DNA from: Escherichia phage JMPW1 | Direction: 5' to 3' (one strand) | DNA: 49,628 nucleotides | Sequence record: NC_041874.1 | Shown here: positions 1 to 49,628 of the stretch, in pieces | Numbering within the stretch: the stretch's first letter is position 1 | Layout of the letters: the number at the start of each line of letters is the position of its first letter | Notes under the pieces: generated by a model | The model's database searches: none | Seen by the model: only the letters and a program-made list of their open reading frames with translations | What the model was told of the DNA's origin: nothing | Translations under genes and position numbers: made by a program

Positions 1-60
1 ATTGCATGGTTTGCAACAGTTGGTTGATTTGTTGCTTAGATTGCAATGATTGTGAGAGGG
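1..60. repeat. GATTGCA/TTTGCAA repeat tract (continues at 49590-49628 if the ends are joined)
   Basis: attgcatgg, tttgcaac, gattgcaatgattg at the left end; ctgattgcgattgattgcaaatgatg at the right end. Confidence 0.55.
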
Positions 61-105
61 GGGGATCTAGTGTTGCCCGGTTCGCCTGGTAGTCATCTCC
101 ATTTT

Positions 106-120
106 TAGCAAAAAGTGCTA
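106..120. promoter_or_regulatory. palindrome TAGCAaaaagTGCTA (operator-like, no -10 at the usual distance)
   Basis: Perfect 5+5 inverted repeat. Flanks match the consensus ATAGCACTTTTTGCTAAAA on the minus strand. Lies in the large divergent control region. Confidence 0.5.
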
Positions 121-136
121 TCGATTACACTTTACC

Positions 137-165
137 TTGTCACAGATGTAATATTTGTCTAGAAT
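137..165 (+). promoter_or_regulatory. sigma70-type early promoter candidate
   Basis: TTGTCA (137-142), 17-nt spacer, TAGAAT (160-165); overlaps iteron 147-162. Confidence 0.5.
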
Positions 166-437
166 CGCACTTGTGACAAAATTACACACTGTGACGCCTC
201 TAAATATACATATAGATATATGTATCTATATAATATATATAGTGTTTTCTTTATTTATATATATAGATAATTATATTGTAATAGTTGTGTATAGTTGTCT
301 TACATTGTCTAGCGTACTGTTGGCATATTTCTATCTGCATGTTTATATATACAGTACTTTTTTGAGAGCTATATATTTCTATAGTGACTCTAGACAGCTA
401 GACAAATGTTACACAGCTTAATATCGGCTCGCAGTCA

Positions 438-466
438 TTGACAGCTCTGTATCGCACTGTCACAAT
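438..466 (+). promoter_or_regulatory. sigma70-type early promoter candidate
   Basis: TTGACA (438-443), 17-nt spacer, CACAAT (461-466); 59 nt upstream of the first gene. Confidence 0.4.
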
Positions 467-524
467 GTCAATTGTTGACACATTATGACGCCATTTACAC
501 ACGAATAGACAAAGAGGATATATT

Positions 525-1040
525 ATGAGCAATACCAATCAGGAATTAAAAATCACCGATATGATTCGACTAACCTGCGATGCAATGTATCGCGACAAAG
601 GCATGAATGAGTTCTCTTTCGTGGCTGATGATATGGCCCTCGAGGCCGCGCGATTCTACTTCCGTGACCAGGAGGTAAGTGATAGCGATCTTGAATCTGC
701 CGCTGCCGGATGGGTGGACCAGAACCAGGGTGAGGTGGAGAAGCGATTCAAGTCTGCTTTCATTACGCCAATCATTACCCGGCACTTTTGCAAGTATGGC
801 AAGGTGGCAAAGGTGAAGGTAGGCCGGAATGACGCTGCAATCACAATGATAACGGTTATCGTTACCGACGAAGAGATTCCCGTGAAGAAGCGCCGCAGTC
901 GGAAGAAAGTTAGCCTGGCCGATTGCCTGGATTCGTTTGTGGTTGATGTGGGTAAACTGGCTGATAGCGAATTGATGACTCGTGACGTAAACGAGATCGT
1001 TCGCCAGATGAAGGCGCATATCGAAAAGTGTGGACTGTAA
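525..1040 (+). CDS. hypothetical early protein (171 aa)
   Basis: ATG 7 nt after AAAGAGGA SD; first ORF after control region A; no recognisable motif. Confidence 0.6.
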   Translation: MSNTNQELKITDMIRLTCDAMYRDKGMNEFSFVADDMALEAARFYFRDQEVSDSDLESAAAGWVDQNQGEVEKRFKSAFITPIITRHFCKYGKVAKVKVGRNDAAITMITVIVTDEEIPVKKRRSRKKVSLADCLDSFVVDVGKLADSELMTRDVNEIVRQMKAHIEKCGL

Positions 1041-1055
1041 GCACTGAGCGGTAAA

Positions 1056-1098
1056 TAGCACTTTTTGTTAAAACCGGATCGGGATAACGCGGTATAGT
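1056..1098 (+). promoter_or_regulatory. palindrome-promoter cassette
   Basis: TAGCActtttTGTTA, 22-nt spacer, TATAGT 1093-1098; hairpin GGGATAAC/GTTATCCC spans the -10. Confidence 0.55.
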
Positions 1099-1129
1099 TA
1101 TCCCATCAACAACGAATGAGAAAACGAAG

Positions 1130-1324
1130 ATGGAAACGCAAATTGACGTAGTGGTTGTTCAGCGAGACTCAACTCATGAAAAGGGTCTGTTTAAGAAGGG
1201 AACGGAAATCACGATCGACCTTGAGGATATGGTTGCTTATCACTCTGGACTTACCTGGAACGTGGTGCGCGTAGGCAGCGACTATAAACTCAAAGGCTTT
1301 AACACTTACTTTGCAGAGGCTTAA
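1130..1324 (+). CDS. hypothetical early protein (64 aa)
   Basis: ORF directly downstream of promoter cassette 1056-1098; GAGAAAACGAAG leader. Confidence 0.55.
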   Translation: METQIDVVVVQRDSTHEKGLFKKGTEITIDLEDMVAYHSGLTWNVVRVGSDYKLKGFNTYFAEA

Positions 1325-1326
1325 TC

Positions 1327-1797
1327 ATGACAACCATTACCGTATTTCTGGCTAAAGATGAGATTGATGGCGAAATGTCATTCTTCGCATTTGAGCACAA
1401 AACCGGATCGCACTGGCATATGTATAGCCGCTACACGGTTATCGATATCAACTCATACCGCGCAGGCTCACTTACTGAAAAGCTGGGTTGCTTCATTGGA
1501 GCTATCAAGGTGAACAATGGCTGCGAGTGGGCAGATGAGCACGAAGAGCGCCGCATGTGCAATATGATTAACCCGGTCTATCTTGAGTCGTTCGAGCTTG
1601 ATGCTGATGTGAACATTAAGGTGAGAAAGTCTGGTGAGTTATTGCCAGGGATGCGTGTGCTGACTGGTTACTCGGGCCGTAAGGTGTGGCGCACCGTATC
1701 GAAGATTCGCCAGCGTTCTGCAACATGCTACAGCGTATTCTTTGAAGATGGCTGGAATATGATGTCCGGTAGTGAGGTGAAGTATCTCACCAAATAG
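1327..1797 (+). CDS. hypothetical early protein (156 aa)
   Basis: Starts 3 nt after upstream stop; its TAG stop is the TAG of the next palindrome. Confidence 0.6.
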   Translation: MTTITVFLAKDEIDGEMSFFAFEHKTGSHWHMYSRYTVIDINSYRAGSLTEKLGCFIGAIKVNNGCEWADEHEERRMCNMINPVYLESFELDADVNIKVRKSGELLPGMRVLTGYSGRKVWRTVSKIRQRSATCYSVFFEDGWNMMSGSEVKYLTK

Positions 1798-1837
1798 CAC
1801 GAATTGTTAAAACCGGATCGGGGTATCTTGCTATAGT
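1795..1837 (+). promoter_or_regulatory. palindrome-promoter cassette
   Basis: TAGCAcgaatTGTTA, 22 nt, TGcTATAGT 1832-1837; hairpin GGGGTA/TACCCC. Confidence 0.55.
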
Positions 1838-1875
1838 TACCCCATCGAAACGAGATACCAATCAGAGGAATAACC

Positions 1876-2106
1876 ATGTCAATCGTCAAGAACCAGCAAG
1901 CAATCGATTAAACCAATAACAACCGCTTTGCTATTTTCATCACATCGATAGGTCGCCGATTTGCAGTCAAAGCCGTTCCGGGTGGATACAAAACCTACAT
2001 GGAAGATAAAGGAAAGTGGGTGTGGTGCGAAAACCTTGCAAACTTCCTAGTCTGGAATGCAGACCTCCAGGGCTTTGATGATATCAGCACCTTAATTGAG
2101 GAATAA
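1876..2106 (+). pseudogene. early gene interrupted by in-frame TAA (codon 12, 1909-1911)
   Basis: Canonical cassette leader ACCAATCAGAGGAATAACC-ATG. After an 11-aa ORF the same frame stays open for 64 more codons (TNNNRFAIF...STLIEE) to TAA 2104-2106. Confidence 0.45.
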
Positions 2107-2112
2107 ATAATT

Positions 2113-2340
2113 ATGCCACGTTACAATAAACAGACTAAACTCACCCGCGTAAACGGGCACATGATTCCGGCTGAATCCACTCACTACGCAATGGGCGCAA
2201 AGCACGGAGTCTATTTCAAGTGGCGCGGTCAATGGAACTTCACGGCGGTTAGTAATTTCTACATGCGCGTCCCAGGTATTGACCCGCAGACGGTCGTAGA
2301 GGACTCAATCGGCAACAACAAGATCGAGGTGCTAAAATGA
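2113..2340 (+). CDS. hypothetical early protein (75 aa)
   Basis: ORF track; ATG 7 nt after preceding stop. Confidence 0.55.
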   Translation: MPRYNKQTKLTRVNGHMIPAESTHYAMGAKHGVYFKWRGQWNFTAVSNFYMRVPGIDPQTVVEDSIGNNKIEVLK

Positions 2341-2447
2341 ACTTCAATACAATTGCTTTATGGTCTGCCGTCTGGTTCTTCTGTATGGGTCATGTCATGG
2401 TTGGAATCGTAGTTATGCTGCTACTGTGTGCGGGAGCGTTCGAATGA
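2337..2447 (+). CDS. putative 36-aa single-pass membrane peptide
   Basis: ATGA start/stop overlap with upstream gene; MNFNTIALWSAVWFFCMGHVMVGIVVMLLLCAGAFE is almost entirely hydrophobic. Confidence 0.3.
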   Translation: MNFNTIALWSAVWFFCMGHVMVGIVVMLLLCAGAFE

Positions 2448-2617
2448 TGCGCATTCTGATTTGCATGATGGCGGCGGTCGCACTGGCTATCCTGGTAGTG
2501 TCCGGCTGCGGAGAGGCCAAAGAGCGATGCCATGAAACCGGAAACCAGGTTACTACTTTCGTGATGGTTGGCAACGTATTGCTACCAATCACATCAAATG
2601 AAATCACTTGCGAATAG
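2444..2617 (+). CDS. small putative lipoprotein (57 aa)
   Basis: ATGATG overlaps upstream TGA; signal peptide MMRILICMMAAVALAILVVSG-C with lipobox VSGC. The longer 2360 start in the ORF track is less likely. Confidence 0.45.
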   Translation: MMRILICMMAAVALAILVVSGCGEAKERCHETGNQVTTFVMVGNVLLPITSNEITCE

Positions 2618-2626
2618 GATGTTAAA

Positions 2627-2818
2627 ATGGCTGATTTTATGCACCAAATGATTGCAGTATTCAAAGGTAGTGATGACCAGGAGGTGAAAGAGTGCTTTAC
2701 TGTAGACAAGCCTTATAGCGCATCGCTAACCAGCTTCGGGAATATCTCATTGCTTGATGATAACGGCGACCCCTGGGTATTCGACGAAGACACTGATTGC
2801 TTCGAAATTAAAGAATAG
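2627..2818 (+). CDS. hypothetical acidic protein (63 aa)
   Basis: ORF track; D/E-rich; TAG stop lies inside next palindrome. Confidence 0.5.
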   Translation: MADFMHQMIAVFKGSDDQEVKECFTVDKPYSASLTSFGNISLLDDNGDPWVFDEDTDCFEIKE

Positions 2819-2858
2819 CACTTTTTGTTAAAACTCAATATCGGGGTTGCGCTATAGT
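2816..2858 (+). promoter_or_regulatory. palindrome-promoter cassette
   Basis: TAGCActtttTGTTA, 22 nt, TATAGT 2853-2858; hairpin GGGGTT/AACCCC. Confidence 0.55.
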
Positions 2859-2889
2859 AACCCCATCGACAACAAACGAGGACACTAAC

Positions 2890-3378
2890 ATGAAAATCAA
2901 ATTGCTTTGCACTGGCGGTTACAAGGGCTTTACTCGCGACCTGGAAGCGGATCCTATCGTGATTGATGCGGTGAAGTGTGATGATAGCCTCGGCGGCTAC
3001 CGCGTGAAGGTTGACGACCTGGTGAAAGCTGGCGTGTACGATCTGGGCTATGGACTTTCGGTTAGCCCGGTAGTTGGTCCGGCAGACTTCAACGAGAAGG
3101 ATGGAACGATGTTCTTCTTCGAATGGGAAGTCCAGGCAAATCCTAAGCCGCGCAAGGTTCGTCTTCTCAGTAATGGCGGCTACCCGATGCGTCCAGGTTA
3201 TGAGAATCGCACATTCCCGGTTATCGTTGACTTTGAAGAAATCACCGCACACTTAGCTTATATCAACGGTGAACAGCTTCATGCTGTTGGATTCGTGGGA
3301 TGTATGAATCAAGAGGCGCTATGCTTCTTCCATTGTAAAGCCGAGCCGTTCGATATTGAGTGCGAGTTAGTATACTAA
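2890..3378 (+). CDS. hypothetical protein with internal tandem duplication (162 aa)
   Basis: Follows cassette 2816-2858. Repeats KIKLLCTGGYKGF...PIVIDAV and KVRLLSNGGYPMRPGY...PVIVDFE. Confidence 0.6.
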   Translation: MKIKLLCTGGYKGFTRDLEADPIVIDAVKCDDSLGGYRVKVDDLVKAGVYDLGYGLSVSPVVGPADFNEKDGTMFFFEWEVQANPKPRKVRLLSNGGYPMRPGYENRTFPVIVDFEEITAHLAYINGEQLHAVGFVGCMNQEALCFFHCKAEPFDIECELVY

Positions 3379-3419
3379 GCACGAATTGTTAAAAGGGGAT
3401 TTGGCCTGACTGGTATAAT
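3377..3419 (+). promoter_or_regulatory. palindrome-promoter cassette
   Basis: AAGCAcgaatTGTTA, 22 nt, TGgTATAAT 3414-3419; hairpin GGGGATT/AATCCCC. Confidence 0.55.
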
Positions 3420-3449
3420 CCCCGCATAAACCACTAAGAGGAAAGCATC

Positions 3450-3956
3450 ATGTTAAAATTAGAAGACGTAAAATTCCCGATTAAATTTATCAGCCTAGGT
3501 TGCGGTGAAATTACATTCACCAGTGAAGATAAAGGCAAGTGGGACAATGATAAAATGTCTCAGCTTAAGTTGGATTGGTTTATCAATCGGCACAATGAAG
3601 TAAATCCTGAAAACTCAGCCAAGAAGGATTACCATTACATTATTAGTGGTAGTCAGGATGCGTACGAAAAGTATGATGGTTGGAAAATTGTTCGATCAAT
3701 CTTCCACCCCGCAAAGCCAGAAATTAAACCGATGTTACAATGCGCTCAGATCGAGAACATTCCATTGAGCGCGACGCTAAAAGGAGTGCAGCTTGATGAT
3801 AAATCCTGGCTTGAAATAACCGCCACGCCGAAAACTATTGAAGTGCACGACGATATCGTCACTCTTCTATTGCATTACGGCAGCTTTAAGCACAAAGCGG
3901 TATCAGGTGAAATCAGCATTAAGCGCGGAACACTTGTGCGCTATGAGGTGAAATAA
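3450..3956 (+). CDS. hypothetical early protein (168 aa)
   Basis: Follows cassette 3377-3419; AAGAGGAAAGCATC-ATG. Confidence 0.6.
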   Translation: MLKLEDVKFPIKFISLGCGEITFTSEDKGKWDNDKMSQLKLDWFINRHNEVNPENSAKKDYHYIISGSQDAYEKYDGWKIVRSIFHPAKPEIKPMLQCAQIENIPLSATLKGVQLDDKSWLEITATPKTIEVHDDIVTLLLHYGSFKHKAVSGEISIKRGTLVRYEVK

Positions 3957-4030
3957 TGGCTGCATGGGTTTTGATTATCTTAATGAGTACCGGGCCGGAT
4001 CACGTATACATGGAAAGTCAGCAATCATGA
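3956..4030 (+). CDS. possible 24-aa micro-ORF
   Basis: TAATG overlap with upstream stop; MAAWVLIILMSTGPDHVYMESQQS; very short, so weak. Confidence 0.2.
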   Translation: MAAWVLIILMSTGPDHVYMESQQS

Positions 4031-4102
4031 AACAAGGTACGGGAAGTAATTGCAGAGAATAAGCCGTTCGGATATGAAGTAAAAACGATGTGCGTTAAAC
4101 GA

Positions 4103-4145
4103 TAGCACGAATTGCTAAACCTTCCGCAAGGCCATTTGATATAGT
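4103..4145 (+). promoter_or_regulatory. palindrome-promoter cassette
   Basis: TAGCAcgaatTGCTA, 22 nt, TGaTATAGT 4140-4145; hairpin AAGGCCA/TGGCCTT. Confidence 0.6.
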
Positions 4146-4185
4146 GGCCTTATTGAAGCAAGGCAACCAATCAGAGGAATCAGCT

Positions 4186-4392
4186 ATGGCTACACGACTA
4201 ACTCAGTGGCAGATTTACGACAAGGCCTCACGCCTTCGTGAATCGCTTCGCGGACTGACGCCGAATGACCGAATGGAGATTATCGGGCACGCATTGCACG
4301 AACTAACATCTCAGGACGTAATCTATCATTCATGCGGCAATAAATTCTGGAACGTGACATTCGAGGTAAAGAAAGATGAGCAAAACTCATAA
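4186..4392 (+). CDS. hypothetical early protein (68 aa)
   Basis: ATG after conserved leader AACCAATCAGAGGAATCAGCT. The GTG 4144 start in the ORF track lies inside the -10 element. Confidence 0.5.
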   Translation: MATRLTQWQIYDKASRLRESLRGLTPNDRMEIIGHALHELTSQDVIYHSCGNKFWNVTFEVKKDEQNS

Positions 4393-4663
4393 GTTAAAAA
4401 TCGCCCCGATACATTTCATTGGTGTAATGAACGGAACCAAAACGGCAGAGTTCCGCATCAATGACCGCAACTTCCAGGTTGGTGATATCCTTGAGCTACG
4501 CGAGTTCGATCGTGACGACTTTACCGGGTGGGAAGTTCACGCCAGGGTGTCCGATGTTACAGACGTGACGCCATACATCAATCGCGGTTATGACGAGCAA
4601 GAATGCGACTTCACGCAATACGTGATGTTATCAATCAAGCCTTACAGGAAGGTTAGACCATGA
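4376..4663 (+). CDS. DUF3850 / ASCH (PUA-like) domain protein
   Basis: HKLKIAPIHFIGVMNGTKTAEFRINDRNFQVGDILELREF matches my memory of the DUF3850 N-terminal signature. Confidence 0.6.
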   Translation: MSKTHKLKIAPIHFIGVMNGTKTAEFRINDRNFQVGDILELREFDRDDFTGWEVHARVSDVTDVTPYINRGYDEQECDFTQYVMLSIKPYRKVRP

Positions 4664-5298
4664 AATTTGAGTGCGTATCAAGTAGCGGATCTGGTTTTAA
4701 GTGGGGAAAAACTTACAAAGGTGTTCGCGTAAATGATGACAGCTTCATCATTACTGATGAGAACGGTTGCAACGTGAACGTTGTACGGCGTCACGAATAT
4801 CAGGAAATTTTCCTGCCTTATGGCGGTAGCTCAAAATATATCTTCCATCGAATCGTGGATGGTGTTAAATTTAACGACGTAATCGAAGCAATCAACCAAC
4901 TGCATAATAAAGAGGTAAAATTTATGAAATTCGAATGTATCAGCGACAACACTAAAAAATTTACCGTTGGAAAAATTTACAACGTTCCTTCTGAGCACGC
5001 TAAGCACACTTTAGCGCTGACCGACGACACAGGCTGCCAACGCATTGCAACCGTGACGCACAATGGCGAAGGTCTTCGCTGGAACAGCGGCGGCACTAAG
5101 TTCGCAACTTTCGGTAAGAAGCGCAAGCGCAATTTCCGCGTCAACGGCAAGATCAACACCAGCAAGATTAGCAACGTCAAGCCTATTAATGTTGACCACA
5201 AGCCAGAGCTTGATCTTAAAGGCAAGGTGGATATTCCTGATATGGCTTTAGCGATCCTTATTCTTGTTGCTCTAATTTCTATCATGCTCATCATGTAA
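4660..5298 (+). CDS. membrane-anchored protein with two tandem MKFEC mini-domains
   Basis: Repeat 1 starts MKFECVSSSGSGFKWGKTY and repeat 2 MKFECISDNTKKFTVGKIY. Repeat 2 keeps its own AAGAGG-ATG at 4909-4926. C-terminal TM helix MALAILILVALISIMLIM. Confidence 0.6.
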   Translation: MKFECVSSSGSGFKWGKTYKGVRVNDDSFIITDENGCNVNVVRRHEYQEIFLPYGGSSKYIFHRIVDGVKFNDVIEAINQLHNKEVKFMKFECISDNTKKFTVGKIYNVPSEHAKHTLALTDDTGCQRIATVTHNGEGLRWNSGGTKFATFGKKRKRNFRVNGKINTSKISNVKPINVDHKPELDLKGKVDIPDMALAILILVALISIMLIM

Positions 5299-5305
5299 TT
5301 TTAAC

Positions 5306-5339
5306 GGGGAATTGGCTCTGAGCGGTTCCCCTTTCTTTT
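5306..5339 (+). terminator. intrinsic terminator fused to SD
   Basis: GGGGAA...TTCCCC stem then TTTCTTTTGGAG. Confidence 0.55.
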
Positions 5340-5351
5340 GGAGAAAACACT

Positions 5352-5462
5352 ATGCCAGACTTTTCTAACTGGAATAACGAGCCGCCATCATTTCAGGAGT
5401 TGCTATTCTGCCTCCTGGTCCTGACATTATCTCTTAAGGGTGTTTTATGGCTACTATCATAA
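5352..5462 (+). CDS. possible 36-aa membrane peptide
   Basis: GGAG SD fused to terminator T-run; MPDFSNWNNEPPSFQELLFCLLVLTLSLKGVLWLLS; overlaps next gene by 16 nt. Confidence 0.3.
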   Translation: MPDFSNWNNEPPSFQELLFCLLVLTLSLKGVLWLLS

Positions 5463-5665
5463 CAGCAGAAGATGCAGCACGCGACGCAGTGGAAGGAATG
5501 CGCCCAAATACCTCCAGAATAGCACACTACTACAAATCTGAGGTGTCGGCAGTGCAATTGGTCAACGAAATTTTAAGGCTACCACAAGTCGATTCAGCGC
5601 GCGTGGTGACGTGCTTAAAAAATTATTTTTGCATCGCTATTAAAACGAATAGCACGAATTGCTAA
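5447..5665 (+). CDS. hypothetical early protein (72 aa)
   Basis: ORF track; stop lies in palindrome 5650-5664. Confidence 0.45.
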   Translation: MATIITAEDAARDAVEGMRPNTSRIAHYYKSEVSAVQLVNEILRLPQVDSARVVTCLKNYFCIAIKTNSTNC

Positions 5666-5692
5666 AACCTATCAAGGGGAATGCGCTATGAT
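5650..5692 (+). promoter_or_regulatory. palindrome-promoter cassette
   Basis: TAGCAcgaatTGCTA, 22 nt, TATGAT 5687-5692; hairpin GGGAAT/ATTCCC. Confidence 0.5.
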
Positions 5693-5722
5693 TCCCATGC
5701 ACCAACAAACGAGGAAGCACTC

Positions 5723-6169
5723 ATGAAACACTTAATTTGCATTGAAACGCCTAACGACCAGTACACCCTGCACGGCATTGGAATGTTCAAAGGTCACTAC
5801 ATGACAGCAAGTATTCATGATTCGCGTTGCGTCAATGGCGATCTGATGATTACGTCAAAAGAAGTAACTCCGTACATTATGCAGAATCTTGGCAATAACG
5901 AATATATGGCCTACGGATGCAATGCGGTGTACAAGCATATCAAGATCAGAAAACGCGTTGTTCGCGCATTCAAGAAAATTGCAATGAAACAATGGAAGAT
6001 GAGCAAGAAAGATGCTGGACGCTGGGCGCGTAACGTTGCAGATTCATACTTCTACCGTAACGGTGAGTCCTGCCACTTCCTTATCGATGAACTTATGGAA
6101 AACTACGGCGGCGACTTCAGTCAGGGTGGCTTTGACGCTTGGGCTGACTACGAGGTCGATTACTGGTAA
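5723..6169 (+). CDS. hypothetical early protein (148 aa)
   Basis: ATG after ACGAGGAAGCACTC. The 5681 start in the ORF track overlaps the -10 hexamer TATGAT 5687-5692. Confidence 0.55.
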   Translation: MKHLICIETPNDQYTLHGIGMFKGHYMTASIHDSRCVNGDLMITSKEVTPYIMQNLGNNEYMAYGCNAVYKHIKIRKRVVRAFKKIAMKQWKMSKKDAGRWARNVADSYFYRNGESCHFLIDELMENYGGDFSQGGFDAWADYEVDYW

Positions 6170-6212
6170 TAGCACGAATTGCTAAAACTTGCTCAAGGGC
6201 ATTTGATAGAAT
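6170..6212 (+). promoter_or_regulatory. palindrome-promoter cassette
   Basis: TAGCAcgaatTGCTA, 22 nt, TGaTAGAAT 6207-6212; hairpin AAGGGCAT/ATGCCCTT. Confidence 0.6.
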
Positions 6213-6252
6213 GCCCTTCGTTGAGTTAAGCAACCAATCAGAGGAATAAATC

Positions 6253-6864
6253 ATGGATAAAATTACCATTTGGGGCCAGACAATCAACCTGTTTCTCGGC
6301 ACGCGCCGCGTAGCAATCTTTGACTTTGATGGAACACTTAGCGATGGATCTGGTCGACTTCACCTGCTACCTACAAAGGATTTGCACTTAACTGAAAGCT
6401 GGTCCGAGTTTAACCGCGCGGCAATATTTGACAACCCTATCCAAAGCACGATCGATGTGATGAACTCTATGTATGCCGCTGGTCATCATGTGATCATTTT
6501 AACCGGGCGAAGTGATGAGGTGCGTTACGCATCTGAGTTGTGGCTTAAGCATCACGGCGCTCGATATGATTACCTGATTATGCGACCATACACCGATAAC
6601 CGGAAAGACACAGTAATGAAAGAAGAGGCGGTGCGCGCGATCGGCATTGATAACATTCTGGCGGCCTGGGATGACTCACCGCAAATTATTCCATTATTCC
6701 GCTCACTTGGAATAACCACTTACGCTGTAGTTGACTATGGCGATAAAGTTCACGATCATTTAAAATCTCACGGGGTAGATGAGGTTTGCAATCATGAACC
6801 ATCTGAGCCGCTACCGCCATTTGGTGAGAAAATTTGCATTAAGTGCAAGGAGTTATTGAAGTGA
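6253..6864 (+). CDS. HAD-family polynucleotide 3'-phosphatase-like protein (T4 Pnkp C-terminal-domain type)
   Basis: DFDGTL motif I, ILTGR motif, RKDTVMKEEAV and WDDSPQIIPLFRSLGI. These resemble T4 Pnkp phosphatase-domain blocks (RKDDVVKEE, IDDRTQVVEMW) as I remember them. Confidence 0.75.
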   Translation: MDKITIWGQTINLFLGTRRVAIFDFDGTLSDGSGRLHLLPTKDLHLTESWSEFNRAAIFDNPIQSTIDVMNSMYAAGHHVIILTGRSDEVRYASELWLKHHGARYDYLIMRPYTDNRKDTVMKEEAVRAIGIDNILAAWDDSPQIIPLFRSLGITTYAVVDYGDKVHDHLKSHGVDEVCNHEPSEPLPPFGEKICIKCKELLK

Positions 6865-6971
6865 ACCTATACGAATTTATTGCAGCACATCCGGTACTAA
6901 CAGTTATCATTCTGTTAATCATAAACTCCACCATCATCAATGTGGCGAAATTATTTTTAGGGAGATACTGA
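6861..6971 (+). CDS. possible 36-aa membrane peptide
   Basis: GTGA overlap with upstream stop; MNLYEFIAAHPVLTVIILLIINSTIINVAKLFLGRY; its stop lies 1 nt before the next ATG. Confidence 0.3.
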   Translation: MNLYEFIAAHPVLTVIILLIINSTIINVAKLFLGRY

Positions 6972-6972
6972 C

Positions 6973-7545
6973 ATGAAAACAGCTATCATTTTAAACGGTG
7001 CGCCTGGCGCGGGAAAAGACACTATAGGGTGCATCCTGGCTGACACTTACGATCATGTAGCGCTACGCAGCTTTAAAGCTCCAATGTTTGAGATTGCCCG
7101 AGCAATCCTGGGTGAGACTAATTTTGAGTATTTCATGTTCTTGTATGAGGACCGTCGCTATAAAGAAGAGCCAGCATCAATCCTGAACGGTAAAAGCCCG
7201 CGCCAGTTTATGATCTGGATTAGCGAGGAGGTTATCAAGCCGCAGTTCGGAAATCGCTTCTTCGGTATGCGAGCGGAAAGCAAGGTGAAAGAGTCTCACT
7301 CCCTTTCGGTATTTACTGACGGTGGATTCAAAGACGAAATCTTGCAGATGATTGAAGGTGAAATCCAGGTCAAGCTATGTCGAATCCATCGCAACGGTTG
7401 CAACTTTGACAACGACAGTCGCGACTACATCTATCTTGACGATATGATCGGGGTCAACGGTTATCAGGAATGTGACTTCTTCTCTGTCGAAGGTCATCCA
7501 GAAATTACCGCTCAGCACATAGCCGCCACGTTCATCAACAAATAG
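6973..7545 (+). CDS. P-loop kinase of the phage dNMP-kinase family
   Basis: Walker A GAPGAGKDT; LNGKSP and SPRQFMIWISEE blocks resemble T4 gp1 dNMP kinase (GKDT, LNGKSP). Confidence 0.7.
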   Translation: MKTAIILNGAPGAGKDTIGCILADTYDHVALRSFKAPMFEIARAILGETNFEYFMFLYEDRRYKEEPASILNGKSPRQFMIWISEEVIKPQFGNRFFGMRAESKVKESHSLSVFTDGGFKDEILQMIEGEIQVKLCRIHRNGCNFDNDSRDYIYLDDMIGVNGYQECDFFSVEGHPEITAQHIAATFINK

Positions 7546-7585
7546 CACGAATTGCTAAAACGTCGGTGGGGTGACTTGATATAGT
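7543..7585 (+). promoter_or_regulatory. palindrome-promoter cassette
   Basis: TAGCAcgaatTGCTA, 22 nt, TGaTATAGT 7580-7585; imperfect hairpin GGGGTGAC/GTTACCTC. Confidence 0.6.
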
Positions 7586-7617
7586 TACCTCATCGACAAC
7601 GAAGAGAGAAAATCGAA

Positions 7618-7827
7618 ATGATGGTATCAACTGATAAGTTTTTCACTTGCACTAAAACTTCTGAAGTATTCGAACTGGTTCATACTGATAATGGTGACTT
7701 CATGCATGACGGTTGCGACGTTTTCATTGAAGTGAAAGAAAGCGACTATGACTATGGGGTTTATTATAACCCGGCAGTGAACACTCAGTTTTTTACACCG
7801 ATCGAAGAGGAAGGAGAAGAAGCATGA
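7618..7827 (+). CDS. hypothetical acidic protein (69 aa)
   Basis: Follows cassette 7543-7585; acidic C-terminus EEEGEEA. Confidence 0.5.
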   Translation: MMVSTDKFFTCTKTSEVFELVHTDNGDFMHDGCDVFIEVKESDYDYGVYYNPAVNTQFFTPIEEEGEEA

Positions 7828-8168
7828 TCACGATTAACCTGTCAGATAAACAAGCGCGTGAAATCCTCGATACTATCGGCGAACAGCTTCACGTAAAAGT
7901 CGCTACCGCTGAGATTCTTAACCAGATCGAAAGACAGCTAACCCCGGTGTCGACGAATCAGGCTGAGTTCTCAATCTGGAAAAGCGAGCGAATCCTGCCA
8001 AATATCATCAAGGCATGGAAGCGCAAGAATAAAAAAGAAATCAATGTTGATGACTTATTTTCTGATGAATTAAGTCCTTCAAAGGTTGCTCAATATCAGT
8101 TGCGATACATGGAATCAGTTTGCAATCAGGTTTTAAATGTCAACTTTTCATTCGGGAGTGGTAAATAA
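7824..8168 (+). CDS. hypothetical protein (114 aa)
   Basis: ATGA overlap with upstream gene. Confidence 0.5.
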   Translation: MITINLSDKQAREILDTIGEQLHVKVATAEILNQIERQLTPVSTNQAEFSIWKSERILPNIIKAWKRKNKKEINVDDLFSDELSPSKVAQYQLRYMESVCNQVLNVNFSFGSGK

Positions 8169-8398
8169 TGTTTGGTTTAAGTGAAGCGGAATGGAACGTG
8201 GTAAAGCGCGCGGCGAAGGAATTGAATAAATTCGTTAGCGGAATGAAGAAAGAAGATCGCAAAAACGAAAAGATTATGATTGATGTGATCTCAACTCATC
8301 ACAAAAAGGTTGAGCTACTCATCGACCGCTACAAGTTTGTATGGACCGCCGGATATATTGCAGGGCGCGTAGGTAACAAAGAGGGTGATTACGAATAA
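8168..8398 (+). CDS. hypothetical protein (76 aa)
   Basis: TAATG overlap with upstream gene. Confidence 0.5.
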   Translation: MFGLSEAEWNVVKRAAKELNKFVSGMKKEDRKNEKIMIDVISTHHKKVELLIDRYKFVWTAGYIAGRVGNKEGDYE

Positions 8399-8601
8399 TG
8401 GCTAACTTACCGAAGAAAGGCGATCAGGTTCGATGTGTTACATCACGCAATGGTGATGCTTTCTCAGCGGGATGCTTGTATGACGTTGAAAAAGTAAGTA
8501 AAGCAAAGAGACTCGTATTTGTATACGGAGACGATGGAAATATTCATGAGATTGACTACCCGCAGGATATTACTAATGGCCAATTTGAAATTAATGATTG
8601 A
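8398..8601 (+). CDS. hypothetical small beta-rich protein (67 aa), mini-domain family member
   Basis: TAATG overlap; KKGDQVRCVTSRNGDAFSAGCLYDV...GDDGNIHEI resembles the MKFEC-type mini-domains. Confidence 0.5.
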   Translation: MANLPKKGDQVRCVTSRNGDAFSAGCLYDVEKVSKAKRLVFVYGDDGNIHEIDYPQDITNGQFEIND

Positions 8602-8627
8602 CCTGAATCTCTGAGCGGTGATAGTAT
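8598..8627 (+). promoter_or_regulatory. sigma70-type promoter candidate with extended -10
   Basis: TTGACC (8598-8603), 18-nt spacer, TGaTAGTAT (-10 at 8622-8627); heads a 140-nt hairpin-rich untranslated stretch. Confidence 0.4.
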
Positions 8628-8765
8628 TAATCCCGTAGACAGACGAGGCGCAAATAAGCGCAACGCGTGAGACGATTCTCACACTTCCAGCTAACAAGCT
8701 CGGTTGCATAGTGGTTAAGCAACGCCGCAGACCCGTAAGCGGCAACAATTCAAGAGGATTGCATA

Positions 8766-8927
8766 ATGCAAAAAACTAAAGACGAATCAGTCAAAATTGA
8801 AATTAAAGTAACTCGCAACGGTGAAACCACTAGTTATAAAAAACGATTAAATCCTGGCGAGGCTGTTATTGGTCGCATTGCTGGCGTTATGATTAAGGCG
8901 CAGGAAGATGAAGCGATTCAAAGTTAA
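8766..8927 (+). CDS. possible hypothetical protein (53 aa)
   Basis: AAGAGGATTGCATA-ATG; below the ORF-track length cut-off; MQKTKDESVKIEIKVTRNGETTSYKK... Confidence 0.35.
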   Translation: MQKTKDESVKIEIKVTRNGETTSYKKRLNPGEAVIGRIAGVMIKAQEDEAIQS

Positions 8928-9093
8928 ATTAATTATTCGAAAGATGGGAATGTTTTGCCAGTCGTGCAAGCAATCTTTCGAAACTGAATTATCAGCAACC
9001 AGTCAGGATGAAGCCATCACGAAAGCAAAAAAACTTTCCGGCGCTAACCTTGACACTCACAAAATAAATATTGAATTAATCAAGGAGATTTAA
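8908..9093 (+). CDS. hypothetical protein (61 aa; start uncertain)
   Basis: ORF track; contains CQSC; overlaps 8766-8927 by 20 nt. Confidence 0.4.
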   Translation: MKRFKVKLIIRKMGMFCQSCKQSFETELSATSQDEAITKAKKLSGANLDTHKINIELIKEI

Positions 9094-9094
9094 C

Positions 9095-9322
9095 ATGACA
9101 ATTTTTTTATTGATTATCGCTGGTGTCATTATTTTTGGTGCTGGTTTGTTTGCTGGCTTCGCACTTGTGGCGGCAGCAATTGCGATGGACGCGAAGGATA
9201 AAACTGGTGTATGGCTGACCTACTCGCCTAAGAAGGATCAATGGGAAATGACTGGCGACCTTGCTCACTGCTACTCTAAAGCTCAGACCCACCCTAAAGG
9301 CATTAAACGACGATTATCGTGA
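9095..9322 (+). CDS. membrane protein (75 aa)
   Basis: GGAG SD; N-terminal TM helix IFLLIIAGVIIFGAGLFAGFALVAAAIA; followed by terminator 9331-9354. Confidence 0.5.
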   Translation: MTIFLLIIAGVIIFGAGLFAGFALVAAAIAMDAKDKTGVWLTYSPKKDQWEMTGDLAHCYSKAQTHPKGIKRRLS

Positions 9323-9330
9323 TAAATACT

Positions 9331-9354
9331 AACCCGCTTCGGCGGGTTTTTTTA
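9331..9354 (+). terminator. intrinsic terminator (end of early region)
   Basis: ACCCGC ttcg GCGGGT followed by TTTTTTT. Confidence 0.8.
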
Positions 9355-9365
9355 TGCCTGCAATA

Positions 9366-9388
9366 TGGTAAAATAGCACTAAATGTTA
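9366..9388 (+). promoter_or_regulatory. extended -10 promoter overlapped by palindrome (terS)
   Basis: TGgTAAAAT (9366-9374); its last T is the first base of TAGCActaaaTGTTA (9374-9388), 18 nt before the terS ATG. Confidence 0.45.
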
Positions 9389-9406
9389 AACAAAGAGGAT
9401 GGATTT

Positions 9407-9931
9407 ATGAGTGAACCTAAGAACGCCCCCGTAGTCCAGGGAGGTAATTTCAAAGAGCTATACAAGAAAAAGTTCGGCACTGTTCTTGCTAAAAACCGGG
9501 CAATGACGCCTGAGCAACTATTCGATCTGTCAGTTAAGTATTTCGAATGGGCTGAGGACAACGCAATCAAGGCGTCAGAATCAGCCAGCTTTCAGGGTGG
9601 CGTTTATGAATCGCTAGTTCATAAGCCGCGAGTCTTCACCTGGACCGGATACCGACTATTCATCGGTGCAAGCGAGGCAGCAATCATTAAGTGGAAGCGA
9701 GAGGAAGAATACAGTGAGGTTATGGAGTTTGTGGAATCGGTAATCAACGAGCAAAAATTCCAGCTTGCCGCCAACGGTGTTATTAATGCCTCCTTTATCG
9801 GTAAGGATCTCGGAATCGATAAGCCAGCCTCAATCAATATCGAAAACTCGTCAGCTTCCGCATCGACAGTAGTCGCCACCACTGAGGATGCAATGAAAGA
9901 GGCAGTAAATAGCATTCTTGACATGCTTTAA
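9407..9931 (+). CDS. terS: terminase small subunit
   Basis: Immediately upstream of terL; GAGGATGG SD; FEWAEDNAIK...FTWTGYRLFIG resembles T1-type small-terminase proteins (from memory). Confidence 0.7.
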   Translation: MSEPKNAPVVQGGNFKELYKKKFGTVLAKNRAMTPEQLFDLSVKYFEWAEDNAIKASESASFQGGVYESLVHKPRVFTWTGYRLFIGASEAAIIKWKREEEYSEVMEFVESVINEQKFQLAANGVINASFIGKDLGIDKPASINIENSSASASTVVATTEDAMKEAVNSILDML

Positions 9932-9970
9932 CGTTACGGGCGCGCGAGCGCCCACATGGGAGACTTAATC

Positions 9971-11539
9971 ATGATTCAATGGGAAGACCTTAACGCAACG
10001 CAGAAGTTAGCGATCAAGAAAATGAGCGAGGCCAATTTCGAAAAAATGATTCGGATCTGGTTCCAGCTTATGCAGGCGCAGCAGTTCCAGCCTAACTGGC
10101 ATCACCTTTACCTATGTCACGAAGTGGAGGAAATAATTGCAGGCCGACGCGGCAACACTATCTTTAACGTCACGCCTGGTTCCGGTAAAACTGAAGTGTT
10201 CTCAATTCACCTTCCGGTATACGCAATGCTCAAGTGTAAAAAGGTGCGAAACCTTAACGTGTCGTTTGCCGACAGCTTGGTTAAGCGTAACAGTAAGCGT
10301 GTCCGTGAGATTATCAGCAGCAACGAATTTCAAGAGCTATGGCCTTGCAAGTTCGGCACATCGAAAGACGAGGAGATGCAGGTTCTTAACGAAGATGGAA
10401 AGGTTTGGTTTGAGTTGATATCCGCAGCGGCTGGAGGTCGTATTACAGGTTCGCGTGGTGGCTACATGACGCCGGGATTCTCCGGTATGGTAATGCTCGA
10501 CGATATCGACAAGCCTGATGATATGTTCTCAAAGGTTAAGCGTGAGCGTACGCATATGCTACTGAAGAACACCATTCGCTCGCGCCGTATGCACAACGAA
10601 ACGCCAATCATCGCAATTCAGCAGCGACTACACGCACAGGATTCAACATGGTTCATGATGAATGGCGGGATGGGGATCGAGTTTGATCAAATCTCAATTC
10701 CGGCACTGGTGACTGAAGAATACGGAAAGACGCTTCCTGACTGGTTACAACCATACTTCGAGCGCGACGTTTTGTCGTCTGAGTATGTAGAATTGGATGG
10801 AGTTAAGCATTACTCATTCTGGCCCAGCAAGGAAAGCGTTCACGACCTGTTAGCTCTTCGAGAAGCGGACCAGTATACCTTTGACTCTCAGTATCAGCAG
10901 AAGCCGATCGCGCTTGGTGGCTCCGTGTTCAATTCGGAGTGGTGGACTTATTACGGCAGCAGCCTTGACGCTGATGAGCCGGATCCTGGTAAATATGATT
11001 ACCGTTTTATCACCGCTGATACCGCTCAGAAGACAGGTGAGCTAAACGACTACACAGTCTTTTGTTTATGGGGTAAGAAAAACGATAAGGTTTACTTTAT
11101 CGACGGCATTCGCGGAAAGTGGGAAGCGCCGGATATGGAGAAGCAATTTACCGCTTTCGTCAACCAAGCATGGAGGCACAATAAATCAATGGGGGTGCTT
11201 CGTAAAATCTATGTGGAAGATAAGGCGAGTGGTACGGGCTTAATCCAGAATCTAAGGAAAAAGACTCCGATATCCATCACTCCATTGCAGCGTAACAAAG
11301 ACAAAGTTACCCGAGCTATGGATGCCCAGCCAGTTATTAAAGCCGGGCGCGTGGTTCTGCCAGAAGAGCACCCCATGCTTGCGGAAATTATCGCGGAACA
11401 TAGCGCGTTCACTTACGATGACACGCATCCGCACGACGATATTGTCGATAACTTCATGGACGCTGCAAACATTGAACTACTGACAATTGACGATCCTATC
11501 GAGAGAATGAAGCGACTCGCCGGGATGGTTAAGCGGTAA
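9971..11539 (+). CDS. terL: terminase large subunit
   Basis: Walker A VTPGSGKTE, Walker B-like MVMLDDID, C-terminal RNaseH-like nuclease region (ITADTAQK...FCLWG...DD); GGGAG SD before ATG 9971. Confidence 0.9.
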   Translation: MIQWEDLNATQKLAIKKMSEANFEKMIRIWFQLMQAQQFQPNWHHLYLCHEVEEIIAGRRGNTIFNVTPGSGKTEVFSIHLPVYAMLKCKKVRNLNVSFADSLVKRNSKRVREIISSNEFQELWPCKFGTSKDEEMQVLNEDGKVWFELISAAAGGRITGSRGGYMTPGFSGMVMLDDIDKPDDMFSKVKRERTHMLLKNTIRSRRMHNETPIIAIQQRLHAQDSTWFMMNGGMGIEFDQISIPALVTEEYGKTLPDWLQPYFERDVLSSEYVELDGVKHYSFWPSKESVHDLLALREADQYTFDSQYQQKPIALGGSVFNSEWWTYYGSSLDADEPDPGKYDYRFITADTAQKTGELNDYTVFCLWGKKNDKVYFIDGIRGKWEAPDMEKQFTAFVNQAWRHNKSMGVLRKIYVEDKASGTGLIQNLRKKTPISITPLQRNKDKVTRAMDAQPVIKAGRVVLPEEHPMLAEIIAEHSAFTYDDTHPHDDIVDNFMDAANIELLTIDDPIERMKRLAGMVKR

Positions 11540-11555
11540 TAAATGAGATATAATC

Positions 11556-11583
11556 AGGGCTGTCAATTGACGGCCCTTTTTAT
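11556..11583 (+). terminator. terminator-like hairpin between terL and portal
   Basis: GGGCTGTCAATTGACGGCCC palindrome then TTTTTATTGGAGG. Confidence 0.55.
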
Positions 11584-11593
11584 TGGAGGAAAC

Positions 11594-12877
11594 ATGAAAA
11601 TTGTTAAGCATGATGGATATAACGATATTTTTAACGGCGGTGCAGACGGATCGCCTAAGCCATTCTTTATGTCTGATGCATCATATCACGTCGGTTCTTT
11701 CTACAACGACAACGCAACCGCGAAGCGAATTGTGGATGTTATCCCGGAAGAGATGGTGACGGCTGGTTTTAAAATGTCAGGCGTTAAGGATGAAAAAGAG
11801 TTCAAGTCTTTATGGGATAGCTACAAACTTGATTCAAGTCTGGTGGATCTTCTTTGTTGGGCGCGACTTTACGGTGGCGCGGCGATGGTGGCAATCATCA
11901 ACGACAACCGGATGTTAACCAGTCAGGCAAAGCCTGGAGCCAAACTTGAAGGCGTCCGAGTTTACGATCGATTTGCTATCACTGTTGAAAAGCGAGTCAC
12001 CAATGCAAGATCCCCTCGCTATGGTGAGCCTGAAATCTACAAGGTATCCCCTGGCGACAATATGCAGCCGTATCTGATTCATCACTCAAGAGTCTTTATT
12101 GCTGATGGTGAGCGAGTAACGCAACAGGCAAGAAAACAGAATCAAGGATGGGGAGCATCGGTATTGAACAAGTCACTGATTGATGCAATCTGTGACTATG
12201 ATTACTGTGAATCTCTGGCTACTCAGATCTTGAGACGTAAGCAACAGGCTGTATGGAAGGTCAAAGGTCTTGCCGAAATGTGTGATGATGATGATGCTCA
12301 GTACGCCGCGCGCCTGCGACTTGCTCAGGTTGATGATAACTCCGGCGTGGGCCGTGCGATCGGTATCGATGCTGAGACTGAGGAATATGACGTTCTCAAC
12401 TCTGATATCAGCGGAGTTCCTGAGTTCTTATCAAGCAAGATGGACCGCATCGTCTCCCTATCCGGGATCCATGAGATTATCATCAAGAATAAGAACGTAG
12501 GCGGCGTATCAGCGAGCCAAAACACAGCGCTTGAGACTTTCTATAAGCTAGTCGATCGCAAGCGCGAGGAAGATTACAGGCCGCTTCTTGAGTTCTTGTT
12601 GCCGTTCATTGTTGATGAGGAAGAGTGGTCGATCGAGTTTGAGCCTTTGTCTGTTCCGAGTAAGAAAGAGGAATCAGAGATCACGAAGAATAACGTTGAG
12701 TCAGTCACGAAGGCTATCACTGAGCAAATCATCGATCTGGAAGAAGCTCGCGACACGTTGCGATCCATTGCCCCTGAGTTCAAACTCAAGGATGGTAATA
12801 ACATCAACATTCGCGAACCGGAAGAAACAACCGAACCGGAGCCGGGATTAGGGGAGAAGTTAGAAGATGAAAATTAA
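11594..12877 (+). CDS. portal protein
   Basis: Position after terL, about 427 aa, acidic C-terminus; TTGGAGGAAAC-ATG. The 11543 start in the ORF track runs through the terminator hairpin. Confidence 0.85.
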   Translation: MKIVKHDGYNDIFNGGADGSPKPFFMSDASYHVGSFYNDNATAKRIVDVIPEEMVTAGFKMSGVKDEKEFKSLWDSYKLDSSLVDLLCWARLYGGAAMVAIINDNRMLTSQAKPGAKLEGVRVYDRFAITVEKRVTNARSPRYGEPEIYKVSPGDNMQPYLIHHSRVFIADGERVTQQARKQNQGWGASVLNKSLIDAICDYDYCESLATQILRRKQQAVWKVKGLAEMCDDDDAQYAARLRLAQVDDNSGVGRAIGIDAETEEYDVLNSDISGVPEFLSSKMDRIVSLSGIHEIIIKNKNVGGVSASQNTALETFYKLVDRKREEDYRPLLEFLLPFIVDEEEWSIEFEPLSVPSKKEESEITKNNVESVTKAITEQIIDLEEARDTLRSIAPEFKLKDGNNINIREPEETTEPEPGLGEKLEDEN

Positions 12878-13628
12878 TGGCGTTGCAACACAGTGGCGCT
12901 ATCCTGAAATGAGCGAGCGCGCAATGTCGCGCTCCCTACAGGATGTTGCAGCCAAACTAACTGAAAAAATGCGTGACGAATTAAAGCCGATGAAATTTGA
13001 CGCTACTGACGAAGAGATAGATCAGACAGAAAGGTCATTGCTTGATTACGTCGAATCACTCATCGCTCCGATTATTGGTTCTCTATCATCCGTTGCGCTC
13101 GCGATCTATAAATTCAACTCTAAGCAGTGGCTGCGCATCGCTCGCAATGCTGGAGGTAAGAAGAATCAAGCCGTGATGCTACTAGCCCTGATTGGTCCTA
13201 CCGCTGCCGAAAGCTGGTACTCAGGACAATATAATCTGTGGCGATCGCAGGTGACTACTTCTATCAGGAAATTTGCCGCCAACATGGTTACTGATTTCAC
13301 TGATAAACTTCGTGCGGCATCCGGTCAGGGTAAAAGCAAGGATTTTGTTGTTGAACTTGCTAAGGAGCGATTTGGTATTTACCGTAGCTGGGCCAAAAAT
13401 AGAGCGTCGGGAATTGTCGGAACCTGGAACAGTAGACTGATGCGGCAGCGCATAAAAGACGCTGGTGTATCTTACTATTTCTGGCGCGGGGTGATGGATT
13501 TACGCGAACGTGAAAAACATGTAAGATGGGAAGGTAAGCGCATAGCGGTAGATTCCGATCACGTATTCCCGGGTGAAGAATACAACTGCCGCTGTTGGGC
13601 TGTTCCAGACTTTTCTACAGGAGATTAA
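12867..13628 (+). CDS. head morphogenesis protein (SPP1 gp7 / Mu F-like)
   Basis: Follows portal; C-terminal HVFPGEEYNCRCWAVP matches the Mu-F-family NCRC signature. Confidence 0.8.
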   Translation: MKINGVATQWRYPEMSERAMSRSLQDVAAKLTEKMRDELKPMKFDATDEEIDQTERSLLDYVESLIAPIIGSLSSVALAIYKFNSKQWLRIARNAGGKKNQAVMLLALIGPTAAESWYSGQYNLWRSQVTTSIRKFAANMVTDFTDKLRAASGQGKSKDFVVELAKERFGIYRSWAKNRASGIVGTWNSRLMRQRIKDAGVSYYFWRGVMDLREREKHVRWEGKRIAVDSDHVFPGEEYNCRCWAVPDFSTGD

Positions 13629-13630
13629 AA

Positions 13631-14743
13631 ATGAAGGCAAAGCAAAGATTCGATTCAGTAAAAATCAAGGCTCACTTTGATGATAACGGTTTTTTAGTTG
13701 ACCGCCCAATCGTGGCGCGAATCGGCGCTCAGGTTTACAAAACGCCGCACGGCGATCGAGTTGAGTTCCGTCCGGCGTCCGAAGTTTTCAAGCAAGATTC
13801 CTTGCAAAGTTTTGCAGGCAAGCCGATAACAGTCGGTCACGTAACGGTGACACCCCAAAATGCTAAGGACGTTGTTGTCGGATCGTGTGCTGGCGCTGGT
13901 ATTGCTTCAGGGGTTGGCGTTGAAGTTCCTTTGAGTATTTACAGCGACTACGCGATCAGCAAAGCTAAAGCGAAGGAGGCCGGGGAATTATCTGTAGGGT
14001 ATACGTCGGTAGATATTGATAAGCCCGGCTGGGGTTCAAATGAGACTGGAGAATATATCTTCGAAGAGGATATGAAACAGGACGAAGCGCCGCCTGAAGG
14101 TTGGGTGAAATTCGACGCGGTACAAACTAATATCAAGGTCAACCATATTGCCCTAGTTTTTAAAGGTCGTGCGGGAATTGCTAAATTAAATCTTGATGCC
14201 GAACAGGAGTTCCCGTATGATAATAACGTTCAATTAACTAACGAGGACAAGCAAATGAAAAAAATTAAGATCGACTCAGTTGATGTGGAAGTAACCGAAG
14301 ACGTTGCGAACCATATCGAAAAATTAACCGCGCAGATTGCCACCATTCAGGGGAAAGCTGATGGCTTCGAAGCTGAGCGCGATGCGCTGAAGGTTAAGGT
14401 TGACTCTCTGCCGGAACTTGTGAAGGCCGAGGTAGAGAAGCAAAAAGCCGATGCCGCCGCACGCGCAGAAGTTACCGCAGTAGCAGAAACCGCAGGCGTC
14501 AAACATGATGGTCTTGATATCAAAGACGTCAAGATTGCCGTAGTTAAAGCCATGCTTGATAAAGATGTTAGTGAAAAATCAGACGCATATATCGACGCTA
14601 TGTTTGATGTTGCTAAAGATTCTGATATCATGGCTATTCAGCGTAAAGCAGTAAAAGGCGACTCTATCGAAGGCGGTAAGCCGGAAGAGAAAAACGACGC
14701 CGCGCCTGTTACGCCAAATTCACGTTTAAGCAAAGTAATGTAA
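13631..14743 (+). CDS. head scaffolding / prohead core protein (DUF2213-like)
   Basis: Position between Mu-F-like and capsid genes; coiled-coil A/E/K-rich C-terminal half; GGAG SD before ATG 13631. Confidence 0.6.
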   Translation: MKAKQRFDSVKIKAHFDDNGFLVDRPIVARIGAQVYKTPHGDRVEFRPASEVFKQDSLQSFAGKPITVGHVTVTPQNAKDVVVGSCAGAGIASGVGVEVPLSIYSDYAISKAKAKEAGELSVGYTSVDIDKPGWGSNETGEYIFEEDMKQDEAPPEGWVKFDAVQTNIKVNHIALVFKGRAGIAKLNLDAEQEFPYDNNVQLTNEDKQMKKIKIDSVDVEVTEDVANHIEKLTAQIATIQGKADGFEAERDALKVKVDSLPELVKAEVEKQKADAAARAEVTAVAETAGVKHDGLDIKDVKIAVVKAMLDKDVSEKSDAYIDAMFDVAKDSDIMAIQRKAVKGDSIEGGKPEEKNDAAPVTPNSRLSKVM

Positions 14744-14754
14744 GGGGAAATATC

Positions 14755-15231
14755 ATGGCACAAATTAATGCATCTTATCAGCGAGATATGGCGATTGCGC
14801 TTCCGGGTATGGTTGCGGATACTTCAAAGTACAATATTGACGGCGCTTGTGTCGTTAATGAAGGTGATGTTCTTGTTGGCGCTGCCGTACAAGTTGTTCA
14901 AGCTCAGGCGGTTGATGGTCATAAGTTGGTTAAGGCTCTTACTACCGGAACCACTCCTTACGGCGTGGCAATCCGATCTCACTGGCAGACTGTTAACGCT
15001 CAAAATCAGATGATTTACGAAGATGGCGGCGCTATCAACGTGATGACTTCAGGCCGAGTATGGATGCTTTCCAAATCCACCGAAGCACCAACTTTCGGCT
15101 CTGCCGTTAAACTTGATGTTGATGGTCAGGAAAAATCTGATGGCACGATCGAAACAACCTGGACCTACGCTGGCGGTTGGACTAAATACAAAGATATTCA
15201 GCTTGTTGAGGTTCAGTTGCATCAACTGTAA
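14755..15231 (+). CDS. capsid decoration / cement protein paralog 1
   Basis: Upstream of major capsid; N-terminus ALPGMVADTSKYNIDGACVV is paralogous to the next gene. Confidence 0.55.
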   Translation: MAQINASYQRDMAIALPGMVADTSKYNIDGACVVNEGDVLVGAAVQVVQAQAVDGHKLVKALTTGTTPYGVAIRSHWQTVNAQNQMIYEDGGAINVMTSGRVWMLSKSTEAPTFGSAVKLDVDGQEKSDGTIETTWTYAGGWTKYKDIQLVEVQLHQL

Positions 15232-15245
15232 TTAGCGTTTAATAT

Positions 15246-15280
15246 GGGGACTATCTTTTTTTTGGATAGTCCTTTTTTTA
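15246..15280 (+). terminator. terminator-like hairpin fused to SD
   Basis: GGACTATC ... GATAGTCC then TTTTTTTATGGAG. Confidence 0.6.
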
Positions 15281-15293
15281 TGGAGAAATCATT

Positions 15294-16061
15294 ATGGCTT
15301 ACGAAAATTTGTTCTTGCGCCCCGCGTGTCCGGGAAATATTTCTGATACTTCAACCTACAATATTGATGGAGCTTGTGTGGCTCAAGGTGACATTGGGTT
15401 CGGCTCAGCGGTTCAGGTTGTAGGCATCGTTGACGGTGTAAAAGTTGTGGCGGCGCTTCCTGATGGTGGAACTCCTTACGGTATCGCTTTCCGTTCCCAA
15501 TATGAACACCTGAGCGGTAAAATCCTTGACGGTGAAGTGTGCAACGTCGTTTCTCACGGTCGCGTATGGACTCTTACTTCTCTTGGTGAGGCTCCCAGCT
15601 TGTTCTCAAAGTTACAGTTTGGGTCTGGTGGAGTTGTTACTGGTGGATCTGGTTCCGCAGGTTGGACATTTGCGGGTGGCTTTGTTAAGCATGAAGATGG
15701 CTACATCATTGAGGTTCAGGTGAAACAAAATGCTTTCATCGCTCCACCGCCACCGCCCCCTGTCGTTCTTGTTGAATCTGCTACAATCGCCACTGACAAG
15801 GAAAGCCCTCAACCAAACAATGTTACGATCCAGTGTGTAGCTAATGCTCTTCCGGATAATGCAACCGATAAGACTGGTAAATGGTCAATCGACGCTACCA
15901 ATATCGCCACTGTCGATCCGGACTCAGGTCTTGTAACTCCTGTTGGTGGAGAGGTAGTCGGTGATTTCAATATTACCTGGACGGCTAACGATGCCAGCAA
16001 GACGACGGCAACTATTGCTTATCGCGTAGAAGCAGTGCCAACGCCAGAGGTTGATGCATAA
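15294..16061 (+). CDS. capsid decoration paralog 2 with poly-Pro linker and Ig-like C-terminal domain
   Basis: ACPGNISDTSTYNIDGACVA paralogous to 14755 gene; APPPPPPVV linker; Big_2-like C-terminus (NVTIQCVANALPDNATDKTGKWS). Confidence 0.6.
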   Translation: MAYENLFLRPACPGNISDTSTYNIDGACVAQGDIGFGSAVQVVGIVDGVKVVAALPDGGTPYGIAFRSQYEHLSGKILDGEVCNVVSHGRVWTLTSLGEAPSLFSKLQFGSGGVVTGGSGSAGWTFAGGFVKHEDGYIIEVQVKQNAFIAPPPPPPVVLVESATIATDKESPQPNNVTIQCVANALPDNATDKTGKWSIDATNIATVDPDSGLVTPVGGEVVGDFNITWTANDASKTTATIAYRVEAVPTPEVDA

Positions 16062-16073
16062 CATAAAAACACT

Positions 16074-16101
16074 TTGACGCTTTAACAAAAAGTGCTATTA
16101 T
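16074..16101 (+). promoter_or_regulatory. promoter candidate with palindrome in the spacer (capsid gene)
   Basis: TTGACG (16074-16079), 16 nt, TATTAT (16096-16101). TAACAaaaagTGCTA (16083-16097) fills the spacer and -10. A terminator-like hairpin follows, so function is uncertain. Confidence 0.3.
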
Positions 16102-16103
16102 TG

Positions 16104-16132
16104 AAGCCGTGAACATAATCACGGCTTTTTTA
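16104..16132 (+). terminator. terminator-like hairpin upstream of capsid gene
   Basis: GCCGTG aacataat CACGGC then TTTTTTATT. Confidence 0.6.
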
Positions 16133-16152
16133 TTAACTACGGAGAAGTAATC

Positions 16153-17112
16153 ATGACTACTAAAAAATTTGATGAAGCAGATAAAAGCAATGTTGAAATG
16201 TATCTGATCCAGGCTGGCGTAAAACAGGATGCAGCCGCAACGATGGGTATCTGGACCGCTCAGGAACTACACCGCATCAAGAGTCAGTCCTATGAAGAAG
16301 ACTACCCGGTCGGCTCCGCTCTACGAGTATTCCCGGTTACAACCGAACTCTCTCCGACCGACAAGACGTTTGAGTACATGACCTTTGATAAGGTTGGTAC
16401 TGCTCAGATTATCGCTGACTATACCGATGACCTGCCTCTGGTTGATGCACTTGGTACTTCTGAATTTGGTAAGGTGTTCCGTTTGGGTAACGCGTATCTG
16501 ATCTCAATCGACGAAATCAAAGCAGGTCAGGCAACTGGTCGCCCACTGTCAACCCGTAAGGCGAGCGCGTGCCAGTTGGCGCATGATCAGCTTGTTAACC
16601 GCCTGGTGTTCAAAGGTTCCGCACCGCACAAGATTGTGTCCGTGTTTAACCATCCGAACATCACTAAAATTACCTCCGGTAAGTGGATTGATGCATCTAC
16701 TATGAAGCCGGAAACTGCGGAAGCTGAGCTAACTCAAGCGATCGAAACCATCGAGACGATTACTCGGGGTCAGCACCGCGCAACCAACATCCTGATCCCG
16801 CCTTCCATGCGTAAGGTTTTGGCGATTCGTATGCCTGAGACAACCATGTCTTATCTGGACTATTTTAAGTCTCAGAACTCCGGTATCGAAATCGACTCTA
16901 TCGCAGAGCTTGAGGATATTGACGGCGCAGGCACCAAAGGCGTACTGGTGTACGAAAAGAATCCGATGAACATGTCCATCGAGATCCCGGAAGCATTTAA
17001 TATGCTGCCAGCACAACCGAAAGACTTGCACTTTAAAGTGCCTTGCACTTCTAAGTGTACTGGTCTTACAATTTATCGCCCGATGACTATTGTCTTAATC
17101 ACTGGCGTGTAA
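16153..17112 (+). CDS. major capsid protein
   Basis: 319 aa, strong SD, position; sequence resembles T1-family major capsid (DUF2184-type) from memory. Confidence 0.85.
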   Translation: MTTKKFDEADKSNVEMYLIQAGVKQDAAATMGIWTAQELHRIKSQSYEEDYPVGSALRVFPVTTELSPTDKTFEYMTFDKVGTAQIIADYTDDLPLVDALGTSEFGKVFRLGNAYLISIDEIKAGQATGRPLSTRKASACQLAHDQLVNRLVFKGSAPHKIVSVFNHPNITKITSGKWIDASTMKPETAEAELTQAIETIETITRGQHRATNILIPPSMRKVLAIRMPETTMSYLDYFKSQNSGIEIDSIAELEDIDGAGTKGVLVYEKNPMNMSIEIPEAFNMLPAQPKDLHFKVPCTSKCTGLTIYRPMTIVLITGV

Positions 17113-17119
17113 TATTATA

Positions 17120-17147
17120 GGGGCTAACTTAGTTAGTCCCTTTTTTA
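17120..17147 (+). terminator. terminator after capsid gene, fused to SD
   Basis: GGGGCTAAC tta GTTAGTCCC then TTTTTTATTGGAG. Confidence 0.65.
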
Positions 17148-17161
17148 TTGGAGAAATCAAA

Positions 17162-17449
17162 ATGGCTAAAGAAAAAACTGTTGTTATCGTAAACGTTGGT
17201 GTAGCTCTTCAGATGTTCCGTCTTGAAGATGGTTCCTTTGCTAAAGTTCTTCCAGATGAAGAGGTCACGCTTCCGGCGTCCGTTCTTGATTTGCCTGGCC
17301 TGCGTTGCTTAATTGCTCGCGAAGAAATCGAAGTTAAAGACGACAGTGCAACCAACCGCAAAATCCGCGCTGAAATGGCAAAGATCACTAAGCCAGATCC
17401 GTGGGATAGCAAAAGCGTTAAAGAGCTTGAGGACGGCGGCGAATATTAA
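17162..17449 (+). CDS. hypothetical head-associated protein (95 aa)
   Basis: Terminator-SD junction TTTTTTATTGGAGAAATCAAA-ATG; directly after capsid gene. Confidence 0.5.
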   Translation: MAKEKTVVIVNVGVALQMFRLEDGSFAKVLPDEEVTLPASVLDLPGLRCLIAREEIEVKDDSATNRKIRAEMAKITKPDPWDSKSVKELEDGGEY

Positions 17450-17456
17450 TCATCAA

Positions 17457-17481
17457 GGCGCTCATGTAGCGCCTTTTTTTA
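17457..17481 (+). terminator. terminator-like hairpin fused to SD
   Basis: GGCGCT catgt AGCGCC then TTTTTTTATGGGGG. Confidence 0.65.
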
Positions 17482-17492
17482 TGGGGGTAATT

Positions 17493-17903
17493 ATGAATCA
17501 AGAAACTTTAATTGCAGCTGTTGAGCAAATGCGAAAGCTGGTTCCGGCACTTCGTAAGGTTCCAGACGAAACGCTTTATGCGTGGGTAGAAATGGCTGAG
17601 CTTTTTGTATGCCAGAAGACCTTTAAAGACGCATACGTCAAAGCGATCGCTCTTTATGCATTACACCTTGCTTTCCTTGATGGGGCGCTAAAAGGTGAAG
17701 ATGAGGATCTGGAATCGTACTCACGCCGCGTTACGTCATTCTCACTGAGCGGTGAATTTAGCCAGACTTTCGGAGAGGTTACGAAGAACCAGTCAGGGAA
17801 CATGATGCTTTCTACGCCGTGGGGTAAGATGTTCGAACAGCTTAAAGCGAGACGCCGTGGTAGATTCGCATTAATGACAGGACTCCGTGGAGGATGCCAC
17901 TAA
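17493..17903 (+). CDS. head-tail connector (adaptor) protein
   Basis: GGGGG SD then ATG 17493 just after terminator 17457-17481. Position and size fit a gp6-type adaptor. The 17313 start in the ORF track crosses the terminator. Confidence 0.55.
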   Translation: MNQETLIAAVEQMRKLVPALRKVPDETLYAWVEMAELFVCQKTFKDAYVKAIALYALHLAFLDGALKGEDEDLESYSRRVTSFSLSGEFSQTFGEVTKNQSGNMMLSTPWGKMFEQLKARRRGRFALMTGLRGGCH

Positions 17904-18274
17904 TGAACTACTCACAGATTGAAAGAATGGCTCGCAAAGGCGTGGCTTTCTTCACCGATCCGTCAAGACCTATGAACCTGATAAAACAAGGTGAATACGG
18001 ATATGATGAAAACGGATTCGAGATCCCACCGATGGAACAGGTTATTCCAATATCCGGCGCGACGAGAAGACCGAACGCGCGTGAGATTGACGGGGAAACT
18101 ATCCGCGCCTCAGATATTTTGGGGATCTTCAATAATGATCATGAAATAAACGAAGGTGACTATATAGAGATTGATGGCATTCGTCATGTTGTCGTTGATG
18201 CTCGCCCGGTTCAGGCGTCACTGGAACCAGTTGCCTATCGTCCAGTGTTGCGGAGGGTATCAGTCGGTGGCTAA
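17903..18274 (+). CDS. head closure / head-tail joining protein
   Basis: TAATG overlap; GTGGAGG SD 9 nt upstream; position. Confidence 0.5.
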   Translation: MNYSQIERMARKGVAFFTDPSRPMNLIKQGEYGYDENGFEIPPMEQVIPISGATRRPNAREIDGETIRASDILGIFNNDHEINEGDYIEIDGIRHVVVDARPVQASLEPVAYRPVLRRVSVGG

Positions 18275-18710
18275 TTATCAGATTCGTAGATTTCAAGGCG
18301 AGATTGATGCGTGGATTAAGGCAGCTGAAAGCACGTTAGAACATGCCATTGAGATATTCGTAAGGGATGTTCACGACGCTCTTGTTAGCCGCTCCCCTGT
18401 TGATACAGGTCGATTCAAGGGTAACTGGCAGATAACTTTTAACGAAATCCCTAACCACGCATTAAACCGATACGATAAAACTGGCAGTGTCGTAAGAGGT
18501 GAGGAGCAGGCCAAAACTTATGGCATGTTCAGCCGTGGCGGCGCGATAACATCAGTTCACTTTTCAAACATGTTGATTTATGCAAACGCTCTTGAGTACG
18601 GTCATTCACAGCAAGCACCGAGCGGAGTTGTCGGTCTTGTGGCATTAAGGCTGAGATCATATATGGCTGACGCAATCAAGCAGGCAAGGAGACAGCAAAA
18701 TGCACTATGA
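18266..18710 (+). CDS. HK97 gp10-like neck/tail component
   Basis: GTG start with GGAGGG SD 8 nt upstream; SPVDTGRFKGNWQ motif typical of the HK97 gp10 family. Confidence 0.6.
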
Positions 18711-19098
18711 GTTATCAGCGGCGGCGCGAGCCGCTTTTCTATCAAAGTACAGAGACTTTCCTCACTACATGGAAAACAGAAATTTCACACCTCCTAAGGA
18801 TGGCGGCATGTGGCTGAGGTTCAACTACATTGAGGGGGATACGCTTTATCTATCCATTGACAGAAAGTGTAAATCTTACATCGCAATCGTTCAGATCGGC
18901 GTAGTGTTCCCTCCAGGCTCCGGCGTTGACGAAGCAAGATTGAAGGCAAAAGAGATTGCTGATTTTTTCAAAGATGGTAAAATGCTTAACGTTGGTTATA
19001 TTTTCGAGGGTGCAATCGTGCATCAAATTGTTAAACATGAAAGCGGGTGGATGATTCCGGTTCGCTTTACAGTACGAGTAGACACAAAGGAGACTTAA
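18700..19098 (+). CDS. tail completion / tail terminator protein
   Basis: Immediately precedes major tail gene; 132 aa. Confidence 0.5.
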   Translation: MHYELSAAARAAFLSKYRDFPHYMENRNFTPPKDGGMWLRFNYIEGDTLYLSIDRKCKSYIAIVQIGVVFPPGSGVDEARLKAKEIADFFKDGKMLNVGYIFEGAIVHQIVKHESGWMIPVRFTVRVDTKET

Positions 19099-19099
19099 T

Positions 19100-19768
19100 A
19101 TGCACTTACCAAATGGCGCGCAAATTTTCGTGGAAACCTCTCGCGGAGAAGAGATAGAGGCGACCGCTGTCACTAACGAAAAAAATCCTGTTGCTACAGT
19201 TGCATCTAAAGGTGACTTAGTAAAAGGTGATTACGTTATTGTAACTCAGTCAACTTGGGCTAAGATGGTTAGTCGAGTACTAATTGTTACTGACGCTCAG
19301 GAAACAAGTATTACTCTTGCTGGAATTGACACTACTGATACTCTTGTTTTCCCGGCTGGCGGTACAATGAGCTTTGCAAAAGTTACTGGTTGGACTGAGA
19401 TCCCTTGCGTACAGGAGATTGGTCAGGACGGCGGCGAGCAGCAGTATTACACTTATCAGTGTTTGTCCGACGATAAAGAACAGCAGATCCCTACGTTTAA
19501 ATCTGCAATCTCGCTAACGTACACCTTCGCGCACGAATTTGATAACCCTATCTATCCTATTCTGCGTAAGCTGGATTCTTCTGGTCAGGTAACTGCGGTT
19601 CGGATGTATGTTCCAAAAGCGAACGAGATGCGCATGTGGGCTGGTATCTTGTCTTTTAACGACATTCCGTCTACGCAAGTAAACGAAATGGAAACGGTAC
19701 AACTAGCCGTATCCCTGAAAGGTGACTTTACTTTCATCTCATCCACTCTGGCATCGCCTGGTGCTTAA
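19100..19768 (+). CDS. major tail (tube) protein
   Basis: 222 aa, position between terminator protein and G/GT chaperone, followed by hairpin 19781-19806. Confidence 0.8.
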   Translation: MHLPNGAQIFVETSRGEEIEATAVTNEKNPVATVASKGDLVKGDYVIVTQSTWAKMVSRVLIVTDAQETSITLAGIDTTDTLVFPAGGTMSFAKVTGWTEIPCVQEIGQDGGEQQYYTYQCLSDDKEQQIPTFKSAISLTYTFAHEFDNPIYPILRKLDSSGQVTAVRMYVPKANEMRMWAGILSFNDIPSTQVNEMETVQLAVSLKGDFTFISSTLASPGA

Positions 19769-19780
19769 ATACCATCCATA

Positions 19781-19806
19781 GGGGGCTTGCGCCCCCTTAT
19801 TCATTT
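19781..19806 (+). terminator. hairpin after major tail gene (weak T-run)
   Basis: GGGGGC ttgc GCCCCC then TTATTCATTT. Confidence 0.45.
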
Positions 19807-19844
19807 CTGTAAAATCATCCTATCAACTCTATTCACTTAACTTT

Positions 19845-19859
19845 TAACAAAAAGTGCTA
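19845..19859. promoter_or_regulatory. palindrome TAACAaaaagTGCTA upstream of tail chaperone gene
   Basis: Consensus flanks are in minus orientation, 22 nt from TGaTAGGAT on the minus strand. On the plus strand it abuts the leader CAACCAATCAGGAG. Confidence 0.4.
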
Positions 19860-19881
19860 TCAACCAATCAGGAGAAACATC

Positions 19882-20199
19882 ATGGCTAAATTCAATTTCG
19901 TGTTGGGCCAGCTTCCAGACTTCAAACTTCCGGTGACGTTCACCATGCCAAACGGCGAGGATGCAACTATTATTTTTACAGTGCGCCACCTTTCCAGTAA
20001 AGAAGTGCAAGATATGTATGCGAAGCAGGGCGAAATGAATGATAGCGATTTCATCACTAAGATCGCGTCAGGCTGGAATCTGGAAGAAGAATTTAACGAA
20101 GAGAATACGCGTAAACTGGTACAGTATTATCCTTCCGCAGCGTACAACCTGACGGCAACTTACATCAAGGCGCTTGCCGGACACCGCGCAAAAAACTAA
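19882..20199 (+). CDS. tail assembly chaperone (gpG analogue)
   Basis: Position before tape measure; ends ...GCA AAA AAC TAA with a slippery heptamer. Confidence 0.75.
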   Translation: MAKFNFVLGQLPDFKLPVTFTMPNGEDATIIFTVRHLSSKEVQDMYAKQGEMNDSDFITKIASGWNLEEEFNEENTRKLVQYYPSAAYNLTATYIKALAGHRAKN

Positions 20200-20516
20200 A
20201 AAGGGCGGTTTATCTGTTATATCAGAAACCGCCGACAGAAGAGCAATTACGATCGGTTGGCCTCAGTCTTTCTGACTATGAAGACGAGGAACCGGAAACG
20301 ATAATCGGCGATACTGAAATGGTGAAGGCGTGGAATGTTTTTACGTCAATGCTCACTCAGTGGAGAAGTTCAGGCGCTGGAGCTTATGGTCTTGACTATA
20401 ATGTTTTGCCTATGTTGTTCAAAATCTATAAAATAGAAGATGAAGAACTGGCATTGCAGGACGTTAGAATCATGGAAGCGAAAGCGCTTGAAATGGTTGC
20501 TAAGCAAAACAACTAA
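19882..20516 (+). CDS. tail assembly chaperone frameshift product (gpGT analogue, -1 shift at 20190-20196)
   Basis: The -1 frame is open from the slip site through the ORF-track ORF 20319-20516, which ends just before the tape measure gene. Confidence 0.6.
20190..20196 (+). other. -1 programmed ribosomal frameshift slippery heptamer A_AAA_AAC
   Basis: In phase (GCA AAA AAC TAA) one codon before the chaperone stop; the -1 frame stays open to 20516. Confidence 0.65.
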
Positions 20517-20538
20517 GCCGCCGTTTGGCGGTTTTTTC
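20517..20538 (+). terminator. terminator-like hairpin before tape measure
   Basis: GCCGCC gttt GGCGG then TTTTTTCG. Confidence 0.55.
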
Positions 20539-20554
20539 GTATATAGGGGGTTAT

Positions 20555-23428
20555 ATGGTTGATAAGGTAGCAGGTCTGTCGCTTGACGTTGATGTGTCAA
20601 CAGTGCAGCGCGCCGTCAAGTCACTGAAAGAGTTTTCAAAGGCCAACGACCAGGCCGCTGATTCTATGGGTTCTTTAATCAATGAGTCAGAGGTTGCAAA
20701 ACAGAAGGCCAAAGAACACGCTGAACAACTAAGGCGCCAGAGAAAAGAGTATGAGGCCGTGGAGAAGGCAATCGATCCTACAGTATCAAAAATGGAAAGG
20801 TTGAAGATTGCATCTCAGCAGCTTGATAAACTCTGGCAGCAGGGAGTCGTTCCAGATGAGACGTTTTTCCGTTTGGGTGAAATGCTGGATCTGCAAAACG
20901 CAAAACTTGCTCGCAGCCGGGCTATGCTTACGGAAGAAGGTCAGGCGGCATTGCAGGAAGCGAAAGCAAAAGAGCAGGCGGCAGCACGAAGCAAGGCGTT
21001 CATGGATGCCCTGAATGGTCAAGTTAACGCGATCGGCAAGACTCATGCTGAATTGATGGAACTGAAAGCGGCTGAGCTTGGTTTATCGAAAGAAGCAGCA
21101 CCACTAATCGCAAAACTTAAAGATCAAGGCCGAGCTATGAATGCAGCAGGTATTAGCGCCGGGGAATACAGGCAAGCAATGCGAATGCTTCCTGCACAGA
21201 TTACCGACGTCGTTACATCTCTTGCGTCCGGCATGCCAGTTTGGATGGTTGCCATCCAGCAAGGCGGTCAAATCAAGGACTCGTTCGGCGGGATTGGTAA
21301 TACGTTTAAAGTGTTGCTGAGTTATATTAATCCAGTCACAGCAGGTATTGGCGTTCTTGTTGGTTCGTTAGGTCTTCTGGCGAAAGCTGGTTATGACTCT
21401 TACAAGTCAATAACTGATATTCAGAATGCGCTTATTGAGACTGGCGGTTATGCAGGTGTTACGGCTGAAGATCTTGATTCAGTGTCTAAAAAGATCGCGC
21501 AGACAAGTAACTCAACCATTGGGAGTATTCGCGAGATTGTAACGGAGTTGGCAAGTTCTGGTAAGTACACCCGCGAGCAGATCCAGAACATCACTAAGGC
21601 TACCGCAGAGTGGTCAGCGTCAACAGGAAAATCAGCAAGTCAAATTATTTCTGAGTTCGACAAAATCGCAAGCGATCCGGTAAAAGGTCTGAAGAAGTTA
21701 AATGAGCAATATAATTTCCTTGAAAAAGGGCAGCTTACCTATATCGATACATTAAGCCGGACGAAAGGAGAAACTGAGGCAGTATCTGAAGCAACGAAAT
21801 TATTCGCCGACGTAATGGAAAAGCGAATGAAGTCAATAGCGGATAATGCTACCCCTCTGGAAAAAATGTGGAACGATATTAAACAATGGGCTTCGGACGC
21901 GTGGGGATGGGTGGGTGATCATACACTTGGGGCGCTAAACCTGATTATTGATGTGGTTCAGGGTACAGTGATTCAGGTAAAAATGATTCTTGCGAAAGGT
22001 GACGAATACATCTCAAACTTTATTGCCTCTGCGATTAAGGCTACACAGTCTCTTCCTGGTATGAGTGATTTCGGCGCTGATGTACTGAAGGAGCAGGAGA
22101 ATATTGTAAAAAGTTCTCGCGACAACTACGATCAGTTATCTTCAGAGCTTGACGCTATTAACGCTCGTGTAGAAAAAGGAGAGATGGGATACATTGAAGC
22201 AATGAGGCAGCGTCGCACTCTTGAAAAGCAGTACAGCGAGGAAACTAAGGAGGCAATAAGGAAAGAAGCAGAAGAGATCGAGAAGCGAAACCGAGAACGA
22301 AATAAGCAGTCGAAAATTGTACGCTCACCGACAGAGCAATTCGACAAGGAGTTAATTTCACTCAAGGCTCAACTTAAGGTATTGCAGGAGCACAAGGAGA
22401 TCGGGCAAAAACTTTCCGCACAGAGAAAGGCGTTGTTTACAACTGAGGCTACGATCGCTGTTCTTCGCGAAGCCAGCTCTAAGCGTCAGTTGTCTGCGGA
22501 AGAAAAAGCGTTGCTGGCAAGTCAGGAGAGAGTTATTGAGCTTGCAAAACAGAAGGCCGAGATTGGCGATCAGATTGTTAAGCAACAACAGTTGAATGAT
22601 CTTACCGATAAATCTCTGAAGTTTGTCAATGAGATGACGGCGGCGACAGAACAGCTTAACGCGTCACGCGGTCTTAGCACGCGCGAAATGGAACGACAAG
22701 CGGAACTGGCTAAAATAACCACTGATTACATCAACTCTGGAGGTAGTGAGGGAGACGAAAAACTCCAGAACATGATTAAGGCGCAAAATGATTACTACGC
22801 TGCGGAAGATGCCAAGCGTGCTGACTGGTTAGCTGGTGCTGAAAGTGCTTTTGCTGATTACGGTGATGCAGCAATGGATATGTACGGCAATGTTAACGAT
22901 ATCGCGTCAAGTGCACTTAACGGAATGTCAGATATGATGGTTCAATTTCTGACCACAGGAAAAGCGAACTTTGAGGACTTTGCGAAAAATATCATCGGCA
23001 TGATTATAAAGATGATTGCTCAGATGGTAATCTTCAATACGATCTCAGGCATGATGGGCGGTAAGACGTGGAGCTTTGCTGGAGGGGCGTCGTCTGGTGC
23101 TTCTGCGGCATCACAGGCAACCCCTACACCTGCCGCTTCTGTTTTTAGATCTGCATCATCCGGCGGGGCCGCTGTATCACTTGCTGCCGCAGCGGGTAGC
23201 GTGGCAACCTCTGGATTCAACGCATCAAACTCGGCGCCAAAGGCGATAAACCATTCAGGAGGTGGAACGGTAGTTGATGTTAGTGGAATGGAGGTGAGAG
23301 TTGACAACGGCTCAGATCCGAGGGGGATTTCTCAGGGTGTAGAAATGATGTTCAAAAAGATGATTCGCGAGTCTTGTTCGCAGGGCGGCGAGGTTTATAA
23401 TTACATTCAGGAAAAAACAGGAGGCTAA
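20555..23428 (+). CDS. tape measure protein
   Basis: About 957 aa, coiled-coil rich, hydrophobic Gly/Ala segments; AGGGGG SD before ATG 20555. The 20525 start in the ORF track lies in a terminator. Confidence 0.9.
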
Positions 23429-23430
23429 TA

Positions 23431-23784
23431 ATGGCTGCACTTGACACTTTCGGTTGGTGTACGCAGGTTCAAGGGGGCGGCGGCTCCCTTACCACTACCA
23501 ATAACGACCGCTCCATCCAGTTTGGTAACGGCTACATGCAGCTTGCATCGTCTGGATTTAACACCACTCGACGCGAGTATTCAGTCGTCTATGCCGGGGA
23601 AGATTTCATGGCTGTTTACGACTTCTGCAACTCTCACCGCATAAAGCCGTTCGCATGGACGCCGCCGGACGGGAAGATCGGAATATGGGTTGTAAAGCCT
23701 AACAGCTTGGGAGCTAAGCCAGTATCACGCGACGTGATGGAAATTAACGTAACGTTTATGGAGCAGTTTACATCTATGGAATAG
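23431..23784 (+). CDS. minor tail protein (lambda gpM-like)
   Basis: 117 aa directly after tape measure; order M-L-K-I-J. Confidence 0.8.
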   Translation: MAALDTFGWCTQVQGGGGSLTTTNNDRSIQFGNGYMQLASSGFNTTRREYSVVYAGEDFMAVYDFCNSHRIKPFAWTPPDGKIGIWVVKPNSLGAKPVSRDVMEINVTFMEQFTSME

Positions 23785-23873
23785 CACCTCATGACAAAAG
23801 CCCGCCTTGCGCGGGTGGCGCTCAGGTTTACAGATTTCACGGAGAGAATATCCAGTACACTCCAGAAGAAATA

Positions 23874-24479
23874 ATGCAGGCCCAGCAAACCGGAACACTA
23901 CCGCCGAAAGAAATTACATTCCGTGGTGAGCAATACGGAGCGCGCCCGTTCGGTATATCCGGGATCTCGTTTGATAGTTCCGGCAAGGCAACAAAACCAC
24001 AATTAACAGTGGCAAATATTGATAGCAGAGTGTCGGCAATGATTCGCGCATATAACGGATTGATGCAGGCGAAGGTGACAATCTGGATCACTCAAAAGGA
24101 CTTAATTCAACCTGACGGCTCAATCGCTGATGGAGCTTACCGTAAACTGGTATACTATATCGAACGCCCGAGCTATGTCGATAAGAGTGTTGCGTGGTTC
24201 GATCTCACATCACCGTATGATATGGATGGCATCATGATCCCATCTCGACTCACACAAAGCGTATGCTATTGGGCGCAGCGTGGATGGTATAAAACCGGGA
24301 AGGGCTGCGGATATAACGGGCAAAACGGTTACTTTGATAAAGACAATAACCCGGTAGATGATCCTTCACTGGACTTTTGCCCAGGAACGGTAACGGCCTG
24401 CCGCCTGCGATTCGGCGCAAACAATGAATTGGATTTTGGCGGTTGCGCTGTCGCTTCACTACAGAGGAAAAATCAATGA
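23874..24479 (+). CDS. minor tail protein (lambda gpL-like); N-terminus may be incomplete
   Basis: ITFRGEQYGARPFGISGISFDSSGKATKPQLTVANI aligns with lambda L VTWQGRQYQPYPIQGSGFELNGKGTSTRPTLTVSNL (from memory). Cys-rich C-terminus. Confidence 0.8.
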   Translation: MQAQQTGTLPPKEITFRGEQYGARPFGISGISFDSSGKATKPQLTVANIDSRVSAMIRAYNGLMQAKVTIWITQKDLIQPDGSIADGAYRKLVYYIERPSYVDKSVAWFDLTSPYDMDGIMIPSRLTQSVCYWAQRGWYKTGKGCGYNGQNGYFDKDNNPVDDPSLDFCPGTVTACRLRFGANNELDFGGCAVASLQRKNQ

Positions 24480-25210
24480 TTAGTGCAAAAATTAAACTTG
24501 AAATTATGACTCACGCTCAAGAAGAATACCCACGCGAATGCTGCGGGGTAGTCACCCAAAAGGGCCGATTGCAAAAATACCATCGCGTTGATAATGTACA
24601 TCGCGATCCTGAGAATCACTTCATGATGGACGCAGTGCAATACGCATGTATTGAGGACGACGCAGACTCAACCACGATCGCAATTGTCCACAGCCACACC
24701 GGTGACGGAGCTACAACTCTTCCCAGCGCTCACGATACGTGCATGTGTAATGAGATGGAAGTGACCTGGATTATTGTTAGCGTGCCGGAAGGAGATATGC
24801 GCTTTGTGAAGCCTGAGAAATTGCCCCTGATTGGTCGCCCGTGGTCGTTAGGCTCCTTTGATTGTTACGGCCTTGTGATGGCGTGGCATAAAGAGCATGG
24901 CGTAGAGTTGCGCGATCGCCGATTGAATTTTGAATGGTGGAAGCCTGAGCACGGACTTAATCTCTATCAGGATTATTACAAGCAAGATGGATTCGTAGAG
25001 ATTCCAGATCAGAATAACCCGTCATTCGGTGATATGGTAATCATGCAGATAGGGCAAAACGTTCCGGTATGGAACCATGCAGGGATTTACCTGGGAGATA
25101 ATCAGATCTTGCATCATGCCTTCGGCAAGCTATCTCGTCGTGATATTTATTCCGGATGGTATCAGGATCACACTGTTTTAATTGTTCGCCATAAGGATCT
25201 CAAATTATGA
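24476..25210 (+). CDS. tail assembly protein (lambda gpK-like; JAB/MPN + NlpC/P60)
   Basis: ATGA overlap with L; EYPRECCG and HSH..D JAB motifs; C-terminal NlpC/P60-like DCYGLV...H. Confidence 0.85.
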   Translation: MISAKIKLEIMTHAQEEYPRECCGVVTQKGRLQKYHRVDNVHRDPENHFMMDAVQYACIEDDADSTTIAIVHSHTGDGATTLPSAHDTCMCNEMEVTWIIVSVPEGDMRFVKPEKLPLIGRPWSLGSFDCYGLVMAWHKEHGVELRDRRLNFEWWKPEHGLNLYQDYYKQDGFVEIPDQNNPSFGDMVIMQIGQNVPVWNHAGIYLGDNQILHHAFGKLSRRDIYSGWYQDHTVLIVRHKDLKL

Positions 25211-25806
25211 ATGATGTAAAAGTAATCAAATTATCAGGTTCACTTGGAAGGCGCTTTGGCGTCTTTCACCGATTTGCTGTTGACTCTTACCCGGAAGCTA
25301 TCCGGGCGCTATCTAGTCAGGTAGACGGATTTAAAGAATACATGCAAAGTGAGGTAGGTTCGCGTAGCAAGTTTGCAATATTTGTGGACGGCGTTAACGT
25401 AGGCCACCATGAAGAGGAGAAATTCAAGTGCGCAAAAGAGATAAGAATTGTGCCGATCCCAACTGGTTCTAAGTCCGGCGGTCTATTCCAGGTGGTATTG
25501 GGAGCGGCAATAATGGTTGCGGCATTCTATACTGGAGGCGCATCTCTGGCGTTAATGGGTACAATGTCCTCATCACTGTTTATGATGGGCGGCGCTATGG
25601 TGTTGGGTGGAGTGATGCAGATGATTTCACCGCAGCCGGGAGGCGCAAACTTTGAAGTTCAATCAAGCAAGAATAAACCTTCTTACGCGTTCGGCGGTGC
25701 TGTCAATACGACGGCGGCTGGATACCCTCTCCCGGTCCCGTATGGATATCGCGCCGGAGGTGGCGCAACTTTCTCAGCAGGTTCTTATGCCGAGGATATG
25801 AGTTAA
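25207..25806 (+). CDS. tail assembly protein (lambda gpI-like)
   Basis: ATGA overlap with K; Gly/Ala-rich hydrophobic middle segment; position. Confidence 0.8.
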   Translation: MNDVKVIKLSGSLGRRFGVFHRFAVDSYPEAIRALSSQVDGFKEYMQSEVGSRSKFAIFVDGVNVGHHEEEKFKCAKEIRIVPIPTGSKSGGLFQVVLGAAIMVAAFYTGGASLALMGTMSSSLFMMGGAMVLGGVMQMISPQPGGANFEVQSSKNKPSYAFGGAVNTTAAGYPLPVPYGYRAGGGATFSAGSYAEDMS

Positions 25807-25810
25807 AATT

Positions 25811-25836
25811 AACCCGCCTTGCGCGGGTTTTTTTTC
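25811..25836 (+). terminator. intrinsic terminator after gpI-like gene
   Basis: ACCCGC cttgc GCGGGT then TTTTTTTT; its 16-mer CCCGCCTTGCGCGGGT recurs at 23801-23816. Confidence 0.75.
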
Positions 25837-25883
25837 GCCTGTATAATGAGTCCACCGATAAATAGCACAAAAAGGTAAACATC

Positions 25884-28800
25884 ATGATTCAAAAAGTGAT
25901 AAGTGGATCTAAAGGCGGCTCGCCTAAGCCTCATAATCCAGTTGAGATGGAAGACAATCTAATCTCAATCAACAAAATCAAGATCCTGTTAGCTGTATCT
26001 GATGGTGAAATTGACGAAACATTCAGCCTGAAGCAGTTGATGTTTAACTCAGTCCCGGTGCAAAACGAGGATGGATCGTTCAACTTCGAAGGGGTAAAGG
26101 CTGAGTTCAGGCCGGGAACTCAGACGCAGGAATACATCAAGGGCATGGAGGATAGTTCCAGCGAGGTAACTGTAAATCGTGAGGTTACTACCGATAACCC
26201 ATACACGATCTCAGTGACCAATAAAACACTATCGGCAATACGCATCAAAATGTTCATGCCTCGCGGTGTACGAATTGAAAGTAACGGTGATAAAAATGGC
26301 GTAAGAGTTGAGTATGAGGTGCAACAAGCTGTTGATGGCGGTTCGTTTGAGACTGTTCTTACTGACGTAATTGAAGGCAAAACAATGTCAGGTTACGACA
26401 GAAGTCGACGTGTAAACCTGCCTAGCTTTAACAACCAGGTAATATTCAGAGTTGTTCGAAAGACTCCAGACTCTAACGACTCTAACGTTGTTGATGCGAT
26501 CCAGGTAAAGAGCTATGCCGAGGTGATTGATGCCAAATTCCGTTACCCTCTGACAGGTCTTCTTTTCGTCGAGTTCGACTCGAAGATGTTCCCAAACCAG
26601 TTACCTACGATCTCAATTCGTAAGCGCTGGAAGATTGTAAACGTTCCATCAAACTACGATCCGGAATCACGAACCTACAACGGCAATTGGGATGGGACTT
26701 TCAAGAAGGCGTGGACTAACAACCCGGCATGGGTTCTATACGATCTGATGATTAATCAGCGCTACGGTCTGGATCAGAAGGAGCTTGGAATCTCCGTCGA
26801 TAAATGGGCGCTCTACGAGGCCGCGCAATATTGCGATCAGATGGTTCCTGATGGGAAGGGCGGGACGGAGCCTAGATACCTTTGCGACGTGATAATTCAG
26901 TCACAGACTGATGCGTACAAGGTGATTCGAGATATTTGCTCAATATTCCGTGGCATGAGCTTCTGGAATGGTGAAAGCATCTCGGTAATCATCGACAGAC
27001 CGCGTGAGCCTGCGTACATCTTCACTAACGACAACGTTGTTAATGGTGACTTCTCCTATACGTTCGCAAGCGAAAAGAGTATGTACACGACGTGTAACGT
27101 GATGTTTGACGATGAACAAAACATGTATCAACAGGACGTTGAGCCAGTATTCGATCGCGAGGCGACTCTGCGGTTCGGTAATAACGTAACCAGCATTACA
27201 GCGATAGGTTGCACGCGTCGAAGCGAGGCTAACCGACGAGGGCGATGGATTCTGAAGACCAACCTTCGCAGCACTACGGTAAACTTCGCGACCGGACTGG
27301 AAGGGATGATCCCGACAATCGGAGATGTTGTGGCAATAGCTGATAACTTCTGGTCAAGTAACTTGACGATGAACCTATCAGGGCGCTTGCTCGAAGTGTC
27401 TGGAAGTCAGATTTTCTTGCCGTTCCGTGTGGATGCACGCGCGGGTGACTTTATTATCGTAAATAAGCCAGATGGCAAGCCCGTGAAGCGCACAATCTCA
27501 AGCGTTAGTGCGGATGGCAAGACTATAGAGATTAACATCGGCTTTGGCTTTCCTGTAAAGCCTAACACGGTATTCGCTATCGACAGAACCGACATTGCGT
27601 TACAGCAGTACGTCGTGACAAAAATCGATAAGGGCGATGATGACGAGGAATTTACCTACAAAATCACGGCGGTGGAGTACGATCCTAACAAGTACGATGA
27701 GATTGATTACGGAGTTAACATCGACGACAGGCCGACGAGCATCGTTGAACCAGATCAGATCCCTAGACCGGAAAACGTGCAAGTGTCCTCAGAGTCGAGA
27801 ATCGTCCAGGGGATGAGCGTAGAAACGATGATTGTTAGCTGGGATAAAGTGCCGTACGCAGTTTTCTATGACGTACAGTGGAGAAAGGATAACGGCAACT
27901 GGCAAAACGTTCCGCAGACAGCAAACAAAGAGGTTTATGTTGAAGGGATTTACGCTGGCAACTATCAGGTTCGCGTTCGCTCCGTAGCTGGTTCCGGTAC
28001 GACTTCAGGATGGTCAAATGTCGTAGCTGCGACGCTGACGGGCAAACAAGGTGAGCCGGGTGGACCGATTAACCTTACAGCTACGGATGATGTTGTTTTT
28101 GGTATCCGTACAAAATGGGGGTTCTCTGATGGTTCTGGAGATACGGCCTATACAGAGTTGCAACAGTCACCAGATGGAACAGTGGATAACGCAAGTTTGC
28201 TTTCTTTGATTCCGTACCCGCAGCATGAGTATTATCACTCACCGATGCCTGGAGGGAATATTGTTTGGTATCGTGTAAGGACGGTTGATAGGATCGGTAA
28301 CGTGTCTCAGTGGACTGATTTTGTCAGAGGTATGGCATCAACAAACGTTGACGATATCATTGGGGAGATTTCTGTCGATATCGAAAACTCGCCGGGTTAC
28401 GAGTGGCTTGTTGATAACGCAACCGACAACGCGGCGCAGAACGCAGCTAACGCAGAGGCAGCAATAGAAAACGCGCTCGCCAATGACAAAGACGCGATCT
28501 ACATGAAGAAGGAGAACGGAAAACGAAAAGCTGAGTACACGAAATCACTGAAACTTATTGCTGATGAGACGCAGGCGCGAGTGACGGCGATCGAGCAATT
28601 GAAGGCAAGTTTTGGCGATCAGATTAGCGCTAGCAACAGCGAATTGCGTGAAGTTATCGCAACTGAGACTGGAGCGCTATCGCGTGAAATTGACCAACTC
28701 AGGGCAGAGATTGGTGATGATATCCAGGCAAGTTTGACCGATATCAGAGAGGCTATAGCAAACGAGACTGAGGCGAGAACGCAAGCTGACTTGTCGTTAA

Positions 28801-29303
28801 GCGCGAGGCTTGGGAATAATGAGGCAGCACTTTCTCAAAAACTTGATTCGTGGAGCAATGCAGATTCGACTGGTGCAATGTACGGCGTCAAGCTCGGTCT
28901 GAAGTATAACGGCCAAGAATACAGTGCAGGCATGGCTATGTCTCTGATTGGTTCCGGAGCTGCGGTTAAGGCGCAGATTTTGTTTGAGGCATCACGATTT
29001 GCCATCATGAATGGAATGAATGGTCAGACTCAGTACCCATTCGTTGTTGAGAATGGCCAGGTTATTTTAAGTAGCGCGATTATCAAGAACGGATTCATCA
29101 CTAACGCAATGATTGGAAACTTCATCCAGTCGAATAACTATGTATTTAACCAGTCCGGATGGAGGCTTGACAAGGGTGGAACATTCGAAAACTACGGAAG
29201 TGACGGTGAGGGTGCAATGAAGCAAACTAATACCACAATATCTGTTAGGGATGCGAGTGGTCGCCTGAGGGTTCAGATTGGCAGGTTGACTGGTTCATGG
29301 TAA
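25884..29303 (+). CDS. host-specificity / tail tip protein (lambda gpJ-like)
   Basis: 1139 aa; WTNNPAWVLYDL block typical of J; FN3-like domain (VSWDKVPYAVFYDVQWRKDNGNWQ); C-terminal coiled coil. Confidence 0.9.
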   Translation: MIQKVISGSKGGSPKPHNPVEMEDNLISINKIKILLAVSDGEIDETFSLKQLMFNSVPVQNEDGSFNFEGVKAEFRPGTQTQEYIKGMEDSSSEVTVNREVTTDNPYTISVTNKTLSAIRIKMFMPRGVRIESNGDKNGVRVEYEVQQAVDGGSFETVLTDVIEGKTMSGYDRSRRVNLPSFNNQVIFRVVRKTPDSNDSNVVDAIQVKSYAEVIDAKFRYPLTGLLFVEFDSKMFPNQLPTISIRKRWKIVNVPSNYDPESRTYNGNWDGTFKKAWTNNPAWVLYDLMINQRYGLDQKELGISVDKWALYEAAQYCDQMVPDGKGGTEPRYLCDVIIQSQTDAYKVIRDICSIFRGMSFWNGESISVIIDRPREPAYIFTNDNVVNGDFSYTFASEKSMYTTCNVMFDDEQNMYQQDVEPVFDREATLRFGNNVTSITAIGCTRRSEANRRGRWILKTNLRSTTVNFATGLEGMIPTIGDVVAIADNFWSSNLTMNLSGRLLEVSGSQIFLPFRVDARAGDFIIVNKPDGKPVKRTISSVSADGKTIEINIGFGFPVKPNTVFAIDRTDIALQQYVVTKIDKGDDDEEFTYKITAVEYDPNKYDEIDYGVNIDDRPTSIVEPDQIPRPENVQVSSESRIVQGMSVETMIVSWDKVPYAVFYDVQWRKDNGNWQNVPQTANKEVYVEGIYAGNYQVRVRSVAGSGTTSGWSNVVAATLTGKQGEPGGPINLTATDDVVFGIRTKWGFSDGSGDTAYTELQQSPDGTVDNASLLSLIPYPQHEYYHSPMPGGNIVWYRVRTVDRIGNVSQWTDFVRGMASTNVDDIIGEISVDIENSPGYEWLVDNATDNAAQNAANAEAAIENALANDKDAIYMKKENGKRKAEYTKSLKLIADETQARVTAIEQLKASFGDQISASNSELREVIATETGALSREIDQLRAEIGDDIQASLTDIREAIANETEARTQADLSLSARLGNNEAALSQKLDSWSNADSTGAMYGVKLGLKYNGQEYSAGMAMSLIGSGAAVKAQILFEASRFAIMNGMNGQTQYPFVVENGQVILSSAIIKNGFITNAMIGNFIQSNNYVFNQSGWRLDKGGTFENYGSDGEGAMKQTNTTISVRDASGRLRVQIGRLTGSW

Positions 29304-29310
29304 TATCAAG

Positions 29311-29336
29311 GGCATCGAGAGATGCCATTTTCTTTT
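29311..29336 (+). terminator. terminator-like hairpin after J, fused to SD
   Basis: GGCATC gaga GATGCC then ATTTTCTTTTGGAGG. Confidence 0.55.
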
Positions 29337-29348
29337 GGAGGATTTATT

Positions 29349-29654
29349 ATGGCGTACGGTATATCAACTTGGGACGCAAATGGCGTTTATAATAACTATG
29401 GAATTAAGCCTGTTACGGTTGTTGGTTGGAACTTTTTGTCAGCAGGACAGAATTCAGCATCGTTCAGCTATCAAGTTCCTCCTGGTATGCATGTGAACTA
29501 CGTTATAAGCCTTGACGATGGCGCCATTAGTGGGCCTGGCAGGAAAATTATTGCTAGCGGTAATACGATAACAGTAACGCCAACAAACTCACCTGGGCCA
29601 AACGTGTACCCATCATCAAACTGTTACTTAATAGCATATCTGGAGAATGATTAA
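29349..29654 (+). CDS. post-J tail-associated protein, YG-x3-WD-x-NG domain (101 aa)
   Basis: TTGGAGG SD fused to terminator; MAYGISTWDANGV is paralogous to repeats in the next gene. Confidence 0.5.
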   Translation: MAYGISTWDANGVYNNYGIKPVTVVGWNFLSAGQNSASFSYQVPPGMHVNYVISLDDGAISGPGRKIIASGNTITVTPTNSPGPNVYPSSNCYLIAYLEND

Positions 29655-30343
29655 TGTCATACGGTGCTTTTATAGATGTAAACGGAAACCCATTCATAAC
29701 CCCGTTATCCACGCCATTCGCCTTATATGAGAGAGGGGAAATTCAATCAGTAAATGTTAGTGGTTCACAGGTTGCGGAGAGATATGTTCGGATACCTACA
29801 GGTGTTCCGGTTATAGCTTTTTGCAAAACAACAAACACGCAGCAGGGGACCGCGCTTTCAGCCTTTACTTTCAGAAGCGGACCCAATGTTGGAACTGTTT
29901 ATATAAGGGGGACAAATCCAGCAAACCAATCATACACGCTAACATACTACATATTTGCCATATTTGAGCAGTCACTACCGAGCTGGGGTATGGCAATATG
30001 GGATTCGTCAGGAAAGCTAGTGCTGACAAATGAGACAAAAGTCCTTAGTGATTTGGTTACAATCGGCACTCCTGGATACGCTGGAGGTGGATTAAACATA
30101 GACACAACACTCAGCGGAAGCTACGCAGTTGTTCCAACTATACTTGGCAACTATCAAATTGTTATTGGCAGGCTGCCAACTGGGCAACCCATAATAGGAA
30201 ACTCAACAGCAGGCAGCTCATGCAGGTACAACGGGAGCGCAACTAGGATAAATGCAGCAGCAACCACAGCGGCAGGTCAGATAATGAACACCACGAATAA
30301 TGGAAATATCATAACAGCAATCAACACAGCAGCGTATGACTAA
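29654..30343 (+). CDS. post-J tail-associated protein with two copies of the same domain (229 aa)
   Basis: TAATG overlap; MSYGAFIDVNGNP and SWGMAIWDSSGKLVL repeats. Confidence 0.55.
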   Translation: MSYGAFIDVNGNPFITPLSTPFALYERGEIQSVNVSGSQVAERYVRIPTGVPVIAFCKTTNTQQGTALSAFTFRSGPNVGTVYIRGTNPANQSYTLTYYIFAIFEQSLPSWGMAIWDSSGKLVLTNETKVLSDLVTIGTPGYAGGGLNIDTTLSGSYAVVPTILGNYQIVIGRLPTGQPIIGNSTAGSSCRYNGSATRINAAATTAAGQIMNTTNNGNIITAINTAAYD

Positions 30344-30366
30344 GCCCCTTGCGGGGCTTTTCTTTT
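30343..30366 (+). terminator. intrinsic terminator (end of late operon)
   Basis: GCCCC ttgc GGGGC then TTTTCTTTT. Confidence 0.7.
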
Positions 30367-30592
30367 ATATCGAGCAATCGTGAGACTTGAAGTTTTTCTC
30401 TGATACGTAGTTGAATGAGAATGGGTATCCAGCACGCAATAGCATCTCCTCTCCGCGCATCTTAGATCCAAAAACGTAAACCGAGTACTCTGCGCCTCCT
30501 GATTCATAAATTGCCGTACAAGTGCGCTCAGGCATCGATGAGCAACCAGTCAGGATGAATGCCGCAGCGATAATGGTGATTAACTTTTTCAT
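30365..30592 (-). CDS. outer-membrane lipoprotein, Cor/Llp-type superinfection-exclusion candidate
   Basis: Signal peptide MKKLITIIAAAFILTG-C with lipobox LTGC; lone reverse gene after the tail genes, as for cor in T1/phi80-type phages. Confidence 0.6.
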   Translation of the reverse strand: MKKLITIIAAAFILTGCSSMPERTCTAIYESGGAEYSVYVFGSKMRGEEMLLRAGYPFSFNYVSEKNFKSHDCSI

Positions 30593-30599
30593 TTGTATG

Positions 30600-31116
30600 T
30601 CCTCGTCGTTAGTGTGATTGCATTGTATGTCGCATTTACTTTTATTGCAATAGCACTATTACAATTTTTTCGTGTAACAGGTGTCTATTTTTGTAACCGG
30701 AGCGGGTGTTACAAAATCCACCCCATCCGACCGCAGAGGGATATGATAAAAACTCTATATAATATATATAGATAGATAATATTTAATTTTAGCTTTATAT
30801 ATAATTATTGTTGTGTAACAGTTGTCTATTGTGTAACTGGTGATTTGATTGATTCGTCAAATTTCTATCATATATGTTCAAAATTTAATCAATATGGATT
30901 CTACTTGTAGCTATCTCTGTATTTCTAAGAAAAAGCGGTTACAAGTATTACACAGTAGACATCACATAAAAATAGACTTAAGCCATTGATTCCGTTAATG
31001 CTGGTTGTAACTTGAGCGATATAGACACGCTATTACACACCAATTACATGTATCCGATTGACTAAACGCTGTTAATGGCTATAATGGATTCATCGTAAAC
31101 GAAGGAGATAAACGCA
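30600..31116. repeat. control region B: paralog of region A
   Basis: GTGTAACAGGTGTCTAT 30672-30688; GTGTAACAGTTGTCTATTGTGTAAC 30813-30838; inverted copies 30938-30962 and 31021-31040; 17-mer at 30755-30771; GATTGCA repeats 30613-30650. Confidence 0.7.
31058..31085 (+). promoter_or_regulatory. near-consensus sigma70 promoter of recombination operon
   Basis: TTGACT (31058-31063), 16-nt spacer, TATAAT (31080-31085); 31 nt upstream of ATG 31117. Confidence 0.6.
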
Positions 31117-32181
31117 ATGTTCCAAGTATTCACATCAAGTCAGCTTTCTAATGACGAGTATCATAGCAACGAAGGTTGGGCGGCAGAGTATGTAAGCGGT
31201 TCGAGCCTTGCAGAAATTTATCAGACTTGCCCGGCTAACTGGCGATTCAAGAAGAACGAGACGACTAAAGCGCTGGAGTTTGGTACTCAGTCGCACACCA
31301 ACTTTGAGAGCCGAGATCTGTTTACTGCATCGTATGCGCGTTGTCCGGCTCCGGCAGAGTTTAAAGATCTCATTACTTCGCAGGCGGCGCTGGCAGCAAA
31401 ATTAAAATCTTTTGGCCTGAAAGGTACATCCGGTAAGCAGTACCCGGACCTCATCAAAATGATGGTTGATTGTGGCGAAGACCTTAACGTTCAATACCTG
31501 ATTGAACTGATCGCAGAGGCTGAGGCGCGCGCTGAAGGAAAGAAACTCGTCGACGCTGATAAATACGACGCCTGCATGAAGATGAGAGCTATACTTGAAC
31601 AGAACCCCGATCATGAAGCGTGCATCAACAGCGAAACAGCGCAGCGTGAAATCTCAATATTCGGTGAAATATCCGGCGTCAAGGTTAAGGTTCGACTAGA
31701 TCATCTTGACTACAAAGAGAATGTACCAGGTCGTGTACTGACTGGTTATGATGAGAATGGTGATCCGGTATTTGAAGACGTAATTTTCCCGGAAGCACTG
31801 ATTATCACAGATTTCAAAACTACGATGAGCGCCAACCCGTTAGAGTTCCCGAGACTGGCATACAATCACGGTTATTACCTGAAGATGGCATTGCAGCATG
31901 ACCTGCTACGTCGCGCAATCCAGGCTGGCGCTTTTGAAGGAAACTTCCCGGAAGATATTCCGATCGTAGTTCGATTGCTTGCGCAGGAGAAAAAAGAGCC
32001 TTATATCGCACTGGCTTACCGTATGACTATGGAGCAAATCAGGATCGGTCGTAACCAGTACATTAGCGTAGTCCACACTTACAAGGCTTGCTCTGAAATG
32101 GATGTTTGGCCTGGGTACGCTGGCGACGCAAGCGAGATCGAACTTGAAACGCCATCATGGGTGCGTTACCAAAATAAGTAA
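31117..32181 (+). CDS. RecE-like PD-(D/E)XK exonuclease
   Basis: N-terminal DEYHS...VSGSSL...EFGTQSHT block (DUF3799/RecE-type, from memory); sits upstream of erf and ssb. Confidence 0.65.
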   Translation: MFQVFTSSQLSNDEYHSNEGWAAEYVSGSSLAEIYQTCPANWRFKKNETTKALEFGTQSHTNFESRDLFTASYARCPAPAEFKDLITSQAALAAKLKSFGLKGTSGKQYPDLIKMMVDCGEDLNVQYLIELIAEAEARAEGKKLVDADKYDACMKMRAILEQNPDHEACINSETAQREISIFGEISGVKVKVRLDHLDYKENVPGRVLTGYDENGDPVFEDVIFPEALIITDFKTTMSANPLEFPRLAYNHGYYLKMALQHDLLRRAIQAGAFEGNFPEDIPIVVRLLAQEKKEPYIALAYRMTMEQIRIGRNQYISVVHTYKACSEMDVWPGYAGDASEIELETPSWVRYQNK

Positions 32182-32182
32182 A

Positions 32183-32224
32183 CGGCACAAATAGCTAAAC
32201 AAATAATTAATGAGGTGTTATAAT
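32183..32224 (+). promoter_or_regulatory. degenerate palindrome-promoter cassette
   Basis: CGGCAcaaatAGCTA, 21 nt, TGtTATAAT 32219-32224; hairpin GAGGTG/CACCTC; leader ACCAATCAGGAG. Confidence 0.45.
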
Positions 32225-32255
32225 GCACCTCATACACCAATCAGGAGAAGTTAAG

Positions 32256-32903
32256 ATGCAATTATCACCAGAAACAAACGAAATCCTTCCTGCACTGTTC
32301 AATGCTCGCAACAAATTCGCGAAAGCAAAGAAGGACGCTAAAAACAATCACCTGAAAAACTCATACGCAACTCTTGATGCAATGATGGCGGCAGTAAGCC
32401 CAGCACTAACCGATAACGATATTATGATCCTGCAATCAATGCTGGATACCAGCACTGAAACAACTTTCCATCTTGAAACTATGCTTATTCACAAATCCGG
32501 GCAGTGGGCCAAATTCTTCATGATGATGCCGATTGCAAAGCGCGATCCGCAAGGCGTAGGTTCCGCAATGACGTATGCTCGACGTTACTCATTAGCCGCA
32601 GCGCTGGGGATTAGCCAGAGTGATGACGATGCTCAGCTTGCAGTGAAATCTGTCAAGGACTGGAAAAAAGAACTTGATGCGTGTGAAGATATCGAATCAC
32701 TGAAAGAGGCATGGGCTAACGCTTACCGCCAGACGGACACGGCAAGCAAGTCAATCATTCAGGATCACTACAACGCACTTAAGGCTAAGTTTGAGATCGG
32801 TAAAGCTCGTGGCATTCGCCCGGCGCAACCGGAACAGAAAAAACAGGTTGAAGCAACGAGCGCGAAGCCTGTACAATCTCAATCAATCACCAACTTCGAA
32901 TAA
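32256..32903 (+). CDS. erf: Erf-family single-strand annealing protein
   Basis: ILPALFNARNKFAKAKKDAKN..LKNSYATLDAMMAAVSPALTDNDIMILQS matches the ERF N-terminal signature; AATCAGGAG leader. Confidence 0.75.
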   Translation: MQLSPETNEILPALFNARNKFAKAKKDAKNNHLKNSYATLDAMMAAVSPALTDNDIMILQSMLDTSTETTFHLETMLIHKSGQWAKFFMMMPIAKRDPQGVGSAMTYARRYSLAAALGISQSDDDAQLAVKSVKDWKKELDACEDIESLKEAWANAYRQTDTASKSIIQDHYNALKAKFEIGKARGIRPAQPEQKKQVEATSAKPVQSQSITNFE

Positions 32904-32948
32904 CCATCAGGGCGGCTTCGGTCGCCCATAAATTTTAGGAGAGAAATA

Positions 32949-33365
32949 ATGCATATTATCACTGGCGAGATCCGCAAAGAACCTAAGATTCTTGAACGTA
33001 ACGGCGGCAATACTTATATCATCGAACTGGCAGAAAGCTATAAGCCTCGCGATGGCGATCGTGAATACACCAACTACACATTCTTTTTTAGCGATGGTGG
33101 AAAGCCTGGCCTTGCTGACTGGTATCGTGAAGCGTTCCAGGTTGGTCGCGTAGTATCAGTGTCGTGCGAAACTCTGAAAATCTCATCCCGTGAGCACAAC
33201 GGAACTGTTTACAATTCATTGCAGGCCGCTGATTTTCCTAAGCTGGTATTCAGTCAGCGAGGACAAAGCAATCAACAACAGCGATCGCCTCAGCAACAAC
33301 AGCGAACTCAACAACAACCACAACCGAACCATCAGTCAACATTTGACGATGATATCCCATTCTAA
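32949..33365 (+). CDS. ssb: single-stranded DNA-binding protein
   Basis: OB-fold-sized N-terminus, Q/P-rich linker, C-terminal tip TFDDDIPF (SSB hallmark). Confidence 0.85.
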   Translation: MHIITGEIRKEPKILERNGGNTYIIELAESYKPRDGDREYTNYTFFFSDGGKPGLADWYREAFQVGRVVSVSCETLKISSREHNGTVYNSLQAADFPKLVFSQRGQSNQQQRSPQQQQRTQQQPQPNHQSTFDDDIPF

Positions 33366-33366
33366 T

Positions 33367-33398
33367 AAGAAAGCCCCGCATTGCGGGGCTTTTCTTTA
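33367..33398. terminator. bidirectional terminator between ssb (+) and tail fibre (-)
   Basis: AGAAA GCCCCGCA TTGCGGGGC TTTTCTTT. Confidence 0.75.
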
Positions 33399-35243
33399 TG
33401 ATTGTTTAAGTGATTTTATTTCTTCTTTTAGAGAAGATACTTGCTTTGAAAGCTCCTGTATCGCAGCTATAGCGTCAAGCAAAAGAACGTTCTCATCCAG
33501 TGATAGCGTGTAATCTTCTCCATTCATATTTCCGTACTTTCTAACGTACTGACTATCTATGCTCATAAGTTGTTGAGCTATGAACCCTCTCCTTACAGTT
33601 TTCTCCTTGTCATAATTGTATGTGAATGATCGGTATTTCATTTTCATCAAATTATCAAGCGCCAATCTTGTTTCAATATCATTTATGTCGCTTTTAAGTC
33701 TCTCATCTGACACTGGAGACTTTGAAAATATATAGTTGACAGTACCTGAGTTATTCCCAAACGTTATGTCGTAACTCTCAGCGTTGAACGATGTATTCCT
33801 TACAATGTTACCGTTTGGCTGATTACCTGAAGCTATATCATAATCGTACACCTGAGATATTACCGCGTGGGGGTGAGAACCATTTGGAAAAATAAGCGAA
33901 CCAAGAGAGATAAAATTCCTCCAACCGCCGTTGGATACACCAACGCCGCCACCAACTAAACCAATATAACCGCTGTACTGAGAACTCATCCATGTGTTAG
34001 CCAATGTCAAATAGGTATTACCTGGAGCATATCCAGTTCCATTTGGTACTAGACCCTTGTTAAAAATCAACTTTCCGTCCAGTTTGAAATCCCACGTTGC
34101 CGCGCCCTGCTTATATCTGTCATTGATTGTTGTTATCCTTGTCCATATATCTATTTCATTACCTCCCTGCAATTCGAAAGAGGATCTGTACTTATCAACT
34201 TCACCAACCTTGAATTTTGAATCAATCCTGCCGCCTGAAGAATCGGAACCGCTTGGCGGCTCAGAGTCTACATTTTTATAAATAGACCAGTCGTTTACTT
34301 TTAGGCCTTTCTCAACCCAACCCTTAGTAGTTGCGTCCATATTGCCTTCAGGATCTTTAAGTAACTCTAATGGGGCGTCTGGCCTCAAGTTTTTCCATGA
34401 TTCTAATTTATCCTCAAGACCAGCTAAATTACCGTCCTTAGTTAAAAGATTGTCAGCATTAACGCTATTTGCTGCGTCTTTCGCTTCCTGAGCACTTACT
34501 GCCGCCGCGTCTTTTGAACTAACCGCATCATCACGCGCCGATTGAGCATCGTTCTTTGCAGAGGTTGCAGTTTGTGCTGCCGTTTGAGCGTCATTAACGT
34601 AACCTGATAAATCACCTTTCGCCTCATTAATGGCCTGAATCGCTGCCGCCTCTTCAGTGTCAATGTGAGTGATGACAGATGATTCCTTAGATCCGATATC
34701 AGTAATAGCCTGTTCCTTTGCTGCATTAATACTACCTACAGCACCGTCAACAATTTGTTGAGTCTGGTTCTTGATTGAGTTAGTTTCATCGCGTGCAGCG
34801 TTGGCTGCGTCACGCGCTAATTCAGCCTGATTTTGCGCAGCTTGAGAATCAGGTTTCGCCTTATTCACCTCAGTAACTATTTGCTCAAGTTTATCCATAT
34901 CAAGCTGATTGATGATATCAAGAGCCGCAGCAATCTCAGTTTCTTTGCTCTGGTAGTATCGCAGCGTTTCAGCAACGTTTTGAGCTAAGCCGTTTACAGT
35001 CAGTGAATCGTTAAGCAGGATCACATACTTACCGTCAGCGGCAGTCTGACCATCCGTAGAGATAGCCTTTAACTCAGTGTCGCTCACGATATCGCTGATT
35101 ACAGCCAGCTTAATTGGTTGCTCCAGGAATACGATAGTTGCACCTACTCGAATCAGAGCAAGCTGATCCTTCCATTTTGTATCGGTTCCGCGAACCGTTC
35201 CATCTGCATCCATTGATGCTGTACCGCGTCTATATAAAGCCAT
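33396..35243 (-). CDS. tail fibre with C-terminal intramolecular chaperone (peptidase S74) domain
   Basis: Ala/Gln/Asp coiled-coil shaft; C-terminus SDERLKSDINDI...RSFTYN...RRGFIAQQL...LSLDENVLLLDAIAAIQELSKQ typical of S74 chaperone domains. Confidence 0.85.
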   Translation of the reverse strand: MALYRRGTASMDADGTVRGTDTKWKDQLALIRVGATIVFLEQPIKLAVISDIVSDTELKAISTDGQTAADGKYVILLNDSLTVNGLAQNVAETLRYYQSKETEIAAALDIINQLDMDKLEQIVTEVNKAKPDSQAAQNQAELARDAANAARDETNSIKNQTQQIVDGAVGSINAAKEQAITDIGSKESSVITHIDTEEAAAIQAINEAKGDLSGYVNDAQTAAQTATSAKNDAQSARDDAVSSKDAAAVSAQEAKDAANSVNADNLLTKDGNLAGLEDKLESWKNLRPDAPLELLKDPEGNMDATTKGWVEKGLKVNDWSIYKNVDSEPPSGSDSSGGRIDSKFKVGEVDKYRSSFELQGGNEIDIWTRITTINDRYKQGAATWDFKLDGKLIFNKGLVPNGTGYAPGNTYLTLANTWMSSQYSGYIGLVGGGVGVSNGGWRNFISLGSLIFPNGSHPHAVISQVYDYDIASGNQPNGNIVRNTSFNAESYDITFGNNSGTVNYIFSKSPVSDERLKSDINDIETRLALDNLMKMKYRSFTYNYDKEKTVRRGFIAQQLMSIDSQYVRKYGNMNGEDYTLSLDENVLLLDAIAAIQELSKQVSSLKEEIKSLKQS

Positions 35244-35264
35244 AGTATAAACTCCTTAAGTAAA

Positions 35265-35295
35265 TAGCACTAATTGCTAAACGCTGATTTTATCA
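35265..35295 (-). promoter_or_regulatory. extended -10 promoter followed by palindrome (tail fibre)
   Basis: Minus strand reads TGaTAAAAT (35295-35287), 7 nt, TAGCAattagTGCTA (35279-35265), then AAGGAG and the fibre ATG. Confidence 0.45.
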
Positions 35296-35320
35296 TTGTG
35301 CTATCCGACTTGCAATGGAC

Positions 35321-35344
35321 AATAAAAAACCGCCAGAAGGCGGT
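35321..35344 (-). terminator. intrinsic terminator after primase gene
   Basis: Minus strand: ACCGCC ttct GGCGGT then TTTTTTATT. Confidence 0.75.
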
Positions 35345-36279
35345 CAGAGTAGGTCACTTGCTGAGAATAACTTGGCTTGCATTCCTGAGCGGTATCCTCC
35401 AGGATTTGGGATGATTATTTTTAATTGTCGGTCGTCTGCCATGTATAAAGTCTCCTTGTCTGAAGGTTCGCACGCAACCCTTACTTCTCGATCCCCTTTA
35501 TATCTGTATGCAACCATTTCCAGATTCTCAGGAGTGAAGCAGGCCCATACCTCTTGCTTTGTGTGAAATGCAATATGCTGAGCATCAATCCAATTAAGGC
35601 ATAAGTAGATCGCTTTTTCTGTTTTACCAGTCACGGCAACCGAGCAACTTGTGTATTTCTTAGCGTAAAATGACTCCCTACCCTCCTCATCAATAATCAA
35701 AATATTACAAAACTCATCATCAAGACCGTCCTCGTGTACAAGTTGACATGGTATGGTGTGAAATACGCTCTCGCCGCCATCCTCGCGACGTTTTACGCCA
35801 ACGTCGAATGATTCAGTAGGTAGAGATTCAAACATGCTTAGAGGTGTGTTTACGCGCTTCTCTGTGCGCTCCATGACTTTCATCACCGCTTCATGATCTG
35901 CCATCATGACATTGACACCAGATACCGGAGTTCGGCGCGCTTTCTTGTTTGCCTTGACGATGTATTCCTGCGGAACTTTTCCGAGAAATCTTCCCAGGAT
36001 ATTTATGCATTCGCTATACGGCATACCAGTTAATTTCATTAGCCACCCGATCCCGGAGTCGTTACCGCATGAGTTGCAGATCGCACCTCCGTCGCCCGGA
36101 GTGTTCAGGTTATCAGTCCAGCGAAAGCGGTCTTTACCTCCGCAGTTAGGGCAAGGTTGGTGCTTCTTATTAAAAACATCATTCGGCAATCCGCAGATTG
36201 ATTGGAAAGCCTCGCGCCATAACCCCTTCATGTACGGCAAAACGTCCTCTTTCTGAAACATCATAAATTCTTCGTTCAC
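35344..36279 (-). CDS. DNA primase (Zn-ribbon + Toprim type)
   Basis: HQPCPNCGGKDRFRWTD...GGAICNSCG matches the primase Zn-ribbon of T7 gp4 / P4 alpha type. Confidence 0.8.
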   Translation of the reverse strand: MNEEFMMFQKEDVLPYMKGLWREAFQSICGLPNDVFNKKHQPCPNCGGKDRFRWTDNLNTPGDGGAICNSCGNDSGIGWLMKLTGMPYSECINILGRFLGKVPQEYIVKANKKARRTPVSGVNVMMADHEAVMKVMERTEKRVNTPLSMFESLPTESFDVGVKRREDGGESVFHTIPCQLVHEDGLDDEFCNILIIDEEGRESFYAKKYTSCSVAVTGKTEKAIYLCLNWIDAQHIAFHTKQEVWACFTPENLEMVAYRYKGDREVRVACEPSDKETLYMADDRQLKIIIPNPGGYRSGMQAKLFSASDLL

Positions 36280-36291
36280 TTCCAGATCTCC

Positions 36292-36332
36292 AAAATAAAA
36301 AACGCGTAGAAGGATGTTAACCCGCTACGCGT
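36292..36332 (-). terminator. intrinsic terminator after HTH gene
   Basis: Minus strand: ACGCGTAG ...15 nt... CTACGCGT then TTTTTATTTT. Confidence 0.6.
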
Positions 36333-36340
36333 CGTTTGTT

Positions 36341-36793
36341 TTAACTAAAAATGCTATTGGTCGTTCCGATATCTTCCTTCTTCACGACGCGCATAAATTT
36401 CTTGTTCTTGCATCGCTTCTCAAGGCACTTGCCGTTACCGTCAAACTTCAGGTCGAATCGCAACCATGCGGCACGAAATCCTTTGCACCCCTGTCGGCGG
36501 TAAGCGCGATGCGCAGCTTCAGCGCCTTGCCATGAAATCATATTTCGATCTTTCCAGCCTTGCACCGTCTGATTGCTAACTTTTAGAGCCTTTGCGCAGG
36601 CCGCAGGGCCGCCGTAATATTCGATAAGAGCATCAAGTCGCGCTCGCAGTCCGGCGCGTGTTTCTTCTTTATGAATATAGAACCCGCAACGCTGTCGAGG
36701 CTTTTTATCTTTACCGCGCCGTGTTCCGTTGTTACCATTGATGTGACGTTTATCGATTTTACCAGTTGATTCTGCGATACGTTGAATACTCAT
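36341..36793 (-). CDS. HTH DNA-binding protein (Cro/YdaS-like) with basic N-terminus
   Basis: ACAKALKVSNQTVQGWKDRNMIS helix-turn-helix; divergent from helicase gene across palindrome 36807-36821; followed by terminator. Confidence 0.6.
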   Translation of the reverse strand: MSIQRIAESTGKIDKRHINGNNGTRRGKDKKPRQRCGFYIHKEETRAGLRARLDALIEYYGGPAACAKALKVSNQTVQGWKDRNMISWQGAEAAHRAYRRQGCKGFRAAWLRFDLKFDGNGKCLEKRCKNKKFMRVVKKEDIGTTNSIFS

Positions 36794-36806
36794 CTTGATT
36801 CTCCTA

Positions 36807-36849
36807 TAGCACTTTTTGCTAAAAACGTTTACTTTATGCCGTGTATTAT
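36807..36849 (+). promoter_or_regulatory. palindrome-promoter cassette (helicase); shared divergent region with HTH gene
   Basis: TAGCActtttTGCTA, 22 nt, TATTAT 36844-36849. Confidence 0.5.
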
Positions 36850-36886
36850 AGCGTAAACGTTACAACGATTCAAAGGATTAATAGCC

Positions 36887-38905
36887 GTGACAATGAACAT
36901 TAAAAAACAGATTGCGTTACTTGGAGAGGACTACATAAAGCGAACTCAGGAGCGATTCACTGTAGGTGAGGTAGTTCCTTATCCGTATCAGGTTGTTGCT
37001 TACGCCGAGATCGCGAAGCGCTTGTCAAATTATGAGCACCCATTCTTCGTTAAAGCGTCTGTATCCGCAGGCAAGACAATTATTTTCGCTATGGTGGCAA
37101 AGCAGTGTCAGAAAATGGGCTTAAAAATGCTTGTCCTGGCTCGACAGGGTGAGATTGTCGATCAGGATAGCGAAGAGATCGACAACTTCGGGGTAACGAA
37201 CTCCATCTTCTCAGCATCGCTTGGAATCAAGTCCTGCTACTTCCCGATCGTGGTTGGCTCTGAGGGTACGGTTGCAAATGGCCTCGACAATGAGTTGGCT
37301 GATTTTGTCCCGCATGTAATTGGGATCGACGAATGTCACCAGGTGGATTGGGAAGACCTTGCGCAAGCCATCGAGGGTAAGGAAACAATGGAACAGATGA
37401 GGGGCGAGAAAGGGAAAATTATCATGGACGGAGATATTCCCCTGATTGGTAATGATGGAAAACCTTTGCTTGGAACTAAGCGTAGTCAGTACACGATCGT
37501 AATCATGGAAATGATGCGGCGCTGTAAAAAGGTTCACGGGCACGATCTTAGAATATTCGGCATGACGGGATCTGAATTTCGTGGCGTAGTTCCTATTCTG
37601 GTAGAGAATCCGAAAGCATTGGGATTCTGGCGTGAGCGAGTAACTGATATCGACACAAACTATCTGATTGAGTTCGGCTCTGTCGTTCCGACTATATTCG
37701 GATCAACAGACGGAGTTCATTACGATCTGGATAAGTTCAAGGCGTCTAGCGAGGACGGAGTGCAGGACTTTACAGAGAAAGACATGAAGGCTATGGAAGA
37801 TGAGATCCTTCATGATAAATCTCTGACTCAGCGAATCATGCAAATGGTCGCCAAAAAGGCAGAAGAACGCAATGCGGTCTTGATTACATGTGCTGGTGTG
37901 CGCCACTGCAAAGAGGCAGCGGCAGCACTTCCTCCGGGAAGCACCTATGCAATTATTACTGGCGACACAGACAACAAATCGCGCAAGAAGATTCTGGACG
38001 ATGTAAGGGCTGGGAAAATTAAATACACCTTTCAGGTTATGGCGCTCACTACTGGCGTTAACGTTCCAAATTGGGATTTCAGTGTCATACTCCGCAAGAT
38101 AGGGTCGCTCACACTATTGATTCAACTTTTGGGTAGGGGTATGCGTCTGCTTAAATCCTGGCAGGTTGCTGAGGGAATGGTTAAGCAGGACCATCTGGTA
38201 TGGGATTTCGCAGGTACGATGGATGAGTTGGGTCAGCTTTATTTCGATCCGATACTTGAGCAGGCGCAATTCCAAAATCGTTTTGAAAACGGCAAAGATC
38301 CGAAAACATGTCCGAAATGCGGTTGCGTAAATAGCTTCTATGCTCGACGATGCGTTAATGTCATTGATGGTGAACGTTGCGATCATTTCTGGACTTCTCA
38401 AATTTGTGAGGACCAGGTTGACGAGCGCACCGGAAAAATCCTTGTTAAAGGATGCGGTGCAGAGAATGACGTTGTGGCCCGAGTCTGTCGCTGTTGCGAT
38501 GTTTCTCTTGTTGATCCTAACCTTAAGTTATCCGGTAAGGCGTACACTAAGAATGACTGGTACGAGGTCAAGAATTTTGAAGTTACGTTAACCAAAAACC
38601 AAAAGGGTGTGATATACAAATACACACTTATTAATGATGAGGGTGACGAGTTCAAGGCGTATGAAAAATTCTTCCCTGAGTCAGACTCTAAGATTTGCGG
38701 TACGCTATGGAAAACGAAAGGAGTATTACCTCACGTATCAGATCCTAAAATGCGCCGCTACTTTATCGGAATGAAGAACGCCATCAAGATCGTGCAGTAC
38801 GCACATCATATTGCTCACCCGGTGCGCGTAACTCATCGTCGCAACCAGAAGAAAGAAGATATTATCTCACGCAAAGACTTCGGTATGGAGGATATCCCGG
38901 AATGA
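36887..38905 (+). CDS. SF2 (DEAH-type) ATP-dependent DNA helicase with C-terminal Zn-fingers
   Basis: Walker A SVSAGKT, DEAH box GIDECH, motif VI LLGRGMR; CPKCGC...RRC and CRCC clusters; GTG start 9 nt after AAGGA. Confidence 0.85.
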   Translation: MTMNIKKQIALLGEDYIKRTQERFTVGEVVPYPYQVVAYAEIAKRLSNYEHPFFVKASVSAGKTIIFAMVAKQCQKMGLKMLVLARQGEIVDQDSEEIDNFGVTNSIFSASLGIKSCYFPIVVGSEGTVANGLDNELADFVPHVIGIDECHQVDWEDLAQAIEGKETMEQMRGEKGKIIMDGDIPLIGNDGKPLLGTKRSQYTIVIMEMMRRCKKVHGHDLRIFGMTGSEFRGVVPILVENPKALGFWRERVTDIDTNYLIEFGSVVPTIFGSTDGVHYDLDKFKASSEDGVQDFTEKDMKAMEDEILHDKSLTQRIMQMVAKKAEERNAVLITCAGVRHCKEAAAALPPGSTYAIITGDTDNKSRKKILDDVRAGKIKYTFQVMALTTGVNVPNWDFSVILRKIGSLTLLIQLLGRGMRLLKSWQVAEGMVKQDHLVWDFAGTMDELGQLYFDPILEQAQFQNRFENGKDPKTCPKCGCVNSFYARRCVNVIDGERCDHFWTSQICEDQVDERTGKILVKGCGAENDVVARVCRCCDVSLVDPNLKLSGKAYTKNDWYEVKNFEVTLTKNQKGVIYKYTLINDEGDEFKAYEKFFPESDSKICGTLWKTKGVLPHVSDPKMRRYFIGMKNAIKIVQYAHHIAHPVRVTHRRNQKKEDIISRKDFGMEDIPE

Positions 38906-39318
38906 TTACAGACAAAGGTGATTATTTAGAGTTTTACGAGCGAGATCCCAGCGACACTCGAAAGGAGGACGCTCATCAGGTGGATTGTGTGTCCTGGCTG
39001 AAATACAATTTCCCTCACCTTCTATTTTGGCACACTGTCAATGAAGGTGAAAAAACAATCACATCAGCGCTCAGGGATGAGCAGGCCGGATTACTTAAAG
39101 GAGTGTCGGACTTCGTTATCCTGATTGGTGTTAACTCAAGATACCCGTTTGCAGCAATCGAACTTAAGCGGGTTAATAAGTCAGGCAAAGGAAAGGCGTC
39201 ACCAGTCAGCGACAAGCAAAGGGAATTTCTCAGAAAGGTCATGGAGCGTGGCGGCTTCTCTGCCGTCGCATACGGATTTGAGCAATTCAAGATCGCAATT
39301 TACGAAATGATGAAATAG
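38902..39318 (+). CDS. VRR-NUC domain nuclease
   Basis: GVSDFVIL...AAIELKR...SDKQREFL matches the D..ExK..Q VRR-NUC pattern; ATGA overlap with helicase. Confidence 0.8.
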   Translation: MITDKGDYLEFYERDPSDTRKEDAHQVDCVSWLKYNFPHLLFWHTVNEGEKTITSALRDEQAGLLKGVSDFVILIGVNSRYPFAAIELKRVNKSGKGKASPVSDKQREFLRKVMERGGFSAVAYGFEQFKIAIYEMMK

Positions 39319-39358
39319 CACTTTTTGTTAAAACTGCCGGAATGGAATCTGGCATTAT
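39316..39358 (+). promoter_or_regulatory. palindrome-promoter cassette (dam)
   Basis: TAGCActtttTGTTA, 22 nt, TGgCATTAT 39353-39358. Confidence 0.5.
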
Positions 39359-39385
39359 TATCTCACCAACACTAGAGGACTAAAA

Positions 39386-40099
39386 ATGAAAGACTTTAAT
39401 GATATCGAAACTATCGACTTTGCTGAAACTGGTTGCTCATTCACTCGCGAAGCAATAGCGTTTGGCGGTTATTATCAGGCACTAAAAACTCCAACATGCA
39501 AAGAGATTTCAGGCCGTCGATATAAGGGAACCAATACGCCGGATGTTGTTCGTGATTTATGGTCAACCCCGCGCGAGGTTATTGCGTACCTTGAGGGGCG
39601 TTATGGAAAATACGATCTCGACGCTGCGGCAAGCGAAGAAAATAAAGTTTGCGAGAAGTTTTATTCTCAGGAAACAAACTGCTTAAAACGTTGGTGGGGT
39701 AAAAACAAGCATGTATGGTTAAACCCTCCTTATAGTCGACCTGATATATTCGTCAAGAAGGCGATCGAGCAAATGGAGCACAATAATCAGATTGATATTC
39801 TGTTGCCTGCCGATAATTCTACAGCGTGGTTTACTGAGGCGCGACAGCACGCGGCTGAAATCATCTGGATTGAAGCTGACTTGACTGAGGATATTGACGG
39901 CAACAAGTATGCTCGATCCGGACGACTGGCGTTTATATCCGGTGAAACCGGAAAGGCCGTAGATGGTAATAACAAAGGTTCGGTAATTTTTATCATGCGC
40001 GAACTTAAAGATGGTGAGACGCAGCAAACTCACTATATCCCAATCACAAGCATTTTCCCTTCGGTGAAAAACAAGCGCGCAAAAGTGAGGAAAGTATGA
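39386..40099 (+). CDS. dam: DNA N6-adenine methyltransferase (phage Dam family)
   Basis: WSTPREV...DLDAAAS...WLNPPYS (NPPY catalytic motif). Confidence 0.85.
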   Translation: MKDFNDIETIDFAETGCSFTREAIAFGGYYQALKTPTCKEISGRRYKGTNTPDVVRDLWSTPREVIAYLEGRYGKYDLDAAASEENKVCEKFYSQETNCLKRWWGKNKHVWLNPPYSRPDIFVKKAIEQMEHNNQIDILLPADNSTAWFTEARQHAAEIIWIEADLTEDIDGNKYARSGRLAFISGETGKAVDGNNKGSVIFIMRELKDGETQQTHYIPITSIFPSVKNKRAKVRKV

Positions 40100-40347
40100 T
40101 GAACGAGAAAATGATTCCGGTTAAGTTAACTGATCAAGGTTTATGGCTGCTTTATCGAGCTACCTGCTGCGAAATTATGGAGCGAAACGGATTGACTCAG
40201 GATGTTATTGGTTGCGATCTGTGGGAGTTCACTAGTTCTCTTGATATGTCTTTCGATGAGATAAAAAATGAATACATAGAGAATTGGCCTTCAATCATAC
40301 AGAAAGACGTGGAAGAACTTAAAGCTGATACAATCGTACAGCACTAA
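40096..40347 (+). CDS. hypothetical protein (83 aa)
   Basis: ATGA overlap with dam. Confidence 0.5.
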   Translation: MMNEKMIPVKLTDQGLWLLYRATCCEIMERNGLTQDVIGCDLWEFTSSLDMSFDEIKNEYIENWPSIIQKDVEELKADTIVQH

Positions 40348-40381
40348 TTGCTAAAAATACCCGACGAAAGTCGGGTATAGT
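40339..40381 (+). promoter_or_regulatory. palindrome-promoter cassette
   Basis: CAGCActaatTGCTA, 22 nt, TATAGT 40376-40381; hairpin CCCGAC/GTCGGG in the spacer. Confidence 0.5.
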
Positions 40382-40413
40382 TATTTCATAGAAACGAAAT
40401 GAGGAATCAGAAG

Positions 40414-40623
40414 ATGGCACGCATTAATGCAAACTTTTTCAATATCGCTCAACAGTCCGCAAAAATGGCTGTTCATATCACTGACAAGAAAGGCGGCAAC
40501 TTTGATTGGGATATTGCTATGAACTTCCTAAAAATGGCTTATTACCTCTGCTCAGTCAAAGAGGTTGAGTGTTTTATTGAAAGCGTGGAGAAACTAACTA
40601 ATGCTGATAAAAAAACAAGGTAA
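40414..40623 (+). CDS. hypothetical protein (69 aa)
   Basis: GAGGAATCAGAAG-ATG after cassette 40339-40381. Confidence 0.5.
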   Translation: MARINANFFNIAQQSAKMAVHITDKKGGNFDWDIAMNFLKMAYYLCSVKEVECFIESVEKLTNADKKTR

Positions 40624-40873
40624 ACGCGAGGTTTGGGAACACGCGAAGGAATGTGGGATCTCAGACGATATAGCGCTAATAGCGAAATATTTCGATATAA
40701 AGGATGTTAGCATTATCTCAAACGGCAAGATTTCATTTATGGAAGATATGCCGAGAAAAATGCATAGAGTTCCAGCAACTCCATCACTTGAGTTTTACCG
40801 CGAAGAGGGAAAGAGAATTGAGCGAGAAAGAAAATCCACAAAAAACGGCAAGTCTTCCCGGCTTAAATATTAA
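40601..40873 (+). CDS. hypothetical protein (90 aa)
   Basis: ORF track; basic C-terminus; contains A_AAA_AAC at 40840-40846. Confidence 0.45.
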   Translation: MLIKKQGKREVWEHAKECGISDDIALIAKYFDIKDVSIISNGKISFMEDMPRKMHRVPATPSLEFYREEGKRIERERKSTKNGKSSRLKY

Positions 40874-41105
40874 TGCGGACGAATACCAGGCAATATGGAT
40901 CGGTAAAAAGCAGGTTAAGCAAATTCATTTCTCTGACTGGTTGCCACCTGACTTTGTTAACGTGCTTTGCACTATCGGTATTGAGCAGGAGTTGCATATA
41001 GGTTACTACTCACCTGGCCGAAACAGTATGATGCTTGAGGTTGACGGAAAACTCGTTGAGTTTAAATCTTCAGATCTAGGATTCTGGTTGAAGGCTGTGG
41101 CATGA
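40818..41105 (+). CDS. hypothetical protein (start uncertain; TTG 40818 proposed)
   Basis: Frame open from 40704. GAGGGA SD 7 nt before TTG 40818. Overlaps 40601-40873 in the +1 frame. Confidence 0.35.
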   Translation: MSEKENPQKTASLPGLNINADEYQAIWIGKKQVKQIHFSDWLPPDFVNVLCTIGIEQELHIGYYSPGRNSMMLEVDGKLVEFKSSDLGFWLKAVA

Positions 41106-41173
41106 AACTTTATTTTGCTGTAGTATTAACACCGCTAATTTCATTTTCAGTAATGTATTTCATTATCATGTAA
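41102..41173 (+). CDS. possible 23-aa hydrophobic peptide
   Basis: ATGA overlap with upstream stop; MKLYFAVVLTPLISFSVMYFIIM. Confidence 0.25.
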   Translation: MKLYFAVVLTPLISFSVMYFIIM

Positions 41174-41183
41174 GGATTAAAAT

Positions 41184-42335
41184 ATGTCACAAGCTAAAAT
41201 CACTACCGAGCAACTTGTCGAAGAGCGCATGAACGGCCTTACACTTCGCGAGATCGCGGAAAAGTACGGTATGCATATTCGAACTGTTGAGGCTCGACAC
41301 GCAAAATTGGCAAAAGAAGGCCACTTTCACGGCAATGAGCATGTTGCTAAAAACGTTCCTGAAGGCTTCATGGTAAAAGGCACATCAACAATGATTCGCG
41401 GTGATGGGACTGAGGTCGTGCGATGGGTTAAGACCGATCAGGACCGTGAGAAGATTGCAGCTATGATGGAAGCTGCACGCATTGCATTTTGTGAAGACTT
41501 GCCGCGAGCAAAGCCAACTGAGCTGCTCACATCGCAAGGTCTTACAACCTCTATTGGAAAGCTGGCACTATACCCGGTGTTCGATCTTCACATTGGCGCG
41601 CTTGCTCATAAGCATGAATGTGGAGAGAACTACTCTACCGACGTAGCGGAAAAAGTGCTTAGCGACTTCTTTAATTACGCGATCGATATTGCTCCGAACG
41701 CAGAGAAGGCCGTTCTTTTAATCGGCGGTGACTTCCTTCACTCGGACGGTCTTGATGCTGTTACCCCGGCAAGTGGTCACGTTCTGGATCAGGATTCACG
41801 ATATGCAAAATTGGTGCATGTAGCTATTAGATCTGTTCGTCGCGCTATCGACAAAATGCTACTGAAACACAAAGAAGTCGAGGTCCAGGTTATCGAAGGG
41901 AACCACGATCAGTCTGGGATGATTTGGCTGCGCGCTGCAATGTCGGCATATTATGAAGACGAGCCGCGAGTATTCGTTGACGTTAGTCCTATGATTCTGC
42001 ATAAGACTCGTTGGGGAAATACCTTGTTGGGATACACTCACGGGCACACTATGAAAAAGGCAGAGACTCGACTCGCAGCTATGGCAGCAGATTTCCGCGC
42101 AGATTTTGGTGAAAGCAAATACGTGTACACGCATAGCGGTCACTGGCATCACCAGACAATCACTGAGCACTCACTCGGTATTGATGAGGTTCACGGCCAG
42201 TTAGGCGCGAAAGACGCATACGCAGCACGAGGAGGGTGGCGCTCGTATCGCCAGGCGGCTGTAATTGTTTACGATAAGCAATTTGGGGAAATCGGTCGTT
42301 TCATCTATCGTCCAGAAATGACAGGATCGCACTAA
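41184..42335 (+). CDS. HTH domain fused to calcineurin-like metallophosphoesterase
   Basis: N-terminal LTLREIAEKYGMHIRTVEARH HTH; phosphoesterase motifs DLHIG, GGDFLH, EGNHD, GHTH, SGHWHH. Confidence 0.7.
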   Translation: MSQAKITTEQLVEERMNGLTLREIAEKYGMHIRTVEARHAKLAKEGHFHGNEHVAKNVPEGFMVKGTSTMIRGDGTEVVRWVKTDQDREKIAAMMEAARIAFCEDLPRAKPTELLTSQGLTTSIGKLALYPVFDLHIGALAHKHECGENYSTDVAEKVLSDFFNYAIDIAPNAEKAVLLIGGDFLHSDGLDAVTPASGHVLDQDSRYAKLVHVAIRSVRRAIDKMLLKHKEVEVQVIEGNHDQSGMIWLRAAMSAYYEDEPRVFVDVSPMILHKTRWGNTLLGYTHGHTMKKAETRLAAMAADFRADFGESKYVYTHSGHWHHQTITEHSLGIDEVHGQLGAKDAYAARGGWRSYRQAAVIVYDKQFGEIGRFIYRPEMTGSH

Positions 42336-42369
42336 TTGATAAAAACTCCCGAAGGGATTCGGGCATAGT
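42327..42369 (+). promoter_or_regulatory. palindrome-promoter cassette (degenerate)
   Basis: TCGCActaatTGATA, 22 nt, CATAGT 42364-42369; hairpin CCCGAA/TTCGGG in the spacer. Confidence 0.45.
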
Positions 42370-42398
42370 AACCACATCGAAAACAAAGAGGCTATATC

Positions 42399-42575
42399 AT
42401 GAAGCTAGTTAAGTGCATCCGAAATGATTCCAAAACGCTTCCATTCCGCGTAAATCAGATCTATAGTGTTGGTTATGATTTCGGTGGTGGATTATTTGAG
42501 GTTTACGACGGGAGAGGCTCGGCAATCCATGTTCCTCTGAACGGTCACTACCTGGAATTTATTGAGATAGATTAA
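42399..42575 (+). CDS. hypothetical 58-aa mini-domain protein
   Basis: Below the ORF-track cut-off; follows cassette 42327-42369; MKLVKCIRNDSKTLPFRVNQIYSV... resembles MKFEC repeats; followed by terminator. Confidence 0.45.
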   Translation: MKLVKCIRNDSKTLPFRVNQIYSVGYDFGGGLFEVYDGRGSAIHVPLNGHYLEFIEID

Positions 42576-42596
42576 CAATAGCATTCATCACCTTAC

Positions 42597-42628
42597 AGGC
42601 TGGCATGATTTAGATGCTGGCCTTTTTG
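42597..42628 (+). terminator. intrinsic terminator before lysis cassette
   Basis: AGGCTGGCAT ... ATGCTGGCCT imperfect stem then TTTTT. Confidence 0.5.
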
Positions 42629-42693
42629 CGTTGTGTCAAATAAATTTGAAGGTTAAAATCAACTCACTTGTTCAAAAAATATATGGTGAGATT

Positions 42694-42909
42694 ATGAAAG
42701 AATTTTTAACCGCAGCTACGTCTAGCACGGGCGGGGCTTCATTAGTGGGGGCGGCGACCGGGCAGCTTTATATTGCTGGCGCTACATTCATTTGCTTTCT
42801 GCTTTTTGGTGCTTGGGGCGCATACTGGAAGTATCGTGATAGCAAGGCGATTCAGGAAGCGTTAAACGATGGCGATCTAAATAAGGCACTTAAGATCAGG
42901 GGGAGATAA
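42694..42909 (+). CDS. holin (small, possibly pinholin-like)
   Basis: 71 aa, two hydrophobic segments, charged C-terminus; immediately upstream of endolysin; GGTGAG SD. Confidence 0.65.
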
Positions 42910-43397
42910 TGAGCTTAAAAAATAACGTTATAGGCGCATCGATCGGGGCTGCTTTGACGTTGACGCCTACCCTGCTGGAACGAATCGAAGGGATAGAATA
43001 CGAGGTGTATTACGATATAGCCGGAGTCCCTACCGTATGCAGCGGAATAACCGGGCCGGACGTCATACCTGGTAAGAAATACACTAAGCGAGAATGCGAT
43101 GCATTGCTGATAAAACATATCGGCGTCGCTCAGCGATACGTTGACAAAAAGGTGAATGTTGATATTCCGGTAACGATGCGCGCGTCACTGTACAGCTTCA
43201 CTTTCAACGTCGGTACTGGCGCGTTCGGATCTTCTACAATGCTTAAGCTAATAAATCAGAGTAAGCACAAGGAAGCGTGCAATCAGTTATGGCGATGGGT
43301 ATACTACTACAACCCAAAAACCAAAAAGCGCGAAGTGTCTAGAGGACTAAAGAACCGACGCGCTGAAGAATACGCGTATTGCGTTAAGGAATTATGA
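42909..43397 (+). CDS. endolysin, GH24 lysozyme with SAR-like N-terminus
   Basis: E-x8-D-x5-T triad in [21 protein letters not shown]; strong resemblance to P21 R21 (from memory); N-terminal [17 protein letters not shown] is Gly/Ala/Thr-rich. Confidence 0.85.
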
Positions 43398-43798
43398 TGA
43401 AACTGAAGAAAACGTGCATTGCGATTGCAGTGGCTGTTGGCGTTATTTCCCTATCCGGTTGTTCGACGGCATCTGCCCTGAGCGGTTTAATCGGATCTAA
43501 ACCGGAAGTTACAGCACAAATCGGAGAGGAGAACACAAAGCAATTAGCAGGAGTAACCGCAAAATCCGAAGATAAGCGAGATGTTAAAGTTGAGAAGTCC
43601 AATGTAGGAAAGATTGACTCTTCCTTGAAGAAGTCAATTGAAGTGTCAACCATTAAGGCTAACACGGTTAACGCTGAAAGCATCACAGTAACAAAACCGG
43701 AAAACTGGTACGATGCTATCGTTGGCTGGATTCTCGTTTTTATCGGTCTATTGCTGGTTTATTTTTCACTTCGTAAGGACGAAAAAAAGGAGGCTTAG
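43394..43798 (+). CDS. unimolecular spanin (T1 gp11-type)
   Basis: N-terminal lipoprotein signal (ISLSG-C) plus C-terminal TM helix ([16 protein letters not shown]) in one 134-aa chain; last gene of lysis cassette. Confidence 0.8.
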
Positions 43799-43812
43799 CC
43801 TCCTTTGTTATT
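43782..43812. terminator. bidirectional terminator between spanin (+) and leftward operon (-)
   Basis: AAAAAAA GGAGGC tta GCCTCC TTTGTTATTT. Confidence 0.7.
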
Positions 43813-44011
43813 TGTACCTTTTTACGTTAAGTAGTAACTCCCCATCCTGGTCGCAAAGATTATGCTCGCTTTCGTTACTGGCCCTCATTGAAGTGAGCAA
43901 CAGACTCAACAACCCTTGCTCAAATTCTTCTTTCGTAAGCTGGAGCCTTGCGCACAATTCGACGTTCCGATCTATCAATGTTTCTACGTTCTCCAAACAA
44001 ATCCTCATCAC
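43808..44011 (-). CDS. hypothetical protein (67 aa)
   Basis: GGAGAG SD 8 nt before ATGATG; helical-looking sequence; overlaps 3' end of 43920-44327 by 92 nt. Confidence 0.4.
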   Translation of the reverse strand: MMRICLENVETLIDRNVELCARLQLTKEEFEQGLLSLLLTSMRASNESEHNLCDQDGELLLNVKRYK

Positions 44012-44327
44012 TCATCTCTCCAATGTGCATCATTTCCCACGTATACCGATTGTTGTAGCCATCAATACACATCAGCTTCATCATTACCGGGCGCTTAATC
44101 TTTCCCTTGCACCAGTAAAACCCATCCCTGCAATCAAGATAACCCTCAGTTACACAGCGTGAGCAAAACTCCTTAGATAGCGCGCTTGTAAATTCACGGC
44201 GAGTCATTCCTGCGGCCTTAGCAAATCGCTCACTTTCCTTGTGGGCGTATATAAATTTCGCTATGTGCTGTCGAGTGTATTTGTCGTAACCTTCGCAGAA
44301 CCTGAACAGATCTAAAAGAAGAAGCAT
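43920..44327 (-). CDS. hypothetical Cys-rich protein (135 aa)
   Basis: ORF track; starts 4 nt after upstream stop; C-terminal 30 aa are low-complexity R/E-rich. Confidence 0.5.
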   Translation of the reverse strand: MLLLLDLFRFCEGYDKYTRQHIAKFIYAHKESERFAKAAGMTRREFTSALSKEFCSRCVTEGYLDCRDGFYWCKGKIKRPVMMKLMCIDGYNNRYTWEMMHIGEMSDEDLFGERRNIDRSERRIVRKAPAYERRI

Positions 44328-44331
44328 ATTA

Positions 44332-45900
44332 TTAACCCATCAGTCGAGGGTTGATGAAAACAATATCATCAATCCGGCAAGTGTAGTTCATCTCTTCGAG
44401 CGTGATCAGCAGGCTGTCGATTCGCTCAGATACTTTCTGTTGACCGTTGAACGGCGTAACGTTCCGGCACTTTGCAACGATGCTATGAATAGGTGCGCGG
44501 CCTTTGTTCTTCTTCGCGATCTCAGTGATAACATCAATCAGCTTACGAGATTCAGCCTCATCACCTGCATACCCGGCAGCGCTGGCAGATGACAGGTAAG
44601 TCCTGGAAAGCTCATTGAAGATCATGATCGCTTCCTGCATTGTTTCAAGGTCAATCTCACGATTAGATCGGTTCGGTGATTCACCCTCCCAATTCTTGAT
44701 CGTGTGAAGAACTGAAGCAATGCGCAAAGCGTGCTTATCGAACTTACCGAGATGACCGCGTAGCATTGAGTGAGAGTATTTGCCCCCGGCGGCGAAATCA
44801 GGCTCCATCGCCTGGCGAGCAAGGTTTAATTCACGCATAGCGTTACGGCTTACAGAGAGAACGACGTTGTCCTCCTTCATAATGTTGTGCACGAGTCTGT
44901 AATATTTGCTAACCAGTCCGCGATCTACTTCCTTATACAGCGCATCACCATTTTCATCGCAAAGAATACGAGTACCTAAAAGCGGTTCCTCTCGAACCAG
45001 GAGGAAACGCTCAGATACACCGATACCGCGCTGGCCTGCGTCCATGATACCCTTGATTGTTTCATCCTGCGCAATGACGCAGATCGAACCGACCGGGCAA
45101 AGAGATAAGTTGTTGTCCTGATTTGAACGCGCGACCTCCATATGGTTTTTATCCCACGCCTTAAGAATAAGCTCGCTGTTTGATTTCTTATCAGAACCGC
45201 CATAAGTCAGACCAAGCAATGTATTGATTGCCGTTGCTTCATCAGATATTACGGAAAAGTGGCCTTGAACAGCCGCAACTTTCGCAAGACCTTCAGGTGT
45301 AGGATCTGATACCGCGAAAACAATATCAGCCATCTTCTTGATCTTTTCTTCCAGTTTTTCCTTGTCTTCGTACAGAGCCGCCGTCGTGTTACCCTTTGGA
45401 TCGTTTTTTATTTCTTTCTCGACCTGACGTAGCTGACTGGTTAAACGTATGCGCTCCTTTTTGCGCTCTTCATTCAGTCGCTGAATCTCCGCACGCATAG
45501 GTGTAATCGCCGCTGAGTTAATAGCGGACTTACCTGTTGATGGTGGCTGGCTGATTACCATGTAAAGCGCGGTCGGCTGTTCTTCGCCGTGATATTGCAC
45601 CCAAAACTTCCCGAGCATAGCGGCTGAGATGCACCCAATGAAATGAGCGTACGCAGACGAAACAGGGAACTGTACAGACTCAGCCTTTGCCTTTGCATAT
45701 TCGAATACCAGGTTATCGCCACCTAACGAAATCAGCGGGAACTTATCGTTTCCACTGTTGATATCGATCGGATCTTGCCAAAACGAAACTGAATCCCCAT
45801 AGCTGTTTTCACGAATTGCGATCGACACCGGATTAACTCCAGTGCTATTTGCGATCTCAATAATCTGTTGGTAATTCAATTTTGGCTTAATATTAAACAT
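44332..45900 (-). CDS. DUF3987-type replicative helicase-like P-loop protein
   Basis: P-loop-like SQPPSTGKSA; overall YfjI/DUF3987 look; AAGGAG SD before ATG 45900. The longer 45963 start in the ORF track runs into the promoter cassette. Confidence 0.7.
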   Translation of the reverse strand: MFNIKPKLNYQQIIEIANSTGVNPVSIAIRENSYGDSVSFWQDPIDINSGNDKFPLISLGGDNLVFEYAKAKAESVQFPVSSAYAHFIGCISAAMLGKFWVQYHGEEQPTALYMVISQPPSTGKSAINSAAITPMRAEIQRLNEERKKERIRLTSQLRQVEKEIKNDPKGNTTAALYEDKEKLEEKIKKMADIVFAVSDPTPEGLAKVAAVQGHFSVISDEATAINTLLGLTYGGSDKKSNSELILKAWDKNHMEVARSNQDNNLSLCPVGSICVIAQDETIKGIMDAGQRGIGVSERFLLVREEPLLGTRILCDENGDALYKEVDRGLVSKYYRLVHNIMKEDNVVLSVSRNAMRELNLARQAMEPDFAAGGKYSHSMLRGHLGKFDKHALRIASVLHTIKNWEGESPNRSNREIDLETMQEAIMIFNELSRTYLSSASAAGYAGDEAESRKLIDVITEIAKKNKGRAPIHSIVAKCRNVTPFNGQQKVSERIDSLLITLEEMNYTCRIDDIVFINPRLMG

Positions 45901-45929
45901 CACAATAAACTCCTTAGTTGACGGTGTGA

Positions 45930-45972
45930 ATGATACACCGCCAATGGTACACGCGTTTTGCAAAAAGTGCTA
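45930..45972 (-). promoter_or_regulatory. palindrome-promoter cassette
   Basis: Minus strand: TAGCActtttTGCAA, 22 nt, TATCAT (45935-45930); hairpin GGTGT/ACACC around the -10. Confidence 0.5.
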
Positions 45973-45976
45973 TTGG

Positions 45977-46393
45977 TTATAAGTATTTGGCCTCAAAGGT
46001 TGTGCCATCTGCGATACTAAAACCGATCTCTTCGCGAAATAATGTCCAACGGCATCCGTCCTCATCAAAGATGTAACCAGCTACGCCGCCGAGAGCGCGA
46101 CCGCTTTCTACCTGGTAACGCTTTCCAACTTTGAATGATTTTTTCATCGGGTTGCGATGGTCAAGTCCGGTGCACTTTAGCGTCTTTGTTTTCAACTCGG
46201 TGAATTTCGCGAAGAAGATTTCATCAGTTCCGTGAATCTGTAATTCATCATGCTTTTCAAGTTTTAAATACTTCCCGCATTTTAGTTTTACTTCGCGAGT
46301 ACCATCATAGCGCTCACGACCTTTATACAAATTGTTTACTTCGAATCCTGTGATCTTGTCTGCGGAAGTGCATTTCAGTTTGATGGATTTCAT
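45977..46393 (-). CDS. hypothetical protein with two K-x-KC mini-domains (138 aa)
   Basis: MKSIKLKCTSADKITGFEVNNLYKG and KTKTLKCTGLD...FKVGKRYQV...DEDGC repeats; AACCAATCAGGAG leader. Confidence 0.55.
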   Translation of the reverse strand: MKSIKLKCTSADKITGFEVNNLYKGRERYDGTREVKLKCGKYLKLEKHDELQIHGTDEIFFAKFTELKTKTLKCTGLDHRNPMKKSFKVGKRYQVESGRALGGVAGYIFDEDGCRWTLFREEIGFSIADGTTFEAKYL

Positions 46394-46429
46394 GGCGCTA
46401 GCTCCTGATTGGTTATCTTGAATAAGGCC

Positions 46430-46472
46430 ACTTTATCAAATGACCTTACGGCAATATTAACAAATCGTGCTA
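46430..46472 (-). promoter_or_regulatory. palindrome-promoter cassette
   Basis: Minus strand: TAGCAcgattTGTTA, 22 nt, TGaTAAAGT (46435-46430); hairpin AAGGTCA/TGGCCTT; AACCAATCAGGAG leader. Confidence 0.55.
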
Positions 46473-46473
46473 T

Positions 46474-46683
46474 TTACCAGGGAATATAATTGTCGTCGTC
46501 CTCATCAATATCATCACCAGGTAACTCGAAGTCTGGATTATATTCGCTTTCTGCGTCCATATCCATATTCCCTAGAGCGTCATCAAGCGTAATTTCTTTA
46601 TACGCAACCTTTATACACCATTCCGCACTAAGCCCAGCATCAAGAGCGGCAAAATAACGAGTCCAGAAATTATCCTGCTCCAT
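46474..46683 (-). CDS. small acidic protein with SSB-like C-terminal tip (69 aa)
   Basis: ATG 46683; the TTG at 46686 abuts the upstream TGA. C-terminus PGDDIDEDDDNYIPW. Confidence 0.55.
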   Translation of the reverse strand: MEQDNFWTRYFAALDAGLSAEWCIKVAYKEITLDDALGNMDMDAESEYNPDFELPGDDIDEDDDNYIPW

Positions 46684-46686
46684 CAA

Positions 46687-46911
46687 TCAACCCCATGAAT
46701 TAATGTAAATTGAGTTAGCCTCAAGCGTAGCGCGCACATCCGCATCTGTTGCATTTACTAAGCGCGAGCCTGGCGTGCTGCCGATAACGTTATTACCGTT
46801 ACGAGCCTTAGTTACCGTCATTGAAATAAAACCGGAAGACTTATCCATTTTGATAACTACACGGCCTTTAGCGTTCAGGTGCGTGATGATATTCTCAACT
46901 TTAATGCTCAT
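46687..46911 (-). CDS. hypothetical protein (74 aa)
   Basis: Follows cassette 46945-46988; AAAGGAATTAAAA-ATG. Confidence 0.55.
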   Translation of the reverse strand: MSIKVENIITHLNAKGRVVIKMDKSSGFISMTVTKARNGNNVIGSTPGSRLVNATDADVRATLEANSIYINSWG

Positions 46912-46944
46912 TTTTAATTCCTTTGTTTCGTTTGGTGTGGGAGT

Positions 46945-46988
46945 AATATACCTTACCCCCTATTGTATGTCTTTAGCAATTCGTGCTA
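46945..46988 (-). promoter_or_regulatory. palindrome-promoter cassette
   Basis: Minus strand: TAGCAcgaatTGCTA, 23 nt, TATATT (46950-46945). Confidence 0.5.
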
Positions 46989-47132
46989 TCAGTACTCAGA
47001 AATTACTTTGCACTCTTTGATTGTTCCACCCAAAACTACTTTCTGCATCATTGCTTTTTGTTGGCTATCGTAAACGCGAACATTTTTTACTCTGTTAAAT
47101 TTGCCAGTATAGAAGGTGTGAATATAAATCAT
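46989..47132 (-). CDS. possible hypothetical protein (47 aa)
   Basis: ATGA overlap with upstream stop; fills an otherwise empty 140-nt gap; its TGA abuts palindrome 46974-46988. Confidence 0.35.
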   Translation of the reverse strand: MIYIHTFYTGKFNRVKNVRVYDSQQKAMMQKVVLGGTIKECKVISEY

Positions 47133-47452
47133 TTTTTACCGTCCCACGTTTGATATGCCGTAACCAGGTTAATGCTGTGGTCGAACTCGTCAACGCTAAG
47201 CGATCCGATTCTAACAAGCTCTTTGTCGTGCTTAATATCAATCATCCGGCTATATGGATGGCCTGGCACATACTTGAACAGTCGTTTGCTGTCGGCAATG
47301 TCTGCGTTGATTCCGTAGAATCGGCCTACCGCCGCCTTAACGCGCTCCATGATGTTTTTTTCGTGGATTGCCGCCGCGTTATTTAGTGCCGCAACCGTGC
47401 TTCCGTTAATCTTCGGTGACTTCGTTGTGATTTTGTAAGTGTGGTTCATCAT
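47129..47452 (-). CDS. hypothetical protein (about 107 aa), paralog of 47659-48030
   Basis: AGGGGG SD before ATGATG at 47452/47449; ERVKAAVGRFYGINAD block shared with EKAVRAALTAYYGVSD. Confidence 0.5.
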   Translation of the reverse strand: MMNHTYKITTKSPKINGSTVAALNNAAAIHEKNIMERVKAAVGRFYGINADIADSKRLFKYVPGHPYSRMIDIKHDKELVRIGSLSVDEFDHSINLVTAYQTWDGKK

Positions 47453-47465
47453 TCCCCCTAACCAG

Positions 47466-47684
47466 TCAGGATAGCTTTCGCGCTTCATCAATGATAACAG
47501 GCTCAAGGCGTTCAAGTCGAACGCGGAACGAGTTCATAAATCCTTCGTTGTTCTTCAGTAGTTCGAATGCGTCTGTAGCTTCAATGGCGCTATTCCCCAT
47601 GTAGGCAATTACTTTTTTCTGAGTCTTACGTGAGATCGCCACTACGCGGTAAATATTATCACTCATACAATGCCTCTTTAACAC
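47466..47684 (-). CDS. hypothetical protein (72 aa)
   Basis: ORF track; overlaps upstream gene end by 26 nt. Confidence 0.45.
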   Translation of the reverse strand: MLKRHCMSDNIYRVVAISRKTQKKVIAYMGNSAIEATDAFELLKNNEGFMNSFRVRLERLEPVIIDEARKLS

Positions 47685-48030
47685 GATCCGCTACACATGA
47701 GTTAACGGTGATTGAATAGTTAGCCACGCCCCATAATGCAATATTGCCAAGCTCGGTACGCATTGATGGATTGTTTAGCTGAATGATTGTCTCGCCAGTA
47801 TCTTTATCGACGAAGCGAGACACGCCAGAATGGTCCACCACGCGCGTTACTCGGTTCACGCACTCCATTGCATCACTTACACCATAATAGGCGGTTAGGG
47901 CGGCTCTCACGGCCTTCTCTTGCTTGTTGTAAATCTTGCGAGCGATGTTCTCGATCGCTACGCTTTCTTTCTCGTCAGTCTGGATTGCCGTGCTGGCTGA
48001 GAAGTCCAGATCTGTGAACTGCTTAAACAT
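47659..48030 (-). CDS. hypothetical protein (123 aa), paralog of 47129-47452
   Basis: ACGAGGAAATAATC-ATG after cassette 48062-48104. Confidence 0.5.
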   Translation of the reverse strand: MFKQFTDLDFSASTAIQTDEKESVAIENIARKIYNKQEKAVRAALTAYYGVSDAMECVNRVTRVVDHSGVSRFVDKDTGETIIQLNNPSMRTELGNIALWGVANYSITVNSCVADRVKEALYE

Positions 48031-48061
48031 GATTATTTCCTCGTTTGCTGCTGATGGGATG

Positions 48062-48104
48062 ACTATACCAGCCATCCCGGATGCGCGTTTAGCAAAAAGT
48101 GCTA
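48062..48104 (-). promoter_or_regulatory. palindrome-promoter cassette
   Basis: Minus strand: TAGCActtttTGCTA, 22 nt, TGgTATAGT (48067-48062); hairpin GGGATG/CATCCC. Confidence 0.6.
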
Positions 48105-48105
48105 T

Positions 48106-48291
48106 TTAGAATTTTACTTCCTCAACAAGCTCAACCATTTTATAACCCAGGCGATATGAGTCGCCGAACAACAACAGACCCATAAATTCATCGTTGGTTA
48201 TCGACTCCTTACCAACAGTTTTAAGTTCTCCGTTGTGAATCACAGTATCGCCGATCTTGATTTCTGATTTATGCACTAATTTCGTTTTCAT
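48106..48291 (-). CDS. hypothetical protein (61 aa)
   Basis: ORF track; its stop lies next to palindrome 48090-48104. Confidence 0.5.
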   Translation of the reverse strand: MKTKLVHKSEIKIGDTVIHNGELKTVGKESITNDEFMGLLLFGDSYRLGYKMVELVEEVKF

Positions 48292-48306
48292 TTGTTAGCC
48301 TGTTAA

Positions 48307-48492
48307 TTAAAAGAACGCTACATAGTTTGCAATACCTTTTGCATCGTCGTTAGGCATCGCCTTGACAGCCAGGTCATAACCAGCCTCTACCTTCTGCTTT
48401 GCTGATTCTTCGTTGTATCCCCAAATAACCAGGATTTTAACTACGTTTTCTTTGTTCAGAACTTTAAGGTATTTAGTGATGCGACGTGCCAT
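48307..48492 (-). CDS. hypothetical protein (61 aa)
   Basis: GAGGAAAAACAAA-ATG after cassette 48526-48568. Confidence 0.5.
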   Translation of the reverse strand: MARRITKYLKVLNKENVVKILVIWGYNEESAKQKVEAGYDLAVKAMPNDDAKGIANYVAFF

Positions 48493-48525
48493 TTTGTTTT
48501 TCCTCAATCTCGTTTCGATGAGGTA

Positions 48526-48568
48526 ATTATGCCAAATCGCACCGATCGAGTTTTAACAAAAAGTGCTA
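48526..48568 (-). promoter_or_regulatory. palindrome-promoter cassette
   Basis: Minus strand: TAGCActtttTGTTA, 22 nt, TGgCATAAT (48531-48526). The palindrome lies inside the last codons of the C5-MTase gene. Confidence 0.55.
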
Positions 48569-49257
48569 TTTGCGATCGCTTTGAAAAATCCACGAGGAGA
48601 TAAGGAACGTATCAGCTTCGTTTTGGCAGACTTGCCGCCCAGCTTGTTTTGCTGTGCAGAGTACCCGTCATGCAGGTTTACAGGCTTCCTTTCTGGCATG
48701 ACAAAGTCGTCCGAAGTCCAAAGACAAGTTTTCTTCGGGTAAGCATCGCGCGGCGCAATATACATCGGGAACCAGGGGTGTGCGTCATTCTCAGGAAGAT
48801 AGCCGCCATACTCCCAGGGATTGAAAGTGTGGTCAGCCTTTCGCCAGGCTGATGACAGGACGCTAACCGGATTCTCAATGATGTAAGTCACACCCAGGCT
48901 ATCACCGATGTTCGCGGCAATCCGGGCGGTGGCAACAGCTTTCTCCTGGAATAGCGGATCACGTTTACGCTTGCTGGCAAAGTGTCGAGCACCACTAACG
49001 GCCAGGTCAGTGCACGGCGGGAAGGCCATAATGAAATCCGGCTTGCCATACACACCCGCGATCGCATCACGTTCGAACGTTTCATCAATGAACACGTTCA
49101 CATACTCAATGTTGGGATGCTCTACCCGGGCATTGTACTTTGCATAATCTCCGTGATCGGCTCCGTCAAAGTTGAAGCACATCACTTTATGACCTTGCTT
49201 TGCCAGTTCATGACCAGCCAGGCCCGAGCCGTCGAATAGTGACCAGATTAATTTCAT
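48553..49257 (-). CDS. DNA (cytosine-5)-methyltransferase, compact form
   Basis: Motif I LFDGSG, motif IV FPPCTDLAVSG (PC), motif VI IIENPV. The 3' end encodes palindrome 48554-48568. Confidence 0.8.
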   Translation of the reverse strand: MKLIWSLFDGSGLAGHELAKQGHKVMCFNFDGADHGDYAKYNARVEHPNIEYVNVFIDETFERDAIAGVYGKPDFIMAFPPCTDLAVSGARHFASKRKRDPLFQEKAVATARIAANIGDSLGVTYIIENPVSVLSSAWRKADHTFNPWEYGGYLPENDAHPWFPMYIAPRDAYPKKTCLWTSDDFVMPERKPVNLHDGYSAQQNKLGGKSAKTKLIRSLSPRGFFKAIANSTFC

Positions 49258-49466
49258 TTCGTTACCTCCTGGAAAACAGTTTGTCCGCTATTGGTCAGGA
49301 AGCGCCCGATCTTATTCATTGACCGGAACACGCCGATCTGATTCTGATGATTGTCAGTCGCGAAGTAACCGCCATCAATAAGGTAGATTTCATACACTGA
49401 TTGATTCGTGAAGCTGTCAGTGCTGACGCTAACACATCGTACGGTACATTCAAATTCTGGTTCCAT
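49254..49466 (-). CDS. hypothetical protein (70 aa), first gene of leftward early operon
   Basis: AACCAATCAGAGGACTCAGGCA-ATG after cassette 49499-49542. Confidence 0.5.
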   Translation of the reverse strand: MEPEFECTVRCVSVSTDSFTNQSVYEIYLIDGGYFATDNHQNQIGVFRSMNKIGRFLTNSGQTVFQEVTK

Positions 49467-49498
49467 TGCCTGAGTCCTCTGATTGGTTGATGTGATGA

Positions 49499-49542
49499 AT
49501 CATACCCTGCCGACCTGGCTGAGTCGTTAGCAAAAAATGCTA
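49499..49542 (-). promoter_or_regulatory. palindrome-promoter cassette (first of leftward operon)
   Basis: Minus strand: TAGCAtttttTGCTA, 23 nt, TATGAT (49504-49499); AACCAATCAGAGGA leader. Confidence 0.5.
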
Positions 49543-49628
49543 TTCCAATAATTGCTCATTATTCCATCAATAGCGGAATAGGTGGAATAATTCTGATTGC
49601 GATTGATTGCAAATGATGAAACGTGATT

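Follow-up and report, generated by a model that had tools for sequence, protein, structure and literature searches.

The genome of Escherichia phage JMPW1 (NC_041874.1; the window, by which we mean the whole 49,628-nt stretch analysed) contains five very short open reading frames, ORF1 to ORF5, that we judge with a probability of about 80% to be real small protein-coding genes, unrelated to one another. The phage is T1-like; its genome belongs to Tunavirus (Drexlerviridae) and is 99.8–99.9% identical to the Tunavirus phages IME167, Henu5_2, and phi2013. Comparative tests mark the micro-ORFs as real genes, and all five frames very probably are, or were, coding. What is new is a micro-gene of 22–31 aa upstream of an exonuclease gene (ORF5 in the window), which is conserved in almost all of the Drexlerviridae examined and is missing from reference annotations; it gives experimenters a concrete and inexpensive target, a gene of 23 codons in T1 or Bas13 (LeonhardEuler), and annotators a motif. 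The value of the analysis is incremental, since it establishes no new mechanism. T1-like phages serve as classic models and are also notorious laboratory contaminants. About half of their genes, most of them small, are without known function (PMC13164509).

The preliminary description had presented the five micro-ORFs as one set of unannotated hydrophobic single-helix peptides, most of them translationally coupled to a flanking gene. Their coordinates and peptides are all found in the sequence as described (Table 1), as are the overlaps of start and stop codons (ATGA at 2337-2340, TAATG at 3954-3958, GTGA at 6861-6864, and ATGA at 41102-41105) and, for ORF3, the hairpin (5306-5331) and T-run that precede the gene, the GGAG 8 nt before its ATG, and the overlap with the gene that starts at 5447. 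The T1 annotation places a rho-independent terminator at the position matching this hairpin. Twenty of the 600 ORFs of 20–60 aa in the six frames of the window are strongly hydrophobic, and those in coding-strand gaps are only the ones already named. The peptides do not form a set, being mutually unrelated and without a common family.

Table 1 Micro-ORFs of the window and neighbouring features.
Feature	Coordinates	Strand	Product	Relationships and context
ORF1	2337..2447	+	36 aa, MNFNTIALWSAVWFFCMGHVMVGIVVMLLLCAGAFE	homologue of T1 ST73 and LeonhardEuler bas13_0062; phrog_25570
Lipoprotein gene	2444..2617	+	57-aa precursor, lipobox LVVSG|C	homologue of T1 ST72; phrog_8628
ORF2 as found	3956..4030	+	24 aa	N-terminal remnant of a 49-aa gene
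ORF2 ancestral frame	3956..4105	+	49-55 aa in the family	T1 ST69 family; open beyond the TGA to TAG 4103-4105
Terminator-like hairpin and T-run	5306..5341	+		directly 5' of ORF3; from terminator scan; GGAG Shine-Dalgarno after the T-run
ORF3	5352..5462	+	36 aa, MPDFSNWNNEPPSFQELLFCLLVLTLSLKGVLWLLS	homologue of T1 ST67 and bas13_0071; overlaps the 5447-5665 gene by 16 nt
ORF4	6861..6971	+	36 aa, GTG start, MNLYEFIAAHPVLTVIILLIINSTIINVAKLFLGRY	homologue of bas13_0075
ORF5	41102..41173	+	23 aa, MKLYFAVVLTPLISFSVMYFIIM	start overlaps the upstream-gene stop (ATGA)
Exonuclease gene	41184..42335	+	383 aa	phrog_704 "DNA repair exonuclease", E = 2e-156
Holin	42631-42909			phrog_2877

The claim that the ORFs are unannotated holds essentially for ORF5; ORF1 to ORF4 are annotated in T1 and/or LeonhardEuler and are present in public protein databases. 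Specifically, ORF1, ORF2, and ORF3 are T1 ST73 (gp73), ST69 (gp69), and ST67 (gp67), and ORF4 is LeonhardEuler bas13_0075, all public "hypothetical proteins"; in LeonhardEuler, bas13_0062 and bas13_0071 likewise match ORF1 and ORF3. These are the same genes, alike in position and length, with two differences: ORF2 of the window carries a premature TGA, and T1 is without ORF4, the HNH gene ST63 occupying its slot. Peptide identity is 86% between ORF1 and ST73 (which fall at matching genomic positions, ORF1 belonging to the same 90% cluster as YP_003871.1), 94% between the long form of ORF2 and ST69, 100% between ORF3 and ST67, and 91% between ORF4 and its LeonhardEuler copy. Among the near-identical records, phi2013 annotates ORF1 only, and IME167 and Henu5_2 annotate none of the five. 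The suggestion that these are real small genes of a kind easily overlooked is supported, all five frames being under purifying selection or conserved across genera.

Comparison with relatives indicated that for ORF1 to ORF4 it is the proposed frame alone that gives dN/dS ratios far below 1. These ratios, which are pooled pairwise Nei-Gojobori estimates from related, non-independent sequences with small counts, were 0.11 for ORF1 (1.2 and 3.0 in the other two frames), 0.14 for the ancestral frame of ORF2, 0.32 for ORF3 (1.1 and 1.5), and 0.10 for ORF4 (1.4 and 2.5), with out-of-frame values of 1.1–3.0 overall and values of 0.02–0.25 for accepted flanking genes; for ORF5 they were 0.06–0.26 in three other clades. 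Variable sites were in excess at the third codon position (p = 0.002–0.015), the counts by codon position being 12/7/23 for ORF1 (p = 0.003), 10/5/18 for ORF3 (p = 0.01), and 6/2/15 for ORF4 (p = 0.002). Conservation of the reading frames in relatives, the check that had been proposed for these ORFs, was therefore borne out in all five, as purifying selection or as cross-genus conservation.

Profile searches of fetched loci recovered homologues of ORF1 to ORF4 in other genera that share 30–50% identity and keep length and motifs. Those of ORF1 are 35-36 aa long, are 30–42% identical, and end in GAFD/E, and the hmmscan match of ORF1 to phrog_25570 covers positions 1-36 of 36 (E = 3.4e-27). ORF2-family homologues in other genera are 30–48% identical with the common pattern [SA]C..A.E.I..N....C[VI]KK. 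A homologue search made with the 49-aa form returned relatives at 86–96% identity only. Homologues of ORF3 in phage SRT8 (Sertoctavirus; locus L016) and at locus L017 are 40-41 aa long and share WNEPP...KG, and in the SRT8 locus, as in the window, the gene next to ORF3 on its downstream side is of the same kind, a homologue of the one that starts at 5447. SRT8 also has a 50%-identical homologue of ORF4 in the same slot. The gap that ORF4 fills is exactly 112 nt in 13 relatives, and its start codon is ATG in some relatives and GTG, as in the window, in others.

All five ORFs are embedded in compact operons. For ORF1, ORF2, ORF4, and ORF5 the start codon overlaps the stop codon of the preceding gene, and for ORF1, ORF4, and ORF5 the stop codon overlaps the following start codon or is no more than 10 nt away from it. 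ORF1 links the stop of a DUF7274 gene to the start of the lipoprotein gene (ATGA at both ends, the second at 2444-2447), and ORF4 lies between a gene for a polynucleotide-kinase phosphatase (GTGA overlap) and a P-loop kinase-like gene (TGAcATG). In the window, GGAG, GAGGT, or AAGGA stands 6-9 nt upstream of ORF1 to ORF4 (GAGGT at 6 nt for ORF1), and a weak AAGG only precedes ORF5. In distant homologues the start-on-stop overlap is conserved, with Shine-Dalgarno-like sequence in most variants, even where the upstream gene is a different one. This layout is as would be expected for termination-reinitiation coupling, which would hold the micro-proteins in a fixed ratio to the products of neighbouring genes.

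Four of the five peptides have the character of small single-pass membrane proteins, which we took to be proteins of no more than 50 aa with a hydrophobic segment of about 19 or more residues and a mean Kyte-Doolittle value above ~1.6. The best 19-residue values were 2.46 (ORF1), 2.37 (ORF3), 2.25 (ORF4), and 2.24 (ORF5), and the description of the products as single hydrophobic helices stands for these four; it fails for ORF2, whose value is 1.15 and which is the front half of a 49-codon frame. The sequences thus suggest that ORF1, ORF3, ORF4, and ORF5 are likely to be membrane-inserted, and their hydrophobic composition could in part reflect T-rich sequence. They would insert in the E. coli inner membrane as single-pass micro-proteins, for which the positive-inside rule predicts an N-in/C-out orientation of ORF5 and an N-out/C-in orientation of ORF3, whose N-terminus is acidic and which has one hydrophobic segment, and of ORF4. 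ORF1 has no basic residues at all, and a GHPG or DSPG motif is present in the middle of its distant homologues; for these reasons ORF1 may have a kinked or hairpin topology. The helical hairpin that these motifs bring to mind is not what AlphaFold2 predicts for the window protein, for which a single-sequence run gave one helix (residues 3-35, pLDDT 92.7).

Our best guess is that the ORFs encode translationally coupled inner-membrane micro-proteins with putative envelope or membrane targets. Too small to be enzymes, the hydrophobic ones would either bind a membrane protein of the host or of the phage or disturb the membrane itself, and any specific biological role put forward for them is tentative at most. 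Bacterial small membrane proteins are expected to act through larger partners. Bacterial inner-membrane proteins of no more than 50 aa, such as YohP (27 aa), consist essentially of one transmembrane segment (PMC7549839; bioRxiv 10.1101/2025.05.06.652344), and they resemble these ORFs in size, in being nearly a single transmembrane segment, and in lacking a catalytic domain; however, the ORFs show no sequence relationship to them (NCBIfam, Pfam), are phage-encoded, and are coupled in phage operons. For ORF1, ORF3, and ORF4 the most plausible functional analogy is with two small early phage products, of previously unknown function, that bind host envelope-synthesis proteins, the membrane protein Gp11 of the S. 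aureus phage PhiNM1 (PMC11237401) and Emp of the Mosigvirus AV110, although these come from unrelated phages and share no sequence similarity with the T1-like ORFs. We found no experimental literature on the five ORFs. ORF1 to ORF4 lie in the left-end gene block, whose products are hypothetical proteins in the T1 annotation, and at least some of them are accessory, since in T1 a homing endonuclease has taken the place of ORF4 and the lineage of the window has lost ORF2.

A more pointed proposal is that at least one of the hydrophobic peptides is a type I-like membrane-depolarising toxin that serves in host shut-off, in exclusion of phages dependent on TonB and the proton-motive force, or in the timing of a pinholin and SAR endolysin. 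The E. coli type I toxins Ibs, ShoB, and TisB are hydrophobic single-helix peptides of ~19-35 aa, and the C-terminal LISFS..Y of ORF5 resembles the Ibs C-terminus, if loosely and as a lead only. The size of 23-36 aa and the single helix resemble Ibs, ShoB, TisB, and YohP; growth-inhibiting small early phage proteins are documented, namely PhiNM1 Gp11 (PMC11237401) and AV110 Emp; and ORF5 is located within a conserved block of genes, exonuclease-SH3-pinholin-SAR endolysin-spanin (PMC13164509). Nevertheless, we consider the proposal rather unlikely. The five peptides match no Pfam, NCBIfam, PADLOC, or named PHROG model, and in the PHROG scan only ORF1 and ORF2 gave matches, both to unnamed families. 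Even at E <= 1, NCBIfam returned nothing for ORF1, ORF3, ORF4, ORF5, and three ORF5 homologues, a search whose sensitivity is limited by the very short queries. An Rfam scan of the whole window detected no family, and hence no known antitoxin sRNA family, so that neither the curated family model nor the antisense sRNA of a type I toxin was found, and the ORFs belong to phage operons rather than to a toxin-antitoxin locus. ORF5 lies ~1.5 kb upstream of the holin gene, beyond the exonuclease gene and with a terminator-like hairpin (42597-42623) between, and with neither a Pfam match nor a named PHROG the peptides do not classify as holins or antiholins. The absence of PADLOC matches likewise gives no assignment to anti-phage defence.

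At 99 of 104 loci a first scan of the ORF5 slot found an ORF with a hydrophobic product that stops shortly before the exonuclease gene, and a profile of the ORF5 family placed a member upstream of the gene in 92 of 127 distinct exonuclease loci. Thirty-three of the 35 distinct loci without a member belong to mEp021-like temperate phages, an outgroup with the same exonuclease in which ORF5 is absent from all 33, whereas among Drexlerviridae-type distinct loci a hydrophobic member of 22-31 aa is found in 92 of 94. The exonuclease itself has a weak calcineurin-like phosphoesterase match (Pfam Metallophos_2, below cut-off), and a sequence search against the PDB gave no meaningful match. ORF5 is annotated in none of the T1, LeonhardEuler, TLS, SRT8, KLB19, and RefSeq records checked, and no annotation of it appears among the 60 records listed; a collection of ~15 billion proteins has no entry with exactly its 23-aa sequence, and a PHROG scan gave no match. 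Sporadic annotation does occur in other Drexlerviridae, where family members in the same slot appear as hypothetical proteins of 28-31 aa (URY10757.1 of the Shigella phage ESh4, QEG13425.1 of the Klebsiella phage Penguinator, and CAK6597150.1 of vB_Kpn_K50PH164C1). In these the longest ORF in the slot has extra N-terminal residues (MRIIIM.. or MLRM..), which make it long enough for gene callers, whereas the versions of 23-27 aa that we checked (in Tunavirus, TLS, Rtp-type, and other phages) are unannotated and absent from the protein collection. We came across no account that treats these ORFs as a family.

The position of ORF5 raises the possibility that it is a regulatory upstream ORF only, the translation of which feeds or unmasks the ribosome-binding site of the exonuclease gene, with the peptide having no function. 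Its TAA stop codon runs into the Shine-Dalgarno sequence of the exonuclease gene (TAAGGA), 10 nt before the ATG; at nearly all loci 0-14 nt separate the stop from the exonuclease start, and most of the distinct variants printed end in TAA directly followed by a GGA or GAGGA Shine-Dalgarno-like sequence. Nor is there a clear synonymous excess within Tunavirus, where the dN/dS of 0.62 is uninformative because only 4 sites vary. A mere coupling device, however, would let the peptide drift freely and be dispensable once uncoupled, and neither is seen. In three other clades dN/dS is 0.06, 0.08, and 0.26, against mostly higher out-of-frame values of 0.45-4.1 where these could be estimated. An alignment of 30 variants, which spans ~40% exonuclease divergence and in which the common pattern is our own reading, suggests a basic N-terminus, a mid-helix Pro, and (I/V/M)(M/I/V)Y..(I/V)M close to the C-terminus. 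In TLS, an HNH gene separates ORF5 from the exonuclease gene by 476 nt, and ORF5 is nonetheless intact and starts on the upstream stop; mEp021-like phages, for their part, express an orthologous exonuclease without ORF5. Long-range pairing of the start regions of ORF5 and the exonuclease gene (centroid fold) was no better than in shuffled sequence, and the z-scores for RNA folding, 0.3 around ORF5 and 0.7 around ORF1, indicate that these regions are not structured RNA elements. We regard the idea of a functionless peptide as improbable.

In preference to a regulatory role alone, the comparisons present ORF5 as near to a core gene of the family, with a peptide that is under selection in its own right. 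Since translation of ORF5 also ends on the ribosome-binding site of the exonuclease gene, ORF5 probably does both, making a functional membrane peptide and feeding ribosomes to the exonuclease gene. More speculatively, and with a low probability, the family may be an unrecognised, near-universal Drexlerviridae micro-protein that forms an N-in/C-out helix and has a function of its own tied to the exonuclease-SH3-pinholin-SAR endolysin-spanin block. If so, ORF5 would be a core gene of a major coliphage family and one of the smallest, overlooked for being below the length limits of gene callers, and it might tether an SbcD-like phosphoesterase to the membrane or set the membrane potential and hence the timing of lysis.

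ORF2 is a different case, being the stump of a 49-aa protein, predicted to be soluble with a beta-beta-alpha-beta fold, that was left by a lineage-specific nonsense mutation. In the alignment with LeonhardEuler, a single C>A change has turned TGC into TGA at 4028-4030; this allele is common to the window, Henu5_2, phi2013, and IME167, and elsewhere the codon reads TGC or TGT in nine sequences of eight phages, a count that covers the loci matched by the search pattern, with three further loci outside it. Given that the DNA is homologous across the whole 150 nt, ORF2 is a nonsense allele of an ST69-family member; the frame runs on to a TAG that is the first triplet of an intergenic repeat, TAGCACGAATTGC. 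Complete members of the family have ~49-55 aa and two conserved cysteines, the first of which is the codon that has become TGA, and the match of the window product to phrog_5579 stops at position 27 of 52, having begun at position 1. AlphaFold2, run with an alignment of 8 full-length relatives, predicted a small globular structure (beta4-10, beta13-19, alpha22-35, beta43-48; pLDDT 87.6), which together with the low hydrophobicity led us to set aside a membrane peptide; a Foldseek search of this model against the PDB gave nothing below E = 0.2, the top hits being uninformative PII-like half-folds. It might be argued from the fixation of the truncated allele in four independently sequenced phages of the species that the 24-aa product has acquired a new role, but it would keep only the first two strands of the predicted four-element fold and neither of the conserved cysteines. 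Moreover, the downstream half is still open and has changed little relative to other phages, as if the loss were recent, and a second early gene of the JMPW1 species lineage, the ST75 homologue, also carries a nonsense codon. We thus think it very improbable that the truncated product is functional.

The product of the lipoprotein gene downstream of ORF1 matches phrog_8628 (E = 2.5e-29; dN/dS 0.12) and no PADLOC model. That it forms a fixed functional pair with ORF1 was rejected, as distant ORF1 homologues precede other small hydrophobic ORFs or an unrelated gene. In Henu5_2 (PQ362312) the ORF1 region is instead annotated as part of an 85-aa lipoprotein precursor (2360-2617), a frame that is indeed open in the window. 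However, segment 2360-2443 is interrupted in that frame by stop codons in 2 of 13 relatives, and another 2, including T1, do not have the ATG; the extension peptide is hypervariable (dN/dS ~3) while ORF1 is nearly invariant; and in T1, phi2013, IME167, and LeonhardEuler the lipoprotein is annotated from the ATG overlapping the stop codon of ORF1. The 85-aa ORF is a false N-terminal extension of the lipoprotein gene, and we give its use as a precursor almost no credence. Its correction is one of two annotation errors put right here, the other being a probably over-extended endY start in TLS.

That the ORFs are non-coding spacer DNA that happens to be free of stop codons, as their shortness, their omission by most annotation pipelines, and an estimated ~18% of random 36-codon frames that are open by chance might suggest, is strongly disfavoured by dN/dS and codon-position patterns that resemble those of neighbouring genes, by the retention of length, motifs, and start-on-stop architecture in distant homologues, and by the filling of the ORF5 slot at 92 of 94 distinct loci when no more than 20 of the window's 600 small ORFs encode a hydrophobic peptide. 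Genuine as they are judged to be, none of ORF2, ORF4, and ORF5 is strictly essential under laboratory conditions, given that one nonsense allele of ORF5, with a stop at codon 3 in L138, occurs at loci L138/L192, that ORF4 is missing in T1, and that ORF2 is broken in the window.

Over its first 8 kb the window is 99.8–99.9% identical to Enterobacteria phage IME167 and Escherichia phages Henu5_2 and phi2013 (Tunavirus, family Drexlerviridae) and 88–92% identical to many further T1-like phages, which indicates that its 49.6 kb represent essentially an entire T1-like phage genome. The five micro-ORFs of the preliminary description are present in the window with the coordinates and peptides reported there, and ORF1, ORF2, ORF4 and ORF5 do begin on an upstream stop codon as claimed (see table). 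Strong hydrophobicity is found in 20 of the 600 ORFs of 20–60 aa in the six frames, and of these 20 only those of the preliminary description lie in coding-strand gaps; that description had held that each fills an otherwise unexplained gap.

Micro-ORFs and intergenic repeat copies in the window, with dN/dS among Tunavirus relatives and motifs kept in distant homologues
Feature	Position	Start or upstream element	End	dN/dS	Motif
ORF1	2337-2447	ATGA on DUF7274 gene stop	ATGA on 57-aa lipoprotein gene start	0.11 (proposed frame)	...GH...GAFD/E
ORF2	3956-4030	within TAATG		0.14 (proposed frame, 49 codons)	[SA]C..A.E.I..N....C[VI]KK
ORF3	5352-5462	terminator-like hairpin 5306-5331 upstream	16-nt overlap with next gene	0.32 (proposed frame)	WNEPP...KG
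ORF4	6861-6971	GTGA on polynucleotide-kinase phosphatase gene stop	1 nt before P-loop kinase-like gene	0.10 (proposed frame)	AHPVLT...AK
ORF5	41102-41173	ATGA	10 nt before exonuclease gene
Flanking accepted genes				0.02-0.25 (own frame)
Other two frames of ORF1-ORF4				1.1-3.0 (range)
AGCACnnnTTGyTAAAA, example copies	1057-1073, 1796-1812, 2817-2833, 3378-3394, 4104-4120
AGCACnnnTTGyTAAAA, further example copies	5651-5667, 6171-6187, 7544-7560, 40340-40356

For ORF1–ORF4, dN/dS (pooled pairwise Nei-Gojobori estimates from related sequences with few substitutions) is low in the proposed frame only, and variable sites are in excess at third codon positions (p = 0.003, 0.015, 0.01 and 0.002 for ORF1 to ORF4, respectively). 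All five ORFs have homologues in other genera, found at 30–50% identity by tblastn and iterated profile searches, that retain the length and characteristic motifs as well as the start-on-stop arrangement, even where the upstream gene is a different one; a Shine-Dalgarno-like sequence precedes most variants. As judged from these comparisons, the five ORFs are real genes and not chance frames: their sequences evolve as proteins, and their starts and stops interlock with those of their neighbours, within compact operons, as expected for termination-reinitiation coupling. Loci were taken from IMG/VR (71 for the region of the kinase gene, 160 for that of the exonuclease gene); some duplicate GenBank phages, and distinct loci were counted by a 600-nt key. 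In one locus of the Shigella phage vB_SsoS_008 type (L015), the counterparts of ORF2, ORF3 and the lipoprotein gene show a frameshift, in-frame stop or split match, and the ORF4 homologue, which is missing the usual start, runs on to 74 aa; these defects could reflect real gene decay or a lower-quality assembly.

The description of the micro-ORFs as unannotated holds for ORF5 and fails for the other four. The 2004 annotation of T1 (RefSeq NC_005833) has ST73 (36 aa), ST69 (49 aa) and ST67 (36 aa) at the positions of ORF1, ORF2 and ORF3; that of LeonhardEuler (Bas13) includes homologues of ORF1, ORF3 and ORF4, with another frame annotated in the ORF2 gap; and that of phi2013 has ORF1 alone of the five. 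Exact-sequence look-up returned ORF1, ORF2 (in its long form, 3956-4105), ORF3 and ORF4 from public databases as hypothetical proteins. ORF1–ORF4 are thus the already-known hypothetical proteins T1 gp73, gp69, gp67 and bas13_0075, to which our analysis adds proof of coding and two corrections, of ORF2 and of an 85-aa ORF. None of the five is annotated in IME167 or Henu5_2. ORF5 is without annotation in T1, LeonhardEuler, KLB19, SRT8 and both TLS records; a DNA search with its region listed 60 records, with only the two flanking genes shown in each.

The first correction concerns ORF2, which had been taken for a hydrophobic single helix. Relative to LeonhardEuler, a single C>A change in the window converts the first conserved Cys codon to TGA, beyond which the frame is open up to a TAG at 4103-4105. 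This allele is common to the window, Henu5_2, phi2013 and IME167; elsewhere the codon is TGC or TGT, in nine sequences of eight phages (three more loci were unmatched by the search pattern). The N-terminal hydrophobic stretch reaches only 1.15 on the Kyte-Doolittle scale (19-residue window), and AlphaFold2 with eight full-length relatives predicts a beta-beta-alpha-beta fold (beta4-10, beta13-19, alpha22-35, beta43-48; pLDDT 87.6), for which Foldseek found no significant relative. The full-length relatives are thus, according to the model, a small globular protein and not a membrane helix. Taken together, the nonsense allele, the open remainder of the frame, the low hydrophobicity and the globular model indicate that ORF2 in the window is the remnant of a pseudogene, inactivated recently, for a soluble protein; the proposal of overlooked small membrane-peptide genes stands for the other four ORFs. 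A homologue of T1 ST75 (76 aa; window 1876-2106) is a second inactivated early gene of the lineage: codon 12 is TAA in the window, Henu5_2, phi2013, IME167 and JMPW2, and TCA in relatives.

The second correction concerns the ORF1 region, where the Henu5_2 annotation (PQ362312.1 2271-2528) lays an 85-aa ORF (window 2360-2617) across ORF1 in another frame. Among 13 relatives, the extension frame contains stop codons in two and lacks its ATG in two others, including T1, and the extension peptide is hypervariable whereas ORF1 is almost invariant. These findings rule out the 85-aa ORF, which is a wrong extension of the 57-aa lipoprotein gene; the correct layout is ORF1 followed by this lipoprotein (lipobox LVVSG↓C). 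The mature lipoprotein has 36 aa with three Cys and joins Cor as a second small lipoprotein. From the ORF1 sequence alone, AlphaFold2 models a single helix (residues 3-35, pLDDT 92.7), which may be kinked, as distant homologues have a central GHPG or DSPG. Those homologues neighbour other small hydrophobic ORFs and not this lipoprotein gene, and some TLS-like genera have a row of three successive ORFs of ~35–38 aa with the ORF1 homologue at its centre, which suggests that membrane micro-proteins are clustered within this block of genes. In two such loci (L054 3628-3951 and L055 1100-1423) the three ORFs overlap and have one hydrophobic segment each; in another (L065 4665-4878) the second and third are present.

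ORF5 is a member of a micro-gene family conserved across Drexlerviridae. Of 104 loci in which an exonuclease homologue is present, 99 have a hydrophobic ORF of 20–32 aa whose end lies in the interval from 30 nt upstream to 15 nt downstream of the exonuclease start; these ORFs encode 32 distinct peptides. Further variants came from another scan, for which a 60%-identical exonuclease served as the seed. A profile of 30 variants detected a family member upstream of the exonuclease gene in 92 of 127 distinct loci, in 90 of which it lies within 25 nt. In two TLS-type loci the homologue is intact 476 nt upstream, with an HNH endonuclease gene inserted before the exonuclease gene; the TLS homologue starts with ATGA on the gp64 stop, by arithmetic from locus coordinates alone. 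The 35 loci without a member comprise 33 that match mEp021-like temperate phages, in which an orthologous exonuclease is preceded by a different conserved leader and which are therefore a natural negative control, and two of Drexlerviridae type. The exonuclease of the mEp021-like loci (L194-L230, L236 and L237) has 65–67% identity with the L153 exonuclease; in many of them the place of the micro-ORF is taken by the motif TATACAAAATGTAAAC, or one closely resembling it, together with a strong Shine-Dalgarno sequence.

In-frame dN/dS for the ORF5 family is 0.06 in the largest clade (10 distinct sequences) and 0.08 and 0.26 in two others, and mostly higher out of frame where estimable; within Tunavirus, four variable sites are too few to be informative. 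A common pattern is suggested by the aligned variants, in which position 2 or 3 is basic, a run of ~18 hydrophobic residues follows, in many cases with Pro at its centre, and (I/V/M)(M/I/V)Y..(I/V)M stands close to the C-terminus. In the majority of variants printed, the TAA stop merges into the exonuclease Shine-Dalgarno sequence (e.g. TAAGGA or TAAGAGGA). In a collection of ~15 billion proteins, six variants of 23–27 aa and two of 29 aa had no exact match, while four others (28–31 aa) are present as hypothetical proteins of ESh4, Penguinator, K50PH164C1 and metagenome-assembled phages, so that the family is only sporadically annotated. PHROG, Pfam and NCBIfam contain no model that matches it, and it is not mentioned in the papers on T1-like phages consulted here. 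It falls within the known class of small membrane proteins and is not a new type of system; conserved and overlooked, it is the sole result here that merits experiment.

ORF1, ORF3, ORF4 and ORF5 would be single-pass micro-proteins of the inner membrane. By the positive-inside rule, ORF5, with its N-terminal Lys or Arg, would be N-in/C-out, and ORF3 (acidic N-terminus, Lys near the C-terminus) and ORF4 (Lys and Arg near the C-terminus) N-out/C-in. With 23–36 residues, such peptides could act only by binding larger membrane proteins or perturbing the bilayer. Documented analogies are two small proteins made early by other phages and directed at the host's envelope machinery: AV110 Emp and the small membrane protein PhiNM1 Gp11. 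The micro-ORF peptides have no homology to either, and tests for membership of type I toxin, holin and defence families were negative. ORF1–ORF4 belong to a block of small genes at the left end, almost all of which are annotated as hypothetical proteins, and at least some would be dispensable, since an HNH gene occupies the ORF4 slot of T1 (ST63; NC_005833 5465-5959), ORF2 is broken here, and distant ORF1 homologues have other neighbours. ORF5 would be close to a family core gene. It heads the conserved block exonuclease-SH3-pinholin-SAR endolysin-spanin (PMC13164509), and probably has two roles, as a functional peptide and as a supplier of ribosomes to the exonuclease gene.

All five micro-ORFs or their operons lie downstream of a copy of a 17-nt repeat core, AGCACnnnTTGyTAAAA, which occurs 19 times in the window against 0.06 expected by chance; the copies within 1-7500 and around 40340 each directly follow a stop codon on the coding strand. 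The core matches the 21-nt Drexlerviridae intergenic repeat aaATAGCACnnnTTGnTAAAA of TLS, whose function is listed as an open question (PMC11447400).

HNH homing-endonuclease genes occur at micro-ORF junctions in T1 (ST63) and in TLS, where endY separates the ORF5 homologue from the exonuclease gene (NC_009540 39965-40636; L134 1923-2021, L240). With its annotated start at 39965, endY overlaps the intact ORF5 homologue in a different frame; this start is probably too far upstream. Upstream of ORF5, window ORFs 40601-40873 and 40704-41105 overlap heavily in different frames; the former (90 aa) resembles a protein of Klebsiella-phage-type loci and is unannotated in T1. The start of the ST17 homologue differs between the T1 and LeonhardEuler annotations (95 versus 133 aa). 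In the same operon as ORF3, a 212-aa ORF (4660-5298) has two tandem repeats, each beginning MKFEC, one of which weakly matches DUF7244, a domain assigned to the SH3 clan (PMC13164509); with the basic linker and C-terminal hydrophobic tail DMALAILILVALISIMLIM that follow, its sequence looks like that of a tail-anchored membrane protein.

Follow-up and report, generated by a model that had tools for sequence, protein, structure and literature searches.

Dispersed genomic signals include Chi (GCTGGTGG) and the sequences by which Haemophilus and Neisseria take up DNA. These non-palindromic words, 8-10 nt long, are far more frequent than expected (about one copy per 1-5 kb), located mostly in genes and in several frames, more evenly spaced than chance and genome-specific. 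Cluster K mycobacteriophages carry Start-Associated Sequences (SAS), short asymmetric repeats that contain the SD core and lie a few bases before many ATGs, in one orientation at the starts of genes of different families; SAS are conserved across subclusters and beyond 16S pairing, are absent from the host, and commonly follow an inverted repeat (ESAS) (Pope et al. 2011, PMC3203893). In T4-type phages, the promoter-early stem-loop (PeSL) cassettes are repeated intergenic units of a promoter and a stem-loop, which flank small genes of unknown function and provide homology for modular shuffling (Arbiol et al. 2010, PMC2839356; PMC4122927). Class II promoters of MarA, SoxS and Rob (RamA), such as micF, carry a forward-oriented marbox and no -35 hexamer (PMC12052159, PMC8811837, PMC3709825).

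The window, i.e., the whole 49,628-nt stretch of DNA analysed here, comes from a T1-like coliphage of the Drexlerviridae and is identical to IME167/phi2013. For T1, a classic coliphage, hardly any gene-expression or replication signals have been described. The window encodes, among other enzymes, a T7-gp4-type zinc-ribbon primase, a RecE-like exonuclease and an Mre11-like protein, and a VRR-NUC nuclease lies next to its ResIII helicase. The annotations of phi2013, T1, TLS and Rtp contain neither an integrase nor an immunity repressor.

Seven leader copies and a repeated promoter cassette

The original prediction described one leader string before seven genes on both strands, and all seven sites were found. 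The 9-mer ACCAATCAG starts at 1857, 4166, 6233, 19863 and 32236 on the plus strand, and at 46413 and 49487 on the minus strand:

1857-1878, plus strand: leader copy 1, ACCAATCAG with AGGA, 6 nt, ATG 1876, ORF cut to 10 codons
4165-4188, plus strand: leader copy 2, AACCAATCAG with AGGA, ATG 4186, 68-aa protein, phrog_18601
6232-6255, plus strand: leader copy 3, AACCAATCAG with AGGA, ATG 6253, polynucleotide kinase/phosphatase
19862-19884, plus strand: leader copy 4, AACCAATCAG with GAG, ATG 19882, tail assembly chaperone
32236-32258, plus strand: leader copy 5, ACCAATCAG with GAG, ATG 32256, Erf recombinase
46391-46414, minus strand: leader copy 6, AACCAATCAG with GAG, ATG 46393, 138-aa protein, phrog_2684
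49464-49488, minus strand: leader copy 7, AACCAATCAG with AGGA, ATG 49466, 70-aa protein, phrog_16851

In all seven, the word is sense-oriented and directly adjoined by AGGA or GAG, with the SD 0-2 nt and the ATG 10-12 nt downstream of the 9-mer; the preceding base is A in five. A single element, (A)ACCAATCAG joined to the SD, recurs in all seven leaders. Gene calls were the longest ATG ORFs, a crude set in which one or two sites are mis-assigned. The ORF at 1876 has only 10 codons here, cut short by an in-frame TAA; its T1 orthologue, ST75 (YP_003869), is annotated as a 76-codon gene. For Erf, the start at 32256, with GGAG 8 nt upstream, is more credible than that of the GenBank records, which corresponds to 32223 and falls within the promoter hairpin.

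The leader had been described as conserved for about 8 nt upstream of the SD, which is real but too short a description, since at five of the seven sites a module of about 75 nt (box, hairpin, -10 hexamer and leader) is shared. At these five sites, the leader copy forms the downstream end of a repeated promoter cassette, in which a marbox-like box is followed by a 19-nt gap, a -10 hexamer in a covarying hairpin, a C/A-rich leader, and the word with its SD. The window holds about 20 or more such modules, and C/A-rich leaders are the rule in the remaining ones too. The following elements accompany the leader copies:

1794-1843, plus strand: module of copy 1; box 1794-1812 (13/14), 19-nt gap, TGCTATAGT, -10 hexamer 1832-1837, hairpin GGGGTA/TACCCC 1820-1843
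4102-4151, plus strand: module of copy 2; box 4102-4120 (14/14), -10 TATAGT 4140-4145, hairpin AAGGCCA/TGGCCTT 4128-4151, DNA fold z -3.2
6169-6218, plus strand: module of copy 3; box 6169-6187 (13/14), -10 TAGAAT 6207-6212, hairpin AAGGGCA/TGCCCTT, z -4.4
32182-32232, plus strand: module of copy 5; box 32182-32200 (14/14), TGTTATAAT, -10 hexamer 32219-32224, hairpin TGAGGTG/CACCTCA, z -4.9
46424-46473, minus strand: module of copy 6; box 46473-46455 (12/14), -10 TAAAGT, hairpin AAGGTCA/TGGCCTT, z -2.8; paralogue of the module at 4102
49499-49543, minus strand: weak module of copy 7; box 49543-49525 (11/14), -10 TATGAT; no significant hairpin (z -0.7)
19842-19860, minus strand: inverted box (13/14) abutting leader copy 4

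Copy 4 has no forward promoter module; the inverted box lies directly upstream of it, so that, read on the minus strand, CTGATTGGT precedes the box by 2 nt.

Scored against AYnGCACnnWnnRYYAAAY, the box reaches at least 13 of the 14 specified positions at 21 sites in the window versus none in 50 kb of E. coli, and the mar operon's own marbox scores 13/14. The forward orientation and the constant 19-nt gap to TAnnnT would place it at about -50 to -32 from the predicted start site, with its centre near -41; class II marboxes are centred between -36 and -55 and overlap the -35 position (PMC12052159; PMC8811837). As in micF and similar promoters, 13-14 of 14 positions agree and there is no -35 hexamer; a canonical -35/-10 promoter was not found at the modules, with no -35 at 16-18 nt. 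The 21-nt box thus matches the MarA/SoxS/Rob marbox at the class II position and is a putative site for these activators. Unlike the described class II promoters, the phage has about 20 copies, with the -10 in a hairpin. The predicted start of transcription is the A of CATCGAAAC, some 7 nt downstream of TATAGT. Because tblastn found no phage-encoded MarA homologue, a host factor is implied for the box.

The function of this 21-nt intergenic repeat is listed as an open question in the 2024 re-annotation of TLS (PMC11447400), one that the class II marbox reading opens to direct tests. In the literature searched, we found no paper linking the marbox to phage promoters and no reported transcription start sites for Drexlerviridae. 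The marbox reading raises the possibility that host Rob, MarA or SoxS (RamA in Klebsiella) is needed to fire the promoters of T1-like phages. If so, the host stress and antibiotic-resistance regulon might control susceptibility to these phages, a question relevant to phage therapy, where Drexlerviridae are widely used.

Three other assignments of the box were discarded: a sigma-54 promoter would need a GG/GC spacing two bases longer (by eye), a -35 hexamer here would stand 22 nt from the -10, and as a palindromic operator TAGCA/TGCTA alone pairs, often imperfectly. L5 stoperators have been suggested as a comparison for the box (PMC11447400), and they too are short asymmetric sites in many copies across a phage genome. 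However, they bind the repressor of a temperate phage and lie mostly between genes, oriented one way with respect to transcription, whereas T1-like phages are virulent, and most copies of the word fall in coding sequence, on either strand.

The idea that the leader is part of a mobile cassette fits the comparison with relatives, where the promoter-hairpin-leader unit stands before at least seven unrelated genes in different phages and similarity breaks off at the edges of the motif. Within the window, a unit of about 60 nt (the AAGGCCA hairpin, leader and word) occurs twice, at 4102 (plus strand) and 46473 (minus strand); mosaic junctions lie at 1852, 4178 and 6251, and also in L021 and L029. 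As with PeSL, repeated promoter and stem-loop units thus precede different genes, including small ones of unknown function, with breakpoints at the cassette edges and homology available for shuffling. The PeSL stem-loop, however, is a terminator next to a full sigma-70 promoter, and neither was found here: in the cassette the -10 hexamer lies within the hairpin, after which comes ATCGAAAC with no T run (no U tract in the RNA), and a marbox-like box takes the place of the -35. PeSLs also have no conserved leader word.

This spread, in a phage that encodes the recombination proteins Erf and RecE-like, is what would be seen if the word were functionless, merely the conserved end of a cassette propagated by duplication and recombination like T4-type PeSL. 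Such passive homology is quite unlikely to be the explanation. The word is also found where there is no cassette (in the tail chaperone leader and at L021:1651, L014:857, Rtp rtp1 and L024:20028), stays exact even where both flanks have fully diverged, and recurs inside genes in copies that are not derivable from cassettes and are under purifying selection. Breakpoints at coding-copy sites are weakly enriched (10 vs 5.2 expected), most of them at intergenic copies, and the coding copies were rejected as recombination hot spots.

A word family dispersed through the genome

The seven listed leaders left out six further exact copies of ACCAATCAG, at 534 (plus strand) and at 13188, 24827, 28944, 37442 and 39121 (minus strand), all six inside genes. 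The resulting 13 copies on both strands compare with 0.28 expected from dinucleotide-preserving shuffles (maximum 2 in 100 shuffles). The top 9-mers of the window are ACCAGTCAG (14 copies), ACCAATCAG (13) and ACCGCTCAG (10), which form the most over-represented 9-mer family of the genome, ACC(AA/AG/GC)TCAG, with 37 copies, about 27 of them inside genes. The seven leaders are the gene-start members of this family, a warning for annotation that what the eye picks out as 'conserved leaders' can be the visible part of a signal spread over the whole genome. The non-leader copies are:

534-542, plus strand: ACCAATCAG, in gene 525-1040, codons 4-6, T-N-Q
1044-1052, minus strand: ACCGCTCAG; plus strand CTGAGCGGT, 2 nt upstream of the box at 1055
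1660-1668, minus strand: ACCAGTCAG, coding, antisense to gene 1327-1797
3406-3414, minus strand: ACCAGTCAG; plus strand CTGACTGGTATAAT, hairpin loop and extended -10 of the module at 3376
5318-5326, minus strand: ACCGCTCAG; plus strand CTGAGCGGT in the loop of terminator-like hairpin 5306-5331
7507-7515, plus strand: ACCGCTCAG, coding, sense
8611-8619, minus strand: ACCGCTCAG, gene context uncertain
8998-9006, plus strand: ACCAGTCAG, coding, sense
10737-10745, minus strand: word copy, large terminase gene; sense strand cCT GAC TGG Tt, P-D-W; kept in 4/5 other genera compared, CTGATTGGA in Rtp, CTGATTGGT in TLS
11021-11029, plus strand: ACCGCTCAG, large terminase gene, sense; kept in TLS
11918-11926, plus strand: ACCAGTCAG, portal gene, sense
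13188-13196, minus strand: exact ACCAATCAG; sense strand CTG ATT GGT, L-I-G
15510-15518, minus strand: ACCGCTCAG, antisense
16255-16263, plus strand: ACCGCTCAG, major capsid gene, sense
17745-17753, minus strand: word copy, sense strand CTGAGCGGT; kept in 4 other genera, CTGACTGGT in TLS and A14b
17788-17796, plus strand: ACCAGTCAG, sense; 35 nt from the copy at 17745
22821-22829, minus strand: word copy, tape-measure gene; kept as CTGATTGGT in TLS and A14b
24827-24835, minus strand: word copy, minor tail gene, L-I-G; exact in 4 other genera, one base different in TLS (TTGATTGGT)
28944-28952, minus strand: word copy, tail fibre gene, L-I-G
30545-30553, plus strand: ACCAGTCAG, antisense to a cor-like gene on the minus strand
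31738-31746, minus strand: word copy, exonuclease gene, antisense
33115-33123, minus strand: word copy, SSB gene, antisense
35385-35393, minus strand: ACCGCTCAG, primase gene, sense
37442-37450, minus strand: word copy, helicase gene, L-I-G
39121-39129, minus strand: word copy, VRR-NUC gene, L-I-G; CTGACTGGT in TLS
39201-39209, plus strand: ACCAGTCAG, VRR-NUC gene, sense
40933-40941, minus strand: ACCAGTCAG, antisense; kept in Rtp and 12469II
43478-43486, minus strand: ACCGCTCAG, antisense to the spanin gene by the phi2013 annotation; our own ORF call is doubtful
45433-45441, minus strand: ACCAGTCAG, DUF3987 helicase gene, sense
47461-47469, plus strand: ACCAGTCAG, antisense to a minus-strand gene

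Under Markov order-3 and order-5 nulls, P for the three words is 1e-7 to 1e-16 in the window, on par with the known 21-nt repeat, and that of ACCAATCAG reaches 2e-21 in TLS. The family is enriched across Drexlerviridae; a 50-kb E. coli sample has 1, 1 and 0 copies of the three words, and two non-Drexlerviridae siphoviruses have 0-2 copies of each. Against synonymous-codon shuffles, a null that under-predicts many other words as well (e.g., TTCCGGC and CGATCG), the coding copies number 21 vs 2.9 in the window, 20 vs 2.4 in T1 and 18 vs 1.9 in TLS. The family was chosen post hoc from the top 9-mers, and on that choice the orientation test gave a 6.2-fold sense and 8.7-fold antisense enrichment inside genes, while the spacing test gave copies more evenly spaced than chance (gap CV 0.63 in the window, P=0.003; below 0.72 in all 8 genomes vs about 0.9-0.96 expected).

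The under-prediction of TTCCGGC and CGATCG also bears on whether favoured codons (CTG, ATT, GGT, ACC and CAG) simply make the word common, and five coding ACCAATCAG copies are in-frame CTG-ATT-GGT, all antisense. Such a compositional or codon-usage artefact is nevertheless very improbable: E. coli, with similar codon preferences, has almost none of the words in 50 kb, the words stay at the top under order-5 nulls, the coding copies use every frame except one creating TGA (5/6 frame/orientation classes), and they are conserved beyond the adjacent coding 9-mers. We discarded codon-usage coincidence on the 9-mer census, Markov nulls, E. coli control and conservation tests.

Coding copies are identical in 63 of 84 site-by-relative comparisons vs 31.6 expected, indicating purifying selection, and in a relative at 72% identity 8 of 14 are identical vs 1.1 expected. 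At deeply conserved sites the family members interconvert, although the position of most coding copies is not conserved between genera. The flanks of the word are also biased (A before, G-A-A after, T rare), at coding copies likewise. No second half-site or bipartite motif was found within 45 nt either side of the word, and the copies show no visible polarity between the strands along the genome, which a role in packaging or end protection would predict. Matches of the 15-mer AACCAATCAGAGGAA in IMG/VR outside T1-like contigs resemble chance, and in the literature searched we found no paper on the word family in a phage context. To the host transcription-factor sites of IHF, PdhR/UxuR (half-sites) and Cra and to the RfaH ops element, the word bears no more than a partial resemblance.

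RNA-level and DNA-level readings of the word

That the leader is more conserved than ribosome binding needs was borne out, the conservation being far above chance and more than 16S pairing can use. The original prediction named a translational enhancer or a RegA-style RNA operator as a possible cause, and neither gained support from 16S pairing, folding, accessibility or Rfam. ACCAAT cannot pair with rRNA, since no more than 2-3 nt of the 16S 3′ end extend upstream past the SD duplex. The best complementarity is 8/10 with G-U allowed, reached by 71% of shuffled motifs, a comparison on which an extended SD was rejected. The seven leaders show neither a conserved RNA structure, their predicted folds differing, nor raised accessibility, and no Rfam match was found in the window. 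As for RegA, whose operators overlap the start codon, the word ends 10-12 nt before the ATG without overlapping it, and there was no RegA-like Pfam match among the 20 window proteins scanned, about 55 further ORFs lying outside the scan.

The proposed search for the motif in related phages gave a positive answer, with the leader word before about 25 or more different N-termini (the count of 29 seven-residue sequences includes a few variants of one gene or false hits). Nearly all of these copies are sense-oriented and adjoin the SD, and in Webervirus the word is kept before the tail chaperone and Erf genes at 44-48% protein identity. As in SAS, an asymmetric SD-containing repeat thus lies in one orientation a few nucleotides before the starts of different gene families, is conserved among relatives beyond 16S pairing, is nearly absent from the host sample, and often follows an inverted repeat. 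The two sequences, GGGATAGGAGCCC vs AACCAATCAGGAG, are unrelated, however, and the upstream inverted repeat here varies, covaries and encloses the -10 hexamer. Moreover, SAS are confined to gene starts, in one orientation, of the non-structural half, whereas 30 of the 37 family copies lie elsewhere, mostly inside genes, genome-wide and enriched in both orientations.

A start-associated RNA element, like the Cluster K SAS, is an alternative in line with the original prediction, in which ACCAAUCAG by the SD would be an enhancer, a standby site or an operator of a phage or host RNA-binding regulator, the coding copies being a separate matter. It would suit the sense orientation and position of all seven leaders, the variety of genes downstream in relatives and the Webervirus copies, as well as the fixed distance of the word to the SD, that to the -10 varying from 11 to 20 nt. 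The gene directly after the 68-aa gene of copy 2 encodes an ASCH/DUF3850 'RNA-binding' protein, and C/A-rich leaders extend to the remaining modules. C/A-rich enhancers are reportedly known in E. coli, from Sharma in 2007 and Yang in 2014. We nevertheless find the RNA element somewhat doubtful, given the pairing, folding, accessibility and Rfam results above and the Webervirus Erf gene, where the word is 17 nt from the ATG and a separate SD is present. An unstructured leader would not need nine invariant bases, and an RNA-binding leader regulator, as had been proposed, cannot explain why the word and its two sisters are enriched 6-9 fold in genes, in both orientations and under purifying selection. 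An RNA-level role for the leader copies, all sense-oriented and SD-fused, is conceivable.

Three related ideas were rejected. Coding copies are poor candidates for internal translation starts, as 3 of 14 ACCAGTCAG copies have an ATG 4-12 nt downstream, about chance (by eye). Long-range pairing of a leader with a complementary coding copy meets a central A-C mismatch, the nearest upstream copies (1660, 31738) being AG variants, and shows no compensatory pattern. An operator-like Dhillonvirus repeat, GCAACCAAT, resembles the leader, but a shared regulator is implausible with few genes in common (only tail genes, Dam, an Mre11-like protein and a methyltransferase).

We see about an even chance for a recognition word that is read at the DNA level, has been fused to ribosome sites and has travelled with recombining promoter cassettes, a reading that would take in the observed anatomy, statistics, conservation and mosaic junctions. 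A sequence-specific factor reading the word along phage DNA, rather than the ribosome, would cause the extra conservation; at gene starts, the purine-rich 3′ flank (GGAG or AGGA) would double as a ribosome-binding site; and recombination at cassette and word boundaries, in part visible in the junctions, would have placed the unit before many unrelated genes. We infer that the reader is a DNA-binding protein or an enzyme, and infer its action likewise. Against this DNA-level reading, an orientation-blind signal does not predict leader copies that are sense-only and abut the SD. In Rtp, Sushi and A14b, moreover, the coding enrichment is mainly in the opposite orientation, with CTGAxxGGT on the mRNA-sense strand (in 12469II the bias is less clear, with 3 sense copies vs 0.39 expected), so leader and coding copies may be two phenomena sharing one word.

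Our preferred guess is a replication or recombination 'self' signal over translational control. In its specific form, which we offer tentatively, the word would be a dispersed 'self' signal of T1-like phages read on DNA by a replication or recombination enzyme, the gene-start copies being dual-use sites whose flank was recruited as SD. It resembles Chi and the uptake sequences in its length and lack of symmetry, density, genome-specific excess inside genes, use of several frames and even spacing, and the complement, as in Chi, is G/T-rich and begins with CTG. It differs in belonging to a 50-kb virulent phage rather than a bacterium, in having three interchangeable variants, in the fusion of some copies to ribosome-binding sites, and in a reader that is only putative. 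If the DNA-level signal is true, with selection on synonymous sites maintaining the word about every 1.3 kb, T1-like phages would supply one of few examples of a Chi- or USS-like 'genome word' among small virulent phages, and the word would point to a new sequence-reading activity.

Two versions of the 'self' signal can be envisaged. In one, the word would act as a Chi-like attenuator, sparing phage DNA from the nuclease that destroys the host chromosome. In the other, it would be the preferred start of the T7-gp4-type zinc-ribbon primase, with primers pppACC; T7 primers begin with pppACC. The template form on the mRNA-sense strand would then be the lagging-strand template if forks move with transcription. 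The complement of the family reads CTGAYTGGT or CTGAGCGGT.

Leader copies and the wider word family

Over bases 4000-12000, the window matches Enterobacteria phage vB_EcoS_IME167 and Escherichia phage phi2013 (Drexlerviridae, Tunavirus) at 100% identity; other T1-like phages are ~90% identical to the window. Gene assignments follow the maps of phi2013, T1, TLS and Rtp. Comparisons throughout drew on eight complete genomes of Drexlerviridae plus 25 partial loci. The seven leader copies of the 9-base word ACCAATCAG are exactly as originally noted. They are sense-oriented, with AGGA or GAG directly 3′ and an ATG 10-12 nt past the 9-mer. The genes behind them are varied: two small early ORFs, two small leftward genes, and those for polynucleotide kinase, the tail assembly chaperone and the Erf recombinase. 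The ORF after the first copy (1876-1908) meets an in-frame TAA after 10 codons, past which the frame runs on and matches the 76-codon T1 gene ST75; this ORF is a pseudogene or else reflects a sequencing error common to IME167 and phi2013. For Erf, the originally noted start at 32256 has GGAG 8 nt before it and is preferable to the deposited one. In GenBank relatives, Erf is annotated as starting at an ATG within the promoter hairpin (window 32223), and ATG 32256 is likely the true start.

The word is not leader-specific. In a 9-mer census of the whole genome, the top three were ACCAGTCAG (14 copies), ACCAATCAG (13 over both strands, versus 0.28 in dinucleotide-preserving shuffles) and ACCGCTCAG (10), and the word family, ACC(AA/AG/GC)TCAG, was defined post hoc from such top words. 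Under Markov models of order 3 and order 5, the same three lead the over-represented 9-mers of the window, T1 and TLS, on par with or above the 21-nt box repeat of the promoters; TLS carries 19 copies of ACCAATCAG (P=2e-21). CCAATCAGG ranks among the top words of Webervirus and Hanrivervirus, and the Braunvirinae signal is weak. The three words number 1, 1 and 0 copies in 50 kb of E. coli, and 0-2 copies each in a Dhillonvirus and one other unrelated siphovirus.

Copies are distributed more evenly than by chance: the gap CV is 0.63 for the window (P=0.003) and 0.36-0.71 over all eight genomes, versus ~0.9-0.96 expected. The flanks are weakly informative (A 5′ of the word, G-A-A 3′, T rare), giving a full site of roughly tAACCARTCAGGAa; a second half-site near the word was looked for and none was found.

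Copies inside genes and selection on the word

Approximately 27 of the 37 family copies in the window lie inside genes. Coding copies are ~7-fold above synonymous-codon shuffles in the window, T1 and TLS; because other words are likewise under-predicted by this null, more weight goes to the Markov and E. coli controls. All frame and orientation classes are used but the TGA-creating one, and the word is enriched in both orientations relative to the gene (6.2-fold and 8.7-fold), these statistics resting on longest-ATG ORFs with one or two sites mis-assigned. CTGAxxGGT on the mRNA-sense strand makes up most of the excess in Rtp, Sushi and A14b; the orientation is less clear in 12469II, with three sense copies versus 0.39 expected.

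With coding 9-mers of the same alignments as the control, coding copies were identical in 63 of 84 site-by-relative comparisons among Tunavirus-like relatives, versus 31.6 predicted. In T1, 29 of 33 copies are exact (19.2 expected), as are 8 of 14 in a relative at 72% identity (1.1 expected). Between genera, most copies turn over, each genus retaining 2-7 of ~20 versus <1 expected. Retained sites swap family members: in the genes of the terminase and the tape measure CTGACTGGT becomes CTGATTGGT, at 17745 CTGAGCGGT becomes CTGACTGGT, and at 43478 ACCGCTCAG becomes ACCAGTCAG. DNA-level selection on the word is well supported, and the sequence comparisons suggest that it acts on density and family membership, not on particular positions.

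The promoter cassette, its hairpin and a marbox-like box

Conservation upstream of the SD was confirmed, and the ~8 nt originally estimated proved too short: the alignment reaches ~75 nt at five of the seven sites, where the leader is the 3′ end of a larger cassette. The window holds ~20 or more such modules, with one fixed order of parts:

Part 1: box, ATAGCACnnWTTGYTAAAA
Part 2: gap of 19 nt, constant
Part 3: -10 hexamer TAnnnT, mostly TATAGT, often with TGn in front
Part 4: C/A-rich leader, CATCGAAACGA...
Part 5: SD, then ATG

A standard -35/-10 scan of 7 kb gave 11 matches versus 12.6 expected, none of them at modules. A hairpin has the -10 hexamer (TGnTATAGT) in its loop and 3′ arm; the arms vary between copies with complementarity kept. 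Of 219 unique modules, taken from the window and from relatives and including 41 distinct arm sequences, 42% have a stem of at least 6 bp without interruption, versus 3% with swapped partners. DNA folding z-scores were -1.7 to -4.9 in seven of eight modules tested.

Module hairpins: 1820-1843, 4128-4151, 6195-6218, 7568-7595, 32211-32232, 46424-46447, 48055-48078, and other modules
Box, + strand: 1055, 1794, 2815, 3376, 4102, 5649, 6169, 7542, 9373, 32182, 35264, 36806, 39315, 40338, 42326
Box, - strand: 121, 16098, 19860, 36357, 45973, 46473, 46989, 48105, 48569, 49543

Since the module hairpin has no T tract 3′, it is not a terminator; it may offer the -10 hexamer pre-melted on supercoiled DNA. 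At 5306-5331, a terminator-like hairpin (GGGGAA...TTCCCC, then TTTCTTTT, with CTGAGCGGT in the loop) resembles the hairpin of the 3376 module minus its -10 hexamer, and may be a decayed module now serving as a terminator.

In a re-annotation of TLS, the box was described as a 21-nt repeat of "function unknown" and posed as an open question (PMC11447400). The box matches 13-14 of the 14 specified positions of the MarA/SoxS/Rob marbox, AYnGCACnnWnnRYYAAAY (PMC3709825), on which the mar operon's own marbox scores 13/14. Sites at this level number 21 in the window and 0 in 50 kb of E. coli. The box is forward-oriented, 19 nt from the -10 hexamer and centred near -41 from start sites predicted from sequence, the same orientation and centre position as in micF and other class II marbox promoters (PMC12052159, PMC8811837). 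No MarA homologue encoded by these phages was found, nor, in the literature searched, any paper tying marboxes to phage promoters. The sequence match points to host Rob, MarA or SoxS as the putative drivers of T1-like promoters.

The word's complement also occurs beside promoter parts. It lies directly 5′ of the -10 hexamer (CTGAYTGGTAnnAT) at TLS 2975 and 47205 and at window 3406, and, as CTGAGCGGT or CTGATTGGT, exactly 2 nt 5′ of the box in three places:

Window 1044-1073: complement and box
Window 19842-19871 (-): complement and box
TLS 1512-1540: complement and box

The word in leaders and its possible reader

The leader form recurs in related phages; across 25 terminase-region loci plus the complete genomes, some 25 or more different N-termini follow it. 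One AAGGCCA-hairpin cassette precedes at least seven unrelated genes. The word persists where the upstream side alone is replaced (relative L021, 1651) and where the downstream gene alone is replaced (L021, 6140; relative L029, 5769), and similarity breakpoints lie at 1852, 4178 and 6251. Webervirus tail-chaperone and Erf leaders retain ACCAATCAG at 44-48% protein identity, with the Erf word 17 nt from the ATG and the SD separate; the chaperone gene of TLS and A14b is preceded by ACCACTCAG. The word is absent from the Braunvirinae tail-chaperone and Erf leaders compared, and outside T1-like contigs the 15-mer occurs at chance level only.

The most economical reading is that of one DNA word, which a sequence-specific factor would read and which is maintained genome-wide. 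Its intergenic copies would be sited so that the purine-rich flank is the SD, and would be carried on marbox-hairpin promoter cassettes recombining among genes. The chief rival is the originally proposed action at the RNA level in leaders. The -10-to-word distance ranges from 11 to 20 nt and the word-SD distance is fixed, so the constraint ties the word to the ribosome site and not to the promoter; leader copies are also uniformly sense-oriented. These two points speak most strongly for an RNA-level role. Tests of RNA mechanisms were negative: the 16S 3′ end is unable to pair with bases 5′ of the SD, no stretch within the 16S complements the word particularly well, and predicted 5′ UTRs have no common fold, the word not being specially unpaired. 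An Rfam search gave no matches. The sole candidate RNA binder noticed is a DUF3850/ASCH-type protein (4376-4663; RefSeq label "RNA-binding protein"), encoded after the gene of the second leader copy.

As for what would read a DNA word, a start site for the phage primase is one candidate. T7 primers start pppACC, the phage primase has a T7-gp4/P4-type zinc ribbon, and the word's template form on the mRNA-sense strand would be on the lagging-strand template if forks follow transcription; but nine specified bases are far above the number in any known primase site, conservation does not cover the preceding "cryptic" base, and Webervirus and Veterinaerplatzvirus prefer C-initial forms. A Chi- or USS-like "self" mark is the other candidate. 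The phage has several nucleases and helicases, and Chi sites (GCTGGTGG) number 0 in the 49.6-kb window versus 6 in 50 kb of E. coli. Among 20 proteins scanned, the sole predicted sequence-specific DNA binder is a conserved Cro-like HTH protein (36344-36793, -; T1 gp23, phrog_2856), which may read the word or the control-region repeats.

These repeats (clustered GCAAT/GCAAC, TTGCAATCAATCGCAATCAG, TTGCAACAGTTGG) lie in the divergent control region between the early arms (1-60, 49568-49628). In TLS, the control region (49756-49817, -) has tandem palindromes, with AGACCAATCGGTCT twice, adjoining a box and word copy; such repeats and palindromes may be operator sites. Also between the divergent early arms, 190-400 is very AT-rich, with TATATA/ATAGATA repeats, and could be a DNA-unwinding element or origin. 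Over the whole window, CGATCG and other GATC-containing words are over-represented.

The unrelated coliphage TH11 (Escherichia virus TH11, Dhillonvirus) shares with the window phage only tail genes, Dam, a Mre11-like protein and a methyltransferase (62% identical). Its genome carries 15 copies of a separate intergenic repeat, (T)GCAACCAAT, often paired and overlapping promoter-like sequences:

TH11 repeat, example sites: 9825, 26440, 31448, 41285, 44100-44593

One copy before an SD reads GCAACCAATTTACGAGGATTTAGCTATGGC, closely resembling the T1-like leader GCAACCAATCAGAGGAATCAGCTATGGC.

Follow-up and report, generated by a model that had tools for sequence, protein, structure and literature searches.

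Introduction

Gp54 of phage Bas11 (PDB 9axb and 9erv; Pfam PF25180, "Phage antiviral trigger protein Gp54") is a small, non-essential Drexlerviridae protein of about 64 residues that forms a six-stranded barrel in which a long loop connects strands 1 and 2. Few other phage proteins have been shown to be contacted directly by a bacterial immune sensor: Gp54 binds CapRelSJ46 with a Kd of 800 nM and clamps the pseudo-zinc-finger of the sensor by beta-sheet augmentation, and even close Gp54 homologues fail to trigger CapRelSJ46 (PMC11578894). It was described as an orphan protein with a very rare fold.

A second family of small phage domains is DUF7244 (PF23896), called the "standalone SH3" of the lysis module in Drexlerviridae. 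It belongs to the SH3 clan, and in 188 of 522 Drexlerviridae its gene lies between those for an exonuclease and the holin (Eremina et al. 2026, PMC13164509). That paper mentions neither paralogues nor Gp54. The motif MK-x-KC ... LTVGK-x-YEV ... DD-x-G is found in DUF6501 (PF20111) and in metagenomic proteins with two to five tandem modules, and the latter match both DUF7244 and DUF6501. Our literature searches on DUF6501 and on later studies of what Gp54 does returned nothing relevant.

In-frame internal starts that give two isoforms from one phage gene are known from lambda S105/S107 and T7 gene 4A/4B.

Here, we analyzed a 49,628-nucleotide stretch from Escherichia phage JMPW1 (NC_041874.1), referred to below as the window. 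A sequence-only reading had noted a module of about 50-60 aa that recurs in several genes, among them a fused tandem with a membrane anchor. Our profile comparisons indicate that this T1-like phage genome carries a diverged superfamily of paralogous small beta-barrels of about 60 residues, with eight modules in six genes, the eighth being probable (Table 1).

Table 1. Features of the window discussed in the text
Feature	Position	Strand	Description
ORF A	4660..5298	+	212 aa; two predicted Gp54-like/DUF7244-like barrels, helical linker, basic linker, C-terminal tail anchor; phrog_10580 full-length
Module A1	4660..4857	+	aa 1-66, N-terminal copy
Helical linker	4858..4923	+	aa 67-88; AF2 helix 71-82; 3' end putatively the former 5' leader
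Internal translation start (putative)	4910..4926	+	SD AAGAGG 4910-4915, 8-nt spacer, ATG 4924-4926 (M89)
Module A2	4924..5121	+	aa 89-154; putatively ancestral, highly conserved copy
Basic linker	5122..5244	+	predicted disordered; residues 154-193 with 11 K/R vs 4 D/E; pLDDT <50 for 153-191
C-terminal transmembrane tail anchor (predicted)	5245..5295	+	aa 196-212; AF2 helix 192-211
Terminator-like hairpin and T-run	5306..5341	+	directly 3' of ORF A
19-bp repeated promoter-region motif and hairpin	4101..4151	+	motif 4101-4119, hairpin 4128-4151
Gene B	45977..46393	-	138 aa, two modules: B1 46193-46393, B2 45980-46192; immediately upstream of helicase gene
Gene C	42399..42575	+	58 aa; full-length Pfam DUF7244 member; between exonuclease and holin genes
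Gene D	8398..8601	+	67 aa, single module; leave-one-out E 2.9e-3
Gene G	2627..2818	+	63 aa, single module; leave-one-out E 2.9e-4
Gene F	49254..49466	-	70 aa, probable single module, weaker support; immediately upstream of DNA methyltransferase gene
Gp54 orthologue (Pfam PF25180)	1130..1324	+	E 5e-36; related to the modules by fold only

Results

Architecture and neighborhood of the two-module gene

We compared the two halves of A by several approaches, all of which bore out the proposal that it contains two copies of the module. The Smith-Waterman score of A1 against A2 (z = 9.1) was attained by none of 500 shuffles, hhalign gave a probability of 95% with a score of 41, and the A1 and A2 HMMs matched each other reciprocally in a six-frame database of the window (E 2e-4 and 2e-3). 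An AF2 model of A built without templates contained two six-strand domains of about 65 aa each, with the strands of A1 at residues 2-8, 18-23, 28-32, 38-45, 50-53 and 60-65; confidence was moderate in barrel 2 (pLDDT 55-76).

The membrane anchor reported at the C-terminus of the fusion was likewise recovered. Its sequence, ALAILILVALISIMLIM, has a Kyte-Doolittle value of 3.18, compared with 0.54 for the best window elsewhere in A, is followed by no further residue, and is kept in the T1, IME347 and SRT8-like orthologues. With a single hydrophobic C-terminal helix and no N-terminal signal, A has the layout of a tail-anchored inner-membrane protein. Because the preceding linker is basic (positive-inside rule) and no residue follows the anchor, topology rules predict a cytoplasmic position for the barrels at the inner membrane.

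The promoter-region motif and hairpin head a unit consisting of the gene at 4186-4392, a DUF3850/ASCH gene and A, whose start overlaps the stop codon of the ASCH gene (ATGA). In T1 and IME347, the same motif and hairpin lie directly upstream of a single-module A gene, and the T1 site orthologous to the hairpin downstream of A is annotated as a rho-independent terminator. The window itself is a Tunavirus genome, and its region 4300-5400 is 100% identical to the corresponding DNA of IME167, phi2013 and Henu5_2.

An old duplication and fusion as the probable origin of A

Sequence comparisons support duplication followed by fusion as the origin of A. The closest relative of A1 among all modules is A2, and in the outgroups, IME347 and an SRT8-like phage, the gene encodes a single module with a TM anchor and starts at an ATG aligned with M89. 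The 5' leader of these outgroup genes, including the SD, resembles the DNA immediately upstream of the internal ATG of A. The ancestral gene would thus have encoded one barrel and the anchor, a duplicate barrel would have been fused in frame upstream before the radiation of Tunavirus, and the old 5' leader would have become part of the helical linker. Loss of a stop codon is plausible as the fusion event; no unfused intermediate was found.

The sequence-only reading had also called this duplication recent, and in this respect it must be revised. The fusion is old: the two copies are 29% identical, and the 212-aa form persists in the majority of Tunavirus genomes, at identities as low as 54-63%. 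Among 10 distinct orthologous DNA sequences, A1 evolved faster (dN/dS 0.15; mean pairwise identity 0.78) than A2 (dN/dS 0.04; 32 of 66 columns invariant). By these dN/dS values, A1 is under purifying selection and both barrels appear to be functional. We also considered whether the single-module gene of T1 represents the ancestral state and rejected this, as its junction looks like the result of a two-module ancestor losing about 740 bp between CAACCAA microhomologies; the T1 form was probably derived by deletion, in this direction.

A conserved internal SD-ATG

The internal SD-ATG had been described within the reading frame, and it is present there, with a spacer of eight nucleotides, not nine, and with the SD beginning at 4910, not 4909. 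In T1, the orthologue ST68 (124 aa) has its sole start exactly at M89. Across the 10 distinct A orthologue sequences, the longest run of invariant third codon positions comprises nine codons (82-90) that span the SD, the spacer and the ATG, whereas overall third-position invariance in the gene is 0.425, and dS is 0.097 in codons 67-88 and about 0.5 elsewhere. Because synonymous sites around the SD-ATG are unusually conserved, the gene probably gives rise to two isoforms, a 212-aa protein with two barrels and a 124-aa protein with one, and the old start would have been retained under constraint at the nucleotide level.

Alternatively, the SD-ATG might be an unused relic of the fusion, with only the 212-aa protein being made. 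The same nucleotides encode a conserved N-K-E-V-K-F-M stretch of the linker and strand 1, so that protein-level constraint could partly explain their conservation, and ribosomes translating from upstream could mask the internal site. We nevertheless consider an unused relic rather unlikely, given the nine-codon run of invariant third positions, the five-fold lower dS in codons 67-88, the use of this very site as the only start of a conserved protein in T1, and a natural frameshift variant, P0190, which ends A1 early and in which A2 would depend on the internal start. Two isoforms, the reading we prefer, would share their C-terminus as the full-length and N-terminally shortened products of lambda S and T7 gene 4 do; unlike in those genes, the internal start of A would be an ancestral start left behind by domain fusion, and it is conservation that points to its dual use.

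Related modules elsewhere in the genome

To define the membership of the family, we combined profile comparisons calibrated on real proteins with leave-one-family-out HMMs. The modules share a core motif made up of [KR]-x-[KR]-C (strand 1), F-x-x-G-x-x-Y (strand 2) and a turn of the form (V/I)-x-D-[DE]-x-G; the terminal cysteine of the motif as first described is not conserved within the A family, in which the majority of orthologues read TDDTGR. In hhalign comparisons, 506 control pairs drawn from other small-ORF families of the same genomes reached at most 24.2, and column-shuffled decoys (n = 100) reached at most 19.9. The control ceiling was surpassed by 10 of 55 candidate pairs. Nine of these, with scores of 25-38, fell among A1, A2, B1, B2, C, D and G (for example, A-D 30.8, D-G 28.0, A-G 35.4 and B2-G 29.2), and the tenth was the internal repeat of the ORF at 2890-3378 (E1-E2, 29.1). 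This ORF, previously listed as a possible member, is not one by sequence: it scored no higher than 14.9 against any module and shows only the repeat of its own. Another candidate, 8766-8927, scored 24.2 against B2 but was at background against the pooled profile and was rejected.

In the leave-one-family-out test, each family was the first non-training match (E 9.6e-13 to 2.9e-3), and reversed decoys gave 0.045 or worse. The copies named earlier in B, C and D were all recovered by HMMs of other families (E 3.8e-9, 1.3e-4 and 2.9e-3, respectively, in an 869-segment database). Two further genes had been overlooked: G, which was recovered as stated in Table 1, and, less securely, F, with E 1.6e-4 for a model built without it and an hhalign score of 22.9 (controls ≤12.7). 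These results indicate that A1, A2, B1, B2, C, D and G form one superfamily, and that F is a probable eighth module.

Recovery depended on the breadth of the model. When HMMs of A1 or A2 alone were run against the window, they found only the sister copy and F (E 0.006), placed B and D merely at E 0.2-0.4, and did not recover C. Broader family alignments were needed. Similarly, strict iterative searches (inclusion E <1e-5) merged no families except A1 with A2.

Of 50,697 phage records, 66 contained homologues of A, 822 of B, 277 of C, 101 of D, 62 of G and 23 of F. In many Drexlerviridae, B is represented by its B2 half alone, and tandem arrays of two to five modules occur in other genomes. This distribution fits accessory, modular genes. 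Alignments of the terminase and helicase served as anchors for related loci, a single-protein search having returned close relatives only. An exhaustive search of representatives with a pooled mixed-module profile gave giant repeat proteins as top matches over stretches of 20-30 residues; we rejected these, since the short Y-x-D-x-x-G-like match probably reflects spurious YD-like hairpin repeats, and accepted only short single-module and tandem-module matches from this search.

Relationship to DUF7244 and other annotated families

PHROGs, NCBIfam and Pfam offered "unknown function" at best for the family members, and the NCBIfam search of the modules gave no match. One weak cross-match to a "virion structural protein" (phrog_14592) was observed in PHROGs.

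Within the superfamily, C, which begins with MKLVKCIRNDSK, is a full member of DUF7244, with 97.5 bits against a cut-off of 27 (E 4.6e-28; profile positions 1-57 of 57), and all 36 of its homologues examined carry PF23896. In contrast, A (17 bits) and B (16.3 bits) fall below this cut-off and are related at the superfamily level only, and D, G and F gave no match to the DUF7244 Pfam HMM. The link to C is provided by profile comparison, with scores of 24-38 for A, B1, D and G. These other genes also differ from DUF7244 in being located elsewhere and in including tandem and membrane-anchored forms. No signal peptide or TM segment was seen on inspection of the B, C, D, F and G sequences. DUF6501 and the metagenomic tandem proteins share the motif but come from other genomes, and the examples read showed no TM anchor.

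Predicted fold

An SH3- or Tudor-like fold had initially been guessed for the module. The best structural match of the A model and of the B model (without templates; pLDDT 92.3) was Gp54 (9axb), not an SH3b domain, and the six-stranded barrel superposes on 9axb along almost all of its length, the fit to five-stranded SH3 domains being clearly poorer. The two members modelled, A and B, are therefore predicted to adopt the six-stranded barrel of Bas11 Gp54. A BFVD search with the B model also retrieved DUF7244 proteins at a probability of 1.0.

The window encodes a Gp54 orthologue of its own, which matches PDB 9axb at E 1.2e-13. In sequence, the Gp54 family scored at background against every module in hhalign (≤14.3), and modules A-G showed no match to PF25180 and no PDB sequence match. 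Because the link is one of fold only, with profile scores at background, Gp54 could be either a very distant homologue of the modules or a convergent barrel. Gp54 also differs from them in being a single free domain, without tandem copies or a membrane anchor.

Discussion

We favor as the probable explanation, held with moderate confidence, that the eight-module barrel family, the old fusion, the two isoforms and a membrane-tethered protein binder belong together. The modules would most likely bind proteins in the cytoplasm as part of host takeover or counter-defence: the barrels would be protein-binding modules like Gp54, with a different host or defence protein as the target of each paralogue early in infection. 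Protein A would bind its partner at the membrane, with the conserved C-terminal barrel supplying the core activity and the fast-evolving N-terminal barrel serving as an add-on that alters specificity. The earlier suggestion of a host-takeover or anti-defence arsenal is strengthened by one result only, the fold link to Gp54 as the binder of a defence sensor, and being a defence trigger is not in itself a function.

Another reading is that the modules are accessory barrels, comparable to Tudor, KOW or Sm domains, that bind nucleic acids or recruit enzymes in the service of adjoining DNA or RNA enzymes. Several neighborhoods are suggestive: A follows the "RNA-binding" ASCH/DUF3850 gene with overlap, B lies directly before the helicase gene, F before the methyltransferase gene, and C after the exonuclease gene. 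In related phages, a module lies C-terminal to the PNKP phosphatase in 3 of 52 PNKP-phosphatase ORFs, and in phage aalborv a distant G homologue overlaps a PNK annotation. However, adjacency is weakly informative because the genome, with about 80 genes, is dense with enzymes. The partner genes differ from module to module and are not conserved together with them, T1 lacking the ASCH gene yet keeping A2; the membrane anchor of A fits poorly with a cofactor of nucleic-acid enzymes; and database searches gave no match of the modules to a nucleic-acid-binding family. We regard a nucleic-acid role as quite unlikely.

More doubtful still is a role as SH3b-type cell-wall-binding or lysis accessory domains, as proposed for the DUF7244 gene beside the lysis cassette. 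In its favor, C lies between the exonuclease and holin genes, and DUF7244 is placed in the SH3 clan. But C has paralogues in five further genes, which lie dispersed over the two early arms, well away from the lysis genes, and C itself lacks a signal peptide or TM segment. In A, the barrels are predicted on the cytoplasmic side of the tail anchor, and structurally the closest match is to Gp54, which is a protein-binding barrel of the cytoplasm. SH3b domains of the endolysin type are exported, or occur with a peptidoglycan hydrolase outside the cytoplasm, and none of A, B, C, D, G and F is predicted to fit this description.

Finally, it is highly improbable that only A1 and A2 form a real family and that the scattered ORFs resemble one another by chance or through some generic beta-hairpin pattern: single-sequence pairwise scores are indeed mostly weak (z ≤4.2 except for A1-A2 and A2-B2) and the pooled HMM does match giant repeat proteins, but the profile scores exceed all 506 controls, the leave-one-family-out test succeeds for every family, the independently predicted structures of A and B share one specific top match, and DUF7244 structures match B at the probability of 1.0 given above.

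A wider and more tentative possibility is that Gp54 belongs to a large superfamily of phage mini-barrels that is diversifying rapidly and includes DUF7244, DUF6501, A, B, D, G and F. T1-like phages might then carry up to nine barrels that together form a protein-binding arsenal, with a membrane-tethered version in two isoforms among them. Each barrel would engage a host or immune protein of its own, acting as its inhibitor and, through counter-evolution, as its trigger. If this is true, candidate inhibitors and triggers of defence could be taken straight from the set of paralogues.

The same predicted fold, found up to nine times per genome including the Gp54 orthologue, gives Gp54 a family context and provides concrete candidates for a role as defence trigger or inhibitor. 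Across T1-like phages, these barrels occur in single, tandem, enzyme-fused and membrane-anchored forms, a finding that calls the lysis-only reading of DUF7244 into question. The gene A itself would be a clean natural case of a domain fusion that keeps its ancestral start, in which one gene may encode two isoforms.

A dispersed family of small modules

The window matches Enterobacteria phage vB_EcoS_IME167, Escherichia phage phi2013 and vB_Henu5_2 at 100% identity over 4300-5400, and many other Tunavirus genomes (Drexlerviridae) at 87-95%; these identities make it an essentially complete T1-like genome. Small "early" ORFs occupy a left arm (1-9.4 kb, plus strand) and a right arm (44-49.6 kb, largely minus strand).

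We analyzed the 212-aa ORF A, whose modules A1 (residues 1-66) and A2 (residues 89-154) share 29% identity over 58 residues. Their Smith-Waterman z-score was 9.1, a score attained by none of 500 shuffles; HMMs of their orthologues found each other at E-values of 2e-4 and 2e-3 in a six-frame database of the window, and hhalign gave a probability of 95%. The two copies proposed in a sequence-only reading are borne out, and the internal repeat is real.

Single-sequence module pairs reached z-scores of at most 4.2, except A1-A2 and A2-B2 (5.6). Family alignments were therefore built, drawing on 2.86 Mb of Drexlerviridae DNA in 184 loci retrieved with terminase and helicase as anchors. Eleven candidate modules were compared all-against-all with 23 other small-ORF families using hhalign. 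Among the 506 control pairs, 95% scored below about 15 and none above 24.2, a ceiling exceeded by A-C (37.9), A-G (35.4), A-D (30.8), B2-G (29.2), B1-C (29.1), D-G (28.0), A2-B2 (25.8) and A1-C (25.1). Several more candidate pairs scored 20-24; column-shuffled decoys did not exceed 19.9.

We also built a pooled HMM from 40 representatives, omitting one family per round. In every round, the first non-training match was the window member of the omitted family (E-values: A, 9.6e-13; B, 3.8e-9; C, 1.3e-4; G, 2.9e-4; D, 2.9e-3), with reversed decoys at 0.045-2.7. The probable module F, absent from training, was matched at 1.6e-4, the next window match being at 0.22, and its hhalign score was 22.9 versus at most 12.7 across 17 controls. 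Based on these scores, the census is eight modules in six genes, F included as a probable member. All members named in the earlier reading are confirmed except 2890-3378, which it had listed as possible; G and F it had omitted.

Coordinates of module genes and associated features in the window
Feature	Position	Strand	Description
ORF A	4660-5298	+	212 aa, modules A1 and A2; start codon shares ATGA with the stop codon of the DUF3850/ASCH gene upstream
Internal start in A	AAGAGG 4910-4915; ATG 4924	+	8-nt spacer; ATG encodes M89
Terminator-like hairpin	5306-5331		After ORF A
B	45977-46393	-	138 aa, modules B1 and B2
C	42399-42575	+	One module (DUF7244)
D	8398-8601	+	One module
G	2627-2818	+	One module
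F	49254-49466	-	70 aa, one probable module
Gp54 orthologue	1130-1324	+	64 aa; PF25180, E 5e-36; 9axb, E 1.2e-13
19-bp motif copies	1793, 4101, 5648, 6168, 7541, 35263, 40337, 42325	+	
19-bp motif copies	104, 46972	-	

Common to the aligned modules are a first strand of the form basic-x-basic-Cys, the element F-x-x-G-x-x-Y, and a turn of the form hydrophobic-x-D-D/E-x-G. The trailing Cys of "GC" in the motif first proposed lacks conservation among A-family members.

The 162-aa ORF at 2890-3378 (+) was rejected as a member, as hhalign and pooled-profile comparisons gave no link. It has an internal repeat of its own (KIKLLCTGGY... / KVRLLSNGGY...; halves at hhalign 29.1), and some related phages carry a single-repeat version (phrog_13367, 74 aa). 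The top control pair, the nearby right-arm ORFs 47129-47515 (-) and 47659-48075 (-) (128 and 138 aa; hhalign 24.1 over 113 columns), with ORF 47466-47684 between them, may be another diverged paralogue pair.

Fold and architecture

The model of B (56 homologues, without templates) had a pLDDT of 92.3 and a pTM of 0.84, and a Foldseek search of BFVD returned DUF7244 proteins at probability 1.0 together with many small uncharacterised phage proteins. The SH3-like fold guessed earlier is supported. Gp54 of Escherichia phage Bas11, reported as non-essential and of unknown function, folds into a barrel of six strands, with a conspicuous loop joining strands 1 and 2; it activates the CapRelSJ46 toxin-antitoxin defence and binds the pseudo-zinc-finger of this system directly (Kd 800 nM), unfolding in part so that a hybrid sheet forms, and several close homologues do not trigger CapRel (PMC11578894). 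The window encodes a Gp54 orthologue. Neither hhalign nor PDB profile searches found sequence similarity between the Gp54 family and any module, and in the predicted structures the relationship is one of fold only.

In the AlphaFold2 model of A (33 homologues, without templates), residues 2-65 and 88-151 each form six strands, helices span 71-82 and 192-211, and confidence is low over 153-191. Strong hydrophobicity is confined to the final 17 residues, where the protein ends (KD 3.18, versus 0.54 for the next-ranked segment), as expected of the C-terminal membrane anchor already suspected, and the 40 residues ahead of them contain 11 K/R versus 4 D/E. From these features, A is modelled as two small barrels with a basic tether and a C-terminal tail anchor. 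By the positive-inside rule, we infer that the barrels should face the cytoplasm.

C is a full member of Pfam DUF7244. A DUF7244 protein was termed a standalone SH3 domain adjoining the lysis cassette in 188 of 522 Drexlerviridae, with a proposed auxiliary lysis role and no mention of paralogues or Gp54 (PMC13164509, 2026). In an exhaustive profile search, proteins with 2-5 tandem modules matched both DUF7244 and DUF6501, indicating that tandem arrays are a recurring architecture of the superfamily. Giant repeat proteins of 1,300-5,000 aa (P0182-P0184, P0188, P0192-P0198) topped this search, matching in 6-32 stretches of about 20-30 residues, probably through a YD/RHS-like hairpin repeat sharing a Y-x-D-x-x-G pattern; these matches were treated as probably spurious. 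Proteins of about 246 aa in Tempevirinae (L009 6173-6913, PHB17 gp19; L046 6671-7423), with an N-terminal mini-barrel and about 190 residues without a Pfam match, are a further architecture.

History of the fused gene

The 212-aa form is kept in most Tunavirus genomes, down to 54-63% identity. In the outgroups IME347 (Badaguanvirus) and an SRT8-like phage, the protein consists of one module, a linker and a TM segment, its start aligns with M89, and the 5' leader (...ACCAAACGAAAGAGG...ATG) resembles the coding sequence at the end of the window linker (...AACCAACTGCATAATAAAGAGG...ATG). The module nearest to A1 is A2. These observations support a duplication, with the upstream copy joined in frame by way of the old leader. 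The tandem duplication and fusion proposed earlier are thus supported; their supposed recency is not, as the event is old.

In T1, the orthologue ST68 (124 aa) begins exactly at the position of the internal ATG. Comparison of T1 (NC_005833, about 3540-3620) with window 4150-4925 shows that three elements are missing from T1: the 4186-4392 gene, the ASCH gene and module A1. In T1, the motif of the promoter region and the hairpin (window 4101-4151) are joined to CAACCAACTG...GAGGTAAAATTTATG, directly before the internal SD-ATG. This junction is consistent with loss of about 740 bp between CAACCAA microhomologies. In Chapo, A is truncated at the N-terminus in another way. The T1 site orthologous to the terminator-like hairpin is an annotated rho-independent terminator.

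The 19-bp motif GATAGCACGAATTGCTAAA occurs 10 times in the window with at most 3 mismatches, versus 0.02 expected. Inspected copies are intergenic and oriented as the downstream genes, one lying upstream of C and another upstream of the operon ending in A; it probably serves as a promoter of the T1 type or as a regulatory element. The 4101 copy is followed by a hairpin (4128-4151) and an SD-ATG. The mechanical ORF 4144-4392 (+) begins at a GTG inside this hairpin; the true start is almost certainly ATG 4186 (MATRLTQW...), which is preceded by an AGAGGA Shine-Dalgarno and where relatives annotate a 207-bp CDS.

Selection and probable internal initiation

In a small sample of 10 distinct orthologous DNA sequences, dN/dS was 0.15 for A1, 0.04 for A2 and 0.32 for the tether and anchor. 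Both barrels are maintained, the ancestral A2 far more strictly, with 32 of its 66 columns invariant versus 9 of 66 in A1. B follows suit, B2 averaging 0.79 in pairwise identity and B1 0.43; B2 occurs alone in many phages.

The internal SD-ATG anticipated by the sequence-only reading is present. In the same 10 sequences, dS over codons 67-88 was 0.097 versus about 0.5 elsewhere, and the gene's longest invariant third-position run, nine codons (82-90), coincides exactly with the SD, spacer and ATG. From this small sample, the pattern indirectly suggests that the internal initiation region is constrained at the nucleotide level, and hence that two products are made.

Distribution and possible role

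Homologues were found in 66 phage records for A, 822 for B, 277 for C, 101 for D, 62 for G and 23 for F, a patchy, accessory distribution. The module domain already has a DUF entry, and a solved structure exists for one structural relative; in the searchable literature, we did not find these families unified with the Gp54 fold, their copy number per genome, or a tail-anchored tandem form with a retained start.

One alternative is that the modules are enzyme-accessory barrels. A number of members lie beside nucleic-acid enzymes, and among 52 PNKP-phosphatase (HAD_PNKP) ORFs of related phages, 3 carry a C-terminal mini-barrel (L057 3943-4668, L058 3848-4570, L065 3743-4549), so the module can be enzyme-fused. 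The window PNK (6253-6864) ends instead in a Cys-rich tail (CNHEP...CIKCKELLK). We regard the enzyme-accessory explanation as unlikely. A lysis (SH3b) role fits poorly, because the paralogues are scattered through the genome and none is predicted to be exported.

We favor the possibility that the barrels are cytoplasmic protein-binding modules, which would target host or defence proteins during early infection, with A tethered to the inner membrane.

Follow-up and report, generated by a model that had tools for sequence, protein, structure and literature searches.

Mammalian PNKP couples a HAD 3'-phosphatase to a P-loop kinase, and the same two kinds of enzyme are coupled as neighbouring genes in Escherichia phage JMPW1 (NC_041874.1). 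The phosphatase domain of T4 Pnkp/PseT (1ltq, 5uj0) and Capnocytophaga Pnkp1 (4xrp) share the Pfam family HAD_PNKP and the DxDGT motif with the JMPW1 phosphatase, and are its best PDB matches by both sequence and fold. However, the phage polypeptide lacks the kinase domain of T4 Pnkp and has no ligase partner, adds an insertion of ~13 residues and an optional Cys/His tail, and is accompanied in phage genomes by a gp1-like kinase and nucleotide-metabolism genes rather than by RNA ligases. The kinase also differs from that of mammalian PNKP, as it comes from another P-loop branch (the dNMP kinase/phosphomevalonate kinase group). A further parallel is found in rV5-like phages (Vequintavirus), in which a kinase of this subfamily (37% identical, with the invariant residues in common) lies between DNA-polymerase/methylase genes and those for ThyX, thymidylate synthase and RNR, and adjoins a HAD-superfamily phosphatase. 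There, the phosphatase is an NT5C-type deoxyribonucleotidase rather than a HAD_PNKP member and sits directly 3' of the kinase, so that the gene order is reversed. We propose that the JMPW1 cassette is probably a deoxynucleotide-precursor (salvage) module, a reading to which we assign a probability of roughly 55%.

The cassette and its two enzymes

The window, that is, the whole stretch of 49,628 nucleotides analysed, is a near-complete Tunavirus (T1-like) genome, and its 6253-7545 region is 100% identical to phages IME167, phi2013 and vB_Henu5_2. On the plus strand, exactly where the original prediction placed them, are a stand-alone HAD-superfamily phosphatase of the Pnkp 3'-phosphatase type (6253-6864, 203 aa) and a P-loop kinase of the T4 gp1 dNMP-kinase superfamily (6973-7545, 190 aa). 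Judged by conservation, both are real genes rather than chance ORFs, since the kinase family comprises 5012 representative clusters (E <= 0.001) and the phosphatase has matches in 2445 phage records. Both genes already carry annotations in hundreds of related phages, the usual GenBank name of the phosphatase gene being 'polynucleotide kinase', and the pair has been discussed in the literature. Searching the literature, we came across no functional test of the phosphatase or the kinase; a paper on retron Eco2 matched through reagents and a host-range statement only. The absence of a ligase, also claimed at the outset, holds: an identical genome has none annotated, and no unassigned ligase-sized ORF is left, the sole unassigned ORF of >=250 aa in the window being the capsid cement protein. 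The genome contains no tRNA genes and no annotated dUTPase.

The cassette is bounded upstream by a conserved intergenic 18-nt box (AGCACGAATTGCTAAAAC; 6171-6188, plus strand) and downstream by the next copy of that box (7544-7561, plus strand). Nine copies occur in the window against 0.07 expected, and the cassette sits in a region whose small genes all have this box in front of them. A variable hairpin 3' of the box holds a -10-like hexamer, TAGAAT, 22 nt past TTGCTA; across the aligned copies this spacing is constant, and the hairpin stems vary in sequence with their complementarity kept. Box and hairpin together are a probable promoter or regulatory element. Scans of the cassette region for sigma-70 and terminator consensus sequences returned nothing better than shuffled controls.

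The prediction had likened the first gene product to the C-terminal HAD phosphatase domain of T4 Pnkp and to no other part of it. In agreement with this, hhalign against a T4-like Pnkp (98.4%) aligned Pnkp residues 151-295 alone, and no P-loop or Pnk-type 5'-kinase domain was found in the 203 residues. The protein scores 60.2 bits against HAD_PNKP (PF25109; E 3e-16, profile positions 3-138 of 143), above the gathering threshold of 27.6 bits, matches PHROG 415 (E 3e-66) and retrieves Pnkp1 (4xrp, 6e-7) and T4 Pnkp (1ltq, 6e-4) from the PDB by sequence; NCBIfam gave nothing over its cut-offs for either phosphatase or kinase. The motifs quoted in the prediction are all present (DFDGTL, 24-29; RKDTVMKEE, 117-125; WDDSPQ, 139-144). 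Motif I reads as D24-F-D26-G-T28, a nucleophile of the DxDxT type, and further key residues are R35, R86, D115-N-R-K-D119, K123 and D140-D141. R213, D254, K258, D277 and D278 of T4 Pnkp align with R86, D119, K123, D140 and D141, and the catalytic positions are invariant or nearly so in a 24-sequence family alignment; on this comparison, the T4 catalytic residues within reach of the alignment are kept. Mutagenesis in the Shuman laboratory reportedly found R213, D254, D277 and D278 essential in T4 Pnkp. R35 is invariant and has the D+11 spacing of T4 R176; at this point, hhalign places an insertion and leaves the two arginines unpaired, and the family carries its ~13-residue insertion, with invariant residues, after motif I. 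Foldseek with the AF2 model (pLDDT 84) again led to the expected relatives, with T4 Pnkp and Pnkp1 occupying ranks 1-21 (E ~1e-7; TM up to 0.78, normalised to target) and AphA-type acid phosphatases following.

For the kinase, the claim that it is gp1-like and not Pnk-like is upheld by profile and fold comparison. GAPGAGKDT (9-17) and LNGKSP (71-76) are found as quoted, and LNGKSP occurs at residues 90-95 of T4 gp1. The kinase matches PHROG 139, 'deoxynucleoside monophosphate kinase' (2e-46, profile positions 82-260), to which T4 gp1 also belongs (1.8e-65, positions 83-261), and its homology and fold likeness to gp1 are full-length, extending beyond the P-loop, whereas no similarity to the T4 Pnk kinase domain was detectable beyond Walker A. 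Pfam holds no family for it. Searches of the PDB with the kinase sequence and two kinase profiles gave P-loop-level matches only (adenylate kinases, AAA ATPases) and no T4 gp1, so that profile-profile and fold comparison are needed to see the relationship. We regard the kinase as belonging, on its sequence features, to an uncharacterised subfamily of the gp1 superfamily, with the signature N8, G14-K15-D16, K35, K64-E65, R77, S84-E85, K89, D116-G-G-F119, E122, R140 and D148-S-R150. Only the P-loop G-K-D, E65, R77, D116, E122 and R140 are common to the subfamily and T4 gp1, whereas N8, K35, K64, S84-E85, K89, G118-F119 and D148-S-R150 are proper to the subfamily. Compared with T4 gp1 (1dek), the kinase has ~12% identity and no counterpart of the gp1 insertion (T4 residues ~96-131), and its 190 aa contrast with the 241-250 aa of T4 gp1 and T5 Dnk. 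T5 Dnk was considered as a characterised member of the subfamily and rejected, since only the N-terminal 50 columns of the subfamily profile align with it.

Two smaller features singled out in the original prediction proved real, but both are lineage-specific and therefore not core parts of the module. The first is the Cys-rich tail of the phosphatase (6784-6861, plus strand; residues 178-203), an optional stretch of 26 C-terminal residues with the pattern C179-N-H181...C195-I-K-C198 that constitutes a putative zinc knuckle or mini-ribbon; the AF2 model has low to moderate confidence over it. T1's own 176-aa phosphatase and most homologues lack the tail, the CxH...CxxC pattern reappears in divergent members of the family, and in P0049 the tail is a tandem duplication. 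Within Tunavirus, it behaves like a 78-nt indel immediately 5' of the start of the second feature, the hydrophobic micro-ORF between the two genes (6861-6971, plus strand; MNLYEFIAAHPVLTVIILLIINSTIINVAKLFLGRY). This micro-ORF runs from GTG at 6861 to TGA at 6971, with translational coupling on either side: the GTG overlaps the stop codon of the phosphatase gene (GTGA), an AAGGAG Shine-Dalgarno sequence lies 8 nt 5' of it, and the TGA lies 1 nt ahead of the kinase ATG. The ORF list also contains a 42-aa version from 6843, but 36 aa is the correct length because in tail-less relatives the equivalent of position 6861 is an ATG start. In its best 19-residue Kyte-Doolittle window, the peptide has a mean of 2.25, as would fit one transmembrane helix. 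Across 12 Tunavirus loci, it stays near-invariant and its codons differ synonymously. No PHROG matched it. Most genera outside Tunavirus lack the micro-ORF, and there the phosphatase and kinase genes overlap by 4 nt.

Linkage, fusions and neighbourhoods

The phosphatase and kinase have genuinely evolved as a unit. Of the 81 related loci, 75 have the phosphatase gene upstream of the kinase gene, with an ATGA overlap in at least 29, and three distinct phosphatase-kinase fusion proteins (37-74% identical), rare as they are, occur on several phage contigs. In these fusions, the phosphatase is N-terminal and the kinase C-terminal, the same domain order as in mammalian PNKP. We considered whether the fusions are frameshift artefacts of ATGA overlaps and rejected this on account of their long linkers, their shared FxGPELHG motif and the existence of three distinct proteins.

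A third gene is frequently associated with the pair. The calcineurin-like metallophosphoesterase of 383 aa annotated as 'DNA repair exonuclease' (41184-42335, plus strand; PHROG 704, 2e-156), for which no sequence match was found in the PDB, is far from the pair in the JMPW1 genome but physically linked to it in other phages. The contiguous order exonuclease-phosphatase-kinase is present in 33 of the 81 related loci and likewise in Kagunavirus K1ind2, whose exonuclease is 45% identical, and a 44%-identical homologue lies directly 3' of the fusion genes. The same adjacency of metallophosphoesterase and pair has been described elsewhere (PMC13164509).

Stand-alone homologues of the phosphatase also occur in other settings. 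In Drulisvirus, one with 62% identity lies between endonuclease VII and dATP/dGTP diphosphohydrolase; in Pbunavirus, a homologue lies beside ThyX, a 3'-5' exonuclease and DNA polymerase; and in the T4-like phage Whisky, a stand-alone phosphatase is located inside the nrd cluster. The Whisky record contains a second match to the JMPW1 phosphatase elsewhere in the genome, presumably a T4-type Pnkp, in which case the stand-alone phosphatase would have a non-redundant role there. A 338-aa phosphatase fusion in Pbunavirus was also examined, and the idea that its C-terminal domain is MazG-like or dNTP-diphosphohydrolase-like was dropped, as a BLASTP comparison with the Drulisvirus enzyme gave no match and the Pfam search only a weak one, to DUF6378 (E 0.016).

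Candidate functions of the pair

The original prediction left two readings side by side, nucleotide salvage and a two-gene replacement of Pnkp. The former now has the better support, because of the nucleotide-metabolism neighbours in other phages and the two phosphatase matches of Whisky; the latter has less, though it gains from the linkage and the rare fusions. We infer both the substrates and the order of steps in the salvage scheme, as follows. A phage without DNA polymerase or nucleotide-synthesis genes would use the degraded host chromosome as a partial source for rebuilding its DNA, with the gp1-like kinase converting host-DNA-derived 5'-dNMPs into dNDPs and host Ndk converting these into dNTPs. 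The phosphatase would strip 3'-phosphates from 3'-P oligonucleotide ends, from 3'-dNMPs and from 3',5'-bisphosphates (pdNp to 5'-dNMP), and removal of the 3'-P would allow 3'-exonucleases, possibly including the linked metallophosphoesterase, to complete digestion, so that the products could enter the kinase step.

Several observations argue for salvage. By both structure and profile, the kinase is homologous along its whole length to T4 dNMP kinase and not to Pnk, and phosphatase-linked and unlinked kinases of the subfamily have the same invariant residues, from which the same chemistry is expected in both. An analogous kinase-plus-nucleotidase pair sits in the unambiguous nucleotide-metabolism cluster of rV5-like phages, and the close stand-alone phosphatase homologues of Drulisvirus, Whisky and Pbunavirus are found in nucleotide- or DNA-metabolism contexts. 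The frequent contiguity of the pair with a nuclease-like metallophosphoesterase, and a genome without ligase and tRNA genes, point in the same direction. The T4 Pnkp phosphatase itself was reportedly first described, by Becker and Hurwitz in 1967, as a 3'-deoxynucleotidase acting on 3'-dNMPs and 3'-P DNA, a description that also fits salvage. Moreover, T1-like phages have long been known to break down the host chromosome and recycle its nucleotides, as is reported for T1 and TLS, the genes responsible not having been identified (PMC11447400), and 'nucleotide supply' has been proposed independently for the pair (PMC13164509); both lend support to salvage. However, the nearest characterised relatives of the phosphatase, T4 Pnkp and Pnkp1, act on polynucleotide ends in RNA repair, and the tight coupling and rare fusions of phosphatase and P-loop kinase resemble the way in which Pnkp and mammalian PNKP are built. 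Salvage is further weakened in that phosphatase and NMP kinase would not act in strict succession unless pdNp or 3'-P ends are real intermediates, that the kinase subfamily shares only some signature positions with T4 gp1, and that the zinc-knuckle-like tail could be a nucleic-acid-binding element.

A rival reading is a two-gene end-healing system, a non-orthologous counterpart of Pnkp, which we consider unlikely. Here, the HAD enzyme would remove 3'-P or 2',3'>P, the gp1-like kinase would phosphorylate 5'-OH, and a host ligase (LigA for DNA nicks) would seal breaks made by host defence or by phage nucleases. Membership of the phosphatase in the Pnkp 3'-phosphatase family with T4 catalytic residues kept as far as the alignment reaches, its position upstream of the kinase with the recurrent ATGA overlaps, the three fusions in PNKP order and the link to a metallophosphoesterase all speak for such a system, and bacterial Pnkp/Hen1 repair enzymes use phosphoesterases of the metallophosphoesterase class. 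On the other hand, similarity of the kinase to Pnk-type kinases ends at the P-loop, every one of its best structural matches has a phosphate group or a small molecule as acceptor, and partnerless kinases within nucleotide-metabolism clusters have the same signature residues. Neither a phage ligase nor tRNA genes are present, and RtcB, the RNA repair ligase of E. coli, takes unhealed ends as its substrates (3'-P/2',3'>P and 5'-OH); RNA end healing would therefore not feed RtcB and would be pointless without an Rnl-type ligase, so that only healing of DNA nicks followed by LigA makes sense. Whisky, in addition, holds the stand-alone phosphatase besides a presumed T4-type Pnkp, and the T1-like phage Rtp has been termed 'RNA repair-deficient' (PMC2610378). 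The most far-reaching form of this idea, which we rate as rather improbable, is an unrecognised and widespread ligase-less machine, joined in many phages by the metallophosphoesterase, in which a dNMP-kinase fold would serve as polynucleotide 5'-kinase, 3'-P/5'-OH breaks made by host defence nucleases would be repaired and the zinc-knuckle tail would aid nucleic-acid binding.

Nucleotide-pool editing, similarly doubtful, overlaps with salvage and differs from it solely in the phosphatase substrate: the kinase would advance canonical dNMPs, and the phosphatase would be a mononucleotidase destroying unwanted monophosphates (such as dUMP, ribo-NMPs or 3'-NMPs), in analogy to the rV5-like kinase plus NT5C pair or to bifunctional PFK2/FBPase2. 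The pairing of the kinase with an NT5C-like nucleotidase in rV5-like phages and the lack of an annotated dUTPase are in keeping with editing, as is the ~13-residue insertion with an extra helix after motif I, a possible small cap typical of small-molecule HAD enzymes. The phosphatase also matches Pfam Acid_phosphat_B (1.3e-5), and AphA is its next structural match after Pnkp; however, that Pfam score of 25.3 bits is below the cut-off of 27, whereas HAD_PNKP is far over its own. Counter-defence against nucleotide-based immunity, for instance by replenishing dNTP pools that dCTP deaminase or dGTPase defences have drained or by dephosphorylating a 3'-phosphorylated signalling or toxic nucleotide, is very improbable, as the small-gene setting with its repeated box and the variable accessories (tail, micro-ORF, HNH insertion) are offset by high conservation of the pair across hosts, unlike typical anti-defence genes, and by our finding no literature or homology link to anti-defence proteins.

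Were end healing true after all, phages would possess a second, non-orthologous route of nucleic-acid end healing. Independently of function, the annotation can be corrected, as the protein named 'polynucleotide kinase' in Drexlerviridae and several further groups of phages lacks a kinase domain, and its conserved partner comes from a gp1-like kinase subfamily of ~5000 representative clusters. On the salvage reading, which we favour, the cassette and the linked metallophosphoesterase are a concrete, testable candidate for the downstream part of the pathway by which T1-like phages reuse host DNA.

Identity of the phosphatase and the kinase

The window (49.6 kb) covers practically a complete phage genome. 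Over 5600-7900 it matches Enterobacteria phage vB_EcoS_IME167, Escherichia phage phi2013 and vB_Henu5_2 at 100% identity, and many other Tunavirus (T1-like, Drexlerviridae) genomes at 91-95%. Both genes are already annotated across hundreds of genomes, and both proteins are members of known families. The phosphatase gene (6253-6864, +; 203 aa) is usually named 'polynucleotide kinase' or '3'-phosphatase, 5'-polynucleotide kinase', and the kinase gene (6973-7545, +; 190 aa) 'hypothetical protein', 'P-loop NTPase' or 'deoxynucleoside monophosphate kinase'. On re-reading the sequence, the ORFs, coordinates and motifs quoted in the original prediction were all correct.

The phosphatase matches Pfam HAD_PNKP (60.2 bits, cut-off 27.6) and PHROG 415 (3e-66), and, of the proteins with solved structures, Pnkp1 and T4 Pnkp are closest to it in sequence. 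R86, D119, K123 and D140-D141 align with T4 R213, D254, K258 and D277-D278, and it carries the nucleophile motif D24-x-D26-G-T, which does not vary within the family. The suggestion that it resembles the T4 Pnkp phosphatase domain only was borne out by profile comparison with a T4-like Pnkp (98.4% probability, residues 151-295 alone). At the level of the fold, the AlphaFold model (pLDDT 84) matched the T4 Pnkp phosphatase and Pnkp1 best, ahead of AphA-type nucleotidases. Compared with the T4 domain, the family has an insertion of ~13 residues after motif I (invariant R35, P40, H45, T47, S49, W50 and F53) and, in a minority of members, a C-terminal CxH...CxxC tail. This Cys-rich tail, noted earlier as an extra feature, is a real but optional module, since it acts as a 78-nt indel within Tunavirus, is absent from T1's own phosphatase (176 aa), and recurs in divergent homologues, in one of which it is duplicated. 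Some homologues of 236-264 aa (P0108, P0111 and P0114-P0120) have another kind of C-terminal extension, 55-60 residues long (…VGSKDSLVN.SF.RG..YDV…DDSGCAWSF.H.DGDFVNA), in one case after a CxxC tail; this is a further optional accessory domain. In the Shigella phage phiL (PP134913.1; L002 3653-4467), an in-frame stop lies within motif I (DFD*TL) of the phosphatase gene, and a ~200-bp insertion with a 67-aa ORF is located close upstream; if this is no sequencing error, the phosphatase would be dispensable for propagation.

For the kinase, the Pfam search returned no family and the PDB searches no match at sequence level. It does match PHROG 139 (2e-46), in the same profile region as T4 gp1 (1.8e-65). 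A search of 1.84 billion representatives yielded 5012 clusters (E <= 0.001), almost all with proteins of ~190 aa, and a 66-sequence profile built from it aligned with T4 gp1 over the full length (94.7% probability, E 6e-8, 175 columns), gp1 residues ~96-131 forming an insertion relative to the profile. Against a T4-like Pnkp, the same profile aligned over a 25-column P-loop and nothing further, so that assignment to the gp1 dNMP-kinase family rather than to Pnk was right. Within this family, the kinase represents a distinct subfamily with its own invariant signature, to whose profile T5 Dnk aligns at the N-terminus only.

Linkage and cassette layout

The phosphatase and the kinase form a unit. 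Among 81 related loci, each containing the kinase, the phosphatase lies upstream on the same strand in 75: the genes overlap by 4 nt (ATGA) in 29 loci, and in three more where the ORF caller chose an earlier kinase start; a gap of 107-108 nt separates them in 14, including the window; and 0.4-2 kb of small ORFs or an HNH homing endonuclease intervene in the remainder. Adjacency extends to more distant groups (30-48% identity), among them Kagunavirus and 50-kb Yersinia phages. Phage contigs also encode three distinct fusion proteins with the phosphatase at the N-terminus and the kinase at the C-terminus (403, 413 and 461 aa; 37-74% identical); frameshift artefacts were rejected as their origin because all three have a common linker motif. 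The metallophosphoesterase annotated as 'DNA repair exonuclease' (41184-42335, +; 383 aa, PHROG 704) is the third gene of this unit: it lies directly upstream of the pair in 33/81 loci, and also in Kagunavirus, while immediately after the fusion genes comes a homologue with 44% identity. This adjacency has also been reported elsewhere (PMC13164509).

The predicted 36-aa hydrophobic micro-ORF between the two genes is present, starting at GTG 6861, which overlaps the phosphatase stop (GTGA) and has AAGGAG 8 nt upstream, and ending at TGA 6969-6971, with the kinase ATG one base further on; by this layout, translation of the three genes is coupled. The micro-ORF occurs in all but one of the loci with the 107-108-nt gap and is restricted to Tunavirus, and is therefore no core component. 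In some Tunavirus genomes, a 164-aa HNH-type homing endonuclease takes its place (5465-5959 in L004, a T1-like IMG/VR contig; also L006 and L007), and L039 combines a degraded endonuclease copy (5780-6004) with a truncated kinase. Other Drexlerviridae genera carry small ORFs in this interval, including a recurrent, conserved ~60-aa membrane protein (…LYVCG.FLMRALLK…D.DK…FKW; L019 5422-5604, L020 5234-5452, L042 5606-5791, L045 5424-5609, L030 1416-1694) with no obvious similarity to the micro-ORF.

Exact copies of an 18-nt box, AGCACGAATTGCTAAAAC, flank the cassette at 6171 and 7544 (both +). The box is present nine times in the window (0.07 expected) and always intergenic: the other copies lie at 1796, 3378, 4104, 5651, 35266 and 40340 (+) and at 46970 (-). 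At a constant 22 nt past its TTGCTA comes a -10-like hexamer (TATAGT, TATAAT or TAGAAT, in many copies after TG), which is enclosed in a hairpin; the stem varies in sequence among copies while complementarity is kept. Box and hairpin resemble a promoter or regulatory unit specific to the phage, splitting the small-gene region into cassettes. Further upstream in this region, 4376-4663 (+) encodes a 95-aa DUF3850 domain protein (E 3e-16), called 'RNA-binding protein' in identical genomes.

Gene contexts and the case for nucleotide salvage

On gene context, we put the probability that the pair serves nucleotide salvage at roughly 55%. From the fragments of degraded host DNA (3'-P ends, 3'-dNMP and pdNp), the phosphatase would strip 3'-phosphates, and the kinase would turn the 5'-dNMPs left by this step into dNDPs. 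Several neighbourhoods of either gene count towards nucleotide metabolism. The subfamily's kinase in rV5-like phages, which has the same invariant residues, clusters with ThyX, thymidylate synthase and RNR, and is directly followed by an NT5C-type HAD deoxyribonucleotidase gene. The stand-alone phosphatase of Drulisvirus (62% identical) is flanked by endonuclease VII and a dATP/dGTP diphosphohydrolase, that of the T4-like phage Whisky lies within an nrd cluster, and a phosphatase fusion in Pbunavirus sits between ThyX and exonuclease and polymerase genes. The JMPW1 genome itself, by annotation and ORF check, lacks tRNAs, a DNA polymerase, a ligase and any further nucleotide-metabolism gene, which was counted on the same side, as was the reported degradation of host DNA and reuse of its nucleotides by T1 and TLS (PMC11447400).

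In Escherichia phage APECc02 (L086 2992-4193), the kinase overlaps the NT5C-type 5'(3')-deoxyribonucleotidase, with ThyX, thymidylate synthase and RNR just downstream; the rV5-like deoxyribonucleotidase matches PF06941 (E 4e-6) and PHROG 420 ('unknown function'). Whisky contains a second match to the phosphatase, presumably its T4-type Pnkp. The Pbunavirus 'polynucleotide kinase/phosphorylase' (Pseudomonas phage SN, L092 2477-3493; 338 aa) joins a HAD_PNKP domain through a low-complexity linker to a C-terminal helical domain of ~100 aa, which has no P-loop and, as its sole Pfam match, a weak DUF6378 (E 0.016); the protein has no kinase domain.

Healing of DNA or RNA ends by the two enzymes, the other reading first offered, is unlikely, although the closest characterised phosphatase relatives repair RNA ends and a 3'-phosphatase coupled or fused to a P-loop kinase mimics Pnkp and PNKP. 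RNA repair specifically is disfavoured, since the genome has no Rnl-type ligase (the predicted lack of any ligase held for both the annotation and the unassigned ORFs) and the substrates of E. coli RtcB are unhealed ends. Specialists have, moreover, called one T1-like phage RNA-repair-deficient (PMC2610378). These points, with the contexts, lead us to prefer salvage. Pool editing through opposed kinase and phosphatase activities is less probable still, and counter-defence against nucleotide-based immunity is improbable.

The pair and a 'nucleotide supply' hypothesis for it have already been described in two papers of recent date (PMC11447400, PMC13164509). Our work adds points of which none is very surprising for a phage specialist: the 'polynucleotide kinase' is demonstrated to be phosphatase-only, the kinase is placed structurally beside gp1, and the linkage of the pair is quantified, together with its fusions, its three-gene association and its contexts across lineages.
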